Source: Acidimicrobiia bacterium
GTDB taxonomy: Bacteria > Actinomycetota > Acidimicrobiia > Spongiisociales > ZC4RG35
Direction of reading: 5' to 3'
NCBI GenBank assembly: GCA_036525795.1
Contig: DATCZS010000112.1
Location: 8,635 to 72,634, forward strand
Length of the DNA stretch: 64,000 nucleotides
The notes beneath the pieces are model-generated. The model did no database searches. It saw nothing but the letters and a program-made list of their open reading frames with translations, and was not told the origin of the DNA. The position numbers and the translations under genes are program-made. Below, piece by piece: positions 1-64,000 of the stretch. Positions within the stretch are counted from its first letter, which is position 1. Every line of letters begins with the position of its first letter.

Positions 1-24
1 CCGCTGCACTCTCAACTCCACATC

Positions 25-267
25 ATGCCCCAGTCGAAACGCCGCAAGCCAAAGAACCTCACCGCCACCCCGCCGAGCAGTCCGGCTGCCGCCGAGCACA
101 AACGGGATCCCTCGCCGACCTGGTACGTCGTGTTGATGGCCGGGCTGATGGTGGTGGGCGTGCTGCTGGTGCTGGCGCGTTTCATCTTCAGCCTCGATCA
201 GTTGATGCTCATCGCCGGTCTCGCGTTGATCGCGGCCGGATTCATGATGACGACCAACTACCACTGA
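25..267 (+). CDS. crgA: cell division membrane protein CrgA
   Basis: 80 aa, starts MPQSKRRKPK, two predicted TM helices, ends ...NYH; architecture matches Mycobacterium CrgA; ori-proximal position as in M. tuberculosis. Confidence 0.75.
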   Translation: MPQSKRRKPKNLTATPPSSPAAAEHKRDPSPTWYVVLMAGLMVVGVLLVLARFIFSLDQLMLIAGLALIAAGFMMTTNYH

Positions 268-410
268 GCGTCCGTCCGGGACATCGGCCGCCAGCAGTCA
301 GCTCTCAGCCGTGAGTCGTCGGCGATCAGCCATGAGCCCCTGGTATCGGGTCTCGGCCATGGCAACGACCCCGTCGGCCGCATTACACCCGTGTAGTTCC
401 CCCCAACCTT

Positions 411-426
411 TTCCACACGTGTGGAA
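411..426. terminator. perfect 16-bp palindrome TTCCACACGTGTGGAA (hairpin) between convergent genes; possible bidirectional terminator
   Basis: read directly from sequence; flanking AACCTT/AAGGTT extend the stem; no U-tract (usual in high-GC genomes). Confidence 0.3.
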
Positions 427-474
427 GGTTTCGCGGTCTCCCGATCGCTGAGAGCCGAGATCTCCGGCCCCCGT

Positions 475-720
475 TCACGGCCGCCAGACGTGAATCATCT
501 CCTCCCTGCAGTGCTTGGGGGCCGCCTCCTCGGTGACGTTCTTGACGGTCATCGTCACCTCCGTGCCGCAGATCGTGCACCGGAAGTGCTGTTCGGTCGC
601 CACGACGTCCGCGGGATCCACTTCGGGCGGCGGGGTCGACAGCATGGCGATGAACCAGGTGGCCACCCGCCAGATGACGAGTGCCATGACGATGGCAATG
701 GCGATGTTGAGAAAACCCAT
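475..720 (-). CDS. small membrane protein with C-terminal zinc-ribbon-like motif (CTICGTEV...HC); hypothetical
   Basis: ORF 475..747; probable start at MGFLNIAIAIV (one TM helix), then CxxC...HC motif; no family recognised. Confidence 0.4.
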   Translation of the reverse strand: MGFLNIAIAIVMALVIWRVATWFIAMLSTPPPEVDPADVVATEQHFRCTICGTEVTMTVKNVTEEAAPKHCREEMIHVWRP

Positions 721-856
721 ATGACGCGATCGGCGTTCAGCGATCAACCGTCAGCATACGGCTCGCCTGCAGTTCGGTGAATGCCGGCCGCCGTTCCGGC
801 CGAAGGTTGCCGGCCGAAGGTTGCCGGCCGAAGGCTCGAGGATCCGCCCCTTCTGC

Positions 857-2023
857 TCAGATCCTCTCGATGATGGTTCCGTTGGCCATCCCGCCGCCCT
901 CACACATCGACTGCAGGCCGTAGCGGCCGCCGGTGCGAACCAGTTCGTGGACCAGGGTGGTCATGAGCCGGGCGCCGGACGCTCCCAACGGATGGCCGAG
1001 GGCAACCGCCCCGCCGTTGACGTTGGTGCGACCCCACAGCGCCATCGGGTCGGAACCACCGTGCTCGGCACGCCAGGCAGCCGTCACGGCGGCGAACGCC
1101 TCGTTGATCTCGAAGAGGTCGATCTCGTCGACGGTGAGGCCGGCGCGCTCGAGGGCCTTCGAGGTTGCGGGAATCGGACCGGTGAGCATGGTCACCGGGT
1201 CGACCCCGGCAAGCGAGAACGACACGAACCGGGCCATCGGAGTCAACCCGAGCTCATCTGCGGTGTCCTCGTTCATGATGAGGATGGCCGCCGCCCCGTC
1301 GGAGATCTGCGAGGAGTTGCCCGCCGTGACCACCCCGTCGGCTTTGAAGGCCGGCTGCAGGGCCGCCAACTGCTCGAGGCTCGTCTCGAAGCGGATTCCC
1401 TCGTCTGTGGTCATCGTCGTTCCGTCCGGCAGTTCGACCGGCACGATCTGGGTGTCGAACCGACCCTCCTCGGTGGCCCGGGCCGCCCGCCGGTGTGATT
1501 CGAGTGACAGCTCATCGAGTTCCGCCCGGCTCAGACCCCACTTGTCTGCGATCATCTCGGCCGAGACTCCCTGGGGAACGAGACCCCCGGCATAGCGGTC
1601 CATCACCAGCGGCCCGAAGGGCATACCCGGTCCTTGCTGGGCGGTGATCCCCATCGGAACACGTGTCATGGACTCGACGCCCGCCGCGATCACCACGTCG
1701 TACGCTCCCGCCATCACACCCTGGGCGGCGAAGTGGGCCGACTGCTGGGACGAGCCGCATTGCCGGTCGATGGTGGTACCGACCACGTCCTCGGGAAAGC
1801 CGGCGGCGAGGGCGGCGTTCCGGCCGACGTTGAGGCCCTGCTCCCCCGTCTGCATCACACATCCCATGATCACGTCTTCCACCGACCCGGGATCGATGCC
1901 GTTGCGCTCGACGAGGGCCTTGAGTGGAATCGAAGCCAGGTCCACCGGGTGGATGTCTTTGAGCTTCCCGTTCCGACGGCCCACCGGCGTGCGGGCCGCA
2001 TCGACGATGACGGCGTTCGGCAT
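857..2023 (-). CDS. acetyl-CoA C-acetyltransferase (thiolase)
   Basis: 388 aa; N-term MPNAVIVDAARTPVGRRNG; thiolase motifs incl. catalytic Cys region (QCGSSQQ) and C-terminal CEGGGMANG. Confidence 0.9.
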   Translation of the reverse strand: MPNAVIVDAARTPVGRRNGKLKDIHPVDLASIPLKALVERNGIDPGSVEDVIMGCVMQTGEQGLNVGRNAALAAGFPEDVVGTTIDRQCGSSQQSAHFAAQGVMAGAYDVVIAAGVESMTRVPMGITAQQGPGMPFGPLVMDRYAGGLVPQGVSAEMIADKWGLSRAELDELSLESHRRAARATEEGRFDTQIVPVELPDGTTMTTDEGIRFETSLEQLAALQPAFKADGVVTAGNSSQISDGAAAILIMNEDTADELGLTPMARFVSFSLAGVDPVTMLTGPIPATSKALERAGLTVDEIDLFEINEAFAAVTAAWRAEHGGSDPMALWGRTNVNGGAVALGHPLGASGARLMTTLVHELVRTGGRYGLQSMCEGGGMANGTIIERI

Positions 2024-2409
2024 GTGTGCTCCCTGTGGCGGTCGACCCGACGAAGTCCGGTCGATGTGCGCAGTGTAGGGCGGCGCCCCCGCCCGGCATC
2101 AGGCGGATCACCCTCTGTGACTAGTCCTCATGGCATCGCGCGGAACCACCCACAGGGCGATGCGTGGCTGCCGATAACGGTCGGGAACGCCAGGGGGAGC
2201 ACACCATGACCACGCCTTTCACGATCGGATCCGTGTCTGTTCGAGAGTTTCTCGCGTCGATGACGGCTGCGTCCCGAGAAGAGGGCGATGCCCCGGACGA
2301 GGAACCGGCCGTTCGACCGGCCGCCTGAACTCGCTTCCCGACCGGCCGCCACCCGGACCGGTCGAAGGGGCCTATCCCCCTGCCGAGTGATGTCCTCTTC
2401 GTCCCCGAG

Positions 2410-2482
2410 TGGAGCTGACGGGATTTGAACCCGTGACCCCCTGCTTGCAAAGCAGGTGCTCTGCCAACTGAGCTACAGCCCC
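2410..2482 (-). tRNA. tRNA-Ala (anticodon TGC)
   Basis: reverse complement reads GGGGCTGTAGCTCAGTTGGCAGAGCACCTGCTTTGCAAGCAGGGGGTCACGGGTTCAAATCCCGTCAGCTCCA; anticodon loop CTTTGCAAG; CCA not encoded. Confidence 0.9.
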
Positions 2483-2631
2483 AGAGAAGGCGCCGCTCTC
2501 CTCGGGGTTGCCGCCATCGCCAGGCGAGGGACGGCTCCGTCGGAAATCGACCACCAGAGGATATCCGATGACGGAGGTGGGGCCACAACCCCGGCCTTCC
2601 GCTACCCACACCACCGACGTATCGTCTGCGC

Positions 2632-4743
2632 ATGACGGACAGCCGCGTGATCGTCGCAGACGACGACGGACGGGAACCGGCCCCACCCCTCTCTCCCCCG
2701 CCTCCCGACTCAAGGGCGGGACTCGGTGCCCTGGTGGCGGCAGCGGTGGTGATCGTGGGACTGGTGCTCGTCGGAACCGCACCGGACCCCGAACCCGACC
2801 AGACCGGTGGGCTCGGGGCACCCACCGCGGCCGAGCAGCCCGTGGTGACCGCACCTCCCGCGGTGGTGCCCGAGATCGCCCTGGGCTGGAGGCGCCTCGA
2901 CCTGCCGGGGAGAGGCACCGTCGTCGAACTCGCCCACGGTGGAGGCGGTTGGATGGCTCTCTCCCACGGCGAGCAGTCGACCGTGGCGACGTCGACGGAC
3001 GGGCGGATCTGGGTGACCCGCTCCTTCCCCGGACCTCTCGACGGAGACGTGCTCGGCATGGTGACGTCCACCCGCCACGTGGTGGTCGACACCGGCGCAG
3101 GGACCGGCGGCGCCACCCGCTCGTGGGTCTCCACAGACGGCGGCGTGACCTGGGACACGGCCCTGTTCCCACCCGGCTACGTGCGGATCACATCGCTGGT
3201 CTCTGCCGGAGACCGCATCGTGGCCGGCGGGGCGGTGTCCACCGATCCCCGGGACGTCGTCGAGGAGGGATCCGCCACCACGGCGATGGCGTGGCACTAC
3301 ACCGACGGCCGGTGGGTTCCCCTTGCGTTCTCCAGCCCGCCGGGCGCCTTCAGCAGCGTCGAGGCCCTGGTGACGACATCGGACGGGGTCATGGCCTTCG
3401 GGCGGGTCGACGAGGGTCCGGCCGCCTGGCGGCTGGAGGGGCTGACGCTGGCCCGGGTGTCCGTCTCGGTCCCTCGCGCCGTCGAGGAAAGCTCCTTTTC
3501 CGCCGTGACCCGGTCGATGGACGGGTGGTGGCTGGCAGAGTTCCGGTCCAGGTCGAGCGCGTCCTATGCCACGTCCAGCGACCTCACCCAATGGGATCTG
3601 CTCGGGGCGGGACTCGACGGTTCACGGAGCACCTCGGTCGCCGCGACCGGCCTCGGCATCGTCGGTGTGGGCGAAGACGATCAGCAGTTCCGTCTGGTCG
3701 ACGGCTCGGGGATCCAGGAGGTCCGGTACCGCTATCCGGACACCTTCACGGGCTTCGATCCGGACCGGCACACATCGGTGGTGGCCTCCGATGGAGACCT
3801 GATCGTGATGGGAGGCGGAACCTACTCGCCGGCCCTGTGGCTGCGTGGTCTCACCGGCGGACGGGTCGGGGTCACGGCCGAGCCTTCCACCCGAGAGGGA
3901 CGGTGGCGGCTGGCAGGGTCGTTCGGATCGGGCTTCTGGGATCCGGATCCCCGCCCGTTCCGGGTCGTGCGGTGGGAAGGTGGGTATGCGGTCGCCACCC
4001 CGCAGGCCGTGTGGCACACCACCGACCTCATCGGGGTCGCCGCGACTCGCGAAGACATCGTGCCCGAGCGCCTGATCGCGACGCGTCAAGGACTGCTTGC
4101 AGTCGATTCCGGGGCAGCGCTCCTCGGCTCGGACGGCTCGGGAGGGTGGGAACCGGAGAACCTGGGCTTTGCGGTCGGCGGCGTCACCGAGACCCCCTCA
4201 TCGGTGATCGCCTACGGGTGGACCGACCGGGGCGAGGCCGTACTCGCCGTTCGCCCTGACGGCGGATCCTGGGAGATCGTGACACCCGACTCCTCGTCCA
4301 CGATCTACCCCGTCGCCGCCGCCGCCGGTCTCGTCTTCGGATTCGACGCCGAGCGTTCGGCTGAAGACGGAGGCAGGTTCAGCTCCGACGGGGTGACCTG
4401 GGAGCCGATCGAACTCGACGCACTCCGCGGACTCGAGAGCGGTACCCCGTTCGTGATCGTGGAGCGCTCCCGGGCCTCGACCACCATCCAGCTCCTCGAC
4501 GAACAGGCGCCGTTGGTGGTTCCTTCCATCGATCCGGTCGAGGTCGTGAGAGTGGGCGAGATCGTGCGGGTACGGGGGTCGGACGGGCTGTGGGAGACCT
4601 CCGATGCAGGAACCACCTGGATCACCTACCCCATCGGCCTCGAGCAGCGGCTCATCGGGCCTCTGCGCCTTGCGCCGACCGAGGAACCGATCGTCCTCCT
4701 GGCGGCGCGTGACTCCTACCGCATCCTTGTCTTCGAACGGTGA
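2632..4743 (+). CDS. membrane-anchored BNR/Asp-box repeat (beta-propeller) protein, unknown function
   Basis: 703 aa; N-terminal TM helix (LGALVAAAVVIVGLVLVG); repeated S-x-D-x-G-x-T-W motifs (STDGGVTWD, SSDGVTWEP, TSDAGTTWI). Confidence 0.65.
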   Translation: MTDSRVIVADDDGREPAPPLSPPPPDSRAGLGALVAAAVVIVGLVLVGTAPDPEPDQTGGLGAPTAAEQPVVTAPPAVVPEIALGWRRLDLPGRGTVVELAHGGGGWMALSHGEQSTVATSTDGRIWVTRSFPGPLDGDVLGMVTSTRHVVVDTGAGTGGATRSWVSTDGGVTWDTALFPPGYVRITSLVSAGDRIVAGGAVSTDPRDVVEEGSATTAMAWHYTDGRWVPLAFSSPPGAFSSVEALVTTSDGVMAFGRVDEGPAAWRLEGLTLARVSVSVPRAVEESSFSAVTRSMDGWWLAEFRSRSSASYATSSDLTQWDLLGAGLDGSRSTSVAATGLGIVGVGEDDQQFRLVDGSGIQEVRYRYPDTFTGFDPDRHTSVVASDGDLIVMGGGTYSPALWLRGLTGGRVGVTAEPSTREGRWRLAGSFGSGFWDPDPRPFRVVRWEGGYAVATPQAVWHTTDLIGVAATREDIVPERLIATRQGLLAVDSGAALLGSDGSGGWEPENLGFAVGGVTETPSSVIAYGWTDRGEAVLAVRPDGGSWEIVTPDSSSTIYPVAAAAGLVFGFDAERSAEDGGRFSSDGVTWEPIELDALRGLESGTPFVIVERSRASTTIQLLDEQAPLVVPSIDPVEVVRVGEIVRVRGSDGLWETSDAGTTWITYPIGLEQRLIGPLRLAPTEEPIVLLAARDSYRILVFER

Positions 4744-4767
4744 TCTCCCTGCGCACCGGCCCGGCCG

Positions 4768-5535
4768 TCAGCCGGCGCGGCCGATGCCGCCGCGTACGAC
4801 GACGTCTCCCTCGATGATCTGCGCCCTCAGGTCGTCGGCCTCACGACCGGGCATCAGCCCGAGTTCGGCCATGACCGCCCCGTAGTCGTCGAGCGCCTTG
4901 AGCGCATCGACCCTTCTCCCCTGCTCGAGCAGCGAGCGGGCGAGCAACTTCCACAGATGCTCACGGTACGGGTCGTCTGCGAGCGCCGACCGCAGCCTGC
5001 CGACGGCACGGATCTGATCGCCGAGTGCGACATCGCACTCCAACTCCAACTCGACCGCAGTCCGCCGCAACTCCTCCAGCCGGAGCGCCTCCACACGAAA
5101 CGGATCCTCGTCTGCCATCTCCCCATACGGTGTTCCCCGCCACAGCGAGAGCGCGTCCAGCAGCAGTCTGCGGGCGGCCTCCGGGTCGGTGTGGACGGCC
5201 TCCGCCGCCTGAAGCACAGCCCTCTCGAAAGCGCATGCGTCGATGTCCTCGCAGGTCGCCACCAGCGTGTAGCTGTGGTCGGTGGCTCGCAACCAGTCCT
5301 CCCCGAGAAGGGCGCGCAGGCGCGAGATGTGAGATTGGAGCGCGTTCATCCCGGTGGCGGGAACCCCTTCCGGCCACACCACATCGAGGAGCCGGTCGAT
5401 CGACACCGCGTGGTTCACCGAGAGCACGAGAACGGCGAGCAGCGCCTGAGTTCGTCGACCGGCAACCGGCACGACAGCCTCCCCGTCGTCGATGGCGGGC
5501 GGTCCCAACATCAGGATTCGAGTGCGCGGCGGCAT
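4768..5535 (-). CDS. SARP-family (AfsR/DnrI/RedD-like) transcriptional regulator: OmpR-type winged helix plus BTAD domain
   Basis: ILMLGPPAIDDGEAVVPVAGRRTQALLAVLVL...IDRLLDVVWPEG... then TPR-like BTAD region; start placed at MPPRTRILMLGPP (ORF extends to 5562). Confidence 0.8.
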   Translation of the reverse strand: MPPRTRILMLGPPAIDDGEAVVPVAGRRTQALLAVLVLSVNHAVSIDRLLDVVWPEGVPATGMNALQSHISRLRALLGEDWLRATDHSYTLVATCEDIDACAFERAVLQAAEAVHTDPEAARRLLLDALSLWRGTPYGEMADEDPFRVEALRLEELRRTAVELELECDVALGDQIRAVGRLRSALADDPYREHLWKLLARSLLEQGRRVDALKALDDYGAVMAELGLMPGREADDLRAQIIEGDVVVRGGIGRAG

Positions 5536-5734
5536 CACAAACACCGACTGACCACACCTCACGGTACGCCCAGGGGCAATCCCGATCCAGAGTCCAACGT
5601 CAGCGTCCGCGCCGGGTCAGCAGCACATCCCGTCCGGGTATGCGCCCCATCCGATCCGCCACCGGCCGACTGGCGTTCCGGGCGCGACCGTGAGGGAGAA
5701 GGAACACAGTCCGAGAGACCCAAGGAGGTGGATC

Positions 5735-6268
5735 GTGACACTGGACACCGGCCTGAGAGCCGGCGAGTCGGCCGGCACCGAAGCCGGGGTACGCGAACGG
5801 GAGGTGCTTCCCAGAGTGCGGCAGCCGGTCGTGCGCTGGATCGAGTTCCTGGCGTTCATGGGGTTGGTGGTCGTGGCGGCCGTAGGCCTCTGGCTCATCG
5901 TGGGCAACGACGCAACCGACGGCAGCTTCGAGGCCGCCGAAGAGATGCGTTTCGAACGAATCGGCCAGGCCGCGGCGGTGATCACCGCCCAGCAGTTGGC
6001 CCGGCTGGAAGACGCGGTCACGCCCTCCGTCGGAGCCCCCTTCGAGATGGCCGAAATGGCCCGCTTCGAGCGGATCGCCGAGGCGGCCGGCGCCCCGACG
6101 CTCTTGAGCGACGGCTCCTCTTCCTATGCCGAGTCGCTGCGGCTCAACCTGCTTCGGCCCACAGGCGGAATTCATCTCGACGGGTTCGACGTCGCCGAGA
6201 TGCTGCGCTTCTCCCGCATCGGCGGCTATGCGCAGGCGATCACCCTCGACGAGTTCGTGGAGCCGTGA
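5735..6268 (+). CDS. hypothetical single-TM protein with RFERIG/RFSRIGGYA repeats (paralog A)
   Basis: GTG at 5735 preceded by AAGGAGGT with 6-nt spacer; TM helix FLAFMGLVVVAAVGLWLIV; repeats EEMRFERIGQAAAV / EMARFERIAEAAG / EMLRFSRIGGYAQAITLDEF; about 45% identical to the next gene. Confidence 0.6.
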   Translation: MTLDTGLRAGESAGTEAGVREREVLPRVRQPVVRWIEFLAFMGLVVVAAVGLWLIVGNDATDGSFEAAEEMRFERIGQAAAVITAQQLARLEDAVTPSVGAPFEMAEMARFERIAEAAGAPTLLSDGSSSYAESLRLNLLRPTGGIHLDGFDVAEMLRFSRIGGYAQAITLDEFVEP

Positions 6269-6286
6269 GAGAAACCGAGGTGAGAC

Positions 6287-6859
6287 ATGACATCGACGAT
6301 TGACCGGGGGAAGACAAGGGAAGGCCTCGACTGGGGGAGGGCGCCTCCGAGAACCCATCCTCAGGCCGTCAGGCGGATCGAGCTCCTGGTGTTCATGGGA
6401 CTCGTTGCCGTGGCGGCGGTCGCCCTGTGGCTGATGGCGGGTGATGACACGACCGACGGCAGCTTCGAGATCGCCGAGCAGATGCGGTTCGAACGGATCG
6501 GCCAGCAGGCGGCGGTGGTGGACGTCGAGGACTTCGCCTCATTGGAGGACGGGGTGGCCGCCACGATGGACCACAGCTTCGACCGCGCCGAGCTGGAGCG
6601 TTTCTCCCGTATCGGCGGCTACGCGCCGGCGATCACGCTGAACGAGTTCGCCGCACTGGAGGATCACGCCTTTGTCGCCCCGACGCATGGCGAACTCCAA
6701 GGACTCGCCGACATCTACACCGGCGACTCCTTCGGCTCCATGCCGATGGACTACTGGCAGAACCTGGCGCTCCAGGAGTTGGCCGACATCTACACCGGCG
6801 ACTCCTTCGGCTCCATGCCGATGGACTACTGGCAGGCCCACACGTCGCCGGTTGAGTGA
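6287..6859 (+). CDS. hypothetical single-TM protein with RFERIG/RFSRIGGYA repeats (paralog B) carrying an internal exact duplication
   Basis: ATG 6287 after GAGGTGA; collinear with paralog A; C-terminal exact duplicate LADIYTGDSFGSMPMDYWQ x2. Confidence 0.65.
   Translation: MTSTIDRGKTREGLDWGRAPPRTHPQAVRRIELLVFMGLVAVAAVALWLMAGDDTTDGSFEIAEQMRFERIGQQAAVVDVEDFASLEDGVAATMDHSFDRAELERFSRIGGYAPAITLNEFAALEDHAFVAPTHGELQGLADIYTGDSFGSMPMDYWQNLALQELADIYTGDSFGSMPMDYWQAHTSPVE
6707..6835 (+). repeat. two identical 54-nt direct repeats (6707-6760 and 6782-6835) separated by 21 nt, inside paralog B
   Basis: read directly: gccgacatctacaccggcgactccttcggctccatgccgatggactactggcag occurs twice. Confidence 0.9.
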
Positions 6860-6866
6860 GGCGCAG

Positions 6867-6914
6867 CCAACACTCTCACCGGAGTGACTGCCAACACTCT
6901 CACCGGAGTGACTG
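6867..6914 (+). repeat. perfect 24-nt tandem repeat x2 (ccaacactctcaccggagtgactg) immediately after the paralog B stop
   Basis: read directly from sequence. Confidence 0.9.
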
Positions 6915-6916
6915 GG

Positions 6917-6949
6917 ATCAGGCGTGGCCTCGGGGGTTCTACGCCTGAT
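6917..6949 (+). terminator. hairpin ATCAGGCGT-N15-ACGCCTGAT, putative intrinsic terminator of the paralog pair
   Basis: 9-bp perfect stem, 15-nt loop; no U-tract. Confidence 0.4.
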
Positions 6950-7029
6950 CGTCGAGCACGACGGTACCTGTCCGCCTTGCCCCGCTTCCTCCATCATCGG
7001 TACACTCGCCCCCTGCGCGACCGCGCATC

Positions 7030-7105
7030 CGGGCCCATAGCTCAGTTCGGTTAGAGCGCTGCCCTGATAAGGCAGAGGTCCCTGGTTCAAATCCAGGTGG
7101 GCCCA
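7030..7105 (+). tRNA. tRNA-Ile (anticodon GAT)
   Basis: GGGCCCATAGCTCAGTTCGGTTAGAGCGCTGCCCTGATAAGGCAGAGGTCCCTGGTTCAAATCCAGGTGGGCCCA; 7-bp acceptor stem; lone tRNA as at the Mycobacterium ori region. Confidence 0.9.
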
Positions 7106-7166
7106 CCCCCGACAGTCTCTGCTGGTTCAGGGACTTCCCGCTTCCTGGCTTGGGGCCCGCCCCCCA

Positions 7167-7967
7167 TCACTCGGCTGCGAACAGCCTGATCGGCTCAGGA
7201 AAGCCCTTGAGGTCGATCTCGCCGACGTCGAGGAAGCTGACGCCCTTGCCGATCGCCAGGTCCCGGACAGTGCCCGCGACGAGGGTCTGTCCGCCCGCAG
7301 CATGCGCGCAGATGCGAGCAGCCAGGTTCACCGAAGCCCCGTAGATATCGGAGGATTCCTCGACCGGCTCGCCGGCCGAGATCCCGATCTTGATGCGGAG
7401 GTTCCCGATGTCCTCGCATCTTCGGTGCATCTGTGTCGCCGCCCCGAGTGCCTTGATGACAGAAGCGAACGATGCAAGCACACCGTCACCGGTGTGCTTG
7501 ACCTCCGAGCCGGAAAACTCGGCGAGGCAGGCCCGCACGATCTCGTCGTGGCGTCTGACTGCCTCGACGGCGGCAACGTCCCCATGCTCGGTGCTGATGG
7601 AGGTCGAACCCTCGATGTCGGTGAACATGATCGCCCGCAGACCGGTGTCGAGTTTGCCGTCATCGAGCAGGACCCGGTCTCCCTTGTCGGTAGCCATCCC
7701 GCCGAGGAATGCCGACATCGTGGGGGCATCGAGCTCGATGACGTTGTGGGGCATGAGTCCGTGTGACGCCTTGTGGCACGCCCTGAGGGACTCGGCATCC
7801 GGGGCCTCGGCGAGGCAGAAGGACTTTCCGTCTGGAGCGTTGAGCCAGTACGAGACCCACCTGACTCCGAACGCGTCCTGCATCTCGAGATCTGCGCGGT
7901 GGGCCGCCGCGATCTCTTCGGGCGTCGCGTCGCCGAGGCCGGGGTGGACGTCCATGAACATCGGCAT
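7167..7967 (-). CDS. DUF4242-like N-terminal domain fused to a class III adenylate/guanylate cyclase catalytic domain
   Basis: N-term MPMFMDVHPGLGDATPEEIAAAH... (SCO4226/DUF4242-like); C-term cyclase motifs FTDIEGSTSI, EVKHTGDGVLASF, DIYGASVNLAARI. Confidence 0.8.
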   Translation of the reverse strand: MPMFMDVHPGLGDATPEEIAAAHRADLEMQDAFGVRWVSYWLNAPDGKSFCLAEAPDAESLRACHKASHGLMPHNVIELDAPTMSAFLGGMATDKGDRVLLDDGKLDTGLRAIMFTDIEGSTSISTEHGDVAAVEAVRRHDEIVRACLAEFSGSEVKHTGDGVLASFASVIKALGAATQMHRRCEDIGNLRIKIGISAGEPVEESSDIYGASVNLAARICAHAAGGQTLVAGTVRDLAIGKGVSFLDVGEIDLKGFPEPIRLFAAE

Positions 7968-8273
7968 TCGGGCAGTCTATGAGCGTGGAGCCTCGGATGT
8001 TGGGGTGACCGTCTGGATCAAGACACCCAGATAGGGGAATCCTCCGCGAACACCTGACGATCCAGCCGAATACCCTGTCATCGTCGACCCGTCCAGGTCT
8101 TCGCAGATGGGGAATCATTCCGTGGTTCGCCTCCGGCCGGGCCGCTTCGTCTCCTGCGCCGGTTCCCCGGTGCGCGGCGGCGCCCGGGATTTCGTTGCCC
8201 CCTGGCGGCGGCCGGCGCTCCGCCACCCCCTTTCGACTAGGTCTTCGGTCCCGGTACGCTCACCCCGATCGAC

Positions 8274-9059
8274 ATGCCGTCCAGGAGTCCGAAGATGCCG
8301 TCCGCGCGCACATTGTTGGCTCTCGCCTTGGTCCTGGCCTCGTGCGCCTCCCCCGATCCGGTCCAGCCGTCTCCGACCTCGGCGGACATTCCCGACCAGG
8401 ACGGGGCGGGGACCGACGCACATGACGAGCAGTCCGGGGGCCACACCCCCGATGACATGCAATCCCTCGAGTGGGACGGCGGGGCTCTTCCCGAACTCTC
8501 CATCTCCGTGACCGGTGACAGCGCCCAGGGTTGGACCGTGGCGACGTCGATCACCAACTTCACCCTCACCGGCTCGGATGCGTCCGATCACGTACGCGGG
8601 CAGGGTCACGCCCACATCTGGGTCGACGGGCGGGTGTTCACGATGATCACGGAGCCGACCGTCGTGATCCCGATCCTCGACCCGGGCACCCACGAGATCA
8701 TGGTCACGCTCAGTTCGAACGATCACCTGGACTACGTTCACGACGGGGAGCCATTGATGGCCCGGACCATCGTCGAGGTGGCCGGTATCGAGGACGACCA
8801 CCCGATCTTCACTATCGAGATCGCAGGCGGGACTGTGACCGTCGACGACGACAGGCCCCGGGTGAACATCGGCGACGAGGTGGAGCTGCGTATCACGTCC
8901 GACGTGACCGACGAGGTACACGTCCACGGCTATGACGTCACCGGTGCGCTCCAGCCGGGTGTCGAGGCCATCATGCGCTTCACAGCTGACGTGCCCGGCA
9001 TCTTCGAGATCGAACTCGAGTCTTCCGGGCTTCACCTGTTCGACCTCCAGGTCGGCTGA
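8274..9059 (+). CDS. lipoprotein with C-terminal cupredoxin-like domain; hypothetical
   Basis: signal peptide plus lipobox LVLASCAS; beta-rich C-terminal region (ELRITSDVTDEVHVHGYDV...IFEIELESSG); family uncertain. Confidence 0.5.
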   Translation: MPSRSPKMPSARTLLALALVLASCASPDPVQPSPTSADIPDQDGAGTDAHDEQSGGHTPDDMQSLEWDGGALPELSISVTGDSAQGWTVATSITNFTLTGSDASDHVRGQGHAHIWVDGRVFTMITEPTVVIPILDPGTHEIMVTLSSNDHLDYVHDGEPLMARTIVEVAGIEDDHPIFTIEIAGGTVTVDDDRPRVNIGDEVELRITSDVTDEVHVHGYDVTGALQPGVEAIMRFTADVPGIFEIELESSGLHLFDLQVG

Positions 9060-9158
9060 CCTCTCGGCCAGGTCACCTCTCTCTTCCGGGTCGGAACGCT
9101 CTGGGAACCCCCGCCGGAATGCGGTACGTCAAAGGTGTGAGCCCAAGGAGGTTGAGAC

Positions 9159-9887
9159 ATGCGCCGTATCGCAACCGTGACGATTGTCCTCGGGTTGGTC
9201 GTGGCGGCGTGTGGCGACAGCGCCGGCACGGTCCTCCAGCCCGCGGCGAACGAAGGAGCGGTCATGCCCAATACCATCTCCGTTTCCGGGACCGGTGAGG
9301 TCGCGGGCACTCCGGACACGCTCATCGTCGACCTGGGCGTGGCGGTGCTCCGCCCGAATGTCGGAAGGGCGACTTCGGACGCCGCCACCCTGCTCGAGGC
9401 GGTGATCAGTGCGGTGAAAGCCACCGGGGTGGCAGAACGCGACATCCAGACCACCAACTACGCGATCTGGCCCGAGTACGACTACCGCAACGACGCTCAG
9501 ACGCTGCGCGGGTACCGGGTCACGAACACCATCTCGATCAAGATCCGTGACCTCGACGGCGCCGGAGCGACCATCGACGCCGCAACCGCCGCCGGCGGCG
9601 ACGACGCCGTCGTCAACGGCATCCGTTTCGACATCGAAGAAAACGGGGCCCTCATCACCGCCGCCCGGGAAGCGGCCTGGAACGATGCCCTGTCAAAGGC
9701 CGAACAACTGGCGGGCCTGGCAGGGGTCGGACTGGGACAGGCGTTGTCGATCACCGAGTCGACGTCTTCGACTCCGCCGCCGGTGTTCAGAGCCGAGGCG
9801 CTCGACGCGGGCGCGGCCACCCCGATCCAGCCAGGCGAGCAGGTGGTGTCGGTGACGGTGCAAGTGAGCTTCACCATCGAGGGCTGA
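9159..9887 (+). CDS. SIMPL-domain (DUF541) secreted/lipoprotein, 26 kDa periplasmic immunogenic-protein family
   Basis: lipobox VVAACGD; SIMPL signature ISVSGTGEVAGTPDTLIVDLGV... Confidence 0.8.
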   Translation: MRRIATVTIVLGLVVAACGDSAGTVLQPAANEGAVMPNTISVSGTGEVAGTPDTLIVDLGVAVLRPNVGRATSDAATLLEAVISAVKATGVAERDIQTTNYAIWPEYDYRNDAQTLRGYRVTNTISIKIRDLDGAGATIDAATAAGGDDAVVNGIRFDIEENGALITAAREAAWNDALSKAEQLAGLAGVGLGQALSITESTSSTPPPVFRAEALDAGAATPIQPGEQVVSVTVQVSFTIEG

Positions 9888-9904
9888 GCGGGACGCTCCC
9901 CCGA

Positions 9905-10540
9905 GTGGCTAGCGTCGTTTCGGTGTTCACCGTGGTCGTCGCCGCCGCCGAAGAGTTGGGGGGTCGAGCCGCCTCGGCGCTCCTCGGCCATCCCGCCGTC
10001 GAGACGGTCGGAGTCGTCGACCGGGACCCACCCAAGTCGTGGGGCAACCGTGCACGTCGCGTGGCGGGCCCCTCGGGTTTCGACGTGGGAATCGGCGTCG
10101 ACGGCGCCGGCGTGAGGGTCTTTCGCCGGGCCCCGCTTGGCGGCGGCATCGGGTGGGCGTCGCCGGCCGGGTTGGCCATGGCGGCAAGGTCCCGGGTCGA
10201 GGGTCCTGCCACCTGTGCGGTCACCGTCCCGGGAAGGCCACTGTCCGACGGCGAGGCGTTCGCATTCCCTCCCCCGATCGGGTGGTCGCGGGGTGTGGTG
10301 GGCCCGGAGGACGTCTACGAGTGCCCTGTGGAGGGACCACATGCCGGGGCATTGGCGCGGGGCCGATCCGGGGAAACGGTCGCGACGTCCGACGATGCGC
10401 TCTTCCTCAACGCGATCTGCCTGGCGGCCGGTGCGGTCGTGGCGGCCGAGCGGCCAGGCATCGCATCGGTGTGGGAAGCCGCAGAGGACTACCTGGCGGC
10501 GTGCGAGGCCCTGGGGGTCGTTCTGGCTGCGTCCGGCTGA
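9905..10540 (+). CDS. hypothetical protein (GTG start)
   Basis: third-codon positions strongly G/C in this frame, unlike the overlapping antisense ORF 9497..10342; no recognised domain. Confidence 0.35.
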   Translation: MASVVSVFTVVVAAAEELGGRAASALLGHPAVETVGVVDRDPPKSWGNRARRVAGPSGFDVGIGVDGAGVRVFRRAPLGGGIGWASPAGLAMAARSRVEGPATCAVTVPGRPLSDGEAFAFPPPIGWSRGVVGPEDVYECPVEGPHAGALARGRSGETVATSDDALFLNAICLAAGAVVAAERPGIASVWEAAEDYLAACEALGVVLAASG

Positions 10541-10553
10541 AGGCGGGGCCGTC

Positions 10554-11027
10554 TCACGAACTGGGAATGGCCGGGTGTTCCTCGGTCGGAACGTCGAGCC
10601 TGCCGCCCGACGCAGGTGCGGGCGCCGGGGCCACGAAGCGGGGCGAGGGCGCCGGCTGATCGAGCACCTCTTCGAGCACCACGACCTCGATCCCTCCGAC
10701 CACGTCGGAGATCAGGTTGTACATCACGGCAAGCAGCGTGGTCATGCCGCATCCGAGAACCGCCCACGCGATCGACCCGAACACCGCCAGCCGAAGGAAC
10801 GACTCGGTGTTGGCAAACGGCTCCGAACCCTCCTCGAGCAGCGTGATCGACACCAGGAAGTCGGTGATCCGCTGAGGGATGTCGGCGGCGTCCACCACCG
10901 ACCAGAACATCACCAACCCCAGCACCAGACCGAGCGCCAGGATGAACCACAAGATGGCCGACACCTTGAACACCGTCCAGGCGTCGATCTTTCGGATGAT
11001 GCGCCGCACGCGCCGTACCTGGGCCAT
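10554..11027 (-). CDS. DUF3566 transmembrane protein (Rv0007-like), conserved downstream of gyrA
   Basis: MAQVRRVRRIIRKIDAWTVFKVSAILWFILALGLVLGLVMFW...; position next to gyrA as in Mycobacterium. Confidence 0.7.
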   Translation of the reverse strand: MAQVRRVRRIIRKIDAWTVFKVSAILWFILALGLVLGLVMFWSVVDAADIPQRITDFLVSITLLEEGSEPFANTESFLRLAVFGSIAWAVLGCGMTTLLAVMYNLISDVVGGIEVVVLEEVLDQPAPSPRFVAPAPAPASGGRLDVPTEEHPAIPSS

Positions 11028-11108
11028 GGCGCCCTCCGTCTCGTGTGGTGATTCAGTGTATGGGAACCCGAAGCGAAGGTCGAACGTTCACCGGACCCCC
11101 GGCGCAGG

Positions 11109-13574
<2,466 letters not shown>

Positions 13575-13607
13575 ATCGCTGCTCGCATGCTCTCGACGAT
13601 GGCCCGC

Positions 13608-15542
<1,935 letters not shown>

Positions 15543-15635
15543 TCAGGGCTGGGTGAGGGGAATTCACGTGTTGTAATTCTAGTCCTCTCGGGTGGCTGTC
15601 CCAAGCTCGTCGAGGGACCGCTCGCCCCACCTCCA

Positions 15636-15947
15636 TCACGCTTCTCGCGGTCTCCGAGCCGGGGGTCTGACCCTGATCTCGGTGACGACTCCGGGGCCCA
15701 GTTCCGCCTCCAGTCGATGCAGCAGGCTGGTGATTCCATATCGCAGGATCGCCACCGCTTGAGGGGCCACCGCCTCCACCACCAGCACACCCCGGTTGAG
15801 CGACACGGGTGTCGACTGCCGATCCCACGGGGAGCCGGCGAAGCGTTCCCACCCTTGCTCGATTCGTTGCCACACCGCCGGATCCGCCACCCCGAGGTTC
15901 GACATCAGCCTCCGGAGCAGGTCTCCGAGCCGGGCCGGGTCGTTCAT
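15636..15947 (-). CDS. dciA: DUF721 protein (Rv0004/DciA-like, putative replicative helicase operator)
   Basis: conserved position between recF and gyrB; MNDPARLGDLLRRLMSNLGV...; start placed at the ATG right after the recF stop (ORF extends to 15980). Confidence 0.55.
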   Translation of the reverse strand: MNDPARLGDLLRRLMSNLGVADPAVWQRIEQGWERFAGSPWDRQSTPVSLNRGVLVVEAVAPQAVAILRYGITSLLHRLEAELGPGVVTEIRVRPPARRPREA

Positions 15948-17041
15948 GCCGCCACCACCTTCCCGGCCTCCACCGACCACACCGATCCTTGCAGCGGCAC
16001 GTCACCCGGGTGAGCGGTCGTCACGATGGTCTGCGCGCGCGGCAGGGCATTGGTGAGGGCGGTTCCCCGTCCCGGATCGAGCTCGCTGTACACATCGTCG
16101 AGCAGCAGAACAGGGGCCGCTCCGGTGGATTCGGTGATGGCCCGGTGCGCCGCCAGGCGCAGAGCCAGCGCCACCGTGCGCTGTTCTCCCTGGCTGGCGT
16201 GATGCCGGGCGTCGTGACCGCCGAGAACCAGCACCGGTTCGTCGCGATGTGGACCGGCCGTCGTCACTCGGCGATCACGATCCTCGCGGCGGCGTTCCTC
16301 GAGTGTTCGCCGCAGCCGGTCGGTGAGTTCGGAGACCGGAACGGACGGATCGAGCGCTCCTCCCCAGGCCGAGTGGTACTCGACTCCGACGCCGACCTCC
16401 GACTCGGACACCCGTCTGTGCGCCTCCTCGAGGTGGGCGAGAATGGCAGCCAGAGCCCGCGCCCGCCTCCCCATCACGCGTCCCCCGGCCATCGCCATTC
16501 GCTCATCCCACACCGACAACGTGACCTCGTCGCCTGATCCCTGTTTGAGGAAGGCATTGCGCTGGCGAACCGCCCGCTCGAACTCGCTCTGCTCGACGTG
16601 CGCCGCCGGCCACAATTGCACCGCCACGTCGTCGATGAACTCTCGTCTCAACGCCGGGCCGCGCTTGACGATGTCGAGGTCTTCGGGGAGGAATGCGACG
16701 ATCCTCACGTGTCCCAGGAGATCCGACGATCTGACAAGGCGCTGACGATTGACCATCGACCGCCTCCCCCCGCGTCGTCGGATCTCGATCTCGATCAGCG
16801 AGGTGGCGTCTGCGGACACCACCGAGGATCTCACGAAGGCCGACTCGTGCCCGAATGCCACCAGGGCTTCGTCCGGGGCCCCTCGAAACGATTTGAGCGC
16901 TGCAACATACGACACTGCCTCCAGCAGGTTCGTCTTGCCCGCACCGTTTCTCCCGACGAGCACGTTCACGTCCTCGCTGGGGTGCCACTCCAGCTCGCCG
17001 TACGAGCGGAAGCCGGCCAGCGACAGCCACTCGATGTGCAC
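15944..17041 (-). CDS. recF: DNA replication and repair protein RecF
   Basis: MHIEWLSLAGFRSYGELEW...VLVGRNGAGKTNLLEAV (Walker A); 365 aa. Confidence 0.95.
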   Translation of the reverse strand: MHIEWLSLAGFRSYGELEWHPSEDVNVLVGRNGAGKTNLLEAVSYVAALKSFRGAPDEALVAFGHESAFVRSSVVSADATSLIEIEIRRRGGRRSMVNRQRLVRSSDLLGHVRIVAFLPEDLDIVKRGPALRREFIDDVAVQLWPAAHVEQSEFERAVRQRNAFLKQGSGDEVTLSVWDERMAMAGGRVMGRRARALAAILAHLEEAHRRVSESEVGVGVEYHSAWGGALDPSVPVSELTDRLRRTLEERRREDRDRRVTTAGPHRDEPVLVLGGHDARHHASQGEQRTVALALRLAAHRAITESTGAAPVLLLDDVYSELDPGRGTALTNALPRAQTIVTTAHPGDVPLQGSVWSVEAGKVVAA

Positions 17042-17047
17042 CGGCGA

Positions 17048-18130
17048 TCAGACCCGGACCGGCATCAACAGGTAGATGAAACTCGAATCGTCGACGGCCG
17101 ACAGGACGCTCGGCTTCAACCCGTCGATGACCTGGATCTTGACCTCGTCGCCGCTCACGGCGTTGACCCCATCGGCCAGATAGCGGGGGTTGAAAGCGAT
17201 CTGCACCTCGGACTGCTCCCCCGCGTAGGCCCCGGAGAGGTGCTCCGCCTCGGCGCCCACGTCCTGGCGGTTGACCGCGATCTCCACGCCGCCATCGGAC
17301 AACCTCAGGCGCACCGGGATGTGGTCCTCCGCCACGAGCGACACTCTGCCCAGCGCCTCCAACAGTCCTTCTTTCGACACGACCACCTGGTTGGGATAGG
17401 CCTCGGGGAGCAAGGTCTGATACTTGGGGAAGGTGCCCTCGATCATCCTCAGCCGGAGCGTTCCCCTGTGCGATGCGAACACTCCCTCTCTCCCTTCGAG
17501 GTCGACTCGCACCTTGGTGGAACCGATGGTCCGGGGGAGCTCCTTCAACCCGCGGGCAGGGATCAGCCCGGATTCTTCGATACCGACTCCCGCCAGGTCG
17601 CGCACCGCCAGCCGGTACGAGTCGGTGGCGACCAACCTGACCCCGTCCTCGCGTGACTCGAAGAGCACCCCCGTGAGGATCGGCCTGGCGGCGTCGCCGG
17701 AGGCGGCCACCGCCACCTGGGACACCGCGGCCGCCAGCGCCTCACCGTCGACTTCGGTTCCGCCCACGGGACGCTCCTCGGACGCAGGGAAGTCGTCCAC
17801 CGCCAGCTGTCGCAACGTGAACCGAGGGCCCTTTCCGACGATCTCGACATCTCCGTCCTCGGTTCCGATCGTCACCTGCCCGGACGGCATCCTCCTGACC
17901 GCCTGCTCGAGCAACCGACCGGGGATGACGGCCCTGCCTTCCTCGAGGGTCTCGACCTCCGCCTGTGTACGCACCGTCATCTCGAGGTCGGTTCCCGTCA
18001 CCTTGAGGGTCGAGCCACTCACCTCGCACAACAGGCCTTGCAGAACGGGCAGGGCAGACCGGGCTCCGACAGCCCGATTGGCACGAGAGAACACATCTCC
18101 CAGATCGTCTCGCTCGGCTCTGATTCTCAC
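17048..18130 (-). CDS. dnaN: DNA polymerase III beta sliding clamp
   Basis: GTG start; MRIRAERDDLGDVFSRANRAVG...; 360 aa, three-domain clamp pattern. Confidence 0.95.
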   Translation of the reverse strand: MRIRAERDDLGDVFSRANRAVGARSALPVLQGLLCEVSGSTLKVTGTDLEMTVRTQAEVETLEEGRAVIPGRLLEQAVRRMPSGQVTIGTEDGDVEIVGKGPRFTLRQLAVDDFPASEERPVGGTEVDGEALAAAVSQVAVAASGDAARPILTGVLFESREDGVRLVATDSYRLAVRDLAGVGIEESGLIPARGLKELPRTIGSTKVRVDLEGREGVFASHRGTLRLRMIEGTFPKYQTLLPEAYPNQVVVSKEGLLEALGRVSLVAEDHIPVRLRLSDGGVEIAVNRQDVGAEAEHLSGAYAGEQSEVQIAFNPRYLADGVNAVSGDEVKIQVIDGLKPSVLSAVDDSSFIYLLMPVRV

Positions 18131-18315
18131 AAGGGGTTTCCCTTCTTCGTCTTCTGTCTTTTGATATTCAACTCAGTAGTCGTAGTAGGCGTTGTGGATT
18201 GTGGATGATTCTGCAGATCTCCAACCGTGACGGGCGATCCCGGGCTTTTCGCGATGTGGATCTCTCCGGGTGTATTCCACAGGCGTTCGCTCCGACGCCA
18301 CGGGGTGTGGATGAG
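18131..18315. promoter_or_regulatory. putative oriC: DnaA-box cluster plus AT-rich unwinding element in the dnaN-dnaA spacer
   Basis: five TGTGGAT/ATCCACA-type boxes (18193, 18200 in tandem, 18255, 18275 reversed, 18306) and a locally AT-rich stretch 18150-18190 (cttctgtcttttgatattcaactcagtagtcgtagtagg). Confidence 0.6.
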
Positions 18316-19713
18316 TCAGGACGTTCTCCTCAGGCTCTGGGACAAGTCGGAGACCCGATCGAAGACGTCGCGATCGCTCTGCATCAGCTGCTGGACCTTC
18401 TCGATGGCGTACATCACCGTGGTGTGATCGCGGCCCCCGAACATCGCTCCGATCTTGGGCAGCGAGAGATCGGTCAGGTCGCGGCAGAGATACATCGCCA
18501 CCTGCCGGCACTGAACGAGCGGTTGCCGGCGACTGGGTCCGGTGACCTCGTCCAGGCTGAACCCGTATGCCTCGGCGGAGGCCCGGATGATCTCCGGGGC
18601 TGCCACCGCCTTGGCTTCGTGACCGGGAAGCAGATCCTGGAGCACCCGTTCGGCGACGTGGACGTCGATGGGCTCTCCCGTGAGCGAGGCAAAGGCCGTC
18701 ACCCGGGTGAGGGCACCTTCGAGCTCACGGATGTTGTCAGAGACGAGCCCGGCGATGAAGGCGAGGACGTCTGGGGGAACCTCCAGCGGAGCGAAGTCGG
18801 CGTTTCTGTTGAGGATCGCCAAGCGGGTCTCGATGTCCGGAGGCTGGATGTCGGTCAGGAGACCCCACTCGAAGCGACTTCGCAGCCGGTCTTCGAGGGT
18901 CGAGAGGTTCCGCGGATGACGATCCGAGCTGATGACCATCTGCTTGCCCGATTCGTACAGCGTGTTGAAGGTGTGGAAGAACTCCTCGAGGATCTGTTCC
19001 TTGCTCTCGAAGAACTGAACGTCGTCGAGCAAGAGGATGTCCGTGGTCCGGTATCTCGTCTTGAACTCGTCCATGCGCTTGCGCCGGATGGAGTCGATGA
19101 AGTCGTTGAAGAACGCCTCGGATGAGATGTAGCGGACGGTGAGACCCGGATAGAGCTCGAGGGCGTGATGCCCGATCGCGTTCAGGAGGTGGGTCTTGCC
19201 GAGACCGGCCCCGCCGTAGATGAACAGAGGGTTGTAGTGGTTTCCCGGTTGCTCGGCCACCGCCATGGCCGCGGCCCAGGCGAAGCGATTCGACTGGCCG
19301 ACCACGAAGCTCTCGAACCGGTACTTGCGCACCAGCCGGGCGGCGGCCTCCGGGCTGGGGAGGGCATCGCCGGCGGCTGGCTCTGGCTCATCTGGCAGAG
19401 AAGGCTGCGGGCGGATCGGGCCGGGATGGAGTTCTTCCTGGAGCGGCTCGCCGCTCGTCAGTCTGAGCTCGAGATGGGTCCCGAACGCGGTGGAGAAGGC
19501 CTCTTCGACGGCATCTCCGTGTTTGGCCATCACCCAACGCAGGTGGAAGTCCGACGGCGCGACGAGCGTCAAGCCCTCGTCGTCCATGTGACCTTCCAGC
19601 CGCGCGAGCCAGGTCTGCCATGCTCCCGGGCTCACACGAGCCCGCAATACATCGCGAAAGCGCGACCACCGATCGTCGGTGGGGTGAGGGTGCGGCAACA
19701 GTCCTCCTCCCAT
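18316..19713 (-). CDS. dnaA: chromosomal replication initiator DnaA
   Basis: AAA+ GLGKTHLLNAIG, C-terminal DNA-binding domain; longest ORF reaches 19788, but an inverted DnaA-box pair lies inside codons 8-14, so the ATG at 19713 (MGGGLLPHPHPTDDRWSRF) is preferred. Confidence 0.9.
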   Translation of the reverse strand: MGGGLLPHPHPTDDRWSRFRDVLRARVSPGAWQTWLARLEGHMDDEGLTLVAPSDFHLRWVMAKHGDAVEEAFSTAFGTHLELRLTSGEPLQEELHPGPIRPQPSLPDEPEPAAGDALPSPEAAARLVRKYRFESFVVGQSNRFAWAAAMAVAEQPGNHYNPLFIYGGAGLGKTHLLNAIGHHALELYPGLTVRYISSEAFFNDFIDSIRRKRMDEFKTRYRTTDILLLDDVQFFESKEQILEEFFHTFNTLYESGKQMVISSDRHPRNLSTLEDRLRSRFEWGLLTDIQPPDIETRLAILNRNADFAPLEVPPDVLAFIAGLVSDNIRELEGALTRVTAFASLTGEPIDVHVAERVLQDLLPGHEAKAVAAPEIIRASAEAYGFSLDEVTGPSRRQPLVQCRQVAMYLCRDLTDLSLPKIGAMFGGRDHTTVMYAIEKVQQLMQSDRDVFDRVSDLSQSLRRTS

Positions 19714-19746
19714 TTCGCTGCCATGCGGACCCGATCTCCACAGGCT

Positions 19747-19765
19747 CCTCCACACTTGTGGATAA
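19747..19765. promoter_or_regulatory. inverted DnaA-box pair (TCCACA-CT-TGTGGATAA; perfect TTATCCACA on the minus strand) at the dnaA 5' end
   Basis: read directly; consistent with dnaA autoregulation. Confidence 0.5.
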
Positions 19766-20135
19766 GCCAGACCGGGTTCGCTCTGCACACTGTCGTTCAG
19801 TTGTCGGAGCGCGTCGAACGACGGGTCCCGAAGGGGGGAAGTGACCCGATCTACGGCGTCCGACCGGCAATATAGGGAGCTCGCTTGCCGGCGTTCAAGA
19901 ACGCGGAAACCGCGACTGGACGGCCGGTCGACGGCGTCGCGATCCCGGAAATACCCTGCTGATCATTGAGGATTTCCACGTCGGGCCCCCCGGCGGGATC
20001 GGTGGGTTTGGGCGGTGACTGGTTGTCGGGTTTTTTCGCGAGCTAGCTCGGGTGTTCGCGAGTCGGCCCCGGCTTTGACAGTACGCCCCGACGGTCCGTA
20101 GCCTATTGCGGTCAATCCCGAGCAGACAGCCAATC

Positions 20136-20270
20136 ATGAAACGTACGTATCAACCCAAAGTCCGTCGGCGCAAGCGGCGGCATGGATTCCGGCACCGAAT
20201 GCACACCAGGGCCGGGCGGGCCGTTCTCAAGGCCCGCCGGGACAAGGGTCGCAAGCGGTTGGCTGCCTGA
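20136..20270 (+). CDS. rpmH: 50S ribosomal protein L34
   Basis: [44 protein letters not shown]; 44 aa; absent from the ORF track because of its length. Confidence 0.92.
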
Positions 20271-20318
20271 CCCATCACCCGGATCCCCACCCTCCGTACC
20301 CCGCGACACTTCCGCCGG

Positions 20319-20594
20319 GTGTTCGACACGGGAACCAGACGCCGCAGGGGCGGCATCACCGTGGTCAGTGCCCCGCCGGTATCGTCCGGGGGGGCGGTAG
20401 GGTTTGTGATCAGCCGTTCTTCCGGGAAGGCGGTGGTCAGGAACCGGATCAAGCGTCGCCTGCGGGCGGCGGTCCGAGAGATACCGGAGTTCCTCGAGCA
20501 GGATCGCGTTGTGATCGCCACCGGAGCGATCGCCACGGTCCCGTTCGAAACGCTGGTGCAGTGGCTTTTGGCGGCGATATCCCATGACGAGTGA
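20319..20594 (+). CDS. rnpA: ribonuclease P protein component (N-terminus uncertain)
   Basis: GTG at 20319; conserved RnpA-like residues ([16 protein letters not shown]) continue in frame upstream to the rpmH stop with no canonical start codon. Confidence 0.75.
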
Positions 20595-20841
20595 AGAGAC
20601 ACAGACTGCGAGACCGAGTGCACGACCGTTCGTGTTCTTGATTCGCGCCTACCAGAAATTGGTAAGTCCTTCGCTTGGCAAGAACTGTCGATTCACCCCC
20701 ACCTGCTCGACGTACGCCGCCGAGGCGATGGGCCGCTTCGGCCCGGTGCGGGGTGGGTGGATGGCCGCCAAGCGGATCGGTCGTTGCCACCCTCTGGGCC
20801 CTTCCGGCTATGACCCCGTTCCGTCGACTCTGGAGCACTGA
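20584..20841 (+). CDS. yidD: membrane protein insertion efficiency factor YidD
   Basis: 85 aa; [35 protein letters not shown] signature. Confidence 0.85.
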
Positions 20842-20844
20842 CGT

Positions 20845-21744
20845 ATGGGTGCGTTGTTCAGCGGTATTCAAAATGTGTTGGCGTCGGTTCTGGCGTTCTG
20901 GTACGACCTGGTGCCGTCCTTTGGGCTTGCCATCATCTTCCTGGTCATCCTCGTCAACATCCTGCTCTTCCCTTTGACGCTGCGTCAGACCAGGGCCACC
21001 CGGGCGTTTCAGGAGATCCAGCCTGAGATCAAGCGGATCCAGAAAGAACTCAAGGAAGATCCCGAGGCGATGCAGAAGGAACTGGTGCGGGTTCAGCGGG
21101 AGTCGGGTGCCTCGGCCGGTGGGTGTCTCCTCCCCCTCGTCGTCCAGTTCCCGATCTGGCTGGCGTTGTTCCGGGTGCTCACCAACATCTCCAACGTGGC
21201 GCGCGACGTCCCCGACACGACCCCGGTACTCCCCGAAGGCTCGGCGCTGCTCGATGCGGTTCGCGACCACAACATCGGTTTTCTGGGAATGGACCTCAGC
21301 CTCAACATGAGCGACGGTATCCGGAGTGGACTGGTGGCGGCGATCCCCTTCGTGGCGATGCTGGCGCTGATGGTGGCAAGCCAGTATTTCCAGCAGTGGC
21401 ACGCCCAGCGCGGCAACCACCCGCGAACCGATCTCACCGCCCAGCAACGTCAGCAGCAGCAGACCCAGCAGGTGATCACCCGGGTGATGCCCCTCTTCAT
21501 CGGCTTCATCTCGTGGAACTTCCCTGCCGGCCTCGTCGTGTACTGGACCACGTCCAACCTGTTTCGACTGGGCCAGCAGTTCGTCATCTTCGCCATTGAT
21601 GGCCGCCCCACCCCGCCGCCTGCCGGCGGTGACGGGCCACCCCGCAAGGGCGGAGACGGATCGCCGGATGACGAGGATTCATCCACCAAGAGACCGAAGC
21701 CCCAACCGCGCTCGGTCAAGAAGACGCGTCGGAGGAGGAAGTAG
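20845..21744 (+). CDS. yidC: membrane protein insertase YidC
   Basis: 299 aa; YidC/Oxa1 TM core (LFPLTLRQTRATRAFQEIQPEIKRIQ...), basic C-terminal tail. Confidence 0.9.
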   Translation: MGALFSGIQNVLASVLAFWYDLVPSFGLAIIFLVILVNILLFPLTLRQTRATRAFQEIQPEIKRIQKELKEDPEAMQKELVRVQRESGASAGGCLLPLVVQFPIWLALFRVLTNISNVARDVPDTTPVLPEGSALLDAVRDHNIGFLGMDLSLNMSDGIRSGLVAAIPFVAMLALMVASQYFQQWHAQRGNHPRTDLTAQQRQQQQTQQVITRVMPLFIGFISWNFPAGLVVYWTTSNLFRLGQQFVIFAIDGRPTPPPAGGDGPPRKGGDGSPDDEDSSTKRPKPQPRSVKKTRRRRK

Positions 21745-21746
21745 CC

Positions 21747-22634
21747 GTGGAGTGGGTCGAAGTCCGGGGAAAGACGATCGAGGTAGCGGTCAGCGCCGCG
21801 CTCGGCGAACTGGGCTTGGAGAGCCCGGAGCAGGCCGACGTGGAGATTCTGCAGGAACCAGAACGGGGATTCCTGGGGATGGGCGGACGCGACGCCATCG
21901 TTCGGGTCAAGCCGCGCGGCCAGCGCAAGCGTCGTCGTCGGCGCAAGCGGGGTGGCGGCGACAATGGAGAACAGCGGAATCGCCCGGCGGAGGGCGGGTC
22001 CGACCAGGCCAAGACAGGAGAACGGGCCCGGAAGGGCTCTCGTCAGCCCGCCTCCGCCGACAAACGCCCCAGCCCGCCCGAACCGCGCGGCGGTGAGCGG
22101 TCGCGCCGGGGCGAGTCACGGAGTGATCGACCGAAGAAGGAGACACCCAAGATGGAGATCGAGGAGCAGGCCCCACTGGTTGAGTCCTTCCTTACCGGTT
22201 TGGTCGACGCCTTTGGGTTGGAGGGCGAGGTATCGGTCCGCGTGGACGACGAGGTCATCGTGGCCGACGTTCGCGGCGCCCAGACCGAAGCGATGGTCGG
22301 CCCGAGGGGCCGTACCATCGAGGCAATTCACGAGTTGACCAAGACGGTTCTGCAGCGCCAGACGCAGTCTTCTGCTCGGCTCCGGCTGGACATCGCCGGC
22401 TACGGTGAGCGCCGGCGGCAGGCCCTGTCGATCTATGCGGATCAGCTGATCAACCAGGTGGCGGGTGAAGGCGGGGAGGTGGTGCTCGAGCCCATGAGTG
22501 CCAGCGATCGCAAGGTGATTCACGACGCCGTGGCGGCGCGACAGGGAGTACGGTCGTACTCGGAGGGCGAAGCCCCCCGTCGCTACGTGGTGATTGCCGC
22601 CACCGAGCCCTCGGGGGTCAGCGAAGAGGAATGA
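21747..22634 (+). CDS. jag: Jag/KhpB-like RNA-binding protein (Jag_N, KH, R3H)
   Basis: GTG start; MEWVEVRGKTIEVAVSAALGELG...; basic low-complexity linker; C-terminal R3H (DRKVIHDAVAARQGVRSYSEGE). Confidence 0.85.
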   Translation: MEWVEVRGKTIEVAVSAALGELGLESPEQADVEILQEPERGFLGMGGRDAIVRVKPRGQRKRRRRRKRGGGDNGEQRNRPAEGGSDQAKTGERARKGSRQPASADKRPSPPEPRGGERSRRGESRSDRPKKETPKMEIEEQAPLVESFLTGLVDAFGLEGEVSVRVDDEVIVADVRGAQTEAMVGPRGRTIEAIHELTKTVLQRQTQSSARLRLDIAGYGERRRQALSIYADQLINQVAGEGGEVVLEPMSASDRKVIHDAVAARQGVRSYSEGEAPRRYVVIAATEPSGVSEEE

Positions 22635-22718
22635 CCCGTCCAGCGGTGACGGTGTGCCAGGAGCCGGGCCCGAGGGCCCGGCTCCTGGCGTTGGGGCAGG
22701 TCTCGGCCGGCGGGCACT

Positions 22719-22732
22719 GTTCCACGTGGAAC
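22719..22732. other. parS-like palindrome GTTCCACGTGGAAC (copy 1)
   Basis: 14-bp perfect palindrome; differs from consensus parS GTTTCACGTGAAAC by one symmetric substitution; ori-proximal, between jag and rsmG. Confidence 0.5.
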
Positions 22733-22755
22733 GTGGGGTCGGTTCGATCGGCGTG

Positions 22756-22769
22756 GTTCCACGTGGAAC
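22756..22769. other. parS-like palindrome GTTCCACGTGGAAC (copy 2)
   Basis: identical to copy 1, 37 bp downstream. Confidence 0.5.
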
Positions 22770-22787
22770 CAGTACTGTGGGGGAACG

Positions 22788-23381
22788 ATGGATGCGGTGC
22801 AACGGGCGGCCGAGTGGGCCGGACTCGCCCTCGATGACGACATGGTCCACCTCCTGGGCCGCTTCGAGGAGTGGTTGCGCGACGAGGCGGTTCCGGCCGG
22901 TGCCCTCGGGCCGGCGGAAGTCGACCGAATCGGCCGGCGTCACGTGGCGGACTCCTTGTGCTTCGCCTCTGCCTGGCGGGGCCTGCCCCCCGAACGGTTG
23001 GCAGACGTCGGTAGTGGCGCAGGGCTTCCCGGTCTCCCCCTCGCCATCACCCACCCCCGGGTCCCGGTCACGCTGATCGAACGCGCCGGACGGAGGGTGA
23101 CGCTGCTGCGCCGCGCCATCCGGGTGCTGGGGTTGGACAACGTCGACGTCGTCTCCGACGATCTCGATCGAGTCGAGTCCCGTTGGCCGGTGGTGGTCAG
23201 TCGGGCAACGATCCCCTGGTCCCAGGCAGACCGTCTCATCCGGTTGCTGGAGCGTCCAGGGACGTTGGTGCTCGGTGGCTCTCACCTGGCGCGTCCGCAG
23301 GTGACCGGGTTCCAGGTGATCGACATCCCACCGGAGATCCTTGCTTCCCCGGCGTGGCTCCTTACAATGGCCCGGCCGTGA
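22788..23381 (+). CDS. rsmG: 16S rRNA (guanine527-N7)-methyltransferase RsmG (GidB)
   Basis: 197 aa; SAM-binding DVGSGAGLPGLPLAI; conserved position before parA. Confidence 0.9.
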   Translation: MDAVQRAAEWAGLALDDDMVHLLGRFEEWLRDEAVPAGALGPAEVDRIGRRHVADSLCFASAWRGLPPERLADVGSGAGLPGLPLAITHPRVPVTLIERAGRRVTLLRRAIRVLGLDNVDVVSDDLDRVESRWPVVVSRATIPWSQADRLIRLLERPGTLVLGGSHLARPQVTGFQVIDIPPEILASPAWLLTMARP

Positions 23382-24160
23382 CCGCCACAATCGTTGCCAT
23401 CGCCAATCAGAAGGGTGGGGTCGGTAAGTCGACCACCGCCATCAATCTCGGAGCAGGTCTCGCCAGCGCCGGACGCAAGGTATTGCTCGTCGATCTCGAC
23501 CCGCAGGGGAACGCCACGTCGGGGATCGGGGTGGATCGATCGGGGATCACGGTGTCGGTGTACGACGTGTTGCTCAAGCAGACCCCGATCGAGGATGCGC
23601 TCGAACCCACCGCCGTTCGTGATCTGCTGGTCGTGCCGGCCACCATCGACCTGGCCGGTGCCGAGATCGAATTGGTCTCCGTTCTCAGCCGGGAGCAGCG
23701 ACTGAAGACCGCGCTGAGCGCCATCGGGGCGGATTTCGACTACATCATCGTCGACTGTCCTCCATCGCTCGGCCTGCTCACCGTGAACGCCTTCACCGCC
23801 GCCGACGAGTTGCTCATACCGATCCAGTGCGAGTACTACGCCCTCGAAGGCTTGTCTCAACTCCTGCGCAACGTGGAACTCGTCCGCAGCAACCTCAATC
23901 CCAAGCTCTCGGTCGGTGGGGTGGTGCTCACCATGTACGACGGCCGCACCCGATTGGCCAAAGAGGTCTCGGCCCAGGTGCGGGCTCATTTCGGGGACGC
24001 CACGTATCGGGCGGTCATTCCCCGTTCGGTCCGGCTGTCCGAGGCACCTTCGTACGGGGAGCCGATCGAGTCGTTCGATCCGATGAGCAGGGGTGGAATC
24101 GCCTACCGGGAGCTGTCCCGGGAGTTTCTGCGACGGCACGAAGGAGACGACATCAGATGA
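23378..24160 (+). CDS. parA: chromosome partitioning ATPase ParA (Soj)
   Basis: GTG start overlapping the rsmG stop (GTGA); deviant Walker A IANQKGGVGKSTTAINL. Confidence 0.9.
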   Translation: MTATIVAIANQKGGVGKSTTAINLGAGLASAGRKVLLVDLDPQGNATSGIGVDRSGITVSVYDVLLKQTPIEDALEPTAVRDLLVVPATIDLAGAEIELVSVLSREQRLKTALSAIGADFDYIIVDCPPSLGLLTVNAFTAADELLIPIQCEYYALEGLSQLLRNVELVRSNLNPKLSVGGVVLTMYDGRTRLAKEVSAQVRAHFGDATYRAVIPRSVRLSEAPSYGEPIESFDPMSRGGIAYRELSREFLRRHEGDDIR

Positions 24161-24999
24161 ATGCTCGACGTGGTGGCCTGGGCCGGGGGTTGGACGCCTT
24201 GATACCGGCGGGGCCGGCCACCGGGGCGTTCCGGATGATCGAAATCGCCGACATCGCTCCCAACCCGCAGCAGCCGCGGGCCCGATTCGACGACGAGGCG
24301 ATCGCCACCCTGGCCGATTCGATCGCAGAACTGGGCATCCTCCAACCGCTGATCGTCACCGAGCTGGAGGACGGGGGCTATGCCCTGGTGGCGGGAGAAC
24401 GTCGCTGGCGAGCAGCCAAGCGGGCCGGACTGACCGAGGTCCCGGCCATGGTCCGAACCGTCGACGACGAACGGTCGCTGACCGAAGCGTTGGTGGAGAA
24501 TCTCCAGCGGCAGGATCTCACCCCCATGGAGGAAGCCGCCGCCTACAACCAACTCCTGGAAGATTTTGGATTGACACACGAAGAGGTGGGGCGCCGGGTG
24601 GGGAAGAGCCGGGCGACGGTGACCAACACCCTGCGTTTGCTCCAACTCCCGGCCAGCATTCAGGGAATGGTCGACCGGGGAGAACTCGCGTTCGGACACG
24701 CTCGTGCCCTGGTGGCGCTCGAGGACCGCACGTACGCCGAGCACATCGCCGGGCGGGCGGTGGAGGAGGGATGGAGCGTGCGTCAGGTGGAAGAGGCGGT
24801 GCGGGTGCGAACCCAGCCGGCGCCTCCACCACCGGTGGTGCGCGAGGTCCGCCCGGTCGAGATCATCGAGTTGGAGCAGCGCCTGACCGACCGCCTGCAG
24901 TCGAAGGTCAAGATCGCCTACCGATCCAACAAAGGGAAGATAGAGATCCGATTTACGTCACTTGACGATTTAGAACGGATCTACCGGACGTTCTTCTGA
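24157..24999 (+). CDS. parB: chromosome partitioning protein ParB (Spo0J)
   Basis: ATG overlapping the parA stop (ATGA); MNARRGGLGRGLDALIP, ParB box GERRWRAA, HTH region. Confidence 0.9.
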   Translation: MNARRGGLGRGLDALIPAGPATGAFRMIEIADIAPNPQQPRARFDDEAIATLADSIAELGILQPLIVTELEDGGYALVAGERRWRAAKRAGLTEVPAMVRTVDDERSLTEALVENLQRQDLTPMEEAAAYNQLLEDFGLTHEEVGRRVGKSRATVTNTLRLLQLPASIQGMVDRGELAFGHARALVALEDRTYAEHIAGRAVEEGWSVRQVEEAVRVRTQPAPPPPVVREVRPVEIIELEQRLTDRLQSKVKIAYRSNKGKIEIRFTSLDDLERIYRTFF

Positions 25000-25057
25000 G
25001 CTGAGTCCTGAGTCCTGAGTCCTGAGTCGGCCGGGGGAGTGGCGCCGGCGGAGAGCC

Positions 25058-25104
25058 ATCCACACGTGTGGAAACATCTGGGTAGAACTACATCGACGTA
25101 GTTC
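25058..25104. terminator. two hairpins between convergent parB and the amidase gene: palindrome TCCACACGTGTGGAA (25059-25073) and GAACTAC-N6-GTAGTTC (25085-25104)
   Basis: read directly; first element shares its 16-bp core with 411-426. Confidence 0.35.
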
Positions 25105-25197
25105 ACGGCCAGTCCGCTGCCTGGACGCTCGGCGCTTGCCATACCGTGTCGGATCCAATGCGTCCCTCTGGGGACTCGAGACTTGCGACTGGATCTC

Positions 25198-26157
25198 TCA
25201 GCTCGGGTTGCTGGCAAATTCTTCCAGAATTTGGATCACCTTGCGGCCGAGGGCATCGTCGATGTCGTGGCGGTGGATGACCACGGCGGGAGCCCTCGTC
25301 TCTCGGAGGATGGCCGTGGCGCGGCCCTCCGACGCGCCGCCCAGTTGGGCCGAGAGATGGGCGGCGAGACTCCGGCCCACCTCGCTCTCTCCCGTCTGCG
25401 CCGAGAAGAAGTAGACCGAGTCGTCTTCCTCCACGCCGAGCTCGAAGGAGATCACGAGGTCGGCAGCATTGCGATTGGAGCGCCGGGCGCGTACCCGCTC
25501 CGGCAACACCTCGTCGGCGCTGCGGGAGATGAGCGGAATACCCCCGCGCTCCTGCAGTTCGATCGCGGCAGCGTTGGCGGCGCCCCATGCCCTGCCCGCC
25601 TCATCGGGGGTGCGGCTGGCGGCGTCGAGCAGCACCCGCGTCCCGACCAGGCCGCCGCCGAGTGATCTGAGCCACTCGCGTTCGCGCACCATCTGCCTCC
25701 CGGCCCGGATCGGACCGCGCGACACGAGGCGGATCTCGGTGATCACCTCCGGCCCTGCCATCCCGTCTTCGGCCAGTCCCCGGTTGCGCTGGAAGTCGAG
25801 GATGGCCCGTTCGGTGTCGGGACCGAAGATGGCGTCCGGCTTGCCTGCGTCGAATCCGAGGCTGTTGAGCCGTGACTGCAACTCGCCGACGTCTTCTCCG
25901 CGAAGCATTGGACGGCGGAGATAGAGCAGCCGGTCGCCGAGGCGGTAGCCGGCTTCGTAGAGCGAGCGCCAGGTCTCGGGGCCGACGATGGCGTCGGGCG
26001 TGAGTCCGCGGGCGCGCTGGAACTCGATGACAGCGGATCGGGTGGTGTCTCCGTACTCACCGCGCGGGTCGGCTTCGCAGCTGAAGCCCAACGCGGAAAG
26101 CCGATCCTGGATGTCTCGGACCGGCTCTCCGGAATCACCGAGACGGTAGAGCCGCAT
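25198..26157 (-). CDS. cwlM: N-acetylmuramoyl-L-alanine amidase with two N-terminal peptidoglycan-binding domains (CwlM-like)
   Basis: two PG_binding_1-like repeats (GEPVRDIQDRLSALGF...; GEDVGELQSRLNSLGF...) plus Amidase_3 C-terminal region; position after trxB-trxA as for Rv3915. Confidence 0.8.
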   Translation of the reverse strand: MRLYRLGDSGEPVRDIQDRLSALGFSCEADPRGEYGDTTRSAVIEFQRARGLTPDAIVGPETWRSLYEAGYRLGDRLLYLRRPMLRGEDVGELQSRLNSLGFDAGKPDAIFGPDTERAILDFQRNRGLAEDGMAGPEVITEIRLVSRGPIRAGRQMVREREWLRSLGGGLVGTRVLLDAASRTPDEAGRAWGAANAAAIELQERGGIPLISRSADEVLPERVRARRSNRNAADLVISFELGVEEDDSVYFFSAQTGESEVGRSLAAHLSAQLGGASEGRATAILRETRAPAVVIHRHDIDDALGRKVIQILEEFASNPS

Positions 26158-26184
26158 GGCTCCATCGTCTCACAACGGCGGTGT

Positions 26185-26511
26185 TCAGGCGAGGTACTCG
26201 GAGAGCTCTTGCACCAACTGGTGCTTTGGGCGGGCTCCGACGATGCGCTTCTTCTCGACCCCGTCCTTGAACAGGATCAGCGTGGGGATGCTCATCACGT
26301 CGAACGAGGCGGGAGCCTGAGGGTTCTCGTCGATGTTGAGCTTGCCGATGGTGAGGCTGTCCGAGTGCTCTGCGGCGATCTCTTCCAGCACGGGCGCAAC
26401 CATGCGACACGGTCCGCACCACTCGGCCCAGAAGTCGACGAGGATCGGTCGATCACTGCCGATCGCTTCTTGGAACGTGGTGTCGGTGAGCGTGGTCAGG
26501 TTGTCTGCCAT
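26185..26511 (-). CDS. trxA: thioredoxin
   Basis: start at MADNLTTLTD; WCGPC active site; 108 aa. Confidence 0.92.
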   Translation of the reverse strand: MADNLTTLTDTTFQEAIGSDRPILVDFWAEWCGPCRMVAPVLEEIAAEHSDSLTIGKLNIDENPQAPASFDVMSIPTLILFKDGVEKKRIVGARPKHQLVQELSEYLA

Positions 26512-26560
26512 GAGTTCTCCTATGATCCTGTTCCCGGTCCCAACCGCGTCGAGGCGCTGT

Positions 26561-27487
26561 TCATTCCAGCTCGGCCAGGAAGTGCTGGGCGTCGAGCGCC
26601 GCCTGACATCCGGATCCGGCGGCGGTGATGGCCTGGCGGTAGACCTTATCGGCCACGTCCCCGGCGGCAAAGACCCCTTCGATCGATGTGGCGGTGGTTG
26701 GTCCGGAGTGGATGACGTATCCGGTCTTGTCGAGGTCGATCTGACCGCCGAAGATCTCGGTGTTCGGCCGGTGACCGATGGCGACGAAGACCCCGTCCGT
26801 TCGAACCGGGCGTTGCTCGCCGTTGGTCGTGTCCTCCAATACGGCGCCGGTGACCTCGTCCTCGCCGAGGATCTCGACCACCCGGGCGTTCCAGATGACG
26901 TCGATCTTCGGGTGGTCCAGGGCCCGTGCGGCCATGATCGCCGAAGCCCTGAACTCGTCGCGCCGGTGCACGATCGTCACCTTGGAGGCGAACTTCGTCA
27001 GGAACAGCGCCTCCTCCATCGCGGAGTCCCCGCCCCCGACCACGATCAGCTCCTTGTCCCGGAAGAAGAAGCCGTCACAGGTGGCACACGCCGACACCCC
27101 GCGCCCGGTGAGCCGCTCCTCGCCCGGGACCCCCAGCCACACGGCGGACGCACCTGTCGCGATGATGACGCTCTTCGCCCGGTACTGGTCGGCGCCGACG
27201 TTCACCGTGAACGGACGCTGGGAGAAGTCCACCTCGGTGACGTCGGTGGTGACGAGGCGGGCACCGAAGTGATCCGCCTGCTTGCGAAACCGGTCCATGA
27301 GTTCGGGGCCCATGATCCCGTCGGGAAAGCCCGGGTAGTTCTCCACGTCGGTGGTGATCATCAGCTGCCCGCCAGACTGGCTGCCCTCGAACACGAGAGG
27401 TTCGAGATCGGCCCGTGCTGCGTAGAGGGCTGCGGTGTACCCGGCCGGGCCGCTGCCGATGATGATGACGTTCTCGACGGTGTTCAT
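26561..27487 (-). CDS. trxB: thioredoxin-disulfide reductase
   Basis: [25 protein letters not shown]; redox CATCDG; 308 aa. Confidence 0.95.
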
Positions 27488-27771
27488 GCCTGATCCTCGG
27501 GTTCGGAAATGCGCTTCCGCCAGGCAAACACCCCGCCGGCTGCGAATAGTCCCGCCAGGACCCCGTACGCCCCCGCGTCGGTGAGAGGGACGGCGAGGGC
27601 TCCGTGGAGGGTCATGAAGAGGAACACCAGCGCCATCAGGGCCAGCACCGAGAGGGGCAGGGCGAGGGAGAGGATGGTGAGCGCCTTCGCCGCCCGATCG
27701 ACGGTGAGCGATCGGACTTTGAGGGCGAAGTTCTCGAGGAGGTCGGCAAAACGGGCCGCGAAGTCGTCCAT
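27484..27771 (-). CDS. small two-TM membrane protein (holin-X/DUF-like), hypothetical
   Basis: start at [15 protein letters not shown]; two hydrophobic helices; overlaps the trxB start by 4 nt. Confidence 0.45.
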
Positions 27772-27805
27772 GTTCACGATGGTAGTGACCGGGGACGCCG
27801 AGAGG

Positions 27806-28606
27806 TCAGCCGAGATCGGCCGGCTCACAGGTGTCGGTCCACAACGCCCTGGGAGTCGGGTCGCCGTCGAAGACGACGGCGATCGGTCTTCCGTCGACCT
27901 CGGCCACCAGGACGAGAGGAGTGAGGGGATCGAGCTCGCACCGTGCCAGCAGGAGGGAGCGCTCCTTCGCCGATTCGTCGGCCAGGTCCTCGGACGGCGC
28001 GACCGTCGTTCCGTCGCCCACTGCGAGGGAGGAATCGACCTGGCCAGAGAGGCGCTCCTCGATCGCACGGTTCAACGTGGCCATGTCGACTGCGCCCAGG
28101 TCGACCGTCTGGGGACTCGCCACCGGCGCCGCCGCCGCCGCGGTGTCTGCGCCCGCCAGTTCGGCGGCCTCGCTGCCGGCCTCCATGGTGGCATCGGAGG
28201 CGGCCGCCTCGGTCGCCAACTCCTCACCGGCGAGACTGTCCTGAGCGGTTGGCCCCATCCGGCCGAGCACCCCTACCAGGCCGACGCCGACGACGGCGAC
28301 TGCGGCCACCGCCGCCACTCGCAACCCGACGCGTTCCCACCATCCGCGGGATCGGAATTCGACCACCCGCACGTCCGATGGGGCGCCGTCTCCCACCGCA
28401 GCGAGCACCTCTCGATGCAGCCGGGCTCGCTCGAGGTCGTTCAGCGAGACCGGCGGAAGATCGCGAAGCGCAGCCAGCGCCGCCTGCTGCGCGATGAACT
28501 CGGCGGCGCAGAGGGCGCACGACGACACGAGCCGTTCCGCCTCCCCTGTGTCCGAAAGGGAGCCGTCGGCGTACGAAGCGATCAGATCGAGATCGTGGTC
28601 ATGCAT
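27806..28606 (-). CDS. anti-sigma factor (membrane-spanning, Cys-containing N-terminal domain)
   Basis: MHDHDLDLIASYADGSLSD...CALCAAEF (zinc-finger anti-sigma-like), central TM helix, Ala-rich extracytoplasmic region; overlaps the sigma gene stop by 8 nt. Confidence 0.7.
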   Translation of the reverse strand: MHDHDLDLIASYADGSLSDTGEAERLVSSCALCAAEFIAQQAALAALRDLPPVSLNDLERARLHREVLAAVGDGAPSDVRVVEFRSRGWWERVGLRVAAVAAVAVVGVGLVGVLGRMGPTAQDSLAGEELATEAAASDATMEAGSEAAELAGADTAAAAAPVASPQTVDLGAVDMATLNRAIEERLSGQVDSSLAVGDGTTVAPSEDLADESAKERSLLLARCELDPLTPLVLVAEVDGRPIAVVFDGDPTPRALWTDTCEPADLG

Positions 28607-29174
28607 CTTCGGTCCTTGGACGCGCCGGAGGGGGGTTCAGGTTCCCGAGTTGTTCGGCGAGCAGCCGGCGAGCGCGAAATACCCTCGATTTCACGGTTCC
28701 GACGGGCACCCCGAGGATCTCGGCGACGTCGGCGAGGGGAAGCCCGTGGGCGTCGGCCAGGATCACCGCCGCCCGGAATTCTTCGGGGATGCGGCCGAGC
28801 GCAGCAGCGATGTCACCCCTGACGTCGATCGCGTCGAGGGCGTCGTCGGTGGAGTGATCGGCGGGGTCGTGATGCTCCGGCAGGGGGTCGGCGGCGCGCC
28901 GGCGTGCCTTGCGCTGGAGGTCGAAGCACGTGTTCGTCGCCACGCGGTACAGCCATGTGCTCAGCGCCGACTCACCCCGAAACCGGTCCGCCTTGCGGAA
29001 CAGCGTGATGAATGTCTCCTGGGTGGCGTCGAGTGCGAGATCGCGATTCCCCATGAGGCGCAGACACACGGCGAAGACCATGTCCTCGTGCCGGCGCATG
29101 AGCTCTGTGAAGGCAGCCCGATCGCCCGCTGCCACCCGAGCGACCAGCTCCTGATCGGAGACGAGATCGCTCAT
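28599..29174 (-). CDS. ECF (sigma-70 family) RNA polymerase sigma factor, SigM-like by synteny
   Basis: regions 2 and 4 (ETFITLFRKADRFRGESALSTWLYRVATN...; VAEILGVPVGTVKSRVFRAR). Confidence 0.9.
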   Translation of the reverse strand: MSDLVSDQELVARVAAGDRAAFTELMRRHEDMVFAVCLRLMGNRDLALDATQETFITLFRKADRFRGESALSTWLYRVATNTCFDLQRKARRRAADPLPEHHDPADHSTDDALDAIDVRGDIAAALGRIPEEFRAAVILADAHGLPLADVAEILGVPVGTVKSRVFRARRLLAEQLGNLNPPPARPRTEDA

Positions 29175-30499
29175 GCCCGGAAGCGTACCTCGGCGATCTG
29201 GGCGGAGTGGTCTTCATCGCCCTGCCTCGGCAGGTCGGTCAGCCACACCACCCAGCTGCCGCCGGGACGGAGAGGAAGCTGGTGCGACGCGAATCCCCCC
29301 GCAGACCGGGCGCGCACGACGACATCCCAGGTCGCAGGGTCCGGAGTCTCGGAGGTCGACCACGCCACCTGATAGGCGACCCCCGGGGTGAATCCGCTCA
29401 GCTGGATCTGGGTGGGGGACCCGTCGACCCGGAACACGATGCCCACCCCCGGCTTCAGAAGAGAGAGCGGGTCGCGATAGGTCTCCGTGCGCCAGAAGGT
29501 CGACGAGTCGCCGTCGGTCAGTTCCGGGAGGCGCTGGTCGTTCTCGCCTCCGCCACCGAACGGATCCACCGTCGCCTCGGCGACGGCGTCGAGAAGGGCG
29601 GTGGCGGGGACGGGGCCGACGACCGGCCCGCTCGGCGGGGCTGTGGTGGTCGATGCCACCGAGGATGGGGGAGTCGACGCCTGGGTGCTCTCCGGGAGCC
29701 GCAGCGCGCTGTCCGCCCCTGCGAGCAGGAGCCGGCCCAGGCCGATCAGTCCGAGGGCGACGAGGACGAGGGCGGCGGCGAGGATCATGAACCGGCGCGA
29801 CCATCCACCCGACTCGACCGCGGGAGGGCTGGGGGAGGGGGTGGCGAGCAGTTCTTCGGCCAGGACCCGCGCCGACACGGTGCCCGACTGCGCCGCCCGG
29901 AGGATCGCGTCCACGGACGGGTGCAGGCCGTCGACGATCTCGGAGGGTCCGGGGCCACCGGCGGGGGCACCGGTGAGCGCCTCCTCGAGGACCCGGCCGA
30001 GCGCCGCCACGTCGTCCGCCGGCGCGACGGATGCGCGGTCGGTCCGTCTTCCGAACGCCCCCAGCTTCGCCGGATGTGCGATGGCGTAGAAGATCGCCCC
30101 GGCATCGATCTTTCCGTGGACCACGCCGTTCTCGTGGAGGCCGGAGAGCGCAGAGGCGAGTCCGGCCGCATTGGGGAGGAACTCGAAGACATCGATCGTG
30201 TCCCTCGACTCGAGGCGGTCGGCGAGGGTCATGCCGCCTCCCCAGTCGGTCACGGCGAATGCCCCGTCGGGGATCTCGCCTGCGGTGAACACCGATGCCA
30301 GATGGGGGTGATTCACCCGGGCCGCCGACCGAACCGCCTCCAGGAACTCGGTGCGGCGCCCGGAACTCGAGTCGGGTCCGAGCAGGCGGATCAACACCGG
30401 GCGGTCGAGCGACTCGTCTGTGCCGAGCCACTCCTCGATGTCGCCGTCGCGGCCGAGGCGGATCTCCAGGCGGTAGCGATCGGGAATGGGAGGCGGCAT
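29171..30499 (-). CDS. pseudokinase - TM - extracellular domain protein resembling the C-terminal module of mycobacterial MviN (no MurJ domain)
   Basis: degenerate kinase fold (no GxGxxG, VLIRLL in place of VAIKVL, no HRD); TM FMILAAALVLVALGLIGL; extracellular domain with DGDSSTFWRTE; stop overlaps the sigma start. Confidence 0.7.
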   Translation of the reverse strand: MPPPIPDRYRLEIRLGRDGDIEEWLGTDESLDRPVLIRLLGPDSSSGRRTEFLEAVRSAARVNHPHLASVFTAGEIPDGAFAVTDWGGGMTLADRLESRDTIDVFEFLPNAAGLASALSGLHENGVVHGKIDAGAIFYAIAHPAKLGAFGRRTDRASVAPADDVAALGRVLEEALTGAPAGGPGPSEIVDGLHPSVDAILRAAQSGTVSARVLAEELLATPSPSPPAVESGGWSRRFMILAAALVLVALGLIGLGRLLLAGADSALRLPESTQASTPPSSVASTTTAPPSGPVVGPVPATALLDAVAEATVDPFGGGGENDQRLPELTDGDSSTFWRTETYRDPLSLLKPGVGIVFRVDGSPTQIQLSGFTPGVAYQVAWSTSETPDPATWDVVVRARSAGGFASHQLPLRPGGSWVVWLTDLPRQGDEDHSAQIAEVRFRA

Positions 30500-30503
30500 C
30501 GCG

Positions 30504-31334
30504 TCACGCCAACCGGTAGGCCACCCCCAGCGTGCCGGGACCGGAGTGGGTTCCGACCACCGGGCCGAGCTGGGAGACGATGGGGGTGCGGCCGGGAAGG
30601 ACACCGGCGATCGATTCAACGAACGGCTCGACGTCGGCGGCGTCTCCGTGGAGGACGGCCACCTCGACGATCCGGTCGGCGCGATCGCGCACGTGGGCAT
30701 TGAGGGCGTGCTTGGCCTTGGATCTGGTTCGGACCCTCCCCGCCGCGTTGACCACCCCGTCCTCGACCGCGATCAGCGGCTTGATGTCGAGCAGCGAGCC
30801 GACAAGCGCCTGCGCACCGCCGATCCGCCCTCCCCGCTTCAGGAACTCGAGTGTCTGCAGCGCTGCCAGGACGTGTGTCCCGTCTGCGGCGTCCACCGCC
30901 GCCGCCACGACCGCGGCGAGGTCGCCCCCGGCGGAAGCCGCCCGGGCTGCAGCGAGCACCGGGAGGCCGAGTCCCATGGACACCGTCCGCGAGTCGAGGA
31001 CCTTGATCGGGTATCCGAGCTGTTCGGCCGCGATCACAGCGGATTGGTAGGTCCCTGACAGTTGACCCGAGAGCGTCAGGGCGACGACGCCTGTGGCCCC
31101 GCCTTCGAAGAGGTTCTGGAAGGCCTGGAGGAAGCTACCGGCGCTGGGGGCGGCGGTCTCGGGAAGCTGGTCGGACGACCGCAGTTTCCTCCAGAAGTCT
31201 CCGGGTCCGAGGTCGCGGCCGTCGACGTACTCGTCTGATCCGAACCGGATCGTGAGAGGGACCACCTCGAGGCCGTACTGGTCCACCAGCGCCGGTGGGA
31301 GGTCGCACGACGAGTCGGTGACGATGCGAATCAC
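30504..31334 (-). CDS. DegV family fatty-acid-binding protein
   Basis: GTG start; IRIVTDSSCDLPPALVDQYGLEVVPL...; 277 aa. Confidence 0.85.
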   Translation of the reverse strand: MIRIVTDSSCDLPPALVDQYGLEVVPLTIRFGSDEYVDGRDLGPGDFWRKLRSSDQLPETAAPSAGSFLQAFQNLFEGGATGVVALTLSGQLSGTYQSAVIAAEQLGYPIKVLDSRTVSMGLGLPVLAAARAASAGGDLAAVVAAAVDAADGTHVLAALQTLEFLKRGGRIGGAQALVGSLLDIKPLIAVEDGVVNAAGRVRTRSKAKHALNAHVRDRADRIVEVAVLHGDAADVEPFVESIAGVLPGRTPIVSQLGPVVGTHSGPGTLGVAYRLA

Positions 31335-32074
31335 GGGTGCGGGTCCTGTGTGGATCGACGGTAGAGGGTGAGCCCGTTTGGCAGAGAGATGAATCCCTCC
31401 GAGCGATACAGGGCGGCGGCTGAGTGGTTGTCCATCTGGGTGTTGAGAAGCATGGTACGGGCTCCTGCGCTCCTGGCCCACGTCATGGATCGGCGCAGCA
31501 GGTCGCGGCCGATGCCCCGACCCTGCCACCTGGGATCGACGGCGATGCGTTGCAGATACGACGTATGGATGGCGACCCCGATGATGGCGAAGGCCACCTG
31601 CTCTGCGTTGTCGCCTTCCGCGACGAGGAGCATGGAGCGCGGGGTGGCGGTCATGGCGTCCTCCAGCCCGACCCGCCCCATCCGCCAGATGCCGTCGAAC
31701 GCGTCGCGGTCCAACCGGGCGGCCCGGTGGAGATCCGCAGTCGTTCCCTCCCTGGCCTCCCGTTCTGCCGCGGGCACCGGCGCCCCCAGGTCGCGTTCCA
31801 TCATCGCCAGCCTGCGGTCCGGCGAGAACCCCGCCGCGCGCCACATGCCGGCGGACGTCGCAGGCAGCGGGGGAGACCAGACCGCCGGTGCTCCCTCCTC
31901 GGCCGCCCAGTGCACGCATCGATCCAGGAACTCGACGCTGCCGCGTTCGACACGCAGCACCACGTCTTCGCTCTCGTCGTTGAGGCGGCGGCACACGCCC
32001 TTCCACCAACCCGAGCGCAGCGCCACCGGCCCCGGCCAGTCGCCCCGGCTGGTGATTCGCTTCCCTGAAGTCAT
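31331..32074 (-). CDS. GNAT family N-acetyltransferase
   Basis: C-terminal acetyl-CoA binding motif QRIAVDPRWQGRGIGRDLL; stop overlaps the DegV start (GTGA). Confidence 0.7.
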   Translation of the reverse strand: MTSGKRITSRGDWPGPVALRSGWWKGVCRRLNDESEDVVLRVERGSVEFLDRCVHWAAEEGAPAVWSPPLPATSAGMWRAAGFSPDRRLAMMERDLGAPVPAAEREAREGTTADLHRAARLDRDAFDGIWRMGRVGLEDAMTATPRSMLLVAEGDNAEQVAFAIIGVAIHTSYLQRIAVDPRWQGRGIGRDLLRRSMTWARSAGARTMLLNTQMDNHSAAALYRSEGFISLPNGLTLYRRSTQDPHP

Positions 32075-32076
32075 CG

Positions 32077-33120
32077 GTGGGCCGTCACGGGTGGCAAAGT
32101 AGCGGGGTGGAGCTCGTGTATGTCACCCATCCGTCGTTTGCCCTGCACGACACAGGCTCGTGGCATCCAGAGCGTCCTGCCCGCCTCGAGGCGGTCGACC
32201 GGGGGGTGCGCCTCGCAGGTGTGCCCATCCGCCGGATCGAGGCTCCGGTGGTCGACCGGGCGGTGCTCGAACGGGTCCACACCCATTCCTACATCGAGGC
32301 GATCGAGCGCTTCTGTGCAGAGGGAGGGGGGGCTCTCGACCCCGACACGGTGGCTTCGACCGGCTCGTGGGAGGCGGCGGTCCGCGCCGCGGGGGCGGGT
32401 CCGGCGGCGGTGGAGATCCTGCGGCATTCCCCCGAGGAGACGTCGGCCTTCCTGGCAGTGCGTCCACCCGGCCACCACGCCCAGGCGGCGCGTCCGATGG
32501 GTTTCTGTCTGTTCAACAACGTGATGGTGACCGCCCGGATGCTGGCGGACGGCGGAACGCGGGTGGCGATCGTCGACTGGGACGTGCATCACGGAAACGG
32601 CACCCAGGACATGCTCGTCGACGACCCGGCACTGATGTACGTCTCGATCCACCAGCACCCCTTCTATCCACTCACCGGAGCCGTCGACGAACGCGGGGTC
32701 GGTCCCGGCGAAGGGACCGTGATCAATGCGCCGATTCCGGCGGGAACCGGCGGTGACGCGTACCAGGCGCTGTTCGACCGGGTGGTCGTCCCTGTGCTCC
32801 GCCAGTTCGACCCGGACTGGATCCTGGTGTCTTCGGGATATGACGCCCACGAGGAAGACCCTCTGGCGGAGATCAGGCTGGTGTCGGCCGACTACAGGAT
32901 GATGGCCCAGAGACTTCGCTCGGTCGTTCCTCCCAACCGGATCGTCGTCTTTCTCGAAGGGGGCTATCACCTCACCGCCATCGCCGCCTCGGTGTCGCAC
33001 ACGATCGGAGGCCTGGCGGGTGAGGACGTCGAGTACGCCCCGCGGCTCTCCCCTCCCTCCTCCTGGGCAGTGGTCGAGCAGGTGGTGGCCGAGACCGGCC
33101 GGCGGTGGGACGTCGGCTGA
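32077..33120 (+). CDS. histone deacetylase-family (AcuC/AphA-like) deacetylase
   Basis: DWDVHHGNGTQDM; 347 aa; alternative GTG start at 32107 (VELVYVTHP). Confidence 0.85.
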   Translation: MGRHGWQSSGVELVYVTHPSFALHDTGSWHPERPARLEAVDRGVRLAGVPIRRIEAPVVDRAVLERVHTHSYIEAIERFCAEGGGALDPDTVASTGSWEAAVRAAGAGPAAVEILRHSPEETSAFLAVRPPGHHAQAARPMGFCLFNNVMVTARMLADGGTRVAIVDWDVHHGNGTQDMLVDDPALMYVSIHQHPFYPLTGAVDERGVGPGEGTVINAPIPAGTGGDAYQALFDRVVVPVLRQFDPDWILVSSGYDAHEEDPLAEIRLVSADYRMMAQRLRSVVPPNRIVVFLEGGYHLTAIAASVSHTIGGLAGEDVEYAPRLSPPSSWAVVEQVVAETGRRWDVG

Positions 33121-33199
33121 CGGAATTTCGACCCTCAAGGCGTGCCGTTCCCGTTCCGATAGGTCGTCTCAAGTTCAACGACCCCGGGAGTCGCCACAC

Positions 33200-34282
33200 A
33201 TGGAAATCTCGCTCGAAGCGCTCCTCAAGCGCGCAGTCGAATCGAACGCCTCCGACATTCACATGAAGGTCGGCTCTCCTCCCACTATTCGCATCGACGG
33301 CGAACTGAGGCGGCTGGCCGACGTGGACGTCCTCAAGCCCGGTGACACCGAGGCGATGGCGCAGTCGATATTCAGCCAGAAGGCGGCCAATCAGTTCAAG
33401 GAGACAGGCGAGGCGGACTTCGCCTACGGCCGACACGACCTCGGGCGGTTCCGGGTGGCGGCGTTCCGCCAGCGGGGCTCGGTCAGCCTCGTGATGCGCC
33501 GGGTGATGCCGGGGGTCCCCCAGTTGGACCGGCTCGGACTCCCTCCCGTCGCACGCAAGATCGCCGGGGAGGAGCGCGGGTTGGTGCTGGTCACCGGACC
33601 GTCGGGGTCGGGCCGCAGCACGACGGTGGCGGCCATCGTCGAGTACATCAATCAGAACCGTCCGGTTTCGATCATGACGGCGGAGGATCCGATCGAGGTG
33701 CTCTTCCCGGACAAGATGGCGGTGGTGGCCCAGCGCGAGGTCGGCGTCGACACTCCCTCCTACGCGGACGCAATCCGCAAGGCCATGCGCCAGGACGCAG
33801 ACGTCATCATGGTGTCCGAGATCAGCGACGCCGAGACCGCCATGGCGGCGGTGGCGGCGGCGGAGACGGGGCATCTGGTGGTGGCGGCGATGCACACCGG
33901 AGACCCGGTGTCCACCATCGATCGGCTGATCGGGTTGTTCCCCCGGCCCTTGCAGGAGACCGCCCGGCTTCAGGTCTCCCACCTCATGCGCGGAGTGATC
34001 TCCCAGCGGCTCGTCGAGACCACCGAGGCGACCGGCCGGGTGCTGGCCACCGAGATCCTGACCGGAAACGCCAAGGTTCAGGAGTTGATCGCAAGCGATG
34101 CTCCTCGGGAGGCGCTCCTCGACGTGATCAAGGAGAGCGAGTTCTTCGGAATGCAGTCATTCGACCAGGCGCTGCTCGGGCTCGTGAAGCAGAAGCGCGT
34201 GTCCGTGTCGGGGGCGCTGGCCTTCGTTCGCAACACCCACGAGTTCCGGGCTCGCGCCTTGGAGGCGGGCGTCGACGTGTGA
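33200..34282 (+). CDS. PilT-like (type IV pilus retraction / secretion ATPase family) protein with Walker A Lys to Arg
   Basis: MEISLEALLKRAVESNASDIHMKVGSPPTIRIDGEL; Walker A reads VTGPSGSGRSTT (Arg where PilT has Lys); Asp/His boxes present; no other pilus genes nearby. Confidence 0.8.
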   Translation: MEISLEALLKRAVESNASDIHMKVGSPPTIRIDGELRRLADVDVLKPGDTEAMAQSIFSQKAANQFKETGEADFAYGRHDLGRFRVAAFRQRGSVSLVMRRVMPGVPQLDRLGLPPVARKIAGEERGLVLVTGPSGSGRSTTVAAIVEYINQNRPVSIMTAEDPIEVLFPDKMAVVAQREVGVDTPSYADAIRKAMRQDADVIMVSEISDAETAMAAVAAAETGHLVVAAMHTGDPVSTIDRLIGLFPRPLQETARLQVSHLMRGVISQRLVETTEATGRVLATEILTGNAKVQELIASDAPREALLDVIKESEFFGMQSFDQALLGLVKQKRVSVSGALAFVRNTHEFRARALEAGVDV

Positions 34283-34340
34283 CATCCCACCACGCCGATC
34301 CTTCCGGGTTCGGCGGCACCGGTCACTACTGTCGACCGCG

Positions 34341-35810
34341 ATGATTCCCGAACGTCTGCGCTGGCTGTTCGACGGCGGCAGCGTCGCATCCCAACTCGGC
34401 GCGTTGTTCGACGGCACCGGCCACAGCCTCTACCTGGTGGGCGGGTCCGTCCGCGATGCCCTGCTCGGCCGTTCTCACGACGATCTCGACTTCACCACCG
34501 ATGCGCGTCCCGATCGCATCCGCGAGATCGTGGCCGATTGGGCCGACTCGGTCTACACCGTCGGTGAGGCGTTCGGGACGATCGGAGTCCGCAAGGGTTC
34601 CGACCTCTTCGAGATCACCACGTTTCGTTCTGATGTGTATCGCGAGGAGAGTCGCAAGCCTCAGGTGACCTTCTCGGACTCGATCGAGGAGGATCTGCGC
34701 AGGCGCGACTTCACGATCAACGCGGTGGCGATCGCCCTGCCGGGTGCCGAGACGATCGATCCGTACGGGGGTCTCCTCGACATGGCCAACGCCGTGCTTC
34801 GCACGCCTGCCGATCCGCACCTGTCCTTCTCAGACGACCCTCTCCGGATGCTCCGGCTGTTTCGGTTCCAGGCCACCCTCGGCTTCGAACCGGATCCGGC
34901 GGCGGTGGCCGCGGTGGGGGAGATGTCCGATCGGCTCTCGATCGTCTCGGCAGAGCGCATCCGCGACGAGTTCTCGAAACTCGTCACGGCTCCCGATCCG
35001 GGCCCGGCCCTCGCCGCGCTGGTCGAAGCCGGTCTCAGCGACCAGTTCCTGCCCGAGTTGTCCCGGCTCGCCATGGAACAAGACCCGGTTCATCGCCACA
35101 AGGACGTCCTCGCCCACACGATCGCCGTGATGCAGAAGGCCAGCCCCAGCCTCCGGCTCCGCCTGGCGGCGCTCCTCCACGACGTCGGCAAGCCGGACAC
35201 CCGGGAGTTCGGACCGAAAGGCGTGAGCTTCCATCACCACGAGGTGGTGGGAGCCCGCATGGCGCGCGACCGGCTGCGGGCGTTGCGCTATCCGAAAGAC
35301 GTGGTGCGCGACGTTCAGCAACTGGTGTTCCTGCACCTGCGACCCCACACGCTCAAGATGGGCTGGACCGATTCCGCCGTGCGCCGCTACGTGCGCGATG
35401 CCGGCGATCTGCTGGCGGATCTGAACGAACTGGTGCGCTGTGACGTCACCACTGCCAATGAGCGCCGGGCGGTGACCATCCAGAGGAGGATCGACGAACT
35501 CGAGGTCCGCATCGACGAGCTGGCCCGTCAGGAGGAGATCGAGCGCCTGCGCCCGCCGATCGACGGCAACGAGGTCATGACCTATCTCGGCATCCCGCCC
35601 GGGCCGATGATCGGCCGGGTGATGCACCTCCTCCTCGAGCGCCGCATCGACGAGGGGCCCTTCTCCCCCGCCGAGGCGTACGACATGGTCCGCGTCTGGG
35701 CCATCGGGCAGGGTCTCGACGACCCCGGCCCGGCTCCGGTGGGGAGCGATCGGGATCCGGCGGGGAGCGAGGCGGATGAGGACCGACGAGGGGTACCGCC
35801 GGGCGAGTGA
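34341..35810 (+). CDS. cca: CCA tRNA nucleotidyltransferase / poly(A) polymerase with HD domain
   Basis: LYLVGGSVRDALLGRSHDDLDFTT; HD domain; 489 aa; pcnA-like position. Confidence 0.85.
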   Translation: MIPERLRWLFDGGSVASQLGALFDGTGHSLYLVGGSVRDALLGRSHDDLDFTTDARPDRIREIVADWADSVYTVGEAFGTIGVRKGSDLFEITTFRSDVYREESRKPQVTFSDSIEEDLRRRDFTINAVAIALPGAETIDPYGGLLDMANAVLRTPADPHLSFSDDPLRMLRLFRFQATLGFEPDPAAVAAVGEMSDRLSIVSAERIRDEFSKLVTAPDPGPALAALVEAGLSDQFLPELSRLAMEQDPVHRHKDVLAHTIAVMQKASPSLRLRLAALLHDVGKPDTREFGPKGVSFHHHEVVGARMARDRLRALRYPKDVVRDVQQLVFLHLRPHTLKMGWTDSAVRRYVRDAGDLLADLNELVRCDVTTANERRAVTIQRRIDELEVRIDELARQEEIERLRPPIDGNEVMTYLGIPPGPMIGRVMHLLLERRIDEGPFSPAEAYDMVRVWAIGQGLDDPGPAPVGSDRDPAGSEADEDRRGVPPGE

Positions 35811-35831
35811 CGGCGGCCACCGGTTGATCGC

Positions 35832-35849
35832 TATGCGCATATGCGTATA
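35832..35849. promoter_or_regulatory. putative ArgR operator (ARG box) TATGCGCATATGCGTATA, 18-bp imperfect palindrome, 13 bp upstream of argC
   Basis: 16/18 symmetric; the same 22-nt motif tcgctatgcgcatatgcgtata recurs upstream of argR at 42406-42427. Confidence 0.55.
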
Positions 35850-35861
35850 CTGCCGGCACTC

Positions 35862-36899
35862 ATGACAGTCCGTCTCTCTGCCGCGGTACTCGGGGCGTCG
35901 GGTTATGCCGGCGGCGAGGTCGTGCGTCTTCTCGACGACCACCCGGTGTTCGATGTCGTCCACCTGGGAGCCCACAGTCTCTCCGGGAGGCGGCTGGGCG
36001 AGGTGCATCCCCACCTCGCCGGCGGGGACCGGGTGCTGAGCTCACAGGAGCCGGACGCCGTCCCCGAGGTGGATGTGGTGTTCCTCGCACTCCCTCATGG
36101 CGCCTCGTGGGAGATCGGCCACGCACTCGCCGAGCGGGGGTGCACCGTCGTCGACCTCGGAAGCGACTACCGCCTGGACACCGACGCCCGCTACCGGGAT
36201 GCGTACGGCTCTGCCCATCCGCTCCCCGACCAGCTCGGATCGTGGCGCTATGGACTGCCGGAGCTCTTCGACCTCGCGGGGGCCGATCGGATCGCCGCCC
36301 CCGGGTGCTATCCGACCGCCGTGGTGCTCTGTTTCGCCCCGCTGCTGGCGGCCGGGTTGGTGCAGGAGGGAGCGGTGGTGGTGGCCGACTGTCTGTCCGG
36401 CGTCTCGGGTGCGGGGCGGGGAGTGAAGGAGTCGCTGCTCTTCGGCGCCATCGACGAGGGAGTTCAGGCATACAAGGTCACCGAGCACCGGCACCGGCCC
36501 GAGATCGAAATGGCGCTCGGAGCCGCCAGCGGGAGGGAGCCGAAGGTGGTCTTCACGCCGCATCTCGTTCCGATGCTGCGCGGTGAACTGGCGACCGTCA
36601 CCGCCCCCCTCGCCCGGCTCGACCTCGACGCCAGGGACGCCAGGGGGATCCTCGCCGACGCGTACGCCGGGAGACCGTTCGTCGAGATCATCGACACCCC
36701 CCCTCAGACCCGATGGGCGGTGTCGTCCAACCGGGCCTTCCTGACCGCATTCGTCGATCACCACGCCGGCGTGATCATCGCCCAGGGAGCCATCGACAAC
36801 CTCGTGAAGGGGGCGGCCGGACAGGCCGTGCAGGCGGCCAACATCGCGTTCGGACTTCCCGAGGAGACCGGGTTGCCGCTGGCGGGGTGGATGCCGTGA
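35862..36899 (+). CDS. argC: N-acetyl-gamma-glutamyl-phosphate reductase
   Basis: MTVRLSAAVLGASGYAGGEVVRLL...; catalytic Cys region; ORF's first ATG (35841) lies inside the ARG box, so 35862 is preferred. Confidence 0.9.
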   Translation: MTVRLSAAVLGASGYAGGEVVRLLDDHPVFDVVHLGAHSLSGRRLGEVHPHLAGGDRVLSSQEPDAVPEVDVVFLALPHGASWEIGHALAERGCTVVDLGSDYRLDTDARYRDAYGSAHPLPDQLGSWRYGLPELFDLAGADRIAAPGCYPTAVVLCFAPLLAAGLVQEGAVVVADCLSGVSGAGRGVKESLLFGAIDEGVQAYKVTEHRHRPEIEMALGAASGREPKVVFTPHLVPMLRGELATVTAPLARLDLDARDARGILADAYAGRPFVEIIDTPPQTRWAVSSNRAFLTAFVDHHAGVIIAQGAIDNLVKGAAGQAVQAANIAFGLPEETGLPLAGWMP

Positions 36900-38059
36900 T
36901 CGGGGGAGTGACTGCTCCGGCCGGATTCTCCGCCAATGCCCTGCCGGCGGGCATCAAGAGTTCGGGTGATCTCGACCTGATGGCGCTCGTGGCCGACGAG
37001 ACGGTGCCCGCGGCGGCGGTGTTCACCACCTCGCGAACGGCGGCCGCCCCTGTGCTCCTCAGCAGGGACAGGATCGCCGGCGGGCGGACGCGGGGGGTGA
37101 TCGTCAACTCCGGCATCGCCAATGCGTCCACCGGACGCCGCGGCATGGAGGACGCCGAGTCCATGGCGGCCGCCCTCGCCCGCGAGGTCGGTGTCCCCGA
37201 GCGCGAGATCCTCGTGTGCTCGACGGGCACGATCGGCAACCGGCTTCCCATCTCGGACGTGGTCGACGCCGTGCCGGGGTTGGTGTCTGGGTTGGGCCGT
37301 ACGCCGGACCACGCCTACGCCGCAGCCCGGGGGATCATGACCTCCGACTCGGTCCCCAAGCAGTTCTCCGCCGAGGTCGGCGGGTACACGATCGGGGGGA
37401 TGGCGAAGGGAGCGGGGATGGTGCGCCCCGACCTGGCCACCATGCTGGCCTTTCTGACGACCGACGCGGTCGTGTCCCCCGACGTCGCAGCCGGGGCGCT
37501 GCGCAGAGCGGCCGATGTCACCTTCAACGCCTTGAACATCGATGGCTGTCAGTCCACCAACGACACGGTGCTGCTGATGTGTTCGGGTCTGTCGGGGGTC
37601 GAGCCGGATCCCGCATCCTTCGCAGACGCGCTGGGGGCGGCGTGCGGGGACCTGGCCGCCCAGATGGCCAGGGACGCCGAGGGTGCCTCCCGCGTGGTGA
37701 TCCTCGACGTCTCGGGCGCCCCGGACGAAGCCACCGCCCGCCGGCTGGGAATGGCGATCGCCGACTCGGCGCTGGTCAGGTCCTCGTTCTACGGGGCGGA
37801 TCCGAACTGGGGAAGGCTGGTGGCGGCGATGGGAACGGCGGGCGTCGAGATCGACGGAGACGCCATCGAGATCGCCTACGACGGCACCGTCATCGCGTCT
37901 CGGGGGGTGGCCGTGCCGGTGGACGAGGACGCCCTCAGTTCCCGGATGACGGGGGACTTCACGATCGGGATCACGGTTGGATCAGGTCCCGGCCGGGCCG
38001 CAGTGACCACCACCGATCTCACCCCCGAGTACGTTCGCTTCAACGGAGAACGCTCATGA
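36896..38059 (+). CDS. argJ: bifunctional ornithine acetyltransferase / N-acetylglutamate synthase
   Basis: GTG start overlapping the argC stop; VIGGVTAPAGFSANALPAGIK...; autoproteolytic ATML-like site (LATMLAFLTTDA). Confidence 0.9.
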   Translation: MIGGVTAPAGFSANALPAGIKSSGDLDLMALVADETVPAAAVFTTSRTAAAPVLLSRDRIAGGRTRGVIVNSGIANASTGRRGMEDAESMAAALAREVGVPEREILVCSTGTIGNRLPISDVVDAVPGLVSGLGRTPDHAYAAARGIMTSDSVPKQFSAEVGGYTIGGMAKGAGMVRPDLATMLAFLTTDAVVSPDVAAGALRRAADVTFNALNIDGCQSTNDTVLLMCSGLSGVEPDPASFADALGAACGDLAAQMARDAEGASRVVILDVSGAPDEATARRLGMAIADSALVRSSFYGADPNWGRLVAAMGTAGVEIDGDAIEIAYDGTVIASRGVAVPVDEDALSSRMTGDFTIGITVGSGPGRAAVTTTDLTPEYVRFNGERS

Positions 38060-38961
38060 CCGTCGGACACGGGGCCCCTCGCCCCGCCAAGGCCCGCATC
38101 GCCAATTCGATGGGCAAGGCATCCATCCTGATGGAGGCGCTTCCCTACATCCAGCGCTTCCGCACCCATGTGGTGGTGGTCAAGTACGGCGGTTCCACCA
38201 TGGAGGACCCGGCGCTCCGCACCAGCTTCGCCGGCGACATCACACTGCTGGCGACCGTGGGGATCCACCCGGTGATCGTTCACGGCGGCGGCCCCCAGAT
38301 CGACGAGGCGATGGCCAGAGAAGGCATCGAGCCCCGGTGGATCGACGGGTTGCGGGTCACAGACGCAGCCACCATGCGCGTCGTCCAGCGCGTCCTGGTC
38401 GGCGAAGTCAACGCCGACATCGTCCGGCTCCTGGCGGGTCACGGGGCCCATGCCATCGGGATCAACGGACTCGATGCCAACCTGCTGACGGCCGTCCCCC
38501 GCGACGAGCGCCTCGGATTCGTCGGTGACATCGAGCGCGTGAACGGAGACGTGGTTCGGAGGCTGCTGGGCGACGGCCTGGTCCCGGTGATCGCCCCGAT
38601 CGCCCGCGGCGCCGACGGGGAGATCTACAACATCAACGCAGACACGGCGGCGGCGGCCATCGCCACCGCCCTCGGCGCCCGCAAGCTGGTCTACCTGACG
38701 GATGTGGAGGGGGTCTATGCCGATCCTGCCAGCCCGGACTCGCTGATCGCCCGCATGGACGTCACCCGGCTCTGGCAGCTCCTCGAGACGATGAGCGGGG
38801 GAATGCTTCCGAAGCTGCAGTCGGTCGCGGGGGCTCTCGACGGCGGCGTCACCCGCGCCCACATCCTCGACGGCCGCGTCCAGCACGCGCTGCTCCTCGA
38901 GATGTTCACCCGGGAGGGGGTCGGAACGATGATCACCCAGGACGGAGATGATCGACCGTGA
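38056..38961 (+). CDS. argB: acetylglutamate kinase
   Basis: ATG overlapping the argJ stop; VVVKYGGSTM...; 301 aa. Confidence 0.9.
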   Translation: MTVGHGAPRPAKARIANSMGKASILMEALPYIQRFRTHVVVVKYGGSTMEDPALRTSFAGDITLLATVGIHPVIVHGGGPQIDEAMAREGIEPRWIDGLRVTDAATMRVVQRVLVGEVNADIVRLLAGHGAHAIGINGLDANLLTAVPRDERLGFVGDIERVNGDVVRRLLGDGLVPVIAPIARGADGEIYNINADTAAAAIATALGARKLVYLTDVEGVYADPASPDSLIARMDVTRLWQLLETMSGGMLPKLQSVAGALDGGVTRAHILDGRVQHALLLEMFTREGVGTMITQDGDDRP

Positions 38962-40124
38962 GTTCGATCATCGAGCGAGAGCACCGGGCGGTGATGCAGA
39001 CCTATGGGCGAACCCCGGTGGTGTTCGTCGAAGGCCGGGGATCCTGGCTCTTCGACGAACACCGGAAGAGGTACCTGGACTGTCTGACAGGCCTGGCCGT
39101 GGTCTCTGTTGGTCACGCCAACCCGAGGGTGGCCGAGGCGGTCAGCGAGCAGATGCGCAGGCTCGTCCACGTCTCCAACCTCTACTACACCGAGCCGATG
39201 GTGCAGTTGGCCGAGAAGCTCCGCAGCCGCTCCGGTCTCGATCGCATCTTCTTCGCCAACTGCGGGGCAACCGCCAACGAGGCGGCGATCAAGCTGGCCA
39301 GGCGGTGGGGTCAGACGACGAAGGGGGATCACTGCTACGAGATCGTGTCGCTGAACGACTCGTTCCACGGCAGGAGTCTGGCGACGCTGGCCGCCACCGG
39401 ACAGCCCGCCAAACAGGCCACCTTCCAGCCGCTGCCGCCCGGGTTTCGCCAGGTTCCCGGCGGAGACCTCGCGGCGATGGAGGAAGCCGTGAACGCCTCG
39501 ACCGCAGCGGTGATGGTGGAGACGACACAGGGGGAGGGAGGCGTCGTACCTCTGTCGGCCGGGTATCTGACGGCGCTCCGGGCGCTGTGCGACGAGCGAC
39601 AGGTGCTGTTGATCGTCGACGACGTCCAGGCAGGCATGGGGCGAACCGGGTCGTGGTTCTCGTGGCAGCAGCTGGGATTCGCCCCGGATATCGCCACAGT
39701 GGCCAAGGCGCTCGCCAACGGCCTGCCGATCGGTGCTGCCATGGCCGGCGAAGCCGTGGCGGAAGCGTTCCGGCCGGGAGACCACGCCACGACCTTCGGG
39801 GGAGGCCCGGTGGTCTGCGCCGCCGCCAACGCCGTGTTCGCCGAGATGGAGGATCGCGACGTCCTCGCCAATGTCGCCGCCCGGAGCGAGCAGTTGCGGG
39901 CCGGCCTGGAGTCGCTGGCCGGGGTGGCGTCGGTGCGGGGACGTGGACTGCTGTGTGCGGCGGTGCTCGAGGATGATCGTGCCGCAGAAGTCGCGGCGAC
40001 GGCCCTGGCAGCCGGTCTGATCGTCAATGCCGTCCGTCCGGACGCCGTCCGTTTCGCCCCGCCCCTCACCATCACCGAGGACGAGGTCGCCACGGCAGTC
40101 GGTCTGTTCGGGGATTCGCTCTGA
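38958..40124 (+). CDS. argD: acetylornithine aminotransferase
   Basis: GTG overlapping the argB stop; class III PLP aminotransferase motifs (LIVDDVQAGMGRTG). Confidence 0.9.
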   Translation: MSSIIEREHRAVMQTYGRTPVVFVEGRGSWLFDEHRKRYLDCLTGLAVVSVGHANPRVAEAVSEQMRRLVHVSNLYYTEPMVQLAEKLRSRSGLDRIFFANCGATANEAAIKLARRWGQTTKGDHCYEIVSLNDSFHGRSLATLAATGQPAKQATFQPLPPGFRQVPGGDLAAMEEAVNASTAAVMVETTQGEGGVVPLSAGYLTALRALCDERQVLLIVDDVQAGMGRTGSWFSWQQLGFAPDIATVAKALANGLPIGAAMAGEAVAEAFRPGDHATTFGGGPVVCAAANAVFAEMEDRDVLANVAARSEQLRAGLESLAGVASVRGRGLLCAAVLEDDRAAEVAATALAAGLIVNAVRPDAVRFAPPLTITEDEVATAVGLFGDSL

Positions 40125-40272
40125 CCGTCGGGGGTCCGAGCCGTCGTCGGTGACGGCCCAGGCCTCGGCGTGCTCACACCTCGAACGCCGGCATGGATAC
40201 GTCGCCTCGCCCTTCGTCACCCGGTGTGACGGCGCGCCTCACGGGTGAGTCGAAGCGGGCGAACGGTGGCGA

Positions 40273-40695
40273 TCAGCCGGTGAGGCGCTCGTTGCTCGCC
40301 GCCCGCTCCTCGGCGATCGATCTCAGTTCCGCCGCGACTTTGGGGTGCTTTTCGACCAGACCGGCGAAGGCCCTTCCGCTCATCACGAGCATCTTCGATG
40401 CGGCGGACGTGACCACGGTCGCGGTTCTCTTCCCCTTCTTCAGCAACGCCATCTCGCCGAGCACGGCTCCCGGTCCCACCTCGCCGACCTTCTCGCCCCC
40501 GATGACCACGTCGGCGGCCCCCTCGACGATGATCATGAGCTCGTAGGGGAACGATCCCTCGGTCATCAGTGTCGTCCCTGCCGCCATCTCCACGTCGTCG
40601 ATGAACGGGGCGAGAGCCCGCAGCTTGCGGTCCCCGAGCTGCGCGAACAGGGCGCTCGTCATCATCCGGTCGATCTTCGGGTCCCTCTTCCGCAT
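40273..40695 (-). CDS. cyclic nucleotide-binding domain protein (standalone cNMP-binding)
   Basis: FPYELMIIVEGAADVVIGG...GPGAVLGEMALL...RTATVVTSAASKMLVM; about 140 aa; no DNA-binding domain evident. Confidence 0.75.
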   Translation of the reverse strand: MRKRDPKIDRMMTSALFAQLGDRKLRALAPFIDDVEMAAGTTLMTEGSFPYELMIIVEGAADVVIGGEKVGEVGPGAVLGEMALLKKGKRTATVVTSAASKMLVMSGRAFAGLVEKHPKVAAELRSIAEERAASNERLTG

Positions 40696-40819
40696 CTCTG
40701 TGCCTCCGCAATGGTCGTGCGCGGTCGCTGACACTAGGGCGCGGATGCCGGCTCCAGTGCCGGAATGCACCGGATTTCCACGGAGCCGGGCTCCGGCCGC
40801 CTCCCACTACGCTCGGCTC

Positions 40820-41401
40820 ATGACGCTGCCTACCTCCTCTGCGGCCGAATTCGTGGTCATCCAGGACGGATCGGCGCGACCCAATGTCCGGTCCTCCGTG
40901 TCGCTGATCCGCGACGGTGAACACCTGATCGTCGTCGATCCGGGGATGGCTCCCTCGCAGAGAGCGATCCTCGGACCACTGGCGCGTCTCGGAGTGGAGC
41001 CGGCTCAGGTCACCGACGTGATCATCAGCCACCATCACCCAGACCACACGGTCAACGTCGGCCTCTTCGGCGAGGCCAAGGTCCACGACCACTGGGCGAC
41101 CTACCACTTCGACCAGTGGCGTTCCCGGTCCGCCGAGGGGTTCTCGGTGTCTCCTTCGGTGGTGTTGTGGGAGACGCCCGGTCATACGCCCCAGGACATC
41201 AGCACGCTGGTGGGCACCCCTGACGGCCTCGTGGTGTGCACCCACCTCTGGTGGTTCGCCGAGGGCCCGGAGGACGACCCCCTGGCGGCCGACAGCGGTG
41301 CACTCCACGCCGGGCGCGCCCGGGTGCTCGCCGCCCATCCGGCGATGATCGTCCCCGGGCACGGGCCTGCATTCGAACCGACCGGATCGACCCCCCGTTG
41401 A
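40820..41401 (+). CDS. MBL-fold metallo-hydrolase
   Basis: HHHPDH motif, later HGPAF; start at MTLPTSSAAEF. Confidence 0.7.
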   Translation: MTLPTSSAAEFVVIQDGSARPNVRSSVSLIRDGEHLIVVDPGMAPSQRAILGPLARLGVEPAQVTDVIISHHHPDHTVNVGLFGEAKVHDHWATYHFDQWRSRSAEGFSVSPSVVLWETPGHTPQDISTLVGTPDGLVVCTHLWWFAEGPEDDPLAADSGALHAGRARVLAAHPAMIVPGHGPAFEPTGSTPR

Positions 41402-41436
41402 CTCCGTATTCCGGTCTCACCGTGCGCGGACGGGCG

Positions 41437-42375
41437 ATGCGTCTGCGGCGGTTGGTGGACGAGGCCTTGGTCGAGTACGCCATCGAACCGGTTCGGGTTC
41501 GGTTGCTCACCAACGACTTCAACGGCATCTTCCGGGTCGACACCGCCGATGGTGACAGGGTGGTGGTGCGGGTGGTGCTCCCCTCCGGAGGCCACCAACC
41601 CCATCAGGTCGCAGCCCAGGCGATGTTCGCCGAGGCGGTGGCCGGTGGCACCGATCTCCTGGTGCCAGTCCCGATTCGCAACAGGCGGGGCGACCTGGTC
41701 ACGGTCGCCTCCGCCCCCGGTGTACCGGAGCCCCGCATGTGCCTGGTGACCTCGTGGGTGCCAGGGGTGGACCTGGCGGAGCGGATGTCGACAGGAAACT
41801 GGGAGAGGCTCGGTCGGCTGATGGCCAGACTCCACACGTTCGCAGAGTCGTGGTCGCCGCCGGATGGGTTCGAGACCATCACCTACGACCGGGTGGTCCA
41901 TTTCGGTGAGCCGGTGGTGTTGTTCGAACCCCAGGCCGAGGCGGTGCTCTCCACCGAGCAGCAACGGGTCCTCGAACGGGCGATCGACAGGATCGACGCT
42001 CGGATCGCCTCGCTCTCCGGTCCGCGGATCGTCACCCACGGCGACCTGCACCAGTGGAACGTGAAGGTGGATCGCACCAGGCTTCACCCGATCGACTTCG
42101 AGGACCTGCAGTGGGCCCATCCACTCCAGGACGTGGCGACCACGTTCTATTACCTCCGCAGGCGAGACGATCGCTCGGAGTTGGCCGGGGCGTTTCGGCG
42201 GGGATACGCCGAGACTCGCCCGTGGGTCGAGGAGGAGGCGGGCGAGGTGGCGGCCCATGTGGTTGCCAGGGGAATCGACCTGGTCAACTTCGTGATCTGG
42301 TGTCCCGAGGAGGATGCGGGCGAGTACCGCGAACTGATCGACGGTGTGGTGGAGGCGGCGAGGGGACTGGGGTGA
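41437..42375 (+). CDS. phosphotransferase enzyme family (APH-like) kinase
   Basis: Brenner-like motif HGDLHQWNV, downstream DFEDL; 312 aa. Confidence 0.75.
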   Translation: MRLRRLVDEALVEYAIEPVRVRLLTNDFNGIFRVDTADGDRVVVRVVLPSGGHQPHQVAAQAMFAEAVAGGTDLLVPVPIRNRRGDLVTVASAPGVPEPRMCLVTSWVPGVDLAERMSTGNWERLGRLMARLHTFAESWSPPDGFETITYDRVVHFGEPVVLFEPQAEAVLSTEQQRVLERAIDRIDARIASLSGPRIVTHGDLHQWNVKVDRTRLHPIDFEDLQWAHPLQDVATTFYYLRRRDDRSELAGAFRRGYAETRPWVEEEAGEVAAHVVARGIDLVNFVIWCPEEDAGEYRELIDGVVEAARGLG

Positions 42376-42409
42376 CCGGACCGAGGGCCAGGGTCACGGC
42401 TTGAGTCGC

Positions 42410-42427
42410 TATGCGCATATGCGTATA
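42410..42427. promoter_or_regulatory. putative ArgR operator (ARG box) TATGCGCATATGCGTATA upstream of / overlapping the argR start
   Basis: identical 18-mer to the site upstream of argC. Confidence 0.55.
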
Positions 42428-42895
42428 ATGCCGTCTTCGCCCATGTCGACCACCGCCGCCCGCCGCCGCATCATTCGCAGCCTGATCCTCGAGCGCTCGA
42501 TCGGGAGTCAGGCAGAACTGGTCGAGATCCTGGGCGAGAAGGGGCACGAAGTGACCCAGGCCACCGTGTCGAGAGATCTCCACGTGATCGGTGCCGTCAA
42601 GCACGACGGCGATCACTACGTGCTCGGCGGTCGATCCGACCCGGACGAGGCGATCGCCTACCTGGCCCGCACGGTCGACGAGTTCGTCGAGTCGATCCAG
42701 GCGAGCGGCAATCTCGTCGTGCTGCGCACCCCACCCGGGGCCGCCCAGGTGGTGGCGGCCGCCATCGACGGCGCCCGCCTTCCGGAGGTGGTCGGCACGG
42801 TCGCCGGCGACGACACCATCCTGGTGATCGCATCCGAGCGCGCCTCCGGGCGGGCACTCGCATCCAGACTCGAAGACACAGGAGCCAATCCATGA
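42428..42895 (+). CDS. argR: arginine repressor ArgR
   Basis: winged helix ([25 protein letters not shown]) plus C-terminal oligomerisation/arginine-binding domain (GDDTILVI); alternative starts at 42419 or 42443. Confidence 0.85.
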
Positions 42896-44097
42896 AGGTG
42901 GTACTCGCCTACTCCGGCGGCCTCGACACGTCGGTCATCCTCACCTGGCTGAAGGAGGAGTACGACGCGGACGTCATCGCCTACACCGCCGACATCGGTC
43001 AGGGGGAGGAGGTGGCCGAGGCGAAGGCGAAAGCCATCGCCACAGGCGCCTCGCAGGCCATCGTCGAGGACCTCACTCCCGAATTCGTGTCTGAGGCGGT
43101 GTTCCCCGCCATACGGGCGAACGCCGTGTACGAGAACTACTACCTGCTCGGGACGTCGCTCGCCCGCCCCATCATCACCAGGGGAATGATGCGGGTGGCG
43201 AGAGAGCACGGAGCGGACGCCATCGCCCACGGCGCCACCGGCAAGGGGAACGACCAGGTTCGGTTCGAGCTCTCCGCCTACGCCATCGACCCGGACATCC
43301 GGGTGATCGCCCCTTGGCGGGAGTGGAAGCTGCGCGGCCGGGCCGATTGTGTCTCATACGCCCAGGCGCGGGGGATCCCGGTGCCGGTCACCAAGGAGAA
43401 GCCCTATTCGATGGACGCCAACCTGCTCCACATCTCCTACGAGGGCGGGGTGCTGGAGGATCCGTGGGAGGGGCCTCCGCCCGGCATGTTCCGGATGACG
43501 AAGGACCCCGAGGACGCTCCGGACGAGGCGCAGTCGGTGACCGTCACCTTCGAGAGGGGAAACCCGGTCGCCCTCGACGGCCAGGAGCTGTCACCCGTCG
43601 ATCTGCTCACGAGGGCCAACCAGATCGCCGGCGCCCACGGGGTGGGACGGGTGGACATCGTGGAGAACCGCTTCGTGGGGATGAAGAGCCGGGGCGTCTA
43701 CGAGACCCCGGGAGGGACCCTTCTCCATCATGCCCACCGGGCGGTGGAGTCGATCACCCTCGACCGCGAGGTGGCCCATCTCCGCGACGAGCTGGTGCCC
43801 CGCTATGCCGAGATGGTCTACAACGGGTTCTGGTTCGCTCCCGAGCGGGAGGCTCTCCAGAAGTTCATGGACGACATCCAGAGGCGGGTCAACGGCGAGG
43901 CGCGCCTCAAGCTCTACAAGGGCAACTGCACGATCGAGGGACGCCGGTCCGCCAAGCACGCCCTGTACGACCACCGCACCGTCACCTTCGAAGAGGACGA
44001 GGGCGTGTACGACCAGGCAGACGCCGCCGGGTTCATCCGTCTGAACGCCCTGCGTCTGCGCCGCCTGGCCGAAAACAGGTTGGGAGAAGGAGAGTGA
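42892..44097 (+). CDS. argG: argininosuccinate synthase
   Basis: [17 protein letters not shown]; 401 aa. Confidence 0.95.
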
Positions 44098-44155
44098 GCG
44101 TGCGGCTCGTGACCCTGGACCCGGGATTCGGGACCGGAACTGGGCCGGAGGCGCC

Positions 44156-45514
44156 GTGACTCTCTGGGGCGGCCGGTTCGACGAAGGGCCCAGCGAGCTT
44201 CTGTGGGACTACACCGTGTCGGTCGCCGACCGTCGGCTGCTGGTGGACGACGTGGAGGGGTCCATCGCCCATGTGGGGATGCTCGCCAAGGTGGGAATCC
44301 TCGCGGCACAGGAATACGAGGACATCATCGCCGGGCTCAGACGGATCCAGGCCGACGCCCTCGACGGGACCTTCGAGTTCCTCGACACGGACGAAGACGT
44401 CCATTCGGCGGTCGAGCGGCGCCTGATCGAGCTGGTGGGCGAGGTGGGCAAGAAGCTGCACACCGGGCGGTCCCGCAACGACCAGATCGCCCTCGACATC
44501 CGCCTCTACCTCCGCAGGGCCGCCCGGGATCGGGTCGAGCAGCTGTCGTCGTTCGGGCTGACGCTGGTGCGGCTCGCCGGCGAGCACGCCACCACCATCG
44601 TTCCCTCCTACACCCACCTGCAGCAGGCGCAGGCCGTCCCGCTCGGCCACCATCTTCTCGCCTACGCCTGGATGGCCCAACGCGACCGGCTGCGGTTCAA
44701 GGACCTCATCGACCGGCTCGGGGTGTCTCCGCTCGGGGCGGGGGCATCGGGGGGTTCGAGCCTGCCGCTCGATCCGGTCGAGTCCGCCACCCGGCTCGGC
44801 TTCGGGGTGGTCTTCGCCAATTCGATGGACGCCGTGGCTTCCCGGGATCTCGTGGCCGAATACGCCTGGTGCTGTGCCCAGGCGATGGTCCATGCCTCCC
44901 GCCTGGCGGAGGAGCTGGTGCTGTGGGCCACCTCCGAGTTCGGCTGGGTCACGTTCGGCGACGACTACACCACCGGCAGCTCGGCGCTGCCCCAGAAGAA
45001 GAACCCGGACATCGCCGAGCTGGCGAGGGGCAAGTCGGCCGGTGCGATCGGCGAGCTGATGGCACTGCTCACGTTGCAGAAGGGTCTGCCGCTCACCTAC
45101 AACCGGGACCTGCAGGAGGACAAGGAACACGTCTTCCGGGCCGACGACACGCTGGCCGGCACGCTGGCCGCGCTCACCGGGATGCTGGAGTCGGCCGAGT
45201 TCCATCCGCCGGAGCCTTCACCATGGGTGACCGCCCTGGACCTGGCCGAGGCGCTGGTGTCCCGGGGCGTCCCGTTCCGGGAGGCCCACGGGGCGGTGGG
45301 CCGCCTGGTCACCGCCCTGCTCGCCGACGGGCGCGATCTCGGTCAGGCCACCGAGGCCGACCTGCTGAACGCCGACGATCGCTTCGAGCGCGAGGATCTC
45401 GTCCGGATCGACGTCCGCGATTCGGTCGACCGCCGGATCACGATGGGCGGCGGCTCGGTCGAGTCCGTCCACCAACAGATCGACGCCCTCCGCGCCCTCC
45501 TCACCTGGGACTGA
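44156..45514 (+). CDS. argH: argininosuccinate lyase
   Basis: GTG start; LWGGRFDEGPSELLWDYT; fumarate-lyase signature GSSALPQKKNPD. Confidence 0.95.
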   Translation: MTLWGGRFDEGPSELLWDYTVSVADRRLLVDDVEGSIAHVGMLAKVGILAAQEYEDIIAGLRRIQADALDGTFEFLDTDEDVHSAVERRLIELVGEVGKKLHTGRSRNDQIALDIRLYLRRAARDRVEQLSSFGLTLVRLAGEHATTIVPSYTHLQQAQAVPLGHHLLAYAWMAQRDRLRFKDLIDRLGVSPLGAGASGGSSLPLDPVESATRLGFGVVFANSMDAVASRDLVAEYAWCCAQAMVHASRLAEELVLWATSEFGWVTFGDDYTTGSSALPQKKNPDIAELARGKSAGAIGELMALLTLQKGLPLTYNRDLQEDKEHVFRADDTLAGTLAALTGMLESAEFHPPEPSPWVTALDLAEALVSRGVPFREAHGAVGRLVTALLADGRDLGQATEADLLNADDRFEREDLVRIDVRDSVDRRITMGGGSVESVHQQIDALRALLTWD

Positions 45515-45551
45515 CACACAGTCCCGACGCAGCTGGGGGTGGGGGTGATGG

Positions 45552-45593
45552 TCCCCCACGTAGGTGGGGGAAGGTCCCTGCGAGCCCGCAGGG
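45552..45593 (+). terminator. two consecutive GC-rich hairpins after argH (TCCCCCAC-GTAG-GTGGGGGA; CCCTGCG-AGCC-CGCAGGG)
   Basis: read directly; 38-80 nt after the argH stop. Confidence 0.4.
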
Positions 45594-45769
45594 CTCGGTG
45601 GTAGGGGGATCGGTCCCACCCACCAGGCGGTACCGTGACCACATCCGTGTGGTGGCTTGGGGCGCGGGCGCGACATCCCGTGCAGCCGGCGTGTGAGCCA
45701 TGGACACACCAGCCATGACCACTGACCGGTTGGCCACGGCGCCGCAGGCGCCGGAGTACCATCGCCGCG

Positions 45770-46615
45770 GTGGACCGCGAAACCCTCATCAGGACCATCA
45801 CCTCCGAGGTGCTCGCCCAGCTCGCCCCGGGCGAATGCGAGAACTGCGGAGGTACCTGCGCCGCCCACAGCCCGGACAAGGTGCGGTCGATGGTGGCGAA
45901 CGGCGCCGGTCGGGTCTCCTATCGCGGCCATGGTCCTGCCGTCCCCTCCGACCTGGCCGGATTCATCGATCACACCCTGCTCAAGCCGGACGCGTCGTCT
46001 GCGGACATCGATCGGCTCTGCTCCGAAGCGGTCGAGCACGACTTCGCCGCCGTCTGTGTCAATCCCGCCTGGGTGAGGCGCGCCGCCGAGAAGGTGAAGG
46101 GATCGAGGGTTCGGGTGGCGTCGGTGGTGGGGTTTCCCTTCGGTGCGACCTACCCCGAGATCAAGGCGATGGAGGCCCGCCGGGTGCTGCGTGACGGCGC
46201 CCGCGAGGTGGACATGGTGATCAACATCGGGGCGCTCAGGTCCGGCGACCACGACCTGGTGCGGGATGACGTCGCCAGGGTGTCCGACGCCTGTCACGAG
46301 GTGGGGGCGCTCAACAAAGTGATCATCGAGACCGCCCTCCTCACCGACGAGGAGAAGGTGGTGGCCTGCCATCTGGCCAAGGAGGGGCGGGCCGACTTCG
46401 TCAAGACCTCTACCGGCTTCGGCGGCGGCGGCGCCACGGTTCGCGACGTGCTCCTGATGCGGGAGACGGTCGGCCCCAAGCTGGGAGTGAAGGCCTCGGG
46501 AGGCGTTCGAGACAAGAGCGCCGCAATGGAGATGATCGCCGCCGGGGCCACCAGAATCGGGGCGTCCGCCTCGGTGGCAATCGTGTCTGGAGGGACCTCG
46601 AATGAACGGTATTGA
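45770..46615 (+). CDS. deoC: deoxyribose-phosphate aldolase with ~60-aa N-terminal extension resembling a BMC encapsulation peptide
   Basis: GTG start; extension [16 protein letters not shown] (amphipathic, PduP/PduD EP-like) plus Cys-containing linker [13 protein letters not shown]; DeoC core IDHTLLKP...Schiff-base Lys in [10 protein letters not shown]. Confidence 0.85.
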
Positions 46616-47225
46616 CCTCAGGGCGTTCGCCTTTCTCGACAGCCTTCAGCCGCAGTACGCCGCGTTCATCGGCACCACCGCCCAGGGCTTCCTGCCACTG
46701 GCCTACGAGGCGTCCCTGTTCGTCGAGATCTCGCCCGGAATAGAGATCAATCGGCTCACGGACGTCGCGCTCAAGGCGACAACGGTCAAGCCGGGAATGC
46801 AGATCGTCGAGCGGGTCTTCGGCCTGCTCGAGATCCACTCGCCGGACCAGGCGGAGACCCGGGCAGCCGGGGCGGCCATCCTTGCCGAGATCGACCACGT
46901 CGAGAACGACCGGCGCAAGCCCAAGATCCTGTCGAGCCAGATCGTCCGCCGCGTCGACGACCACCAGGCCCAGCTCATCAACCGGATGCGCCACGGGCAG
47001 ATGCTGATTCCCGGTCAGACGCTGTACGTGCTCGAGTGCGAGCCGGCCGCATACGCCGCCCTCGCCGCCAATGAGGCGGAGAAGGCTGCCAACATCAACG
47101 TGCTCGAGGTACGGGCGTTCGGCGCGGTCGGCCGGGTGTACCTCGGTGGCGAAGAGCGCGACATCGACGTCGGCTGGCGAGCGGCGGTCGCGGCACTCGA
47201 AGGTCTGGAAGGACGAGAAGACTGA
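46602..47225 (+). CDS. BMC shell protein, permuted tandem-domain type (EutL/PduB-like BMC-T)
   Basis: 207 aa; two permuted BMC halves ([25 protein letters not shown] resembles EutL [23 protein letters not shown]); RBS GGAGGG; overlaps deoC by 14 nt. Confidence 0.7.
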
Positions 47226-47250
47226 GACAGGCGAAGGAGAGGAGGCCGTC

Positions 47251-47541
47251 ATGGCCGATGCACTTGGAATGATCGAAGCCAGGAGCTTCGCGGCGATGGT
47301 CGAGGCGGCCGACGCAATGGTCAAGGCGGCCAAGGTCGAGTTGGTGAGCTACGAGAAGACCGGCGGTGGGTACACGACCGCCATCGTGCGCGGCGACGTC
47401 GCCGCCGTGAAGGCGGCGGTCGAGGCCGGGATCCGCGGCGCCGAGCGGGTGGGCGAAGTCGTCGCCAGCCATGTCATCGCCCGTCCCCACGCCAACATCG
47501 ACGAGGTGCTTCCGCTGGGCCGGCAGGGCGAGGGCGAGTAG
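47251..47541 (+). CDS. BMC-H hexameric shell protein (PduA/EutM-like)
   Basis: MADALGMIEARSFAAMVEAADAMVKAAKVELVSYEKTGGGYTTAIVRGDVAAVKAAVEAG...HVIARPH; strong RBS GAAGGAGAGGAGG. Confidence 0.92.
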   Translation: MADALGMIEARSFAAMVEAADAMVKAAKVELVSYEKTGGGYTTAIVRGDVAAVKAAVEAGIRGAERVGEVVASHVIARPHANIDEVLPLGRQGEGE

Positions 47542-47547
47542 TCCGCC

Positions 47548-47835
47548 GTGCTGCTGGGACGGGTCGTCGGGACGGTGGTGGCGAGCCGCAAGGAGGCGCG
47601 GCTGGCTGGGCTCACGTTCCTGCTGCTCCGCCAGGTCGACGTCGAGGGAGCCGAGACGGGCGCATATGTCGTCGCCGCAGACGCCGTCGGGGCGGGGGTC
47701 GACGAGATCGTCATGTACGCCACCGGCAGTTCCGCACGTCAGACCACCCAGACGGACGCCCGTCCCTGCGACGCCGTCGTGATGGCCATCGTGGACACAT
47801 GGGAGGTCGGCGGTGACGTCAAGTACCAGAAGTAG
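47548..47835 (+). CDS. BMC-P pentameric vertex protein (EutN/CcmL family), copy 1
   Basis: GTG start; [27 protein letters not shown]...[24 protein letters not shown]. Confidence 0.85.
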
Positions 47836-47838
47836 CCC

Positions 47839-49296
47839 GTGACGACGATCTCCTCGGACCAGATAGCCCGGATCATCGAGACGGTCGATCGGCGGCTGGG
47901 AGAGGTGGCGTCGAGCCCGCGACCGGCCGAGGCGTCTCGAGTCCGGGGCGAGGAGGGGCTCGAGCCGCTCGGGGACGGGATCCATCGGACCATCTCCGAT
48001 GCGGTGGCCGCAGCCAGGCGCGCCCAGGGCGAGTACTCGAAGCTGGGGCTGGCAGCGCGGCACAGGGTGGTCGAGTCGATCCGGAGCTCGATGCTCTCCC
48101 ACGCCGAGGATCTCGCCCTCCGGGCCCACACCGAAACGGGCCTGGGGAGGTACGAGGACAAGGTCAAGAAGAACCGACTGGTCACGACCAAGGCGCCGGG
48201 ACCCGAAGACCTCGAGCCGCAGGCCCAGACCGGGGACGAGGGGATGGTGCTCATCGAGTGGGCCCCGGTGGGGCTGGTCGGCGCCATCACCCCCACCACC
48301 AACCCGACGTCGACGATCATCAACAACACGATCTCGGTGGTCTCGGCGGGGAACGCCGTCGTCTTCAACGTCCACCCGAACGCCAAGCGGGTCTCTGCCT
48401 ACAACATCAAGCTCTTGAACCAGGCGATCACCGCCGCAGGCGGGCCGGCGGATCTCGTCACCGGCATTCCGATGCCCACCATCGAGTCGGCCAAGGAGCT
48501 GATGCATCACCCGGACATACGGGTGCTGCTGGTGACCGGCGGCCCTGGCGTCGTCAGCGAGGCGTTGAAGACCGACAAGCGGGCGGTGGCGGCCGGTCCG
48601 GGCAACCCGCCGGTGGTCGTGGACGAGACCGCCGACCTGGAACGGGCGGCGGCCCACATCGTGGCGGGGGCCTCGTTCGACAACAACATCATCTGCACAG
48701 ACGAGAAGGAGGTGATCGTTGTCGCCTCGGCGGCCGAGCGCCTCGTCCGGTCGATGGAGCGGGCCGGTGCGTACGTGCTCAAAGAGCATGAGCTCCGCCG
48801 TCTTGAGCGGGTGATCTTCACCGAGCTGGGTCCGCCGGGAAAGCCCGGTCACATCAACCCGGCCTGGATCGGCCAGAACGCATCGAAGATCCTCGCGGAG
48901 ATCGGCGTCACCGTGGGAGATGAGCTGCGGTTGATCGTGGCGGAGGTCCCGATCGAACACAGTCTGGTGTGGACCGAGCAGATGATGCCGGTGCTGCCGG
49001 TCGCCCGGGTGCCGAACGTCGACGCCGCCATCGAGTTGGCGGTCAGAGCAGAGCACGGATTCCGCCACACGGCCGGCATCCACTCCACCAACGTCGACAC
49101 CATCACCCGGATGGCTCAGGCGATGAACTGCTCGATCTTCGTCTCGAACGGTTCGTTCTTCGCCGGTCTGGGTGAGGGCGGGGAGGGCTATTCCTCGTTC
49201 TCCATCGCCAGCCCCACCGGAGACGGCCTCACCCGTCCCCGGACCTTCAGCCGGCCCCGCCGGGTCACCATGGTCGGATCGCTGAGGGTGGTGTGA
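47839..49296 (+). CDS. CoA-acylating aldehyde dehydrogenase (PduP/EutE-like) with N-terminal encapsulation peptide
   Basis: GTG start; EP SDQIARIIETVDRRL; ALDH core incl. catalytic Cys in FDNNIICTDEKE; 485 aa. Confidence 0.9.
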   Translation: MTTISSDQIARIIETVDRRLGEVASSPRPAEASRVRGEEGLEPLGDGIHRTISDAVAAARRAQGEYSKLGLAARHRVVESIRSSMLSHAEDLALRAHTETGLGRYEDKVKKNRLVTTKAPGPEDLEPQAQTGDEGMVLIEWAPVGLVGAITPTTNPTSTIINNTISVVSAGNAVVFNVHPNAKRVSAYNIKLLNQAITAAGGPADLVTGIPMPTIESAKELMHHPDIRVLLVTGGPGVVSEALKTDKRAVAAGPGNPPVVVDETADLERAAAHIVAGASFDNNIICTDEKEVIVVASAAERLVRSMERAGAYVLKEHELRRLERVIFTELGPPGKPGHINPAWIGQNASKILAEIGVTVGDELRLIVAEVPIEHSLVWTEQMMPVLPVARVPNVDAAIELAVRAEHGFRHTAGIHSTNVDTITRMAQAMNCSIFVSNGSFFAGLGEGGEGYSSFSIASPTGDGLTRPRTFSRPRRVTMVGSLRVV

Positions 49297-49874
49297 TGCG
49301 CCCGGCGCTCGCCATCATCGAGTTCGACTCCATCGCGGTAGGGATCGAGGCCGGGGATGCCATGGCCAAGAGGGCGGTGGTCGACCACCTGCGGGCCGGA
49401 ACGGTTCATCCCGGGCGCTACCTGGTGCTGATCGCCGGGCCGGTGGGCGAGGTCGAGGAGGCGTTCGCCGCCGGGCGCATGGTCGGTCAGGGTTCGATCT
49501 CCGATTCGATGCTGCTGGCAGACATCGACCAGCGGGTGGTCGACGGACTGGTGGGGGTGCGGGCGGTCGGAGCCGGCGAGGCCATCGGCGTCGTCGAGAC
49601 CCGTTCCGTCCCGGCGATCATCGAGGCGGCAGACGCCGGCGTGAAGGGCGCAGAGGTGACCCTCAGAGAGGTGCATCTCGCCGACGGACTGGGGGGCAAG
49701 GGCTATCTGCTGTTCAGTGGCCCCGTCTCGGAGGTGGAGGTCGCCGTCGACCTGGCCGTGGAGCGCGCCGGGGAGCGGCTCGTGGCGTCGAGGGTCATCT
49801 CCCAGATCCACGACGAGATGGATGAGAATCTGATCGACGCCCGCCGTTTCGCCGACCGGACGAGACCGTCGTGA
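49293..49874 (+). CDS. BMC-T tandem-domain shell protein (PduT-like)
   Basis: 193 aa; two BMC domains (LAIIEFDSIAVGIEAGDAMAKRAVV... and IGVVETRSVPAIIEAADAGVKGAEVTL...); overlaps the AldDH stop. Confidence 0.75.
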   Translation: MMRPALAIIEFDSIAVGIEAGDAMAKRAVVDHLRAGTVHPGRYLVLIAGPVGEVEEAFAAGRMVGQGSISDSMLLADIDQRVVDGLVGVRAVGAGEAIGVVETRSVPAIIEAADAGVKGAEVTLREVHLADGLGGKGYLLFSGPVSEVEVAVDLAVERAGERLVASRVISQIHDEMDENLIDARRFADRTRPS

Positions 49875-50149
49875 AGCTGGCCCGGGTCATCGGGACGGTT
49901 GTTGCCACCGAGAAGACACCCCATCTGGAAGGCGTGAAGTTCCTCATCATCCAGCCCCTCACCAAGCGGCTCGAACCGTCCGGCGAGCCGGTGGTGGCCG
50001 CGGACGGAGTGGCGATGGCAGGGCCGGGGGACATGGTCTACTTCGTGGGCTCGCGCGAGGCCGCCCAGGCGATGCCCGAGCCCTTCGTTCCGGTGGATCA
50101 CGCGATCGTCGGCATCGTCGATCAGGTGGCGCACGGGGGCGCGACGTGA
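49871..50149 (+). CDS. BMC-P pentameric vertex protein, copy 2
   Basis: GTG start; MKLARVIGTVVATEKTPHLEGVKFLII...VVAADGVAMAGPGDMVYFVGSREA. Confidence 0.8.
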   Translation: MKLARVIGTVVATEKTPHLEGVKFLIIQPLTKRLEPSGEPVVAADGVAMAGPGDMVYFVGSREAAQAMPEPFVPVDHAIVGIVDQVAHGGAT

Positions 50150-50415
50150 AGCTCGCCAGGGTGTCGGGGACCGTCGTCTCCACCATCCACTCGCCGGTGT
50201 TCGCCGGGCGGCGCCTGCTGCTCTGCGACTATCTCGATGCGGGCGGCGAGGTCACAGACGACTACGTGATCGCCGTGGACGTCGTCGACGCAGGACCGGG
50301 CGAGATTGTGCTGATCATGGACGAGGGGAACGGCGCCCGCCAGATCCTGGAACAGGCGGTCGCCCCGGTGCGGGCCATGGTGGTGGGAATCGTCGACGAG
50401 GTCCAGGGCGGCTGA
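50146..50415 (+). CDS. BMC-P pentameric vertex protein, copy 3
   Basis: GTG start; MKLARVSGTVVSTIHSPVFAGRRLLLC...VIAVDVVDAGPGEIVLIMDEGNGAR. Confidence 0.8.
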   Translation: MKLARVSGTVVSTIHSPVFAGRRLLLCDYLDAGGEVTDDYVIAVDVVDAGPGEIVLIMDEGNGARQILEQAVAPVRAMVVGIVDEVQGG

Positions 50416-50509
50416 ACCGGACATCGGCCGGGGGCCGCGCCGGCACGACTCCCTCCGGGCCGGATGCGTCGACGACCTCGTCCGGGATGCGAGATCTGCC
50501 GACCGGGGG

Positions 50510-51460
50510 TCACAGGAAGACGACGACCAGCGGGTAGGTGGCCAGAAGCAACAGGCCCTGCCAACGGTCGAGCCGGTCGCCGACCACGGCGAGGAAACCG
50601 GCGAGCAGAGACACTCCGAGCATGGCGAGGAGGGGCCCGTGGAAGTCCTCGGTGAACGCACCGTTGCCGACGATGCCCGCAACGCCTCCGACGCCGAGCG
50701 CATTGAAGAGGTTCGACCCGAGCACATTCCCGAGGACGAGATCGTTCTCGTTGCGCCGGGCGGCGGCGAGGGCGGTCGCCAGTTCCGGCAGCGATGTCCC
50801 GATGGCGACCAGCGTGAGGCCGATCACCGCTTCTGAGATCCCGAGCTCCTGGGCGATCTCCTCGGCACCGGTGACCAACAGCCGCGCACCGAGCAGCGTG
50901 AGCCCGAGCGACGCCATCCCCAGGCCCACCTCCAGGCCGGGGCGGACGGCCTCGCTGCCTGTCAGATCGTCGACTTCGGCCGCCACGTCTCCGTTGCCCC
51001 CCATCCGGGACCAGTAGGTCATCAGCCCGAGGGCCAGGAACAGCGACGATCCGAGGACCACCCCTTCGACGACCCCGAGCCGGTTGTTCCACGCCAGACC
51101 GACCAGGAGCACCGACCCGAGGAACATCAGCCTTCCCTCGCGTTTGAGAACGAGGCGCTGGCCGACGATCGGCGAGAGGATGACGCTCGTGCCGAGGACC
51201 AGCGAGAGATTGGCGACGTTCGATCCGACGATGTTGCCGAGCGCCAGATCCATTCCCGCCGGCCGGGCGGCGGCCAGCCCGGAGACCAGCATCTCGGGGA
51301 GAGACGTGCCGAGGCCGACCACCACCGCTCCGATGAGGATGGGAGACAGCCCCCACAGCCGCGACAATCGGGCTGCGGCGAGGACGAGCCGATCCGCGGC
51401 GAAGGTGAGCAGGAGCAGCCCGGCCAGGACCTGGACGACGGCGACAGCTGAGATGGACAT
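50510..51460 (-). CDS. Ca2+/Na+ antiporter (CaCA / YrbG family)
   Basis: two alpha-repeats GTSLPEM / GTSLPEL; about 10 TM helices. Confidence 0.85.
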   Translation of the reverse strand: MSISAVAVVQVLAGLLLLTFAADRLVLAAARLSRLWGLSPILIGAVVVGLGTSLPEMLVSGLAAARPAGMDLALGNIVGSNVANLSLVLGTSVILSPIVGQRLVLKREGRLMFLGSVLLVGLAWNNRLGVVEGVVLGSSLFLALGLMTYWSRMGGNGDVAAEVDDLTGSEAVRPGLEVGLGMASLGLTLLGARLLVTGAEEIAQELGISEAVIGLTLVAIGTSLPELATALAAARRNENDLVLGNVLGSNLFNALGVGGVAGIVGNGAFTEDFHGPLLAMLGVSLLAGFLAVVGDRLDRWQGLLLLATYPLVVVFL

Positions 51461-51543
51461 TTGGCCCTCACGCTAGAGGCACACGCCGCAGGGGCACAGC
51501 CGGTGGGGAGGCCGCCGTCGACGATGTCGGGTAGCGTCATCCG

Positions 51544-52398
51544 GTGATGGCGCTCCCAAAACGATTCGTCGATGTCCTCGGCGCCCGTATGGCATACGTG
51601 GAGGCCGGCCAGGGCAGGCCGATCGTGTTCCTGCACGGAAACCCGACGTCGTCCTACCTGTGGCGCCGGGTCATTCCAGAGCTCGCCGGCAGTGGAAGGT
51701 GCATCGCCCCGGATCTGATCGGCATGGGCGACTCGGACAAGGTCGGCGGCACCTACCGTTTCGTCGATCACCGTCGGTATCTCGATGCGCTGCTCGAGGC
51801 GCTCGATGTGAGCGAGGACGTGGTCCTCGTCGGCCACGATTGGGGTGGTGCGCTGGCCTTCGACTGGGCCAACCGGCACCGGAGTGCCGTCGCCGGCATC
51901 GCCTACATGGAGACGATCGTGGCACCTCTGTGGTGGGAAGACTGGCCGCAGGCGGCGGCGGGGATCTTCCAGGCGATGAGATCGGACGCAGGGGAAGAGA
52001 TCGTCCTCGACAAGAACGTGTTCGTGGAGCGGATCCTCCCTGCGTCGGTGCTCGAACCGCTCGACGAGGAGACGATGGCCGAATACCGGAGGCCCTTTCT
52101 CGCCGCCGGCGAGGTTCGACGCCCGACACTCACCTGGCCCAGAGAGATCCCGATCGGTGGCGAACCGGCGGATGTCGCCGGGATCGTGGCCGACTACGCC
52201 GCCTGGCTCGCATCGTCACCGGTGCCGAAGCTGTTCGTCGACGCGGATCCGGGCTCGATCCTGGTGGGGCGCCAGCGCCGGGCCTGCGAGGCATGGGCCA
52301 ATCAGTCGAAGGTGACCGTGCGCGGCTCCCACTTCGTACAGGAGGACTCAGGGCCCGAAATCGGTCGGGCTGTCGCCTCGTGGCTGTCGTCTCTCTGA
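51544..52398 (+). CDS. haloalkane dehalogenase-like alpha/beta hydrolase
   Basis: FLHGNPTSSYLWRRVIPEL signature, HDWGG nucleophile elbow. Confidence 0.8.
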   Translation: MMALPKRFVDVLGARMAYVEAGQGRPIVFLHGNPTSSYLWRRVIPELAGSGRCIAPDLIGMGDSDKVGGTYRFVDHRRYLDALLEALDVSEDVVLVGHDWGGALAFDWANRHRSAVAGIAYMETIVAPLWWEDWPQAAAGIFQAMRSDAGEEIVLDKNVFVERILPASVLEPLDEETMAEYRRPFLAAGEVRRPTLTWPREIPIGGEPADVAGIVADYAAWLASSPVPKLFVDADPGSILVGRQRRACEAWANQSKVTVRGSHFVQEDSGPEIGRAVASWLSSL

Positions 52399-52408
52399 TC
52401 GGGCGCAG

Positions 52409-53332
52409 ATGATCCTCGTCGCGCTGCCCGCCCTCACATTCGCCGTTGTGACGGTGCTGGGGTTCTTCGGCGGCTGGTGGTGGCCCCTGGACCTCCTCGC
52501 CAGCTTCCGCGCGCAGTACGCGGTGACGTTGACGGTGCTGGGCCTGGTGCTCGTCCTGGCGCGATGGAGGCGAACCGGCGCTGTCGTGTTGGTGGCGGCG
52601 CTGGCCAACGCCGCAGTCGTGGTCCCCCTGTACTTCGCCCCGACCATCGACGGGGTGCGGAGCGGGGAACGGCTGCTGGTGATGTCGTTCAACGTGAAGG
52701 CGGATGTGTCACTGTTCGAGCCACTGGCCGCGCTGATCAGACGCACCGATCCGGATGTGGTGTTCCTTCACGAGGCGACCCCGGGATGGGAAGAGCGCAT
52801 GGCGGAGACCGATCTCGGATACCTGGTCGTTCCCACCCGCAACGCCGGAGTTCGCTTCGGGACACTGGTGCTCGCCCCGGCCGACGCCCGGGTGGAGGGA
52901 TTCGGCTTTGCCGAGGCGGAGCCGCGTGCGGTCGAGGTGTCGATCGAAACCGGCCTCGGCCCCCTGACCCTCCTCGGCATCCACCCGCTCTCGCCGACGG
53001 ACGAGCGGAGGGCCGACCTGCGCGATGCCCAACTCTCCTACGCCGCCGACTGGGCGAGGGCGACGCAGGGGCGGGTGGTGGTGGTCGGCGACTTCAATGT
53101 GACTCCCTGGTCGGCCGCCTTCGGGCGGCTGGTGCGCTCCTCCGGGCTCGCCAACTCCCAGCGCGGCTTCGGCGTGCAGTCGAGCTTTCCGGCCAATCTC
53201 AATCCGGTGTTGCGCGTCCCGATAGACCACCTGCTCTATTCGGACGGCCTCGCCGTGATCGACCGCCGGCTGGGACCGTCCCTGGGGTCGGATCACTACC
53301 CGCTGTTCGTCGAACTGGCGTTGGTCCGTTGA
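52409..53332 (+). CDS. endonuclease/exonuclease/phosphatase (EEP) family membrane protein
   Basis: N-terminal TM segments; EEP motifs VVVVGDFNVTPWS, GSDHYPLFVEL. Confidence 0.7.
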   Translation: MILVALPALTFAVVTVLGFFGGWWWPLDLLASFRAQYAVTLTVLGLVLVLARWRRTGAVVLVAALANAAVVVPLYFAPTIDGVRSGERLLVMSFNVKADVSLFEPLAALIRRTDPDVVFLHEATPGWEERMAETDLGYLVVPTRNAGVRFGTLVLAPADARVEGFGFAEAEPRAVEVSIETGLGPLTLLGIHPLSPTDERRADLRDAQLSYAADWARATQGRVVVVGDFNVTPWSAAFGRLVRSSGLANSQRGFGVQSSFPANLNPVLRVPIDHLLYSDGLAVIDRRLGPSLGSDHYPLFVELALVR

Positions 53333-53372
53333 AGATGTGTCAAACTCAGGGCCGTGACACCCGAGAGTTCAG

Positions 53373-54824
53373 ATGCCCGACCGATTTCGTGACCACCGTT
53401 CCGCGCTGGCGGAGAGAATCGGCGACGGAGGGATCGCCGTGGTTCCGGCCGCCACCGAGTCGGTGCGCAACGACGATGTCCACCACCCGTTTCGCCAGGA
53501 CTCGGACTTCCACTACCTGACCGGGTTCGCGGAGCCGGATGCAGTCGCCGTGCTCACGCCGGGTCACCCGGACGGCGAGTTCCACCTCTTCGTCCATCCG
53601 CGGGACCGCGAGACCGAGATCTGGAACGGGTACCGGGAAGGCGTGGAAGGTGCGCTCACCCATCACCAGGCGGACTCCGCACATACGCTCTCCGAACTCG
53701 ACGTGGTTCTCCCGCGGCTGATGATCGGGCGCGACACGCTTCACTATCGGCTGGGCAATCCCACCCATGACGATCGCATCACCCGGCTTCTCGCCACGGC
53801 CCGGGCGCACCGCGACCGCTACGGGAAGACGGTGCCGTCCTCGGTGGGCGATGTCAGCGTGCTGCTCGCCGATCTCCGTCTGCGCAAGAGCCCTGCCGAG
53901 GTAGAGAGCCTCGAGGTCGCCTGCGAGATCTCCGCGGAGGGTCACCGCGAGGCGATGCGGTTCTGCCGCCCCGGGATGTACGAGTACCAGGTGCAGGCGG
54001 CCATGGAGTACGTCTGGCGCGAGGCGGGCTCGGCGCGGAACGGCTACCCGTCCATCGTCGCCTCCGGCCCCAACGCCATCATCCTGCACTACACCGACAA
54101 CGACCGGATGATCGAGTCTGGTGATCTGGTGTTGATCGACGCCGCTGCCGAGATCGACATGTACTCCTCGGACATCACCAGAACCTTTCCGTCCAACGGC
54201 CGCTACACCGCCGCGCAGCGGGCCGTGTACGACGTCGTGCTCGCCGCACAGCGTGCGGGGATCAGGGCGTCCCGGCCGGGGGCCACCCTCGATGACGTGC
54301 ACCGGGCATCTCTCGGGGTGCTGATCGACGGGATGGTCGATCTGGGCCTCCTCCCGGCCGCCGCCGACGACGCCCTCGAGATGCACCTCTACCGGGAGTT
54401 CTTCATGCACGGCACCTCGCACTGGCTCGGGCTCGACGTCCACGATGCCGGGTCGTCGCGCATCGGCGGGGAGCACCGCCGGCTCGAACCGGGGATGTGC
54501 TTCACGGTGGAGCCGGGTCTGTACATCGGGGCCGAACGTCCCGAGGTCGAGTTCACGATGCTTCCCCACGACCTCGACAGCTGGATCGAGCGGCGGGTGA
54601 TGCTCGGGTCGGAGGCGGCCAAGAAGGCGGAGCAGGCCGAGCGCAGCGACGCGCCGAAGGTCATGCACGAGATTCCGCCGGAGTTGCTGGGGATCGGCGT
54701 TCGAATCGAAGACGACATCCTCATCACCGAGGACGGCCACCGCAATCTCTCGGCGCTGGTGCCGGCCGACCCGGACAAGATCGAGCACCTGTGCGCCGAG
54801 GGCAGCTGGCTCCATCGGGAATAG
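53373..54824 (+). CDS. pepP: Xaa-Pro aminopeptidase (M24B, aminopeptidase P)
   Basis: N-terminal AMP_N domain (FRQDSDFHYLTGF), M24 metal ligands (HGTSHWLGLDVHD). Confidence 0.9.
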   Translation: MPDRFRDHRSALAERIGDGGIAVVPAATESVRNDDVHHPFRQDSDFHYLTGFAEPDAVAVLTPGHPDGEFHLFVHPRDRETEIWNGYREGVEGALTHHQADSAHTLSELDVVLPRLMIGRDTLHYRLGNPTHDDRITRLLATARAHRDRYGKTVPSSVGDVSVLLADLRLRKSPAEVESLEVACEISAEGHREAMRFCRPGMYEYQVQAAMEYVWREAGSARNGYPSIVASGPNAIILHYTDNDRMIESGDLVLIDAAAEIDMYSSDITRTFPSNGRYTAAQRAVYDVVLAAQRAGIRASRPGATLDDVHRASLGVLIDGMVDLGLLPAAADDALEMHLYREFFMHGTSHWLGLDVHDAGSSRIGGEHRRLEPGMCFTVEPGLYIGAERPEVEFTMLPHDLDSWIERRVMLGSEAAKKAEQAERSDAPKVMHEIPPELLGIGVRIEDDILITEDGHRNLSALVPADPDKIEHLCAEGSWLHRE

Positions 54825-54879
54825 TCGGTTTCCGACACCGGCGTCGGAGTGCCCGGGTCCCCCCGGGATCCCACCACCG

Positions 54880-55737
54880 TCACGGCGCGGTCGTCCGCCG
54901 ATTCATCCAGCCGAGGGCGGCGAGCACCAGCGCCGCCCCGAACCACCCCAGGGCGTCCGGGCGCTCGCCGACGATCGCCACCCCGAGCACGAAGGCGGTG
55001 ACCGGCTCGGCGAGCGACAGCGTGGCCACGGTGGCCACCGGGGTCGAGACCAGTCCGGAACCGAACAGCACGTAGGCGAGCGCCGTCGCCGCCAGTCCCA
55101 GCCAGAGCGCCGTCAGCGCCCCCGCCCCCGTCCTCACCCAGGCCAGATCGGCCCAGATCAGCAGGGGGCTCAGAACGAGCGCGCCTCCCCCGAACCCGAT
55201 GGCCATCGCCGTCGAGGCGGCCACGACTGCCACCAGGCGCTCGGCGGCCACCGCGTACACCGCATAGGAGGCGCCGGCGGCGAGCGCGAGCATCACGCCA
55301 CCGACCGCGACGACGTCTGGTGTGGAGATGAAGACCACTCCCGCAATGGCCACCACCGTGGACACCACCCACCGTCTGTCGGGGATGCGGCCGGTGAGCA
55401 TCCACACGAGCAGCCCGGTCAGCGGAGGGGCGCTCCCGATCGCCACCACCGTTCCCAGGGCCACCCCGGTGGTCCGGACCGCCGCGAAGAAGCTCGCCTG
55501 GTAGAGCGCCACGCCGATCGCCATGGCAACCGCCCATCGCAGCGGGACCGAGCGGACGCCCCGGAACCCGCCCGTCAGGGCGGCGATCCCGACGAGCGCG
55601 ACGGCCCCGACGGCCAGCCGCACCGCTCCGACGCTCAGCGGCGATGCGCCGGGGGCGCCCAGCTCCTGGGCGGTTCCCGTCGATCCCCACAGCACGGCTG
55701 CCAGGAGGACCAGTGCTGTTCCTCGACCTCGATGCAT
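54880..55737 (-). CDS. EamA/DMT-family transporter
   Basis: 10-TM pattern, VLWGSTGTA motif. Confidence 0.75.
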   Translation of the reverse strand: MHRGRGTALVLLAAVLWGSTGTAQELGAPGASPLSVGAVRLAVGAVALVGIAALTGGFRGVRSVPLRWAVAMAIGVALYQASFFAAVRTTGVALGTVVAIGSAPPLTGLLVWMLTGRIPDRRWVVSTVVAIAGVVFISTPDVVAVGGVMLALAAGASYAVYAVAAERLVAVVAASTAMAIGFGGGALVLSPLLIWADLAWVRTGAGALTALWLGLAATALAYVLFGSGLVSTPVATVATLSLAEPVTAFVLGVAIVGERPDALGWFGAALVLAALGWMNRRTTAP

Positions 55738-55806
55738 GCGCCGATGATCGCAGAGGGGAGCCGTGCGCCTGCTGTCCGATTGGAGCGACCCTCGTCGGTG
55801 ATCGGG

Positions 55807-57774
55807 TCAGGTACCGGCCTCCGACCGGAGGGCGGCGAGGAATCGACGGACGCGTTCGGGGTCCGACGTCCGCGGCATCGGCGGAAGCGACCGGAGGATC
55901 AGTCGTCCGTACCGCTCGGTCGCCAGCCTTCGGTCGAGAACGGCGACCACCCCTCGATCGGTCTCGCTCCGGATGAGCCGCCCCACCCCCTGGGCGAGCA
56001 GCGTGGCCGCCCGGGGCAGGTCGACTGCGCCGAAGGCGGAGCCCCCGCGCGCCTCTACCGCCTCCCGCTGCGCCTGATGGAGGGGGTCGTCTGGCCGGGC
56101 GAACGGCAGCCGGTCGATCACCACGAGAGACAGCGAGGGGCCCGGGACGTCGATTCCCTCCCAGAAGCCCATCGTGGCCACCAGCGTGGCGGTCTCGTCC
56201 TGCGCGAACGACTCGAGCAGCTTCTTCTTGGGAAGATCGCCCTGGGCGAGAACCCGGAACGGGGGTGTTCCGAGCGCCTCAGACACCCGTTCGATCATCG
56301 CATGGCTGGTCGTGAGGATGAGGGCCCTGCCGCCGGCCTGGAGGGTCAACTCGGCCGCCTGTGCGGCGGCCTCCTCGGGCCACGTCGCCTCCCGCGGGTG
56401 AGGGAGCCCGGCGGCGACGTAGAGCAGGGTCTGGGCCCCGTAGTCGAAGCCGCCTTCGACCCGCAGTGCCCGGTACGTGCGCTCGACCGGCTCGTCGACG
56501 TCCTCCGCCAGCGGATCCTCCTCCCCCGAGCCCTCGACGAACCCGAGGCGCTGGGCGATGGGTGCGAAGGATCCGCTCAGGCGGAGCGTGGCGCTCGTCA
56601 GCACGGCCGGAAGGCGCACGAGCAGTGTGCGCGCCAGAGGCTGGTCGACCTCGATTGGCGCGATCCGGATGACGGGCCTGTCCGGTTCGGCCCAGGCGAC
56701 GTGTCCGGCAGGGAGCTTGGCTGCCAGGGCGAAGTCCCCGGCCACGTGGCCGCCCTGTGTGGTGACCCGGGCGATGGCGCCTGCGCCCGGGTGGCCCTCT
56801 TCCACCGTGGGGAGCGCCTTCAACACCGTGCTCACCGCCTTGGCGGACCGGGAGATGATCTCGCCCACCGCACCTTCACCCGGATCCACTCGCTCGGCGG
56901 GGAGCGCGCGAAACAGGGTGGCCATGTCCTCGGCACAGGTCCGCACGACGGCGAGAGGGTCGGATCCCGAGCGGCCTTGCTCGACCAGACGGTGGGCGTT
57001 GTTGGCAAAGGCGATCAGACGGCCCGGCGAGACATCGACACCGAACGCGCTCGACAGAGCACCCTCCAGACGGTGCGCCTCGTCGATCACGACGGCATCG
57101 TGCTCGGGAAGGATGCGGCCGCCGGATGCCAGGTGGAGCCCGTACAGGTGGTGGTTGGTCACGATCACGTCTGCCGATCTGGCGCGCTCGAACGCGGCCT
57201 CCGCGAAACAGCGGTGTCCGGCGGGGCAACGGGCCGCGCCCGGGCACTCCATCCCGGAGACGGACACCTGCTGCCACGTCGTGTCCGGTATCTCCGAGTC
57301 GAGGTCTCCCCGTTCCCCGGTGGGGTGATCCGAGGCCCATCCGGCGATGGCGGCGACCGTGGCGAAGTCGTCGTCGGGAAAGAGGGTTGTGTCGAGGGGA
57401 CGGTCGAGGCCGTCGCCGAATCGCTCGATCAGCTTGGCCATGCACACGTAGCTCTGCCTGCCCTTCACGATCGACCAGGTCAGGTCGCGCTTCAGGTGCT
57501 GGGAGAGGAAGGGGAGGTCGACCGTTGCCAGCTGGTCCTGCAGCGTCTTGGTGGCGGTCGCCACCACCGTGCGCTTCCCGGAGACGATGGCAGGCACCAG
57601 ATAGGCGAGAGACTTGCCGATTCCCGTCCCGGCCTCCACGAGCAGGTGGCGCCGGTGCTCGAAGGCGTCCGCGACGGCCTCGGCCATCTGCTCCTGACCC
57701 GGCCGACGCTCGGCTCCTGGCTTGGCTGCGAGAACGCGCCGGAGGGCGGCGAGGGCATCACGGGAGCCGGACAC
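55807..57774 (-). CDS. dinG: ATP-dependent DinG/Rad3-like helicase
   Basis: DEAD_2 motifs EAGTGIGKSLAYLVPA, VIDEAH; C-terminal helicase domain; start uncertain (ORF extends to 57882, overlapping the upstream gene). Confidence 0.85.
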   Translation of the reverse strand: MSGSRDALAALRRVLAAKPGAERRPGQEQMAEAVADAFEHRRHLLVEAGTGIGKSLAYLVPAIVSGKRTVVATATKTLQDQLATVDLPFLSQHLKRDLTWSIVKGRQSYVCMAKLIERFGDGLDRPLDTTLFPDDDFATVAAIAGWASDHPTGERGDLDSEIPDTTWQQVSVSGMECPGAARCPAGHRCFAEAAFERARSADVIVTNHHLYGLHLASGGRILPEHDAVVIDEAHRLEGALSSAFGVDVSPGRLIAFANNAHRLVEQGRSGSDPLAVVRTCAEDMATLFRALPAERVDPGEGAVGEIISRSAKAVSTVLKALPTVEEGHPGAGAIARVTTQGGHVAGDFALAAKLPAGHVAWAEPDRPVIRIAPIEVDQPLARTLLVRLPAVLTSATLRLSGSFAPIAQRLGFVEGSGEEDPLAEDVDEPVERTYRALRVEGGFDYGAQTLLYVAAGLPHPREATWPEEAAAQAAELTLQAGGRALILTTSHAMIERVSEALGTPPFRVLAQGDLPKKKLLESFAQDETATLVATMGFWEGIDVPGPSLSLVVIDRLPFARPDDPLHQAQREAVEARGGSAFGAVDLPRAATLLAQGVGRLIRSETDRGVVAVLDRRLATERYGRLILRSLPPMPRTSDPERVRRFLAALRSEAGT

Positions 57775-57844
57775 AGCGGGAGTGTAGGAAGGCGGGGGGT
57801 CGCCGGCGGTCGGCGACGGTCCGCTGCAGGCCCCCGGGAGCGGA

Positions 57845-58516
57845 TCAGGCGGCGTTGGGCACGACGTGGAGAAGGATGGCAACGAAGTGCACGGCGCTGG
57901 CCGCCACCACCATCACATGGAACAGCTCGTGGGAGGAGAACACCCCGGGGAACAACTGCGGCCGTCCCGTGAGCATGAACACCATCCCGATGGTGTACAG
58001 CAGGCCACCGACGGCGATCAGGATCACGGCGGACACGCCCAGGCGGTTCCCGATCTGCCACATGGGTATGACCGCCGCCCAGCCCATGACCGATTGGATC
58101 GTCACCGACAACCCGAGGCGGACCTGTTTCTGGGCGAACTTGAGGATGATCCCCACGGTGGCGGCGGTCCACACCGCGGTCAGGCTGGCCGATCGCCACG
58201 CTCCTTCGAGCGCCACTGCGGCGAACGGGGTGTAGGTCCCGGCGACCACGAGGAAGATGTTGGAATGGTCGAGGCGGCGCATGCGCAGCTTCCAGGTGTC
58301 AGACCAGGGCACCGAGTGGTAGAGGCTCGACGTCGTGTAGAGCACCACCAGGCTCCCTGCGTACACCGCCAATGCCACCCCGGTGGAGAGTCCGCCAGGG
58401 TTCAAGGCGAGCAAGGCGACCAGCCCGGCCAGTGACACGATCGCCGCCGTGCCGTGCAGGAATCCCCGCACGGGATTCTGCATCCTTCCGAGGGTGACCC
58501 GTTGCACGAGGCTCAT
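57845..58516 (-). CDS. hemolysin III / PAQR family membrane protein
   Basis: 7-TM; conserved His motifs (SLYHS...; SSHELFH); start at MSLVQRV. Confidence 0.8.
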   Translation of the reverse strand: MSLVQRVTLGRMQNPVRGFLHGTAAIVSLAGLVALLALNPGGLSTGVALAVYAGSLVVLYTTSSLYHSVPWSDTWKLRMRRLDHSNIFLVVAGTYTPFAAVALEGAWRSASLTAVWTAATVGIILKFAQKQVRLGLSVTIQSVMGWAAVIPMWQIGNRLGVSAVILIAVGGLLYTIGMVFMLTGRPQLFPGVFSSHELFHVMVVAASAVHFVAILLHVVPNAA

Positions 58517-58601
58517 CCTATCGGGGCCCGGCGCCAAGGCTTCCGCCTCGGCTCTCCGAACGCCGCCCGGTCGTCGGTAGCATGGTCCACGGAGGAAGCC
58601 G

Positions 58602-59375
58602 ATGGCTCGACCCCCCGACATCCTGTACCGCCTCTACGAGGACCGGCTGCTCAAGTCGCTCGACCGCGACAGGTTCCCGCGTCACGTCGCAATCATCCTC
58701 GACGGGCATCGCCGGTACGCCCGCAGCGAAGGCCTTCCCAGCTACTCGGTCAGCTACCGCGCCGGGATGGCCCGCTTCGAGGAGTTCCTGACCTGGGCGG
58801 AGGACCTCGACATCCCGGCGATCACCGGATGGCTGCTGAGCCGGGAGAACCTCGACCGGCCTGCGGGAGAGCTCGACCCGTATTTCGACGTGCTGGTCGA
58901 ACTGTTCGGCCGTCTGCCGGAGTTGTGCGATCGCTACGACATCCGGCTCCGTTTCGTGGGAAGCCTCGATCTGCTCCCGCAGCGGGTGGTGGCGGCCGCC
59001 AAGCGGGCGGAGGAGGCTCGGCCCTCAGGCACCCGCTGGCTGACGATCGCTCTCGGATACGGTGGCCGCCAGGAGATCGTGGATGCCGCCCGCGATCTCG
59101 TCGGCTCGCTGGTGGAGGAGGGCATCCCCGCCGATCAACTCGCCGATCGCATCGATGCCGAGTCCCTGGCGTCGAAGATGTACTCGCCCCACCTCCCCGA
59201 CCCCGATCTCCTCATTCGGACGTCGGGAGAGTCCCGGGTGTCTGGCTTTCTGCTCTGGCAGTCCGCGTATACGGAGTTCGTCTTCGTCGACGTCTTCTGG
59301 CCTGCGTTCCGCCGGGTCGACTTCCTCCGGGCCCTGCGCGACTACACCCGCCGCGATCGCCGGTTCGGCAGGTGA
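58602..59375 (+). CDS. cis-prenyltransferase (UppS family; Z-farnesyl diphosphate synthase-like)
   Basis: HVAIILDGHRRYAR; TSGESRVSGFLLWQSAYTEF. Confidence 0.85.
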   Translation: MARPPDILYRLYEDRLLKSLDRDRFPRHVAIILDGHRRYARSEGLPSYSVSYRAGMARFEEFLTWAEDLDIPAITGWLLSRENLDRPAGELDPYFDVLVELFGRLPELCDRYDIRLRFVGSLDLLPQRVVAAAKRAEEARPSGTRWLTIALGYGGRQEIVDAARDLVGSLVEEGIPADQLADRIDAESLASKMYSPHLPDPDLLIRTSGESRVSGFLLWQSAYTEFVFVDVFWPAFRRVDFLRALRDYTRRDRRFGR

Positions 59376-59451
59376 TCGTCGAGCACCGGGCGTCGGGTCA
59401 GTGCTCGTGCCCGTGCTCGTGCGACCCCTGACCGGGGTCGTCTGGTCCCAC

Positions 59452-59607
59452 TCAACAGCCGGGTTCGCCGTGGTTGCCGCAGCACGACGAGCGGCGCGCC
59501 AGCTTGATGGCGTTGTTCTTGATGACGAGACGGGTTCGTTCGAACAGGGGAAGCTCGGAGTCCCGCCAGTTGGCGAGATACTGGCTCAGTCCGGGTCTGC
59601 GTGACAT
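59452..59607 (-). CDS. small Cys-rich protein, possibly YbdD/YjiX (DUF466)-like; doubtful
   Basis: MSRRPGLSQYLANWRDSELPLFERTRLVIKNNAIKLARRSSCCGNHGEPGC; C-terminal ...RRSSCC resembles the DUF466 C-terminus; could be spurious. Confidence 0.25.
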   Translation of the reverse strand: MSRRPGLSQYLANWRDSELPLFERTRLVIKNNAIKLARRSSCCGNHGEPGC

Positions 59608-59633
59608 GACCGGAGCGTATCGTACGGAGCCAC

Positions 59634-60548
59634 ATGCCCGCCTCCGTCGATCGGCTCGATCCGTCACGTCGCTCTCGATCGGGTGCGTGGCTGGCGGCGG
59701 CCTCGGCGGTGGCATTCGCCTCGCTGGCGGTGTTCGGGCGGGAGGCATCCGCGGCGGGAATGCGGGCCGAGACGCTCCTGCAGTGGCGCTTCGGCGTGGC
59801 GGCGGCGGTCCTGGCCGCGGCCGGGATGCTCCGGCACCCCATTCCCGCCCGTCTGCGTCTCCTGTTGCTCGGCTCCGGCCTCATCTACACGGCCCAGACG
59901 TCGTTCTACTTCGCTGCGCTCGGGAGAATCACCGCCGGGACCACCGCCCTGCTCCTGTATCTCGCCCCGGTGTTCGTGGTGGTCTACGCCCGCCTCCTGG
60001 GGCGGCGGCCGTCCCGGCTCCAGATGCTGGCCGTGGCGATCGGACTGTCCGGTCTGGCCGTGATCGCCGGTCTGCCTTCCCGCGCCGATGCCGATCCGCT
60101 CGGACTGACGGCGGGAGCCGCCGCCGGGGCGACATTCGCCGGATACATCCTGGCCGGCGAGTTCGTCTTCGCCCGCGTCCCACCATTGGTGACGGCGGCG
60201 CACACCATGGTTGGAGCGGCGGTTGGGTTTCTGGCGGTGGACGTGGCGCGGGGAGGCGTCGTTGTCCTGCCGGCAGGAGCGGAGCAGTGGTGGATCGTGA
60301 CGGGCACGGTGATCTTCCCGACCCTGGTCGCCATCCCCATGCTGTTTGCCGCGGTGAGCCGGATCGGGGCCGGACCGACCGCCATCATCTCGAACGCCGA
60401 ACCGGTGGCCACCATCATCCTGGCGGCGATCTTCCTCTCCGAACCCGCTCGTCCTGTCCAGGTGCTCGGCGGGGCGTTGATCCTCACCGCCGCCTCCCTC
60501 GCCCAGCGGTCTGCGATGACGGCGCGGCCGGGACGGTCCAGGGTCTGA
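59634..60548 (+). CDS. EamA/DMT-family transporter
   Basis: 10-TM pattern with duplicated EamA halves. Confidence 0.75.
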   Translation: MPASVDRLDPSRRSRSGAWLAAASAVAFASLAVFGREASAAGMRAETLLQWRFGVAAAVLAAAGMLRHPIPARLRLLLLGSGLIYTAQTSFYFAALGRITAGTTALLLYLAPVFVVVYARLLGRRPSRLQMLAVAIGLSGLAVIAGLPSRADADPLGLTAGAAAGATFAGYILAGEFVFARVPPLVTAAHTMVGAAVGFLAVDVARGGVVVLPAGAEQWWIVTGTVIFPTLVAIPMLFAAVSRIGAGPTAIISNAEPVATIILAAIFLSEPARPVQVLGGALILTAASLAQRSAMTARPGRSRV

Positions 60549-60561
60549 GGACGGCAGGGCT

Positions 60562-62083
60562 TCAGTCCACTCCGACTCCGTCCAGATGGCCGGTGGCGAT
60601 GAGCCGGGACACCGCCTCGATGTCGACCCCGATCGGCCGATCGTCTTCCAGGGAGGGGACGACCGAGCGGATGGCAGCGTGGATCTGGCGGGTGCCGACT
60701 CCGGGTCGAAGCGGGGCGCGCTGGTCGACGCCCTGGGCGGCACACAGCAACTCGACCGCCAGCACCCGCCGCACGTTCTCGATGACCATCCACAGCTTGC
60801 GGGCGGCGCCGAATCCCATCGAGACGTGGTCTTCCTGGAGCCCGGAGGTGGGGATCGAATCGATCGAGGCCGGATGGGCCAGAACTCGCGTCTCTGCCAC
60901 CAGTGCCGCCGCCGTGTATTGGGCGAGCATGAACCCCGAGTGGAGCCCGGGTTCCTTGGCGAGGAAGGGGCTCAACCCCGACGACCGGGTGGGATCGAGC
61001 ATGCGATCGGTCCGCCGCTCGGAGATCGAGGCCAGCTCCTCCAGGGCGATGGCGAGGAAGTCGAGGGCGAAGGCGAGAGGCTGGCCGTGGAAGTTGCCTG
61101 CGGAGATCACCTCGTCGGTGTCGGCGAAGACGATCGGGTTGTCGACCACCGAGCCGAGCTCCCGCCCGAACACCTGGGCGGCGTGGGCGAGGGTGTCCCG
61201 GACCGCCCCGTGCACCTGGGGGGCGCAGCGGAGCGAGTAGGCGTCCTGGACGGCGTGGGTGAAGTCGTCGTGGTGGCTGGCCTCGATCTGGGATCCGTGC
61301 AGCAGCGACCGGATCCGCCGGGCCGATTCGGACTGGCCGGGGTGGGGGCGGAGCCGGTGGACTCGGGGGTCGTAGGGGCGGACCGATCCGAGCACCGCCT
61401 CTACCGTCAGCGCACAGGCCTGGTCGGCGACGTTCGCCAGGCGTTCCCCCTCCGCCAGGGCGAGGACTCCCATCGCCAGCATCCCCTCGGTCCCGTTGAG
61501 CAGGCTCAGCCCCTCCTTGGCCTGGAGATGCAGCGGCGCGATGCCGGTGCGGGCGAGCGCCTCTCCGGCCGGGAGCACCTCGCCCCGCATTCGAACCAGA
61601 CCCTCGCCGATGAGCGGCAGCGCCAGATGGGCGAACGGGGCGAGATCCCCGCTGGCCCCCACCGACCCCTGACCCGGGACCGTGGGGAGGATGTCGTTGC
61701 GAAGCATCGCCAGGATGGTCTCGACCACCACGGGACGGACTCCCGAGTGCCCCTGGGCCAGTGTGCGGGCACGGAGGAGCAGCATCGCCCGAACGACGCG
61801 ATCGGGGAGCAGGTCACCCACTCCGGCCGCGTGGGATCGGAGGAGTTCGTACTGGAGTTGATCCACCTGCGCCCCCGAGATGTGGGTGGTGGCGAGCGCC
61901 CCGAACCCGGTGGTGATGCCGTACACCACTCGCCCCTCGGCGATGGCGTGCTCCACAGTCGCCCGGGACGCCTGCATCCGGGCGATCGCCTCCGGCGCCA
62001 GCGCCACCTGCGCCCCCCGATCCGCGACGGCGACCACGTCCTCCCGGCTGAGCGGCCCGCCGTCGATGGTGACTTCGATCATG
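60562..62083 (-). CDS. hutH: histidine ammonia-lyase
   Basis: start MIEVTIDGGPLS (ORF continues upstream as a non-coding-looking extension); MIO-forming GSVGASGDLAPF. Confidence 0.9.
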
Positions 62084-62651
62084 TCGTCTCCTCGACAACT
62101 CGTCTGATGTGTTCTGTGAAACGGTCCTTCTGGTGGAGGTCGAACTGGCGCCATGTGGCCAGCGTCCGGGTGTCCTCGACGCGATCGACGAACAGGCCTC
62201 CATCGAGGTGGTCGAGCTCGTGTTGCGCCGTGCCGGCGGTGAGGCCGCGGAACCGGTGCTCGACGGAGACGCCGTCGCGGTCCCACGCCCGCACATGAAC
62301 CTCGATCGAACGGTGGAGGTCGCCGCGCAGGTCGGGCACAGAGAGACAGCCCTCGTTGTTCCAGTACGTCTCCTCGCTCCTCCACGCCATCACGGGGTTC
62401 ACCAGGATCGTGAGCGGATGCGCCGGCTTGTACGGGTAGCGGGGGTTGTCGGCGATCTCGATGGCGCAGATCCTGCGACCGTCCCCCACCTGATTGGCGG
62501 CGATTCCCGCTCCGCCCGCGTGTCGCATGGTCTCGACGAGGTCGTCGATGAACCGCTGGCAGGAGTCGCTCGCCAACTCGTGTCGCTCGACCGGCCTCGT
62601 GGGCCGGCGCAGCGCCGGGTCGCCGATCTCGCGTATCGGGATGACGCTCAT
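62079..62651 (-). CDS. def: peptide deformylase homolog embedded in the hut cluster
   Basis: all three Def motifs (GAGIAANQVG; EGCLSVP; QHELDHLDG); 4-nt overlaps with hutI upstream and hutH downstream. Confidence 0.8.
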   Translation of the reverse strand: MSVIPIREIGDPALRRPTRPVERHELASDSCQRFIDDLVETMRHAGGAGIAANQVGDGRRICAIEIADNPRYPYKPAHPLTILVNPVMAWRSEETYWNNEGCLSVPDLRGDLHRSIEVHVRAWDRDGVSVEHRFRGLTAGTAQHELDHLDGGLFVDRVEDTRTLATWRQFDLHQKDRFTEHIRRVVEETT

Positions 62652-63853
62652 GGCGAGCTCCATTCGTGCACGGTTCCTCCAACGACGGTGGCATGACAGA
62701 GCGGAGCCGCCAGCCAGTAGACGAGATCGATGCCGGATTCGACGTCCCACACCGCCAGGTCGGCGTCGTATCCGACGGCGATCCTGCCCCGCCGGTCGGA
62801 GGCGCCGAGTGCGGCGGCGGCGTGGGTCGTCATGCCGGCGAGTGCCTCCTCTGGGGTGAGTCCGAAGCGGTGCACGGCGAGGGCGGCAGCCAGCGGGAGC
62901 GAGGCGAGGGGAGACGACCCGGGGTTGAGATCGGTCGACACCGCCATCCTGACTCCTGCCGCCCGGAACGCCCCCACCGGCGGCCGGTGGTCGTCACCCA
63001 GGAAGAGCGAGGCCCCCGGCACCAGGACCGCGACCGTCCCCGCCTCCGCCAGTGCCCGGGCATCGGAGGCCGGGACGTGTTCGCAGTGGTCGATGCTCAA
63101 CGCTCCGATCGCCGCCGCCATCCGGGCTCCCCCCATGTCGGAGAACTGTCCTACGTGTGCCTTGGTGGCCAGACCGTGGGCGCGAGCCGCCTCCAGGCAC
63201 CGGCGCCCCTCGTCTGCGGTGAAGGCGATGTCCTCGATGAACACGTCCACTGCGTCGGCCAGACCTTCGGCGGCGGCCCGGGGGATCATCTCGTTGCACA
63301 CCAGATCGAGGTAGAGGCCGCGGTCCGAGTCGGAGGGCACGACGTGCAGGGGGAGGAGCGTGGTGGAGAGGCGCATGCCCACCTCGCCGGCCGCGGCCCG
63401 CGCCGCCGCCAGCATTCGAAGCTCGTGGTCGGTGTCGAGGCCGTATCCCGACTTGACCTCGACGGTCGTGGCCCCGTTGGCCGCCAGCCACCGCATCCGG
63501 CGGGCGGCCGAGGCCTTCAACTCGTCGAACCGGGCGGCCCGGGTGGCCGCCACCGTCGATCTGATGCCGCCCCCGGCGGCTGCCAGTTCCTGGTAGGTCG
63601 ATCCGGACAGCCTCCTCTGGAAGTCGAGTACCCGATCTCCCCCGAAGACGAGGTGGGTGTGGGGATCGATCAGTCCGGCGGTGACGAGTCTCCCCTCCGC
63701 GTCCAGTTGGCGCCGGGCTTCGGAGACATCCGGCCCCACCGACACGATCTTCCCGCCGTCCACGCCCAGCGAGCCCTGGAGGGGACGCGTCCGGGGGTCC
63801 ACCAGGATCCTTGCATTGGTCAGGGCGAGGTCGATCACGGTCTGCCGCTCCAC
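62648..63853 (-). CDS. hutI: imidazolonepropionase
   Basis: GTG start; amidohydrolase metal ligands (DPHTHLVFGG), HutI-like length of 401 aa. Confidence 0.9.
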   Translation of the reverse strand: MERQTVIDLALTNARILVDPRTRPLQGSLGVDGGKIVSVGPDVSEARRQLDAEGRLVTAGLIDPHTHLVFGGDRVLDFQRRLSGSTYQELAAAGGGIRSTVAATRAARFDELKASAARRMRWLAANGATTVEVKSGYGLDTDHELRMLAAARAAAGEVGMRLSTTLLPLHVVPSDSDRGLYLDLVCNEMIPRAAAEGLADAVDVFIEDIAFTADEGRRCLEAARAHGLATKAHVGQFSDMGGARMAAAIGALSIDHCEHVPASDARALAEAGTVAVLVPGASLFLGDDHRPPVGAFRAAGVRMAVSTDLNPGSSPLASLPLAAALAVHRFGLTPEEALAGMTTHAAAALGASDRRGRIAVGYDADLAVWDVESGIDLVYWLAAPLCHATVVGGTVHEWSSP

Positions 63854-64000
63854 AGCACGGAGATGGCCGCCTCCAGGGCCGCCGCCGCGTCTGGCGTCTC
63901 GACGTGCTCTCCGTGGGCCACGATGCGGCGGCCACCGGCCACGACGTCGGTGACGTCCGCCGCCGACGCCGTCATCGCCAACCCGGCGACGCCGTCGGTT
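63850..64000 (-). CDS. C-terminal fragment of an upstream gene (possibly amidohydrolase-family, e.g. formimino-glutamate deiminase); partial at window edge
   Basis: in-frame ...VAGGRRIVAHGEHVETPDAAAALEAAISVLWSGRP* with stop overlapping the hutI start; identity is tentative. Confidence 0.35.

Follow-up and report, generated by a model that had tools for sequence, protein, structure and literature searches.

A small SARP regulator divergent from two repeat-built membrane proteins: a candidate regulator-target module of uncultured Acidimicrobiia

A small regulator of the SARP (AfsR) family, encoded divergently from two tandem genes for repeat-built membrane proteins (paralogs A and B), occupies a slot between divergent tRNA-Ala and tRNA-Ile genes near gyrA and oriC in the 64,000-nt stretch of DNA that was analyzed (the window). 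We consider it reasonably probable (roughly 0.6) that this locus constitutes a regulator-target module confined to a narrow group of uncultured Acidimicrobiia. In this model, the SARP would occupy four or five intergenic heptamers ([CG][GA]TCCGN) set in 11-nt phase and, when bound, would activate the A-B promoter 66 nt downstream in a fixed helical phase. Every sequence feature of a preliminary description of this DNA was recovered at, or close to, the position given for it there, and the arrangement of an AfsR-family gene divergent from two tandem paralogs was confirmed by Pfam, NCBIfam, structure matches and ORF strands. The mycobacterial origin synteny assumed in that description proved wrong: the database entries for A and B (HEY5685465.1 and HEY5685466.1) are hypothetical proteins from an uncultured Acidimicrobiia MAG. 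Identical DNA with the exact B protein was found on four further contigs (one ENA metagenome scaffold and three NCBI MAGs), among which a single SNP in L002 was the sole difference from the window, and paralog A was seen on 116 contigs. A profile search of genome contigs (alignment A1, GTDB species representatives) returned no relative; therefore, the clade of the window is not among these representatives. The islet and its borders contain the following genes.

2409-2482, minus strand: tRNA-Ala(TGC), found by ARAGORN; left edge of the variable slot, 5′ end towards the islet
2632-4743, plus strand: membrane-anchored protein of 703 aa bearing BNR-like Asp-box motifs; accessory to the islet
4768-5535, minus strand: small SARP of 255 aa, OmpR-type winged helix plus BTAD (Pfam, NCBIfam, EmbR/AfsR structures)
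5735-6268, plus strand: paralog A, 177 aa, GTG start after AAGGAGG, identical to HEY5685465.1
6287-6859, plus strand: paralog B, 190 aa, N-terminal architecture as in A, ectodomain pI 4.05
6977-7006, plus strand: putative tRNA-Ile promoter read from the sequence, TTGCCC, 18-nt spacer, TACACT
7031-7107, plus strand: tRNA-Ile(GAT), found by ARAGORN and Rfam (tRNA, 75.4 bits); right edge of the slot, 5′ end towards the islet

The SARP ORF (4768-5562, minus strand) is open up to a GTG at 5562, which would give 264 aa; the likeliest start is the ATG at 5535 (255 aa), which was picked from the conservation of MPPRTRIL/MRLRTRIL among relatives. The N-terminal winged helix matched Trans_reg_C (PF00486) with 34.3 bits (cut-off, 26.2) at residues 37-89 of the 264-aa ORF, and the BTAD matched PF03704 with 86.8 bits, above the curated cut-off and over model positions 1-145 of 146. 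NCBIfam AfsR/BagI-FevR-like matches were partial. At 255-264 aa, with weak TPR matches inside the BTAD, no extra domains and no sensory domain of its own (Pfam), the protein resembles the small SARPs ActII-ORF4, RedD and DnrI, which likewise combine an OmpR-type winged helix and a BTAD in about 255 aa. The nearest solved structures were EmbR of Mycobacterium tuberculosis, the best match (2fez, E = 3e-16), and AfsR (8hvr), with E values of about 1e-16 and ~235 residues aligned. EmbR regulates the cell-envelope genes embCAB and not a secondary-metabolite cluster, and it thus provides a precedent for an envelope-acting SARP. The C-terminal FHA domain of EmbR (PMC10936776) is absent from the SARP described here. 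The neighboring genes encode the propeller protein, the membrane paralogs, the tRNAs, a cyclase, SIMPL, DUF3566 and gyrA; judged by Pfam domains, no secondary-metabolite genes or biosynthetic enzymes are among them, and the regulator does not lie in a secondary-metabolite cluster. Unlike classic small SARPs, this regulator lacks a biosynthetic gene cluster, its putative targets are two membrane proteins and its host belongs to the Acidimicrobiia. To our knowledge, SARPs have been studied almost only as switches of antibiotic gene clusters in Streptomyces. The location beside an unannotated membrane-protein family, near the origin and a block of cell-wall and division genes, suggests an envelope-related regulon.

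The intergenic region between the SARP gene and A contains the candidate regulatory elements.

5561-5566, minus strand: -10-like hexamer TACCGT, of the TANNNT type, in front of the SARP gene; putative, based on conservation
5604-5654, plus strand: five heptamers in 11-nt phase (CGTCCGC, GGTCAGC, CATCCCG, GGTATGC, CATCCGA), candidate SARP box
5681-5691, plus strand: GGCGCGA[C/A]NNT element that includes a -10-like GACCGT; would be the core promoter for A and B

SARP binding sites are marked by heptameric direct repeats separated by 4-nt spacers (PMC10972967, PMC10936776). The target promoters of small SARPs carry such repeats at a spacing of 11 bp or 22 bp, and alignment, shuffles and register all placed them here at 11-bp spacing at the putative target promoter. 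As at small-SARP promoters (PMC10972967), these 11-bp repeats with 4-nt spacers stand beside the adjacent putative target gene. In an alignment of intergenic regions (A4), the heptamer cores were kept and the spacers varied. The phased-match score was 19/20 in L006, L008 and L009, a value reached by 0/2000 dinucleotide shuffles, and 17/20 in L005 (1/2000 shuffles); the heptamers of the window itself are degenerate and scored 15/20 (17/2000). In all five loci, exactly 66 nt (6 x 11) separate aligned heptamer 1 from the GGCGCGA[C/A]NNT element downstream, whereas the spacing to the SARP-side element varied. That element read TACCGT or TACGGT in 5/5 aligned intergenic regions. [quoted passage not shown] With the putative promoter assignment made here, this geometry would not apply: the last conserved heptamer of the array of four to five units ends 31 nt before the sole conserved -10-like hexamer. 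Both this spacing and the degenerate heptamers of the window count against the regulator-target model. A canonical -10 hexamer 8-9 nt past the last conserved heptamer was not conserved in any of the aligned intergenic regions. The array is closer to that of PimR, the repeats of which do not overlap the -35 element (PMC10972967). A consensus promoter/terminator scan yielded no match, and no second four-heptamer array was detected elsewhere in the window at ≤3 mismatches, a search that did not match the window's own degenerate array either. L056 carries its own 11-nt tandem, GGCCGTGCGC x2. From these alignments, the four or five phased heptamers upstream of A likely represent a SARP box, and the locus thereby yields a candidate box with non-canonical spacing.

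The putative targets were examined for architecture and family. Signs of an A-B operon comprise an 18-nt gap, a Shine-Dalgarno sequence at both genes and a hairpin 3′ of B. In A, a cytoplasmic tail is followed by the juxtamembrane motif VRWIEFL, a TM helix and an ectodomain that is acidic (pI 4.3) and contains three FExAExxRFxRIG units; in B, two such units are followed by two 25-aa ADIYTGDSFGSMPMDYWQ units. The two genes have a common 216-nt stretch of 73% identity, internal repeats of 48-78 nt and five copies of the FExAExxRFxRIG unit. The short, helix-forming ectodomain repeats are of two kinds, DGSFExAExxRFxx[IL] and, in B, LADIYxGxxFGxxPxxxW. With a basic N-terminal tail and an acidic C-terminal part, both proteins have a predicted single-pass, N-in/C-out topology; ORFs, charge pattern and TM prediction bore out the earlier view of two tandem paralogs with one TM helix each and repeat-built extracytoplasmic parts. 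A RRIELL stretch in B was considered as a Tat motif and rejected, as all relatives read RW and not RR. Structure prediction of the repeat domain recovered helices, but the tertiary structure was not predictable: an AF2 model of B from 23 sequences showed a TM helix (pLDDT 95-97) and seven further helices at pLDDT 71 and pTM 0.24, and a 10-sequence alignment gave pLDDT 40.7, with a pTM range over both models of 0.19-0.24. A profile search among 1.84 billion representative proteins returned ~25 clusters at E < 1e-3, which have in common the N-terminal tail, RW[IL]x[WF]L, one TM helix and at least two units of [DS]GSF[ED]x[AN]ExxR[FM]xx[LI], a signature that A and B both fit. Across this family, the number of units ranges from 2 to 8 with variable linkers, and the N-terminal tail and RW motif are kept, whereas the ectodomain is highly variable. 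The family had no match in Pfam, NCBIfam, PADLOC or a PDB profile search, and Foldseek of the AF2 model against the PDB found none (best E = 5); this lack of a fold or sequence relative with known function counts against the regulator-target model. Judged from their sequences, A and B are members of an undescribed membrane-protein family with a predicted acidic, helical, repeat-built ectodomain. Their dN/dS values (A, 0.34; B, 0.47) exceeded those of eight neighboring genes (0.04-0.19); the value of the SARP was 0.09. Evolution of A and B is thus several-fold faster than that of the genes around them, yet still under purifying selection. We can only guess at the role of the ectodomains, which in the wall zone may act as extended binding or scaffolding elements of tunable valency, their length being set by unit gain and loss.

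AfsS is a small protein made of short repeats; A and B, unlike AfsS, have a TM helix, and their repeat region is extracytoplasmic. No similarity of A or B to AfsS was found, and the profile search returned solely the A/B family. In the AfsR-AfsS pair of Streptomyces, the SARP directly activates the adjacent small gene (PMC10972967); the likeness lies in a SARP beside a small gene, and activation is only proposed for the locus described here.

The SARP was paired with a gene of the repeat-protein family in 7/8 loci examined (the window clade, L006, the P0010 contig, L008, L009/L010, L012 and L056), the exception being P0029 in L007, a family member without an adjacent SARP, which speaks against the regulator-target model. 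Adjacency this strict over a large divergence would also be expected if A and B were signaling partners of the SARP, whose cytoplasmic tail and RW[IL]x[WF]L motif tether or modulate the regulator via its TPR-like BTAD while the ectodomain senses the state of the envelope, by analogy with anti-sigma factors or ToxS/CadC-type partners. The kept tail and RW motif next to a highly variable ectodomain and the SARP's lack of a sensory domain fit this reading. The tail, however, is short (about 25-30 aa) and loosely conserved, the L007 member has no SARP neighbor and a divergent regulator with its target is the more usual explanation; we therefore regard a signaling partnership as unlikely. Quite unlikely is its stronger form, in which a small SARP and a repeat membrane protein would make up an unrecognized two-protein transmembrane signaling unit, with the tail sequestering or licensing the SARP via the BTAD/TPR surface and the fast-evolving ectodomain, variable in unit number, reading a cell-wall or extracellular cue. 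If true, a sensor-less SARP would gain an anti-sigma-like membrane partner.

The C-terminal repeat of B occupies the following interval.

6695-6835, plus strand: two repeat units in B with a 75-nt period; their 54-nt cores (6707-6760 and 6782-6835) match perfectly

The 54-nt direct repeat is indeed perfect, with 0 mismatches between the cores and an equal match in 0/100 shuffles; the 66-nt units are 92% identical. Comparison across relatives showed two or three units and not one fixed number. L013 and L014, which are 99.8-99.9% identical to the window, contain an in-frame 75-nt third unit (allele P0033), and in the 93% lineage L015, in contrast to L005, likewise has a 75-nt in-frame third unit (allele P0037). 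Ongoing expansion, as proposed earlier, is consistent with these unit numbers of 2 versus 3 in near-identical strains, but the very recent internal duplication claimed alongside is not: a two-unit ADIYxGxxFGxxP with a 25-aa period is already present in orthologs of 40-50% identity (P0003-P0006 and P0011). In a unit distance matrix, the B units were closer to one another within a genome than to their positional counterparts elsewhere, and a 91% relative carries one Met-to-Thr change common to both units. Therefore, the perfect identity points to concerted evolution or unit turnover and not to a new duplication, and the two-unit repeat is, on sequence comparison, ancient. The identical 54-nt cores may recombine unequally or by strand slippage, which would explain both the copy-number change and the homogenization.

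All assemblies that underlie the difference of 2 versus 3 units are short-read metagenomes, and the unit number, and possibly the perfect identity too, could be an assembly artefact that hides one fixed structure. The three-unit allele spans 204 nt between the unique flanks (left, CAAGGACTC; right, GCCCACACG), more than a 150-nt read, so that copy number depends on graph resolution. However, the two-unit allele, with 129 nt between these flanks, is short enough for one read to span and is identical in at least five independent assemblies, the three-unit form occurs in four assemblies from two lineages, expansion of repeats by assemblers is rare and diverged orthologs independently show two units; hence, we doubt the artefact explanation. 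Surface proteins with variable repeat numbers and contingency loci show in-frame unit gain, homogenized units and elevated dN/dS. B resembles them in its in-frame unit gain between near-identical strains, its homogenized units within a genome and its raised dN/dS; it differs in having only 2-3 units and no on/off frame switching, and there is no evidence for a host or phage interaction. In this locus, nature provides a clear case of concerted evolution combined with copy-number polymorphism in a short protein repeat; its practical value is modest, as the hosts are uncultured, the family is tiny and the ectodomain role is a guess.

Regarding the history of the slot, the module was found in the same tRNA-Ala/tRNA-Ile slot near gyrA in four lineages. 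L006 holds the complete SARP-A-B module there, and in L008 and L009 the SARP and a single family gene adjoin tRNA-Ile. The TACACT upstream of tRNA-Ile is kept in L005 and L006 too. The module was absent from all 40 other Acidimicrobiia origin regions, which were located via the DUF3566 neighbor; this absence, together with the recurrence of the pair in the clade, indicates an old clade-specific gain. The presence/absence comparison thus showed a restricted distribution, but also retention in lineages with B orthologs of only 40-50% identity. In seven related Acidimicrobiia species (L016, L023, L027, L030, L040, L043 and L046) the slot is empty, with the divergent tRNAs 80-230 nt apart, and it holds other cargo in L024 (a large SARP) and L052 (an ECF sigma factor and a BNR-like protein).

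This patchy presence and the empty site would fit a recently acquired island integrated at a tRNA gene, as the preliminary description had suggested; yet the module is conserved throughout the window's own clade, and the same slot carries it in the diverged lineages. Neither Pfam nor NCBIfam detected an integrase or transposase domain in the four genes between the tRNAs, ARAGORN and Rfam detected no extra tRNA or tRNA fragment in the window (Rfam returned tRNA only) and both tRNAs border the islet with their 5′ ends, neither with its 3′ end. The GC content across 2500-7100 (0.65-0.73) did not deviate from that of the flanks (0.64-0.69), and the synonymous divergence of the islet genes equals that of their neighbors. 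These results largely refute a recent island, which we consider very unlikely; of the proposed horizontal acquisition, the clade-specific gain stands and the recent import does not. The regulator-target module is, by these comparisons, an old clade-specific gain and not a fresh gene import.

The 703-aa protein has Asp-boxes at residues 167 (STDGGVTW) and 656 (TSDAGTTW) and no match in Pfam, NCBIfam, PADLOC or a PDB sequence search. The window clade has it, as does L008 (a partial protein, 53% identical); in L006 it is absent, and tRNA-Ala directly adjoins the SARP gene. A BNR/sortilin propeller as obligatory partner, considered because P0029 in L007 also lies beside one, was rejected, since the L007 protein is unrelated and cytoplasmic and L006 has none.

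That A and B are multi-core precursors whose repeat units are released by cleavage, as signal peptides or RiPP-like products, under SARP control is extremely improbable: the 2-8 copies of a short and strongly conserved motif, joined by variable linkers, would suit this, as would specialized metabolism as the classic SARP target (PMC10972967), but the neighborhood has no conserved modifying enzyme, protease or exporter, A and B contain no Cys, and an N-terminal cytoplasmic tail with a TM anchor is atypical of precursors.

Two further elements follow the B gene.

6866-6913, plus strand: perfect 24-nt tandem in the 3′ UTR of B, 2.0 copies, 100%
6916-6950, plus strand: 10-bp GC-rich hairpin without a U-tract, GATCAGGCGT / ACGCCTGATC, from sequence and fold

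Both had been noted earlier behind the 54-nt repeat and are present. Each 24-nt unit contains a small stem, CACUC/GAGUG, and in L002, L013 and L014 the first copy ends in A rather than T. The unit is single-copy in L005 and L015 of the 93% lineage, which marks the tandem as recent; it is probably a neutral slippage event. The fold of the 3′ UTR of B reached -49.9 kcal/mol (z = -2.5). The hairpin is kept in L005 and L015, where an A-to-G change retains a G-U pair, and it is the probable terminator of the A-B operon.

What remains at this locus is a clade-specific module of a small SARP and its putative target, together with an undescribed, fast-evolving, repeat-built membrane protein family (paralogs A and B). 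The interval comprises the following features.

2409-2482, minus strand: tRNA-Ala, left edge of the interval
4768-5562, minus strand: SARP open reading frame of 264 aa
5735-6268, plus strand: gene A, divergent from the SARP gene; GTG start preceded by AAGGAGG
6287-6859, plus strand: gene B, collinear with A, 18 nt after it and likewise divergent from the SARP gene
6707-6760 and 6782-6835, within B: perfect 54-nt repeat, matched in none of the shuffles
6866-6913: two perfect 24-nt copies in tandem, 3′ UTR
6916-6950: 10-bp hairpin
7031-7107, plus strand: tRNA-Ile, right edge of the interval

The repeats, hairpin, paralogs, and SARP named in the preliminary description were all present, and four independently assembled contigs carried the same B protein, with DNA identical except for one SNP. 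The SARP was correctly identified: its Trans_reg_C and BTAD domains each exceeded the Pfam cutoffs, and the closest solved structures were EmbR (2fez) and AfsR (8hvr; E of ~1e-16). The starts of related SARPs correspond to the ATG at 5535, giving a small SARP of 255 aa. The window also encodes gyrA, gyrB, recF, dnaN, and dnaA, along with the origin-proximal genes for DUF3566, CrgA, PknB, and a PBP. The mycobacterial frame of reference used previously was wrong, since the database entries for A and B (HEY5685465.1 and HEY5685466.1) are hypothetical proteins from an Acidimicrobiia MAG. A search of 185,579 GTDB species representatives yielded none from the window's clade (DUF3566 identity of 75% or more); DUF3566 of the nearest was 72% identical.

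The islet had been proposed to be horizontally acquired. Comparison loci were chosen because they encode relatives of A or B. Locus L006 (B-type protein ~50% identical to B; DUF3566, 75%) has the order thiolase, tRNA-Ala (minus), SARP (minus), A-like gene, B-like gene, tRNA-Ile (plus), and, further on, DUF3566 and gyrA, without propeller or cyclase genes. L008 (~40%; DUF3566, 88%) has a propeller ortholog, SARP, one B-type gene, tRNA-Ile, and, further on, DUF3566 and gyrA; L009/L010 (~40%; 88%) have SARP, one family gene, tRNA-Ile, SIMPL, and, further on, gyrA and gyrB. The module is therefore fixed at this slot throughout the clade. Forty other Acidimicrobiia species, retrieved via the neighboring DUF3566 gene and all at most 72% identical, had neither a family member nor a small SARP within 10 kb (0/40). 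In seven of them, divergent tRNA-Ile and tRNA-Ala genes lay merely 80 to 230 nt apart, an empty slot. In two more of the 40, the slot held other cargo: a 1,003-aa large SARP and an HATPase_c_2 protein in L024 (12177-17518), and an ECF sigma factor (DUF6596), a YCII protein, and a BNR-like protein in L052 (16157-19248). The counterpart in the window is 2483-7030. Regulators seem to accumulate in the tRNA-Ile/tRNA-Ala gap of Acidimicrobiia, and the picture is that of a variable slot whose filling in the window's clade goes back to a single event in the clade's ancestor. Absence from the 40 other species agrees with a gain; retention throughout the clade leaves a recent acquisition largely unsupported, as do the lack of an integrase in Pfam and NCBIfam domain searches of the islet, its ordinary GC content, synonymous divergence equal to that of neighboring genes, and the orientation of both tRNA genes, which face the islet with their 5′ ends so that no 3′ end adjoins it. 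A clade-specific gain is supported.

The internal duplications of B had been described as very recent. Their age argues otherwise: orthologs at 40 to 50% identity (P0003 to P0006 and P0011) contain exactly two ADIYxGxxFGxxP units with the 25-aa period of B, and these two units have diverged from each other. At the DNA level, the units of one genome resembled each other more than they did the units at the same position elsewhere (7 differences between units 1 and 2 of L006 versus 10 to 12 to the window's units; 12 versus 13 to 19 for L008), and a 91% relative had an ATG-to-ACG (Met-to-Thr) change in both units. This within-genome similarity and the common substitution argue for concerted evolution, or for units having been replaced repeatedly, and against a new duplication. 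The claim of ongoing instability stood, as the unit array is still changing. Strains L013 and L014, which match the window at 99.8 to 99.9% identity across 12 kb, carry an extra 75-nt in-frame third unit copying unit 2, and the 93% lineage has three units in L015 versus two in L005; these counts come from short-read assemblies, and the three-unit allele spans 204 nt between unique flanks, more than a 150-nt read can bridge. The 90% cluster of B includes 215-aa members. The 24-nt tandem in the 3′ UTR is a recent duplication: L005 and L015 have one copy, and the last base of the first copy is A, not T, in L002, L013, and L014.

Searches of Pfam, NCBIfam, PADLOC, and PDB gave no match for A and B. 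In an exhaustive profile search, just 25 clusters among 1.84 billion representatives had E < 1e-3, and all named members were Acidimicrobiia MAG proteins. The family shares a cytoplasmic tail of ~25 to 45 aa, a juxtamembrane RW[IL]x[WF]L motif, and one TM helix, followed by an ectodomain of two to eight [DS]GSF[ED]x[AN]ExxR[FM]xx[LI] units, often with proline between them; some members have two to three ADIY units on top. N-tails are basic and C-terminal parts are acidic (pI 4.0 to 4.3) and free of Cys, which implies an N-in/C-out orientation. AF2 (23 sequences) modeled the TM helix confidently (pLDDT, 95 to 97) and seven more helices; the model showed no tertiary packing (pTM, 0.24), and no fold match to it was found. 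In a comparison of the window with the 93% lineage, dN/dS was 0.34 for A, 0.47 for B, and 0.04 to 0.19 for eight neighbors. A and B are genuine genes, fast evolving but under purifying selection.

A SARP of the same subfamily was divergent from the family gene in 7/8 contexts, L007 being the exception. Alignment of five intergenic regions revealed four heptamers, [CG][GA]TCCGN, in 11-nt phase with variable spacers. Phased scores were 19/20 in L006, L008, and L009 (0/2,000 shuffles as high) and 17/20 in L005. The window scored 15/20 (17/2,000 shuffles as high) and has an extra good heptamer 5′ of the array (CGTCCGC at 5604). At exactly 66 nt (6 × 11) from heptamer 1, 5/5 loci have a conserved GGCGCGA[C/A]NNT element, which holds the −10-like GACCGT (5686-5691); spacing to the SARP-side TACCGT element is not constant. 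Direct heptameric repeats separated by 4 nt are the recognized hallmark of SARP binding sites (PMC10972967). The 3′ repeat of a canonical site lies 8 bp from the −10 element (PMC10936776), whereas here the gap to the −10-like element is 31 nt; PimR-type sites, which lack −35 overlap, provide a precedent (PMC10972967). We infer that the SARP would bind this candidate array and activate the A-B operon.

Distant family member P0020 (L056, 375-547) is likewise divergent from a same-subfamily SARP (E = 1e-40 against the SARP profile). The L056 intergenic region carries another 11-nt tandem direct repeat, GGCCGTGCGC ×2, which suggests that box and regulator co-evolve. In L007 (4884-6955), the sole locus without a SARP, family protein P0029 is preceded by a cytoplasmic BNR/sortilin-like protein and a 98-aa protein. 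An ECF sigma factor, itself beside a Big-domain neighbor, lies two genes away; P0029 may therefore be under different regulation.

The product of the propeller gene (2632-4743, plus) has 703 aa, an N-terminal anchor, and Asp-box motifs (STDGGVTW and TSDAGTTW), and it had no match among Pfam, NCBIfam, or PDB sequences. Its L008 ortholog is 53% identical, L006 lacks it, and its dN/dS is 0.19; a 684-aa protein adjoining family protein P0010 is probably an ortholog. Just past tRNA-Ile (7167-7967, minus), an SCO4226-like (nickel-responsive) domain is fused to an adenylate/guanylate cyclase; the fusion is present in the window clade (L001 to L004 and L013 to L015) and missing at the equivalent site of L006, L008, and L009. 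An Rfam match to the Plastid-ycf2 5′ UTR antisense to tRNA-Ile (7031-7106, minus) scored 37.8 bits, below the gathering score of 65.7, and is almost certainly a spurious echo of tRNA-like structure. Directly 5′ of tRNA-Ile, a putative sigma-70-like promoter of good quality can be read from the sequence (6977-7006; TTGCCC, 18 nt, TACACT); it was not among the output of a consensus promoter scan, and its TACACT is kept in L005 and L006. The window clade is common in ZHEN15-1 metagenomes, with paralog A on 116 contigs.

Follow-up and report, generated by a model that had tools for sequence, protein, structure and literature searches.

In Bacillus subtilis the chromosomal origin is unwound at the basal unwinding system (BUS) of incC/oriC2, which consists of DnaA boxes 6 and 7, DnaA-trios and AT-rich DNA and is located between dnaA and dnaN (PMC6669920, PMC8287927, PMC10721633). 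Experiments in this species defined the box-spacer-trio-AT-rich module as the unwinding element (PMC6669920). The DnaA-trio was used here as defined in PMC6669920 and PMC8287927. A trio with a central C supports strand separation and origin activity in vivo nearly as well as one with a central A (PMC10721633). The published search rules for a BUS ask for a box with at most two mismatches located 0-16 bp from at least three consecutive 3'-NAN-5' trios, with an optional second tandem box of up to four mismatches (PMC8287927). Origins of Streptomyces and Mycobacterium, which belong to the same phylum as the DNA described here, are likewise located between dnaA and dnaN in the same synteny. In the bipartite origins of B. 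subtilis (oriC1/oriC2) and Helicobacter pylori (PMC3479198), box clusters flank dnaA and the DNA unwinding element (DUE) is present in the downstream one only. DnaA boxes at the promoter or in the leader of dnaA repress this gene in Escherichia coli, B. subtilis, Streptomyces lividans and mycobacteria (PMC8203912). For the Acidimicrobiia, an uncultured and poorly studied class of Actinomycetota, no account of oriC and dnaA was found in the literature searched. A base-level origin prediction for this class would be useful for anchoring genome coordinates, for coverage-based growth rates from metagenomes and for replicating vectors.

The DNA analyzed here is a stretch of 64 kb (the window). On its minus strand it encodes gyrB-dciA-recF-dnaN-dnaA, and facing this on the plus strand rpmH...yidC-jag-parA-parB. 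The dnaN gene (17048-18130, minus strand, GTG start, 360 aa; the protein is identical on many public contigs) is separated from the dnaA stop codon (TGA, 18318-18316) by a spacer of 185 bp (18131-18315, minus strand), which we predict to be a continuous oriC. Judged from its sequence, this gap has the appearance of an ordinary Bacillus-type chromosomal origin, a known and well-studied kind that leaves current understanding in place. We consider it likely that the spacer is oriC with a Bacillus-type BUS, that dnaA is translated from TTG 19698 and that a cluster of DnaA boxes in the dnaA leader is most likely repressive. Near-identical strain contigs with identical DnaN showed 99.8-99.9% identity across the aligned 2-9 kb. 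Because they differ at only four positions within 18100-20200, one of them in the spacer (18296, where no box is located), they were uninformative for footprinting. The relatives' loci referred to below are labeled L001-L004, L005, L006 and L007, and the locus of this window WIN.

Exact TGTGGAT sequences are present on the plus strand of the spacer at 18193, 18200, 18255 and 18306. The whole window contains nine, and four of these fall within one 120-bp stretch, where 0.016 would be expected per 185 bp (Poisson P ~3e-9 for four exact 7-mers). The spacer also contains 6 of the 65 9-mers in the window that have at most two mismatches to TTATCCACA, and represents the top 500-bp bin. As expected of an oriC, it thus carries an intergenic cluster of DnaA boxes, five in 185 bp, counted with up to two mismatches to the high-affinity 9-mer. 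The first of these, TCATCCACA (18306-18314, minus strand), begins 1 nt past the dnaA stop codon, and a box at this position, -181 to -189 from the dnaN start, was found in WIN, L001-L004, L006 and L007. The second, TATTCCACA (18273-18281, plus strand), has two mismatches, reads TGTGGAA on the other strand and is in opposite orientation; both its position and its orientation are kept in L001. The third, AGATCCACA (18255-18263, minus strand), is also kept in L001. The remaining two are overlapping tandem boxes, TCATCCACA and CAATCCACA (18193-18208, minus strand), with a period of 7 bp, which we predict to be the double-strand anchor of the unwinding system; the pattern TCCACA-N1-3-TCCACA is nearly invariant among 16 aligned origins. 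All five boxes have the same order, orientation and spacing in L001 (gaps of 30/31, 21, 55 and 7 bp), while the intervening DNA has diverged. Apart from the boxes, no other repeats were found in the spacer or in the gap upstream of dnaA.

On the dnaN side of the tandem pair, a GC-rich spacer of four nucleotides (ACGC, 18189-18192, minus strand) separates the proximal box from the first trio. The trio array (18174-18188, plus strand, 5'-CAGTAGTCGTAGTAG-3') reads 3'-GAT GAT GCT GAT GAC-5' from the box side, on the strand complementary to 5'-TCCACA, just as in published BUS. The upstream box TCATCCACA (one mismatch) is located 11 nt and CAATCCACA (two mismatches) 4 nt from the first trio, hence both within the published limits. 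The array misses the strict rule of three or more successive 3'-NAN-5' trios, (.A.){3,} in register, owing to GCT as the third triplet; if the center may be either A or C, five consecutive trios are counted. The central base of the third trio is C, T or G in relatives. The complete pattern TCCACAATCCACA-ACGC-CTACTACGACTAC occurs once in the window, with none expected. The 4-nt distance between box and trios was the same in WIN and in all 13 loci that match the box-trio pattern, among them Acidimicrobiia, Bacillales, Clostridium, Nocardia and Nocardiopsis, and CTACTAC is fully or almost fully conserved in alignment A2. Adjoining the trios is an AT-rich element (18149-18173, ~35% GC) that abuts the dnaN ribosome-binding site and is the predicted DUE. 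Whether 20, 30 or 40 bp are considered, the lowest-stability duplex of the 64 kb is located at 18149-18188, within this element and the trios, and the GC content is 40% at 18140-18199 versus about 0.63-0.72 in the rest of the window. The box cluster is therefore neighbored by DNA of 35-40% GC, as expected of an oriC. Cumulative G-C, a check proposed in the preliminary description for the full contig, falls before and rises after a window minimum at 18174 (V-shaped over 64 kb), placing the window's switch in strand asymmetry in the spacer, within a window in which the skew around this position is confounded with gene orientation, which also changes nearby.

Eleven other Acidimicrobiia, with spacers of 172-271 bp, have the unwinding module equally far from dnaN. 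An apparent 155-nt insertion in one locus (L081) proved to be a scaffold gap of Ns. The box-trio pattern is also present in loci of Peribacillus, Brevibacillus, Clostridium, Nocardia and Nocardiopsis, four of which were aligned with the Acidimicrobiia, and the core lines up with the Peribacillus and Brevibacillus origins column by column. Like the B. subtilis BUS, the module combines two direct boxes, a GC-rich spacer of 4 nt, 3'-GAT-5' trios on the same strand and in the same orientation, and AT-rich DNA upstream of dnaN. This provides comparative support for a box-trio unwinding module conserved across phyla and at the same time records natural variation in the period of the boxes, in the distance of the anchor and in the third trio, whose central base is not A. 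The tandem boxes repeat every 7 bp here (with an overlap of 2 nt), compared with 8 bp in the Bacillales loci, and because of this shorter period the upstream box is 11 nt from the first trio rather than at the commonest distance of 13 nt. The third triplet, in contrast to the Bacillus BUS, is GCT here and GNT in relatives, and the AT-rich element is short (~25 bp) with only ~35% GC, in a genome of ~67% GC.

By homology with these systems we infer how DnaA binding and unwinding would proceed. DnaA would bind the dispersed boxes at 18306-18314, 18273-18281 and 18255-18263 as well as the tandem pair at 18193-18208. An ATP-DnaA oligomer would grow from this pair over the GC-rich spacer of 4 nt onto the plus strand trios (18188-18174), and stretching of this strand would open the AT-rich DNA at 18149-18173. 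The helicase would then be loaded at the opened DNA, presumably with DciA. Helicase loading in B. subtilis depends on DnaD, DnaB and DnaI, whereas the loader gene near the candidate origin in the window is dciA, encoded after recF.

The preliminary description had proposed oriC in the dnaN-dnaA spacer, and the boxes, trios, least stable DNA, skew minimum and conserved module all support this. The length given for the spacer (185 bp), the direct tandem at 18193 and 18200 and a locally AT-rich stretch were borne out as well. Of the five TGTGGAT/ATCCACA boxes it counted, four are exact, but the fifth is the imperfect TGTGGAA in opposite orientation. It had further recognized the arrangement of mycobacteria and streptomycetes. 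This applies to the location between dnaA and dnaN, but not to box type, box number or size, and the best alignment was obtained with the Bacillus-type BUS. Five boxes in 185 bp compare with 19 boxes in ~950 bp in Streptomyces (PMC4285127), and the boxes here are (T/C/A)NATCCACA (ATCCACA-type) and not TTGTCCACA as in Streptomyces and Mycobacterium. A long origin with many TTGTCCACA boxes was not observed, and boxes of this type are not enriched in the window (two matches with at most one mismatch versus seven expected). The module itself is very similar to the published predicted BUS of Streptomyces coelicolor (AATAGGTGC CATAGGTGT CCGG GATGATGATGAC, trios GAT GAT GAT GAC) and resembles that of Rubrobacter. 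Overall, what the preliminary description observed was partly confirmed and its interpretation partly supported; with these corrections and those given below, its main reading holds.

A second group of DnaA boxes is located upstream of dnaA. The 9-mer TTATCCACA occurs once in the window (19765-19757, minus strand). Together with an inverted partner, TCCACA at 19749-19754, and a third box at 19734-19742, it forms the cluster TTATCCACA-AG-TGTGGAGGA-GCC-TGTGGAGAT (19734-19765, minus strand), that is TCCACA-N2-TGTGGA-N6-TGTGGA. TTATCCACA and the TCCACA partner lie within codons 8-14 of the longest dnaA ORF. The preliminary description had reported them there as an inverted pair; the pair exists, but the box at 19734-19742 had been missed, and the boundary at 19747 overshoots by two bases. 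In 23 of 80 loci, which represent several phyla, the three-box arrangement was likewise located ahead of dnaA. A dnaA promoter is predicted at 19869-19898 (minus strand; TTGAAC, 18 nt, TATATT), purely as a consensus match, with the predicted -10 at 19874-19869. A TTGnnn-17/18-nATACT match is located 152-156 nt from the Shine-Dalgarno/start codon region in WIN, L001-L004 and L006, and 206 nt from it in L005. The box cluster is thus positioned between the predicted -10 and the Shine-Dalgarno sequence, and, as in known cases of dnaA autoregulation (PMC8203912), putative high-affinity boxes are flanked by the predicted promoter on one side and the dnaA start codon on the other. Autoregulation of dnaA through the leader cluster is plausible by analogy. 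Transcription of dnaA would proceed leftward from the predicted promoter (19898-19869), producing a leader of ~165 nt that includes the cluster, and DnaA bound there would most likely repress transcription of dnaA, and perhaps of dnaN, either as a roadblock or through a loop to the origin. No conservation of AGATCT-type ATP-DnaA boxes was observed. The three-box arrangement also occurs in Bacillales loci, directly behind a promoter-like sequence; here it is farther downstream, spanning about +98 to +129 relative to a predicted transcription start near 19862. The minimum-free-energy fold of the leader RNA was unremarkable (z = -1.3), and a conserved ACTTCCC motif in the leader had no consistent pairing partner across relatives; an RNA structure is accordingly not proposed. 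The sole match in an Rfam scan of 17800-20400 was AsdA, at 28 bits versus a gathering threshold of 52 and antisense to the conserved AAA+ part of dnaA; it was rejected and attributed to conservation of dnaA itself.

The same cluster could also be read as the oriC1 of a bipartite origin that loops to the spacer as oriC2, the site of unwinding. We regard such a role, which is compatible with autoregulation, as rather unlikely. In the window, as in bipartite origins, two box clusters are parted by dnaA and a predicted DUE is present in one only, and in B. subtilis the clusters that flank dnaA form a bipartite oriC with strand separation at oriC2 only (PMC13220808). The arrangement TCCACA-N2-3-TGTGGA-N4-6-TGTGGA is found upstream of dnaA in loci of Brevibacillus and Paenibacillaceae, just past a promoter-like sequence, and conservation of the cluster in several phyla (23 of 80 loci) suggests a role beyond that of a lineage-specific operator. 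However, in contrast to the described bipartite origins, the upstream cluster here has three boxes only, with neither trios nor an AT-rich element, and for Streptomyces and E. coli a continuous origin is described, in which one intergenic region contains every functional module (PMC4285127). The sequence evidence fits a looping role and simple repression alike.

The start codon of dnaA is probably TTG 19698 (18316-19698, minus strand, 460 aa), five codons after ATG 19713, as judged from the conserved signals around it. A Shine-Dalgarno sequence, GGGAGGAGGA (19702-19711, minus strand), is positioned 3-7 nt before TTG 19698 and overlaps ATG 19713-19711. Its conserved core GGGAGGAGG (19711-19703) has the correct distance from TTG 19698, and translation would start behind it. 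In an alignment of seven dnaA leaders GGAGG is invariant, and in WIN and L001-L004 the Shine-Dalgarno sequence is followed by TTG or GTG exactly 10 codons ahead of a conserved Trp. Counted from TTG 19698, the Pfam DnaA_N match begins at residue 10. The conceptual N termini are MPHPHPTDDR from TTG 19698 and MGGGLLPHPHPTDDR from ATG 19713, while AYPQVWR is located inside the long ORF. Public gene calls on identical sequence disagree, giving either 460 aa (two contigs) or a truncated 423 aa, and never 465 aa or a start at 19788; calls of the dnaA start codon can hence be corrected. The preliminary description had noted that DnaA N-terminal homology begins after 19713, in agreement with the DnaA_N match. 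From this it took dnaA to be shorter than its longest ORF, which stands, and to start more likely at ATG 19713, where TTG 19698 is now the best supported start. Were ATG 19713 used after all, GGA GGA GGA would be translated as Gly-Gly-Gly, and this we think unlikely. In its favor, ATG is the strongest start codon, all DnaA_N homology is downstream of 19713, the corresponding position of L001 is an in-frame TTG, and translation in Actinomycetota can begin without a Shine-Dalgarno sequence. However, no Shine-Dalgarno sequence precedes ATG 19713 (the preceding sequence is CGCATGGCAGCGAA), and the codon overlaps the conserved GGGAGGAGG, which is itself correctly placed for TTG 19698. Furthermore, the equivalent position is not a start codon in L002, L003, L004 or L006 (the ATG of L003 is out of frame). 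In L006 a stop is located two codons upstream of the 19713 equivalent, so translation could begin no earlier than at the GTG that corresponds to 19698. Finally, the 465-aa product of ATG 19713 is absent from public calls on identical sequence.

Could the spacer boxes serve regulation of dnaN or of dnaA-dnaN, or DnaA titration, with the true origin elsewhere on the chromosome? The view of the chromosome is confined to 64 kb, two more box pairs are present in the window (412-425 and 25059-25072), and in B. subtilis there are DnaA-box clusters away from oriC that regulate neighboring genes (PMC3245932). Nevertheless, this is highly improbable, as the spacer contains the full box-spacer-trio-AT-rich module with the invariant proximal spacing of 4 nt seen in other phyla, and the module coincides with the skew minimum and the least stable DNA of the window. 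The rpmH-dnaA gap was rejected as a site of origin unwinding, since none of its boxes is next to a trio array and its DNA is nowhere strongly AT-rich. The GC minimum there is 40% over 30 bp (19949-19978), where the adjoining box is only a weak TTTCCACG. For the parS consensus, a single match with three mismatches was found in the window, at 22718.

The leader cluster is non-coding, and dnaA being shorter than its longest ORF (19788-18316, minus strand, GTG 19788, 490 aa) is supported by this finding. The alignment of upstream regions from relatives, also proposed in the preliminary description, revealed that the reading frame of the box cluster varies (four relatives read it in frame a, five in frame b) and that in-frame stops cut off the cluster in L001 and L006. 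The 30 codons ahead of 19698 have a GC3 of 0.57, versus 0.85 +/- 0.08 in genes, and 30-codon windows with a GC3 that low make up 0.2% of those in the four genes scanned. That the longest ORF is the real dnaA, with the boxes inside its coding sequence, can be dismissed almost entirely: the frame is open from 19788 and translations of the cluster in the dnaA frame are similar in L003 and L004 (FPQVW..LW), but this likeness arises because the boxes are conserved at the DNA level, five relatives use another frame and two have stops, GC3 is at odds with coding, and GTG 19788 has no preceding Shine-Dalgarno sequence and is used by no public gene call.

A more specific reading combines several of these features. 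It holds that Acidimicrobiia have an unusually compact origin of 172-271 bp with a class-specific BUS variant, that the dnaA-leader module shared with Bacillota is its second half, and that the TCCACACGTGTGGA box pairs are titration sites. We offer this as speculation, with doubtful prospects. If it is true, the variant BUS would be characterized by overlapping tandem boxes of 7-bp period, an anchor-to-trio distance of 11 nt and trios that are interrupted at the third place (GAT GAT GNT GAT), the three-box dnaA-leader module would be ancient and shared with Bacillota, and the pairs at 412 and 25059 would be origin-proximal sites of DnaA titration. The TCCACACGTGTGGA pairs at these two positions are identical, and the boxes in each are arranged head to head.

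The window belongs to an uncultured member of the Acidimicrobiia (Actinomycetota), and the genes surrounding the finding form the canonical origin-region block. dnaA lies on the minus strand together with dnaN (18130..17048), recF (17041..15944), dciA (15947..15636) and gyrB (15533..13608), while on the plus strand rpmH (20136-20270) is followed by rnpA, yidD, yidC, jag, rsmG, parA and parB. The dciA gene (103 aa, PF05258, E = 2e-14), flanked by recF and gyrB, overlaps the stop codon of recF. DciA is a helicase-loading factor in bacteria without DnaC/DnaI, hence a dciA gene near the origin would fit a DciA-dependent loading step there. Among the reference genomes, the DnaA proteins most similar to that of the window come from Acidimicrobiia MAGs (63-67% identity). 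Many public metagenomes hold contigs with identical DnaN and 99.8-99.9% identical DNA; these strain-level contigs are too alike to inform on conservation.

The dnaA-dnaN spacer (18131-18315, 185 bp) was analyzed for DnaA boxes. Four exact TGTGGAT sequences are present on the plus strand (18193, 18200, 18255 and 18306), out of nine in the window. With 5.5 expected per 64 kb, the Poisson probability of four within 185 bp is ~3e-9. The preliminary description had counted five boxes; the fifth (18273-18281, TATTCCACA on the plus strand) is imperfect and oriented opposite to the others. Its locally AT-rich stretch was borne out, the GC content being 40% at 18140-18199, and in a nearest-neighbour stability scan of the entire 64 kb, duplexes of 20, 30 and 40 bp were all least stable at 18149-18188.

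Past the tandem boxes, the dnaA-sense strand reads ACGC and then CTA CTA CGA CTA CTG; on the plus strand, read 3'->5', the latter is GAT GAT GCT GAT GAC (18188-18174). Beyond this array, an AT-rich stretch of ~25 bp leads up to the dnaN ribosome-binding site. Judged by its sequence, the spacer is organized like the basal unwinding system as defined in B. subtilis. There, DnaA at two boxes places an ATP-DnaA oligomer on the 3'-GAT-5' DnaA-trios next to them, and this oligomer stretches one strand so that the duplex opens (PMC6669920, PMC8287927, PMC10721633). The full pattern TCCACANTCCACANNNNCTACTAC occurs once in the window, with zero occurrences expected. The strongest argument for the module is its conservation. 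Each of the 11 further Acidimicrobiia compared, with spacers of 172-271 bp, has this module, and its distance to the dnaN start is constant. The box-trio pattern was also matched in Peribacillus, Brevibacillus, Clostridium, Nocardia and Nocardiopsis loci, four of which align column for column with the Acidimicrobiia, and the modules predicted in the literature for S. coelicolor and Rubrobacter are closely similar to that of the window. In every matching locus, a 4-nt gap separates the proximal box from the first trio. The nearest relative (L001) retains order, orientation and spacing of all five boxes (30/31, 21, 55 and 7 bp), with the intervening DNA diverged. Cumulative GC skew across the 64-kb window gave a V-shaped G-C curve with its minimum at 18174, within the module. 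Thus, box cluster, trio module, AT-rich DNA, conservation and skew minimum agree with the proposed oriC in this spacer. In silico, this assignment has good support, and its parts can be defined to the base. The functions given to the parts of origin and leader are putative and come from homology. An AGATCT sequence, the ATP-DnaA box described at the E. coli dnaA promoter (PMC8203912), is located 6 nt from the tandem boxes (18215-18220); it is not kept in the aligned L001 spacer.

The module differs in some respects from known origins. The tandem boxes overlap, with a period of 7 bp; in the Bacillales loci the period is 8 bp, in Nocardia 9 bp. Because of this overlap, the better upstream box lies 11 nt from the trios, whereas the most common distance is 13 nt (PMC8287927). 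The third triplet is GCT, so that formally the array lacks the three or more NAN motifs in a row that the strict published search rule demands (PMC8287927); a central cytosine substitutes well for adenine in a trio (PMC10721633), and in relatives this base is C, T or G. The comparison with a mycobacterial/streptomycete arrangement holds for location only, since box type and compactness differ: the boxes are of the ATCCACA type rather than TTGTCCACA as in mycobacteria and streptomycetes (PMC4285127), and the spacer, with 185 bp and five boxes, is more compact than the 250-bp E. coli oriC and far more so than the Streptomyces origin (PMC4285127). A few class-specific details merit biochemical test; current models are not challenged.

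A second group of boxes is located upstream of dnaA. The perfect box and inverted partner described previously are both present: the sole perfect TTATCCACA of the window (19765-19757, minus strand) and, 2 bp away, an inverted TCCACA (19749-19754). A third box at 19734-19742 had been missed. The arrangement TCCACA-N2-TGTGGA-N6-TGTGGA is kept in every Acidimicrobiia relative and occurs in 23 of the 80 fetched loci, including Pseudonocardiaceae, Nocardia, Gaiellales, Brevibacillus, Paenibacillaceae and a Sumerlaeota MAG. In B. subtilis, the leader of dnaA contains TTATCCACAAAGTGTGGATAAGTTGTGGAT. The region's only consensus match to a sigma-70-like promoter (TTGAAC, 18 nt, TATATT) is predicted at 19898-19869 on the minus strand. 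Its sequence is conserved in the window and the relatives' loci L001-L006 and, except in L005, it lies 152-156 nt from the match start in the Shine-Dalgarno/start-codon region. Counted from this promoter, the boxes would occupy about +98 to +129 of a ~165-nt leader. In E. coli, B. subtilis, S. lividans and mycobacteria, DnaA is known to control its own gene by way of boxes like these (PMC8203912), so repression of dnaA is the most economical reading of the cluster, and a plausible one. By analogy, the cluster may also have a dual role, as operator and as half of a bipartite oriC, as in B. subtilis, where strand separation occurs only in the dnaA-dnaN half (PMC13220808). The leader cluster contains neither a trio array nor an AT-rich element and is therefore not an unwinding site.

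The preliminary description had argued for a dnaA shorter than its longest ORF (GTG 19788), and indeed the stretch from GTG 19788 to the DnaA_N homology is non-coding, as judged by a frame that varies among relatives, in-frame stops in two of them and low GC3. The 30 codons upstream of 19698 have a GC3 of 0.57; 30-codon windows in four neighbouring genes average 0.85 +/- 0.08, and 0.2% of them are as low. The frame of the three-box cluster relative to dnaA varies, four sequences reading (F/Y/H)P(Q/H)VW and five another frame, and L001 and L006 have an in-frame stop between cluster and dnaA. Consequently, peptide similarity ahead of dnaA in L003 and L004, which is of the kind named beforehand as evidence against the shorter gene, is regarded as a by-product of DNA-level conservation. 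The exact codon proposed, ATG 19713, is probably five codons off. It abuts and overlaps the conserved Shine-Dalgarno sequence GGGAGGAGGA (19711-19702, minus strand), and no start codon exists at the equivalent position in L002, L003, L004 and L006. In every close relative a TTG or GTG follows 4-10 nt past the Shine-Dalgarno sequence; in the window and L001-L004 it stands exactly 10 codons ahead of the conserved DnaA_N Trp. Hence dnaA probably starts at TTG 19698, encoding 460 aa; ATG 19713 is an unlikely start. Gene calls for the identical dnaA sequence on public contigs with identical DnaN (L081-L086) give 460 aa in two cases (Logan contigs) and 423 aa in three (ENA/NCBI contigs), the latter from an internal ATG with loss of the DnaA_N match; being predictions, they are not independent evidence on the start. 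rpmH is uncalled on all of these contigs.

Several further sequences were observed. An ACTTCCC(C) motif (19836-19842, minus strand), 27-32 nt past the predicted -10 of dnaA and conserved in the window and L001-L006, is complementary to the GGGAGG Shine-Dalgarno sequence if one G-U pair is allowed; the pairing showed no covariation, and the leader fold was unremarkable. GACCCGATCT is repeated directly, with one 10-nt copy next to the third leader box (19728-19737) and the other next to the ACTTCCC motif (19843-19852); the repeat is not seen in L001. A match to AsdA, the antisense RNA of dnaA mRNA (19128-19218, plus strand), was sub-threshold (Rfam 28 bits versus a gathering score of 52); it is antisense to the conserved AAA+ region and most likely reflects dnaA conservation, not an RNA gene. 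Three exact copies of the palindrome TCCACA-NN-TGTGGA are present in the window (412-425, 19749-19762 and 25059-25072; 0.15 expected), a count reached in 0 of 100 shuffles. The two outer copies are an identical 14-mer, TCCACACGTGTGGA, both located between convergent genes (crgA and a 90-aa ORF; parB and a peptidoglycan-binding-domain gene), and share the head-to-head, 2-bp geometry of the dnaA-leader pair. Possible roles are additional binding or titration of DnaA close to the origin, or recognition by another regulator. Directly past the stop codon of parB, ~30 nt ahead of the 25059 palindrome, a short tandem repeat begins (GAGTCCT, nearly four copies; 25000-25027). Finally, a TTTTCGCG(A) motif (20033-20045, plus strand; CGCGAAAA on the dnaA-sense strand), conserved at the equivalent position in L001-L004 and L006, lies ~30 nt upstream of TTGACA, a possible rpmH -35, and may serve as an upstream element of the promoter or as the site of a regulator.

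Follow-up and report, generated by a model that had tools for sequence, protein, structure and literature searches.

Among bacterial pseudokinases that control cell-wall synthesis, the one in the PknB–MviN–FhaA pathway is the textbook case. In Mycobacterium tuberculosis MviN (MurJ; Rv3910; PDB 3OTV, 3UQC and 3OUN), the C-terminal half consists of a dead kinase, a transmembrane helix and a galactose-binding-like sandwich, in that order. The pseudokinase domain forms a back-to-back dimer and has been reported to lack ATP or Mg binding (PMC12599244), and the back-to-back interface of PknB is cited as being disrupted by L33D and by D76A (PMC13434768). Descriptions of the FHA-docking T947 and of the MviN ectodomain are also available, and for the MviN pseudokinase phosphorylated by PknB, FhaA is the one partner described by experiment (PMC10166564, PMC12599244). 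The pseudokinase extension has been stated to occur only in arabinogalactan organisms (PMC10166564).

While the literature regards this pathway as belonging to the MurJ fusion protein, the same two-domain module is found here as a gene of its own in much of the Actinomycetota. We analysed one such gene within a 64-kb stretch of Acidimicrobiia DNA (64,000 nucleotides; "the window"). It shares with Rv3910 the slot directly upstream of sigM, within pcnA...trxB–trxA–cwlM...parB, and differs from it in lacking MurJ (MOP superfamily, PF03023, 14 transmembrane helices) not only in the protein but also in the locus and the whole window. Its product is probably a bitopic membrane pseudokinase that is orthologous to the C-terminal, regulatory half of MviN/MurJ (Rv3910) but free-standing, and it would serve as a scaffold or sensor tuning peptidoglycan synthesis.

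A pseudokinase gene at the MviN position

Open reading frame analysis places a gene for a 442-aa protein on the minus strand at positions 29171–30499 of the window, with its ATG at 30499 and its stop codon at 29171–29173. A longer frame reaching to 30700 was rejected as the gene because more than 140 homologues all start at MPPP(L/I)PDRY, and overlapping plus-strand frames were put down to the high G+C content; GC3 in the pseudokinase frame is 0.85. The protein has four parts, namely a dead PknB-like kinase fold, one transmembrane helix, a disordered Pro/Ser/Thr linker and a CBM32/discoidin-like β-sandwich, and its AF2 model reaches a pLDDT of 87.7. Among 1173 homologues, the best 120 are all 386–445 aa long (most of them 416–445 aa). 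Since relatives are encoded in 409 species genomes and the family alignment (A1) has a mean column identity of 62%, with residues 1–42 almost invariant, the frame is judged to be a real gene under purifying selection.

The gene lies in a string that runs GNAT, DegV, pseudokinase, ECF sigma factor, anti-sigma factor, small membrane protein, trxB, trxA and CwlM-like gene, followed by parB, parA, yidC and dnaA; a pcnA-like gene is located at 34341–35810. The co-oriented string begins on the minus strand with a GNAT acetyltransferase gene (31331–32074; Pfam Acetyltransf_1, 5.5e-16), whose stop is overlapped by the GTG start of a complete DegV/FakB-like gene (30504–31334, minus; Pfam DegV, 1.2e-78, model positions 2–277 of 280). 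The TGA of the latter, ending at 30504, precedes the pseudokinase ATG by 4 nt. An earlier note on this DNA, made from the letters alone, had included DegV in the string, which holds for the window; however, DegV is a lineage-variable insert, of 80 related loci only 27 have it, and in most Acidimicrobiia loci the GNAT gene sits directly upstream of the pseudokinase.

On its other side, the pseudokinase gene abuts a SigM-like ECF sigma gene (28599–29174, minus; Pfam Sigma70_r2 and r4_2), whose ATG overlaps the pseudokinase stop by 4 nt (ATGA), bearing out the translational coupling proposed earlier. The same 4-nt overlap recurs in 65 of 81 related loci, so that the pseudokinase is almost always translationally coupled to a SigM-like sigma gene. 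A gene for a membrane anti-sigma factor with an HxxxCxxC N-terminus and one transmembrane helix follows with an 8-nt overlap (27806–28606, minus; NCBIfam anti-sigma, 1.8e-5); its position is conserved, and its counterparts in relatives carry Pfam zf-HC2 or RsmA_C. Next come a gene for a small conserved membrane protein of 95 aa (27484–27771, minus; weak Pfam Holin-X), matched by tblastn in those related loci that extend far enough and overlapping the trxB start by 4 nt with its stop, and the genes for thioredoxin reductase (trxB, 26561–27487, minus; Pfam Pyr_redox_2, 7.7e-54) and thioredoxin (trxA, 26185–26511, minus; Pfam Thioredoxin, 7.6e-32). The CwlM-like gene (25198–26157, minus) encodes two PG_binding_1 repeats (Pfam, 1.5e-37) and a degenerate Amidase_3 domain.

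The parallel in gene order to Rv3910–Rv3915 drawn in the earlier note thus stands, with two reservations about its parts. The sigma factor scores 177.6 bits against NCBIfam SigM (PRK09643), just under the cut-off of 190, and the supposed amidase is degenerate: its Amidase_3 domain reaches 17.7 bits against a Pfam cut-off of 27 and has lost the Zn-ligand motifs, with GHGG replaced by AS--R and IHLN by FELG relative to a protein of the same composition (two PG_binding domains plus Amidase_3) to which it is 41% identical. Together, these genes place the pseudokinase at the MviN position of an origin-proximal pcnA...sigM/anti-sigM/trxB/trxA/cwlM...parB locus.

Two MurJ proteins used as tblastn queries gave no match in any reading frame of the 64-kb window, so no frameshifted MurJ lies upstream; the region near 30500, where an in-frame or frameshifted MurJ might have been expected, holds the complete DegV gene instead. 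Nor does the window encode an FHA protein, PknB or MurJ. In 80 related Acidimicrobiia species, tblastn detected no MurJ within 10 kb of the pseudokinase gene, making the standalone arrangement the norm for at least 80 species of this class rather than a peculiarity of the window. A search with the MurJ of an Actinomycetota metagenome-assembled genome (MAG) returned only close relatives of that MAG and no Acidimicrobiia MurJ, and a literature search combining Acidimicrobiia and MurJ found no paper. The regulatory module can thus occur unattached to the flippase and with no flippase gene beside it.

Degenerate kinase domain and extracytoplasmic sandwich

The only Pfam match of the 442-aa protein is to a kinase, which, along with the single membrane helix and the negative MurJ search, supports the original description of a MurJ-less pseudokinase with an extracellular module. 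The cytoplasmic kinase-homology domain (residues 6–220; 29840–30484, minus) is degenerate in all catalytic motifs and has a truncated activation segment. Alignment to PknB agrees with the earlier reading of a kinase without a Gly loop, with Arg for the catalytic Lys and without HRD: the G-loop GFGGMS has become GRDGDI, VAVK has become VLIR, the αC Glu is an Ala, HRDVKPAN reads HGKIDAGA and DFG reads AFG. Counted from the xFG motif to the αF "DV", the activation segment spans 13 residues (G150 to D163) versus 40 in PknB, i.e. ~27 fewer. Across the family, the former Gly-rich loop is an acidic GRDxDxEEW and R38 is invariant; R38, H128–G129, D132 and G150–R151 are all invariant or nearly so around the former active site in alignment A1. 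R8 and L31, which align with PknB R10 and L33, are invariant in A1. W24 and W86 might conceivably be counterparts of F724 and W789 in Rv3910; W24 is also kept in catalytically intact relatives and is thus not pseudokinase-specific.

Classification as a Hanks-type PASTA kinase was rejected, the catalytic Lys, HRD Asp and DFG Asp being gone and the NF033483 (PASTA kinase) score amounting to 44.9 bits against a cut-off of 450. From PknB, the window protein further differs in carrying one CBM32-like sandwich in place of PASTA repeats. It resembles the likewise actinobacterial ActPs3 family (O'Boyle et al., PMC12599244; bioRxiv 10.1101/2025.01.12.632604) in the loss of the VAIK Lys, HRD Asp and DFG Asp (here VLIR, HGK and AFG) and in the activation-loop deletion, which comprises ~40 residues in ≥50% of ActPs3 members. 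ActPs3 members other than MviN lack a carbohydrate-binding domain (PMC12599244), whereas the window family has one. The β3 Arg that is the hallmark of ActPs2 (PMC12599244) is invariant in the window family, but the large ActPs2 insertions are absent and membership in that family was rejected.

The structure-based comparison with the MviN pseudokinase gave a clear match, with Foldseek placing Rv3910 chains at ranks 4–15 among more than 2000 kinase matches (E ~1.5e-11). Rv3910, a top-4 structural match, also has a truncated activation loop; its pseudokinase is ~21% identical to the window kinase domain and its motifs read VALT, LSIDHPSR and Y-- (list from PMC12599244) against VLIR, HGKIDAGA and AFG here. 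PknB scores slightly above Rv3910 in both structure searches, and structure alone consequently does not discriminate between them. Similarly, the A1 profile gives 65 bits (3.8e-17) against PknB and 24 bits (1.3e-4) against the Rv3910 pseudokinase.

C-terminal to the kinase fold, a juxtamembrane A-x-P-[ST]-P motif (residues 219–223; 29831–29845, minus) occupies a position analogous to the C-terminal tail of MviN and is a candidate phospho-site. FHA domains require pThr, and the earlier note had suggested looking for a conserved FHA-binding phospho-Thr. Of 142 aligned family sequences, 141 have P221 and 89% have Ser or Thr at position 222 (T 46%, S 42%; Ser in the window protein); a strictly conserved Thr for FHA docking, as a counterpart of T947, is not evident among them. 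Position 159 is Thr in 67% of family members and Ala in the window protein. Conserved S234, R235 and R236 (142 sequences) mark the entry to the single transmembrane helix (residues 235–259; 29723–29797, minus), seen as an AF2 helix at 232–260 and in hydropathy. It is followed by a disordered, Pro/Ser/Thr-rich extracytoplasmic linker (residues 260–300; 29600–29722, minus; pLDDT <50 for 262–298) that is poorly conserved in A1.

The extracytoplasmic part (29174–29599, minus) is modelled by AF2 as a β-sandwich of the CBM32/F5-8 type C (discoidin) kind with a pLDDT of 93.3. Foldseek returned 39 PDB matches at E ≤ 1e-3, the best-scoring being mostly CBM32 or other discoidin-type modules, led by the CBM32 modules 5xnr, 4zxe, 7d29 and 4a42 (E 3.5e-6 to 3e-5, TM 0.6–0.67). 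Both the model and these matches agree with the carbohydrate-binding-like domain read earlier from DGDSSTFWRTE, which is the window version of the family motif DPFGxxxEND...DGDxxTxWRTExYRD...LKPGVG. Judging from the predicted model, the ectodomain has a discoidin-type β-sandwich fold. It is like CBM32/F5-8 type C modules in fold and in its DGDxxTxW-type motif, and unlike them in that it had no match at E ≤ 5 in Pfam (PF00754 and PF22633 included) and is joined to a pseudokinase, not to a glycoside hydrolase or lyase; a PDB sequence search with the ectodomain alone gave no meaningful match. Its likening to the Rv3910 ectodomain, which has no solved structure, is by description and via the MurJ fusion discussed below.

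MurJ-fused and split relatives

MurJ–pseudokinase–F5/8C fusions occur in Tessaracoccus, Microlunatus, Arachnia and others. The representative studied here, P0257, carries Pfam MurJ, Pkinase and F5_F8_type_C domains (the last at 25.2 bits, under the cut-off of 28.2), and its relatives are Propionibacteriales proteins of 1100–1400 aa annotated as MurJ. Aligned with hhalign, the A1 family profile matches P0257 with 99.8% probability (E 8.5e-29; 408 aligned columns, 29% identity), pairing residues 9–441 of the window family with the C-terminal half of the fusion (599–1114) and covering both domains and the transmembrane helix. By this profile comparison, the homology between the window protein and MurJ-fused proteins extends along its entire length. 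The pseudokinase domain of P0257 in turn matches Rv3910 chain 3otv at 4.7e-8 across the whole domain. As in the window, the stop codon of the Propionibacteriales fusion overlaps the ECF sigma start; the fusions differ in their N-terminal MurJ domain of 12–14 transmembrane helices and a much longer cytoplasmic linker. The fusion sits at the corresponding locus (L081), which reads PolyA_pol, a 619-aa gene, MurJ fusion, ECF sigma factor, then trxB and trxA.

In split loci (L083, L084 and L086), the homologue stands alone directly next to the sigma gene, and murJ is a separate gene 1–3 genes further upstream. One of these standalone homologues matches the window protein in BLASTP at 2e-35 over the full length. 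Standalone sigM-adjacent genes from an Acidothermus sp. (P0203) and from MAGs (P0186, P0246 and P0233) encode proteins of the same architecture (445–540 aa) and, like the window gene, lie upstream of sigma, anti-sigma, trxB, trxA and cwlM. These proteins are annotated merely as "protein kinase" or "hypothetical". Unlike in Acidimicrobiia, murJ, accompanied by DUF6049 and NUDIX genes, is still found 1–3 genes upstream in those genomes, the place of these genes being taken in Acidimicrobiia by GNAT (with or without DegV) and a deacetylase gene, and all 80 Acidimicrobiia loci show the same gene string without MurJ. Given the split versions in other Actinomycetota, where murJ lies a few genes upstream, the standalone form is widespread, with Acidimicrobiia as the extreme case in which murJ is gone from the locus. 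The MviN-type identity of the pseudokinase is well supported by these comparisons, and it is the full-length alignment with the MurJ fusion, the shared locus and the split intermediates that decide it.

Proposed role and competing explanations

As a scaffold or sensor, the pseudokinase would phosphorylate nothing, and its ectodomain would bind a glycan of the cell envelope, for instance peptidoglycan or one of its precursors. The near-invariant N-lobe, with its equivalents of PknB R10 and L33, may dimerize back to back, either with a second copy or with an active PknB-type kinase, and the cytoplasmic face or juxtamembrane tail could recruit MurJ in trans, the CwlM-like protein or FHA proteins, thereby tuning late peptidoglycan synthesis. 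In Acidimicrobiia, such tuning would proceed without physical or genetic linkage to MurJ. The suggestion in the earlier note that the regulatory module could work apart from the flippase fits the split and unlinked gene arrangements.

Several other explanations were weighed. A truncated or frameshifted murJ–pseudokinase gene, or a pseudogene remnant, would account for the absence of MurJ and for nothing else; it is refuted by the complete DegV gene, the lack of MurJ similarity in any frame, the conserved MPPP...DRY N-terminus, the uniform length and species spread of the homologues and the high-confidence AF2 models, and we give it practically no credence. It is quite improbable, too, that the gene is an independently decayed PknB-type receptor kinase with a CBM32-like sensor, descended from catalytically intact kinases with the same ectodomain, non-orthologous to the MviN half and next to sigM by chance. 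In its favour, VAVK, HRDxxxxN and DFG are kept by 27 members of a set of 121 representative relatives that have the same transmembrane and C-terminal domains, and one of these 27 sits in an unrelated genomic context. However, the bona fide MurJ-fusion pseudokinase also prefers PknB over Rv3910, so this preference reflects the divergence of Rv3910 and not separate ancestry; moreover, the family aligns collinearly with the MurJ fusion along its whole length, and fused, split and unlinked forms share an identical locus from pcnA through parB. A retained non-canonical ligand-binding or enzymatic activity, e.g. nucleotide binding via the invariant β3 Arg as proposed for ActPs2, KSR and EphB6-type pseudokinases, is very improbable. 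The conserved residues around the former active site speak for it, and ATP binding by Arg-substituted pseudokinases has been discussed as possible (PMC12599244), but the catalytic and DFG Asp residues are missing, the Gly-rich loop is acidic, the activation segment is truncated and the MviN domain itself showed no such binding in the same report.

The module might also be mainly an input of the SigM/anti-SigM pathway, not a MurJ regulator, with the ectodomain sensing envelope state, the pseudokinase modulating the anti-sigma factor or sigma release to control a trxB–trxA regulon, and the fusion to MurJ in some lineages being secondary. All loci examined (80 Acidimicrobiia loci and, in addition, L081, L083, L084, L086 and L087) have the pseudokinase gene directly next to an ECF sigma gene, mostly with the 4-nt overlap noted above; murJ linkage is dispensable, there being none in the window or the 80 loci; and the anti-sigma factor and pseudokinase are both bitopic membrane proteins encoded back to back. 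On the other hand, genes of a very old origin-proximal locus can stay neighbours without being functionally coupled, and the kinase-associated ECF systems we know of involve active kinases and no anti-sigma factors. Besides, FhaA is the one partner that experiments have described for the MviN pseudokinase (PMC12599244, PMC10166564). We consider a primary SigM-input role unlikely and favour the MviN-type scaffold or sensor of peptidoglycan synthesis.

To our knowledge, Acidimicrobiia are not a mycolic-acid or arabinogalactan lineage, and Propionibacteriales lack arabinogalactan. The occurrence of fused forms in Propionibacteriales contrasts with the arabinogalactan-only statement of PMC10166564. 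Our result is a comparative-genomic insight into a known system and does not describe a new kind of system; it does supply natural "domain-deletion" and "domain-separation" variants for probing the roles of pseudokinase and ectodomain. The pseudokinase gene is linked to sigM far more constantly than to murJ, staying joined to the former and, in the class Acidimicrobiia, no longer lying near the latter, which raises the testable idea that the conserved partner is SigM signalling and not the flippase. We tentatively put forward, as a rather unlikely extension, that the module could be an ancient, autonomous envelope sensor of Actinomycetota with the SigM/anti-SigM/thioredoxin unit as its constant partner, and that MurJ fusion in Mycobacteriales and Propionibacteriales came late and secondarily. 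If true, the C-terminal half of M. tuberculosis MviN would have to be re-read as an ECF-sigma input, acting in trans on whatever flippase is present.

Gene order and coupling to the sigma factor gene

The window (63–71% G+C) represents an origin-proximal region of an actinobacterial chromosome, with gyrA, gyrB, recF, dnaN and dnaA at ~11–20 kb (minus strand), followed by yidC, parA and parB. Within a tightly packed minus-strand string, a GNAT gene (31331–32074) is followed by DegV (30504–31334; GTGA overlap), the pseudokinase gene (29171–30499; ATG 4 nt past the DegV stop), an ECF sigma factor gene (28599–29174; ATGA overlap), an anti-sigma gene (27806–28606; 8-nt overlap), a gene for a 95-aa membrane protein (27484–27771; 34-nt gap), trxB (26561–27487; 4-nt overlap), trxA (26185–26511; 49-nt gap) and a CwlM-like gene (25198–26157; 27-nt gap). 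ORF, Pfam/NCBIfam and junction checks showed the gene order and coordinates proposed in an earlier note to be correct.

Eighty related Acidimicrobiia loci share the order GNAT, (DegV), pseudokinase, sigma, anti-sigma, small transmembrane (TM) protein, trxB, trxA and CwlM-like, with parB on the opposite strand thereafter; in some, a few components were displaced or fell under the tblastn threshold. DegV occurs between GNAT and pseudokinase in only 27 of the 80, and in most the GNAT gene lies directly 5′ of the pseudokinase gene. The proposed translational coupling to the sigma gene was borne out by the ATGA overlap in the window and by a 4-nt stop/start overlap in 65 of 81 loci (69 of 81 when overlaps of any length are counted). 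The 95-aa membrane protein is kept in all related Acidimicrobiia loci reaching that far, and weakly matches Pfam ‘Actinobacterial Holin-X’ (E 0.0033).

The terminal gene, previously called an amidase, proved CwlM-like and retains a pair of PG_binding_1 repeats alongside a degenerate Amidase_3 domain (17.7 bits vs. a Pfam cut-off of 27). Compared with a bona fide PG_binding ×2 plus Amidase_3 homologue (41% identity), its Zn-ligand motifs are lost (GHGG to AS--R, IHLN to FELG). It resembles a ‘pseudo-amidase’, consistent with a role in regulation alone, as described for mycobacterial CwlM. Elsewhere, adjacent plus-strand genes (5552–6268 and 6284–6859) encode paralogous small proteins in which an N-terminal TM segment is accompanied by repeats of the F-E-R-I-G/‘MRFERIGQ’ type; at the end of the second stands a perfect tandem duplication (LADIYTGDSFGSMPMDYWQ ×2). 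At gathering threshold, Rfam matches nothing in the 64 kb except two tRNA genes (2410–2482, minus; 7031–7105, plus). They sit past gyrA and a gene for a DUF3566-like membrane protein (10554–11087), a placement resembling the ileT/alaT arrangement beside Rv0007 in M. tuberculosis.

Conservation and domain architecture

Judged by its homologues, the pseudokinase gene is real and conserved. A protein search returned 1173 matches, the best 120 being 386–445 aa long (mostly 416–445), and the named matches among those listed were all Acidimicrobiia MAG proteins. Relatives are encoded in 409 species-level genomes, of which the 80 best are nearly all labelled Acidimicrobiia or carry a generic label only. 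Mean column identity of the family is 62%, and residues 1–42 are near-invariant (MPPPLPDRYRLEVRLGRDxDIEEWLATDxSLDRPVLIRxLGP); a 509-aa ORF variant was rejected on the conserved N-terminus of the homologues. The gene is not peculiar to this window, but the standard state in Acidimicrobiia and common in the phylum. The closest relative among species-representative genomes shares 57% identity, while homologues in metagenome assemblies (P0001–P0004) share 98%, 79%, 77% and 74%, leaving the lineage of the window without a close genome in the representative collection.

The earlier reading of a degenerate kinase fold, a TM helix and an extracellular carbohydrate-binding-like domain was upheld by PknB alignment, AlphaFold2 and Foldseek. 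In the 442-aa protein, Pfam detected only a marginal kinase match (residues 27–150, 24.5 bits) and no other domain. Relative to PknB, all catalytic elements are replaced: the G-loop (GFGGMS to GRDGDI), VAVK (VLIR), the αC Glu (Ala), HRDVKPAN (HGKIDAGA) and DFG (AFG), with 13 rather than 40 residues separating xFG from the αF ‘DV’. An AlphaFold2 model of the full protein, built on 45 family members (pLDDT 87.7), places the kinase fold at ~8–220, the TM helix at 232–260, a disordered Pro/Ser/Thr linker at 262–298 and a β-sandwich at 305–441. The ectodomain, undetected by Pfam or by PDB sequence search, was modelled alone with a pLDDT of 93.3, and in the PDB it most closely matches CBM32 modules of alginate lyase AlyQ, a chitosanase and C. 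perfringens GH89/GH84 (Foldseek E 3.5e-6 to 1e-4, TM 0.6–0.67).

Relation to the MviN module and to MurJ

Chains of the Rv3910 (MviN) intracellular domain (3OUN_B, 3UQC, 3OTV, 3OUK) rank 4–15 among >2000 Foldseek kinase matches (E ~1.5e-11, TM 0.64–0.71, identity 20–21%). However, the family profile scores PknB at 65 bits vs. 24 for Rv3910, so that structure alone does not decide for MviN identity. In a whole-library profile search, ~30 Acidimicrobiia family representatives ranked first, followed by many 445–650-aa proteins of equal kinase-like/TM/C-terminal domain layout. The family profile also matched P0257, a 1116-aa protein with MurJ (39–495), Pkinase-like (664–756) and F5_F8_type_C (990–1096) Pfam domains (hhalign probability 99.8%, E 8.5e-29, 408 columns), residues 9–441 being collinear with P0257 599–1114 through pseudokinase, TM helix and ectodomain. 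As the pseudokinase of this MurJ fusion likewise retrieves PknB first (2.5e-14) and then Rv3910 (4.7e-8, whole domain), the higher PknB score is explained by how far Rv3910 has diverged, not by a distinct origin. Named P0257 relatives are all Propionibacteriales and mostly annotated MurJ (best 120 matches, 1098–1557 aa). Fusions of 1100–1400 aa (P0257, P0404–P0522) are common in that order (Tessaracoccus, Microlunatus, Arachnia, Enemella, Auraticoccus), and one relative, P0506 (1557 aa), also includes DUF6049, the product of the neighbouring Rv3909-like gene.

Synteny joins these forms. The fusion locus L081 (fusion gene 8001–11351) reads PolyA_pol, a 619-aa gene, MurJ::pseudokinase::F5/8C, ECF sigma, trxB, trxA, with a 4-nt overlap between fusion and sigma genes. 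Standalone homologues from Acidothermus sp. (P0203) and Actinomycetota MAGs (P0186, P0246) follow PolyA_pol, (NUDIX), DUF6049 and a separate MurJ (536–560 aa), with 1–3 small or NlpC/P60 genes in between, and precede ECF sigma, anti-sigma (zf-HC2 or RsmA_C), trxB, trxA, CwlM and, in two of the three, ParB; a fourth shows the same downstream half. The window protein matches P0186 over residues 8–439 (BLASTP, 2e-35).

The earlier reading of a module lacking a MurJ domain held: the upstream neighbour is a complete DegV by Pfam, and neither the window nor any of the 80 Acidimicrobiia loci (≤10 kb flank each) gave a tblastn match to two MurJ proteins and one DUF6049 protein. No ORF with at least 10 TM helices occurs in the 64 kb. 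GNAT, DegV and a divergent histone-deacetylase-family gene (32077–33120, plus) fill the slot of NUDIX, DUF6049 and MurJ in other Actinomycetota. A pcnA-like poly(A) polymerase/CCA-adding gene is located at 34341–35810. By gene order and homology, a single orthologous slot houses the fused, split-but-linked and unlinked arrangements of the MviN module, with Acidimicrobiia at the unlinked end. Pseudokinase linkage to sigM is more constant than to murJ. The earlier observation is confirmed, and its interpretation as an MviN-type module is supported.

Putative function and published systems

The pseudokinase would act as a non-catalytic scaffold or sensor. For a kinase without catalytic residues, so strictly conserved an N-lobe suggests a protein–protein interface, and the family-invariant R8 and L31 align with R10 and L33 of PknB, whose back-to-back dimer is reported to be broken by L33D and D76A (PMC13434768). 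In mycobacteria, PknB phosphorylates MviN T947, where FhaA docks (PMC10166564, PMC12599244). A juxtamembrane A-x-P-[ST]-P motif is a candidate analogous site; P221 is kept in 141 of the 142 sequences, and position 222 is divided between Thr (46%) and Ser (42%), with Ser in the window protein. A second candidate, position 159, carries Thr in 67% of sequences and Ala in the window protein. As FHA domains need pThr, these frequencies do not support a conserved FHA switch.

Among 121 representative relatives sharing the TM helix and CBM32-like ectodomain, 27 (P0183, P0207, P0210 and 24 others) retain VAVK, HRDxxxxN and DFG and are presumably active receptor Ser/Thr kinases; the one gene context inspected, at L085 (5322–7148), is a tmk/holB neighbourhood unrelated to the sigM locus. 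These intact relatives suggest that the module derives from a receptor kinase that was still active and already bore this ectodomain.

Among known systems, the nearest is the C-terminal half of Rv3910; no paper describing a standalone or split pseudokinase gene emerged from the literature searched. More broadly, the protein resembles the actinobacterial pseudokinase family ActPs3 (PMC12599244; bioRxiv 10.1101/2025.01.12.632604), whose generic features it shares (triple motif loss, activation-loop deletion, C-terminal TM region) and to which it may belong. ActPs3 members other than MviN are described as lacking a carbohydrate-binding domain (PMC12599244); if ActPs3, the Acidimicrobiia family, with its carbohydrate-binding-like domain, breaks that remark. 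The MviN pseudokinase extension has been ascribed only to arabinogalactan-containing organisms (PMC10166564), a statement that the widespread standalone genes and the Propionibacteriales fusions qualify, the fusions being in conflict with it.

Follow-up and report, generated by a model that had tools for sequence, protein, structure and literature searches.

The arginine-biosynthesis genes in the 64-kb stretch of DNA analysed here (hereafter the window) come from an uncultured Acidimicrobiia bacterium and form a cluster normal for that class, and what is found at this locus is real but ordinary. We consider it highly probable that this is the standard cluster of the class, argCJBD...argRGH without argF, with the ornithine carbamoyltransferase (OTC) gene elsewhere, two arginine-repressible units, operators of the class consensus, and a cargo-bearing junction between argD and argR. 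Pfam and NCBIfam searches gave the order argC-J-B-D, a cNMP-binding gene on the minus strand, an MBL-fold hydrolase, an APH-family kinase and argR-G-H. The gene content and order that the initial annotation had described around argD and argR hold in these searches and in gene calls made independently on a metagenome scaffold of identical sequence. The features are as follows.

35824-35851, + strand: predicted argC promoter, TTGATC, 16-nt spacer, TATACT (consensus scan); nearly leaderless transcript, ATG at 35862
35832-35849, + strand: ARG-box-like operator 1, TATGCGCATATGCGTATA, 16-nt core at 35833-35848 (motif scan; core conserved in relatives and metagenome contigs)
35862-36899, + strand: argC (Pfam PF01118, PF22698; gene call on the identical metagenome scaffold)
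36896-38059, + strand: argJ, bifunctional ornithine acetyltransferase / N-acetylglutamate synthase (Pfam PF01960; NCBIfam NF003802, 407.8 bits, cut-off 351)
38056-38961, + strand: argB, acetylglutamate kinase (Pfam PF00696; gene call on the identical metagenome scaffold)
38958-40124, + strand: argD, acetylornithine aminotransferase (Pfam PF00202; NCBIfam TIGR00707, 437 bits, cut-off 410)
40273-40695, - strand: standalone cyclic-nucleotide-binding domain (cNMP) protein, 140 aa (Pfam PF00027)
40820-41401, + strand: MBL-fold metallo-hydrolase, 193 aa, HHHPDH motif (Pfam PF00753)
41437-42375, + strand: APH/RdoA-like phosphotransferase-family protein, 312 aa (Pfam PF01636)
42401-42429, + strand: predicted argR promoter, TTGAGT, 17-nt spacer, TATAAT (consensus scan, 10/12 positions); short leader, ATG at 42443
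42410-42427, + strand: ARG-box-like operator 2, TATGCGCATATGCGTATA, core at 42411-42426 (motif scan; orthologous sites in relatives)
42443-42895, + strand: argR, arginine repressor, 150 aa (Pfam PF01316, PF02863; TIGR01529)
42892-44097, + strand: argG, argininosuccinate synthase (Pfam PF00764, PF20979); its start is overlapped by the argR stop
44156-45514, + strand: argH, argininosuccinate lyase (Pfam PF00206, PF14698)

The absence of argF from the interval between argD and argR, which had been claimed before, was upheld by Pfam and tblastn and extends to the whole window. None of the three ORFs in the interval, which encode the cNMP-binding, MBL-fold and APH-family proteins, carries an OTC/ATCase domain in Pfam. 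Two OTC queries (E. coli ArgI and M. tuberculosis ArgF, both recognised by Pfam as OTCs) had no tblastn match in the 64 kb. At E<=0.01, OTC was absent by tblastn from the window, its +-10 kb scaffold extensions, the loci of 29 relatives and 120 metagenome contigs. No OTC-fold gene was present in scaffold positions 76216-156293, i.e. from about 52 kb upstream to 28 kb downstream of argR, and no OTC/ATCase-fold gene in 1.27 Mb of sequence that included about 80 kb around the cluster and the arg loci of the 29 relatives. A literature search on argF in Acidimicrobiia found nothing.

We compared the locus with 29 Acidimicrobiia arg loci, including those of 27 GTDB relatives. The expectation of an argF gene between argD and argR failed in this comparison, since the gene is missing from the arg locus in all 29, and in the 27 GTDB relatives no OTC lies in that gap or within +-10 kb. 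The class commonly has the order CCA-argCJBD-R-GH, and argR follows argD directly in 13 relatives. The "usual position" of argF is a framing taken from other orders, not an observation. As in the argCJBDFRGH cluster of M. tuberculosis and C. glutamicum, the same enzymes are encoded and argC, J, B, D, R, G and H stand in the same order, but the argF (PF02729 plus PF00185) that marks the Mycobacterium/Corynebacterium type between argD and argR is lacking here and in every Acidimicrobiia relative examined. The locus instead has the Streptomyces-type arrangement, argC-J-B-D-R without an OTC gene in the cluster, which is shared by S. coelicolor and S. clavuligerus; in S. coelicolor (SCO1580-1576, order argCJBDR) the OTC gene arcB is unlinked and regulated by ArgR (PMC3293853). 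Unlike in Streptomyces, argG and argH are here in one unit with argR, which has its own promoter and operator, and extra non-arg genes lie between argD and argR. Because no argF stands at argD-argR in the 29 related loci and the class order is Streptomyces-like, synteny expectations from Mycobacterium/Corynebacterium are not applicable to Acidimicrobiia.

On these comparisons, argF is very likely located elsewhere in the genome. The blank result over 1.27 Mb would also agree with a lineage without any canonical OTC, in which citrulline comes by another route, or citrulline or ornithine derivatives are imported, with the MBL protein perhaps involved; the MBL start does overlap the argD stop in five relatives. 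However, the search covered only a small portion of each genome, and citrulline is needed, because the operon retains intact, conserved argG and argH genes. Moreover, carbamoyl-transfer chemistry is implausible for an MBL-fold hydrolase, most Acidimicrobiia arg clusters have no MBL gene, and an unlinked OTC is documented in Streptomyces (PMC3293853). We regard the lack of any OTC as extremely improbable.

The cluster with an unlinked argF would be controlled through a palindrome that stands twice in the window. The 22-mer TCGCTATGCGCATATGCGTATA occurs in exactly two copies, at 35828-35849 and 42406-42427, as the initial annotation had reported (the coordinates 35832-35849 and 42410-42427 given there are those of its inner 18-mer), and 0 of 100 shuffled sequences matched it. 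The short distance of the first copy from argC was also borne out, with 12 nt between its end and the ATG. The second copy had been placed over the argR start region, but it does not overlap it, stopping 15 nt short of the ATG at 42443. Further or tandem weak boxes were absent from the window, where only these two sites lie at <=3 mismatches to the 16-nt core, and the flanks of the operators contain no second box, leaving one box per promoter.

In E. coli the arg genes are scattered, and their operators consist of two tandem 18-bp boxes with the consensus TNTGAATWWWWATTCANW; argR itself is autoregulated via ARG boxes overlapping its own promoter. Two tandem boxes are also usual in Streptomyces. 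The 18-mer of the window reads TGCGC-ATAT-GCGTA and is thus an imperfect palindrome of about 18 bp with the outer TG...CA and the A/T centre of an ARG box; it likewise overlaps promoters and is conserved across species. It differs from canonical ARG boxes in two inner bases of each half-site, the half-site being TGCGC in place of TGAAT or TGCAT, and it is not arranged as two tandem boxes. A perfectly palindromic variant, ATACGCATATGCGTAT, occurs in relatives. As in Streptomyces, whose boxes are imperfect palindromes of 18-20 nt, an operator lies at the argC promoter (ArgR repression is known there and predicted here), but here it is a single box versus two contiguous boxes, with TGCGC versus TGCAT as half-site. 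As in E. coli, the repressor gene is preceded by an operator overlapping its promoter, which here predicts negative autoregulation, whereas the single palindrome is GC-richer and argR heads an argRGH unit. Single-box ARG operators are known (PMC3293853), and the argG box of S. coelicolor, the best ARG box of that species, contains the half-site ATGCGTA (PMC5839063).

The conservation of this palindrome is wide. In the form AT[G/A]CGCATATGCG[T/C]AT it precedes argC throughout the class, and it also stands upstream of argR in the whole clade with insertions, in L016, and in L014, where argD and argR are separated by 45 bp with no inserted gene. Fifteen further relatives have orthologous operators 10-41 nt before argR. 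A neighbour-joining tree of ArgG+ArgH+ArgR placed the window in a monophyletic clade that has both the MBL gene and the argR operator. A metagenome scan for the exact 16-mer gave 120 contigs, in at least 23 of which the motif immediately precedes argC or argR; several motif-bearing contigs belong to low-GC lineages (38-39% GC), and the long ones carry argCJBDR(GH) without argF. Used as a handle for argF, the 16-mer returned many argC and argR sites and no OTC adjoining any site. Non-arg matches in promoter-like contexts, which lie before genes for ArsR-like regulators, are unrelated and were discarded as argF leads.

The conserved cluster encodes no regulator other than ArgR. The argR product contains PF01316 (E=8e-16) and PF02863 (E=7e-25), which are the N-terminal winged-helix DNA-binding and the C-terminal arginine-binding/oligomerisation domains, and scored 133.8 bits against TIGR01529 argR_whole (cut-off 130.45). 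Among solved structures it is closest to M. tuberculosis ArgR (3ere, E=5e-28), and the alignment to 3ere conserves the recognition-helix motif (QATVSRDL; here TQATVSRDL) and the arginine-binding motif of the GT(I/V)AGDDT type. We infer from these sequences that the palindrome is a putative ArgR operator and the arginine-repressor site of the class. The palindrome alone is not diagnostic, because the same 16-mer precedes ArsR/SmtB-like regulator genes in unrelated contigs (L058, L078). Together with the inner half-site bases, which differ from those of the S. coelicolor boxes (PMC5839063), and the single box per promoter, these sites could suggest a promoter-associated element or the site of another regulator, conserved at these promoters by chance. 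This is clearly unlikely, since the motif tracks exactly the argC and argR promoters in more than 35 loci, with ArgC identity down to about 35%, and has the length, dyad symmetry, outer positions and centre of an ARG box; moreover, autoregulation and control of argC are classical for ArgR (PMC3293853).

With ArgR as the putative regulator, two transcription units, argCJBD and argRGH, are predicted, in line with the initial annotation, each with a promoter overlapped by the same ARG-box-like palindrome. Only two sigma-70-like promoters were found in 35500-45800 (10.3 kb; mean of 0.5 in shuffles), and each contains a copy of the 22-mer, operator 1 overlapping the spacer and -10 element of the argC promoter. 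Neither argD nor APH is followed by a convincing terminator in the consensus scan, and the transcript boundaries are therefore assumed; the fold of the convergent argD/cNMP spacer was not significant (z=-1.6). Each unit would be driven by its sigma-70-type promoter to give a nearly leaderless transcript, with predicted starts near 35858 and 42436, and one palindromic operator of 16-18 bp would span the spacer and -10 hexamer in each case. Arginine-loaded ArgR bound there would occlude RNA polymerase, repressing argCJBD and, via autoregulation, argRGH. Because its promoter is overlapped by the palindrome, argR is probably autoregulated via operator 2.

The two copies in the window are very similar. 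They share 28 of 29 ungapped positions and, with one indel, also the TTGA of the -35 element, and their flank identity slightly exceeds that of orthologous sites in relatives; the paired sites in L012, L014 and L110 share less. We attribute the near-identity of the copies mainly to the match of both to the class-wide operator consensus, with a small contribution from local copying or gene conversion being possible. A recent promoter-operator duplication was rejected as the main explanation, as the argR site has orthologues in relatives.

The genes at the argD-argR junction differ in age and distribution. MBL homologues follow argD in L006-L008, L011, L012, L015, L110 and L155; L155 has argCJBD-MBL-argRGH, with MBL as the only gene in the gap. 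The cNMP gene, convergent with argD and located between argD and the MBL gene, occurs in only one relative, L156; L155 and the rest lack it. The APH gene is likewise absent from other relatives, and in L156, with the order argD-cNMP-MBL-(APH remnant)-argR, its interior is deleted (window 41479-42317); beyond the species, the closest homologues share about 51% identity with it and belong to a mixture of phyla. It appears to be recent, dispensable cargo. The gaps of relatives hold other genes unrelated to arginine, namely EamA, two CNNM/CorC genes, an FAD reductase and unknown proteins. A foreign origin of the three genes by composition was dropped as a candidate: GC in the interval is 0.65-0.70, the same as in the flanks, and uninformative.

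These distributions bear on an insertion scenario derived from synteny, in which argF was lost from an ancestral argCJBDFRGH cluster, like that of Mycobacterium/Corynebacterium, on insertion of three foreign genes, and the argC promoter-operator was duplicated before argR, restoring control. The identity of the copies over 22 nt and beyond, their flank identity above that in L012, L014 and L110, and an APH gene without close relatives in the clade, which fits acquisition from outside, would speak for it. However, no Acidimicrobiia relative has argF at this position, and the interval is not distinct from its flanks in GC. The three genes cannot be treated as one insertion, as had been assumed, since MBL is clade-wide and old and the cNMP and APH genes are recent additions. 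Nor did they create the second operator, as had also been proposed: it has orthologues in the closest relatives, L155 without cNMP or APH and L156, in L006-L015 with other cargo and in the cargo-free L014. On this comparison of loci the scenario appears largely refuted, and we hold it to be very improbable.

The standard Acidimicrobiia cluster, in contrast to this scenario, may be pictured with an argD-argR junction that is a tolerated insertion site in one clade, its cargo varying from genome to genome. The MBL-fold hydrolase gene would have settled there early, with frequent translational coupling to argD; the cNMP and APH genes would have been added recently in the lineage of the window, APH being already deleted in the sister lineage. 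It is rather unlikely, although worth stating, that MBL is a member of the argCJBD operon with an unrecognised role in arginine or ornithine metabolism and that, as a separate matter, a diverged, GC-richer single-box ARG operator is in use in the class. The MBL protein might, for instance, hydrolyse a side product or a lactam, or serve in salvage; its best solved-structure match is human MBLAC1 (4v0h, E=1e-15). Recognition of a diverged operator of this kind by ArgR has not been described previously.

Beyond annotation the locus carries little weight, and the sole lead worth an experiment is the argD-coupled MBL-fold gene. The comparison documents the argD-argR junction as a hotspot of gene insertion with datable gains and losses, and the operator consensus can be used to predict the ArgR regulon in a class most of whose members are uncultured.

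The genes of the arg cluster were all assigned by Pfam and NCBIfam, and separate gene calls on a metagenome scaffold of identical sequence gave the same coordinates, in agreement with the gene list of the initial annotation for this interval.

Genes (Pfam and NCBIfam) and predicted promoters (consensus scan) of the arg cluster
35824-35851, argC promoter, TTGATC-16-TATACT
35862-36899, plus strand, argC
36896-38059, plus strand, argJ
38056-38961, plus strand, argB
38958-40124, plus strand, argD
40273-40695, minus strand, standalone cNMP-binding protein, 140 aa
40820-41401, plus strand, MBL-fold hydrolase, 193 aa
41437-42375, plus strand, APH-family phosphotransferase, 312 aa
42401-42429, argR promoter, TTGAGT-17-TATAAT
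42443-42895, plus strand, argR
42892-44097, plus strand, argG
44156-45514, plus strand, argH

The protein encoded at 42443-42895 possesses both Pfam domains, scores above the TIGR01529 cut-off and conserves the TQATVSRDL and GTVAGDDT motifs, and its nearest solved structure is M. tuberculosis ArgR; judged by these sequence features, it is a bona fide ArgR.

Other features were observed around the cluster. The replication-origin region (11109-22634) contains gyrA, gyrB, recF, dnaN and dnaA (18316-19788, minus strand), past which a gap of about 1 kb is followed by yidC and jag on the plus strand; only about 16 kb lie between dnaA and the arg cluster. Directly 3' of argH, Pfam annotation reveals a bacterial-microcompartment locus (45770-50400) with a DeoC-type aldolase, a CsoS1D-like shell protein, BMC-H proteins, three EutN/CcmL vertex proteins and an aldehyde dehydrogenase. 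From about 60.5 kb, an operon for histidine utilisation, with genes for histidine ammonia-lyase, urocanase, amidohydrolases and a GntR regulator, continues beyond the right end of the window (10929-17877 of L034, the scaffold sequence past that end). The window holds, besides the standalone cNMP-binding gene, a class III adenylate/guanylate cyclase gene (PF00211; about 7398-8192, minus strand, from L033 3832-4626), near which lies a BTAD/Trans_reg_C regulator gene. Two ORFs, 2632-4743 (703 aa) and 29171-30700 (509 aa), show coding-type GC3 but lack Pfam domains, both on record and by scan.

The ArgR protein was found on many metagenome contigs, the longest being a 210-kb ENA scaffold. As relatives we used 27 loci from GTDB species representatives, nearly all labelled Acidimicrobiia (ArgR identity 43-71%), and mapped the window proteins and an ornithine carbamoyltransferase (OTC, the argF product) query onto them. 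None of the 27 contains an OTC-fold gene between argD and argR or within ±10 kb. Thirteen loci (L014, L018-L022, L024-L027, L030 and L032, plus low-GC metagenome lineages) share the order CCA-adding enzyme, argC, (argJ), argB, argD, argR, argG, argH, with argR abutting or overlapping argD. The expectation from Mycobacterium and Corynebacterium (argCJBDFRGH), by which argF would have been displaced from its usual position between argD and argR, is therefore inapplicable, as no Acidimicrobiia relative examined has argF there. The cluster belongs to a well-known kind of system: its arrangement matches the argCJBDR cluster of Streptomyces, where the OTC gene arcB lies apart from the cluster and is under separate ArgR control (PMC3293853). 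OTC queries (confirmed as OTCs by Pfam) had no match with E≤0.01 across the 1.27 Mb of DNA fetched, including scaffold positions 76216-156293 around the cluster, so the initial annotation was right that argF is not in the cluster, and the same holds for the window and this scaffold region. Since argG and argH are intact, the arrangement is class-wide and Streptomyces offers a precedent, by far the most likely explanation is that argF is unlinked, elsewhere in the genome. Our literature search found no paper on argF of Acidimicrobiia.

The 22-mer TCGCTATGCGCATATGCGTATA occurs exactly twice, at 35828-35849 before argC (operator 1) and 42406-42427 before argR (operator 2), and shuffles yielded no match; allowing up to three mismatches to the 16-nt core, no further site was found in the 64 kb. 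The same motif before both genes had been reported initially, with coordinates of its inner 18-mer, but the second copy does not overlap the argR start as had been stated and ends 15 nt 5' of the ATG. Only two sigma-70-like promoters were found in 35500-45800 (shuffle mean 0.5), each coinciding with a palindrome that occupies the spacer and extends into the -10 hexamer. argC and argR start 10 and 13 nt past the -10, respectively, which would leave both transcripts practically without a leader. An ATGA overlap of argR and argG, together with argH 58 nt after argG, suggests that argRGH is one unit. As no convincing terminator was found 3' of argD or of the APH gene, we infer unit boundaries from gene orientation and promoters.

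The palindrome has the length and symmetry of an ARG box, with outer TG...CA and an A/T centre, and its right half, ATGCGTA, is contained in the strongest ARG box of S. coelicolor. The half-site TGCGC differs at two inner positions from the TGCAT/TGAAT of ARG boxes. Each promoter carries a single box, and single-box operators have already been described (PMC3293853). Most likely, arginine-bound ArgR would occupy the spacer and -10 of both promoters and block RNA polymerase, repressing argCJBD at putative operator 1 and autoregulating argRGH at putative operator 2. Promoters, palindromes and gene orientation thus argue for the two ArgR-type controlled units proposed earlier. Some caution is needed, because the identical 16-mer ATGCGCATATGCGTAT also precedes ArsR/SmtB-like HTH regulator genes in unrelated high-GC metagenome contigs (L058, 341-356; L078, 1727-1742), in a promoter-like setting (TTGACA...TATAGT). 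A second related palindrome adjoins the 16-mer in L058 and in contig L038.

The core AT[G/A]CGCATATGCG[T/C]AT, mostly followed by the A-N-T of a -10 hexamer, lies 11-36 nt 5' of argC in relatives class-wide, and 10-41 nt 5' of argR in 15 further loci. The exact 16-mer is present in at least 120 JGI metagenome contigs, immediately 5' of argC or argR in at least 23. Several motif-bearing contigs represent lineages of 38-39% GC with an ArgC identity of only about 35%; the longer ones contain argCJBDR(GH) and lack argF. The palindrome thus appears to be a diverged class-wide operator consensus, a point of minor interest, which mostly explains the identity of the two window copies. Their flanks share 28/29 ungapped identity, a few bases more than the site pairs of loci L012, L014 and L110; slight local homogenisation is possible, though unnecessary for explaining the observation.

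The insertion was initially thought to have created the second operator. In L014, however, the argD-argR gap is 45 bp without any inserted gene, yet it carries the palindrome followed by a TATACT hexamer, and by this comparison operator 2 is older than the cNMP/MBL/APH insertion. In a rough NJ tree of ArgG, ArgH and ArgR, the window falls inside a monophyletic clade that has an MBL homologue (63-69% identical) after argD and the operator before argR. In five relatives (L006, 2414-2420; L007, L008, L011 and L012) the argD stop and the MBL start share bases (ATGA or GTGA), which indicates translational coupling, with the MBL gene as a predicted member of their argCJBD operon; in the window this coupling is interrupted by the cNMP gene. 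Between MBL and argR, clade relatives carry 3-7 kb of unrelated, varying cargo, including two CNNM/CorC genes, genes for an EamA transporter and an FAD-dependent reductase, and ORFs of about 700 aa that recur and lack a Pfam hit. ORFs of about 680-790 aa lie in the argD-argR gap of L006 (3857-6175), L008 (3845-6205), L013 (1575-3731), L015 (3904-6030) and L016 (7805-9850); the four scanned (L006, L013, L015 and L016) gave no Pfam hit.

Closer relatives, L155 and L156, were reached by an MBL homologue search. L155 (ArgR 90% identical) reads argCJBD-MBL-argRGH and lacks both cNMP and APH; with MBL alone there, the three genes did not arrive jointly as one insertion, as had been supposed. Its argD-MBL spacer (9873-10069) consists of short tandem repeats (GTCCCAG-like and GTGCCAC-like units), at the place corresponding to the window cNMP gene. 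In L156 (about 84% nucleotide identity) the order is argD-cNMP-MBL, and 184 nt separate MBL from the operator and argR. These 184 nt are the APH 5' end joined to the APH 3' end: at L156 2700-2850, window positions 41479-42317 (about 840 bp) are deleted, with the junction at a GAGTAC microhomology. Together, the two arrangements indicate that MBL was inserted earlier and that cNMP and APH joined it recently, and the remnant shows that one sister lineage has since lost APH. Beyond its own species cluster, APH has its nearest homologues in mixed phyla, at about 51% identity. The argD-argR junction would thus be a hotspot of gene insertion whose history can be read, and the MBL-fold gene would be coupled to argD in one clade, both points of minor interest.
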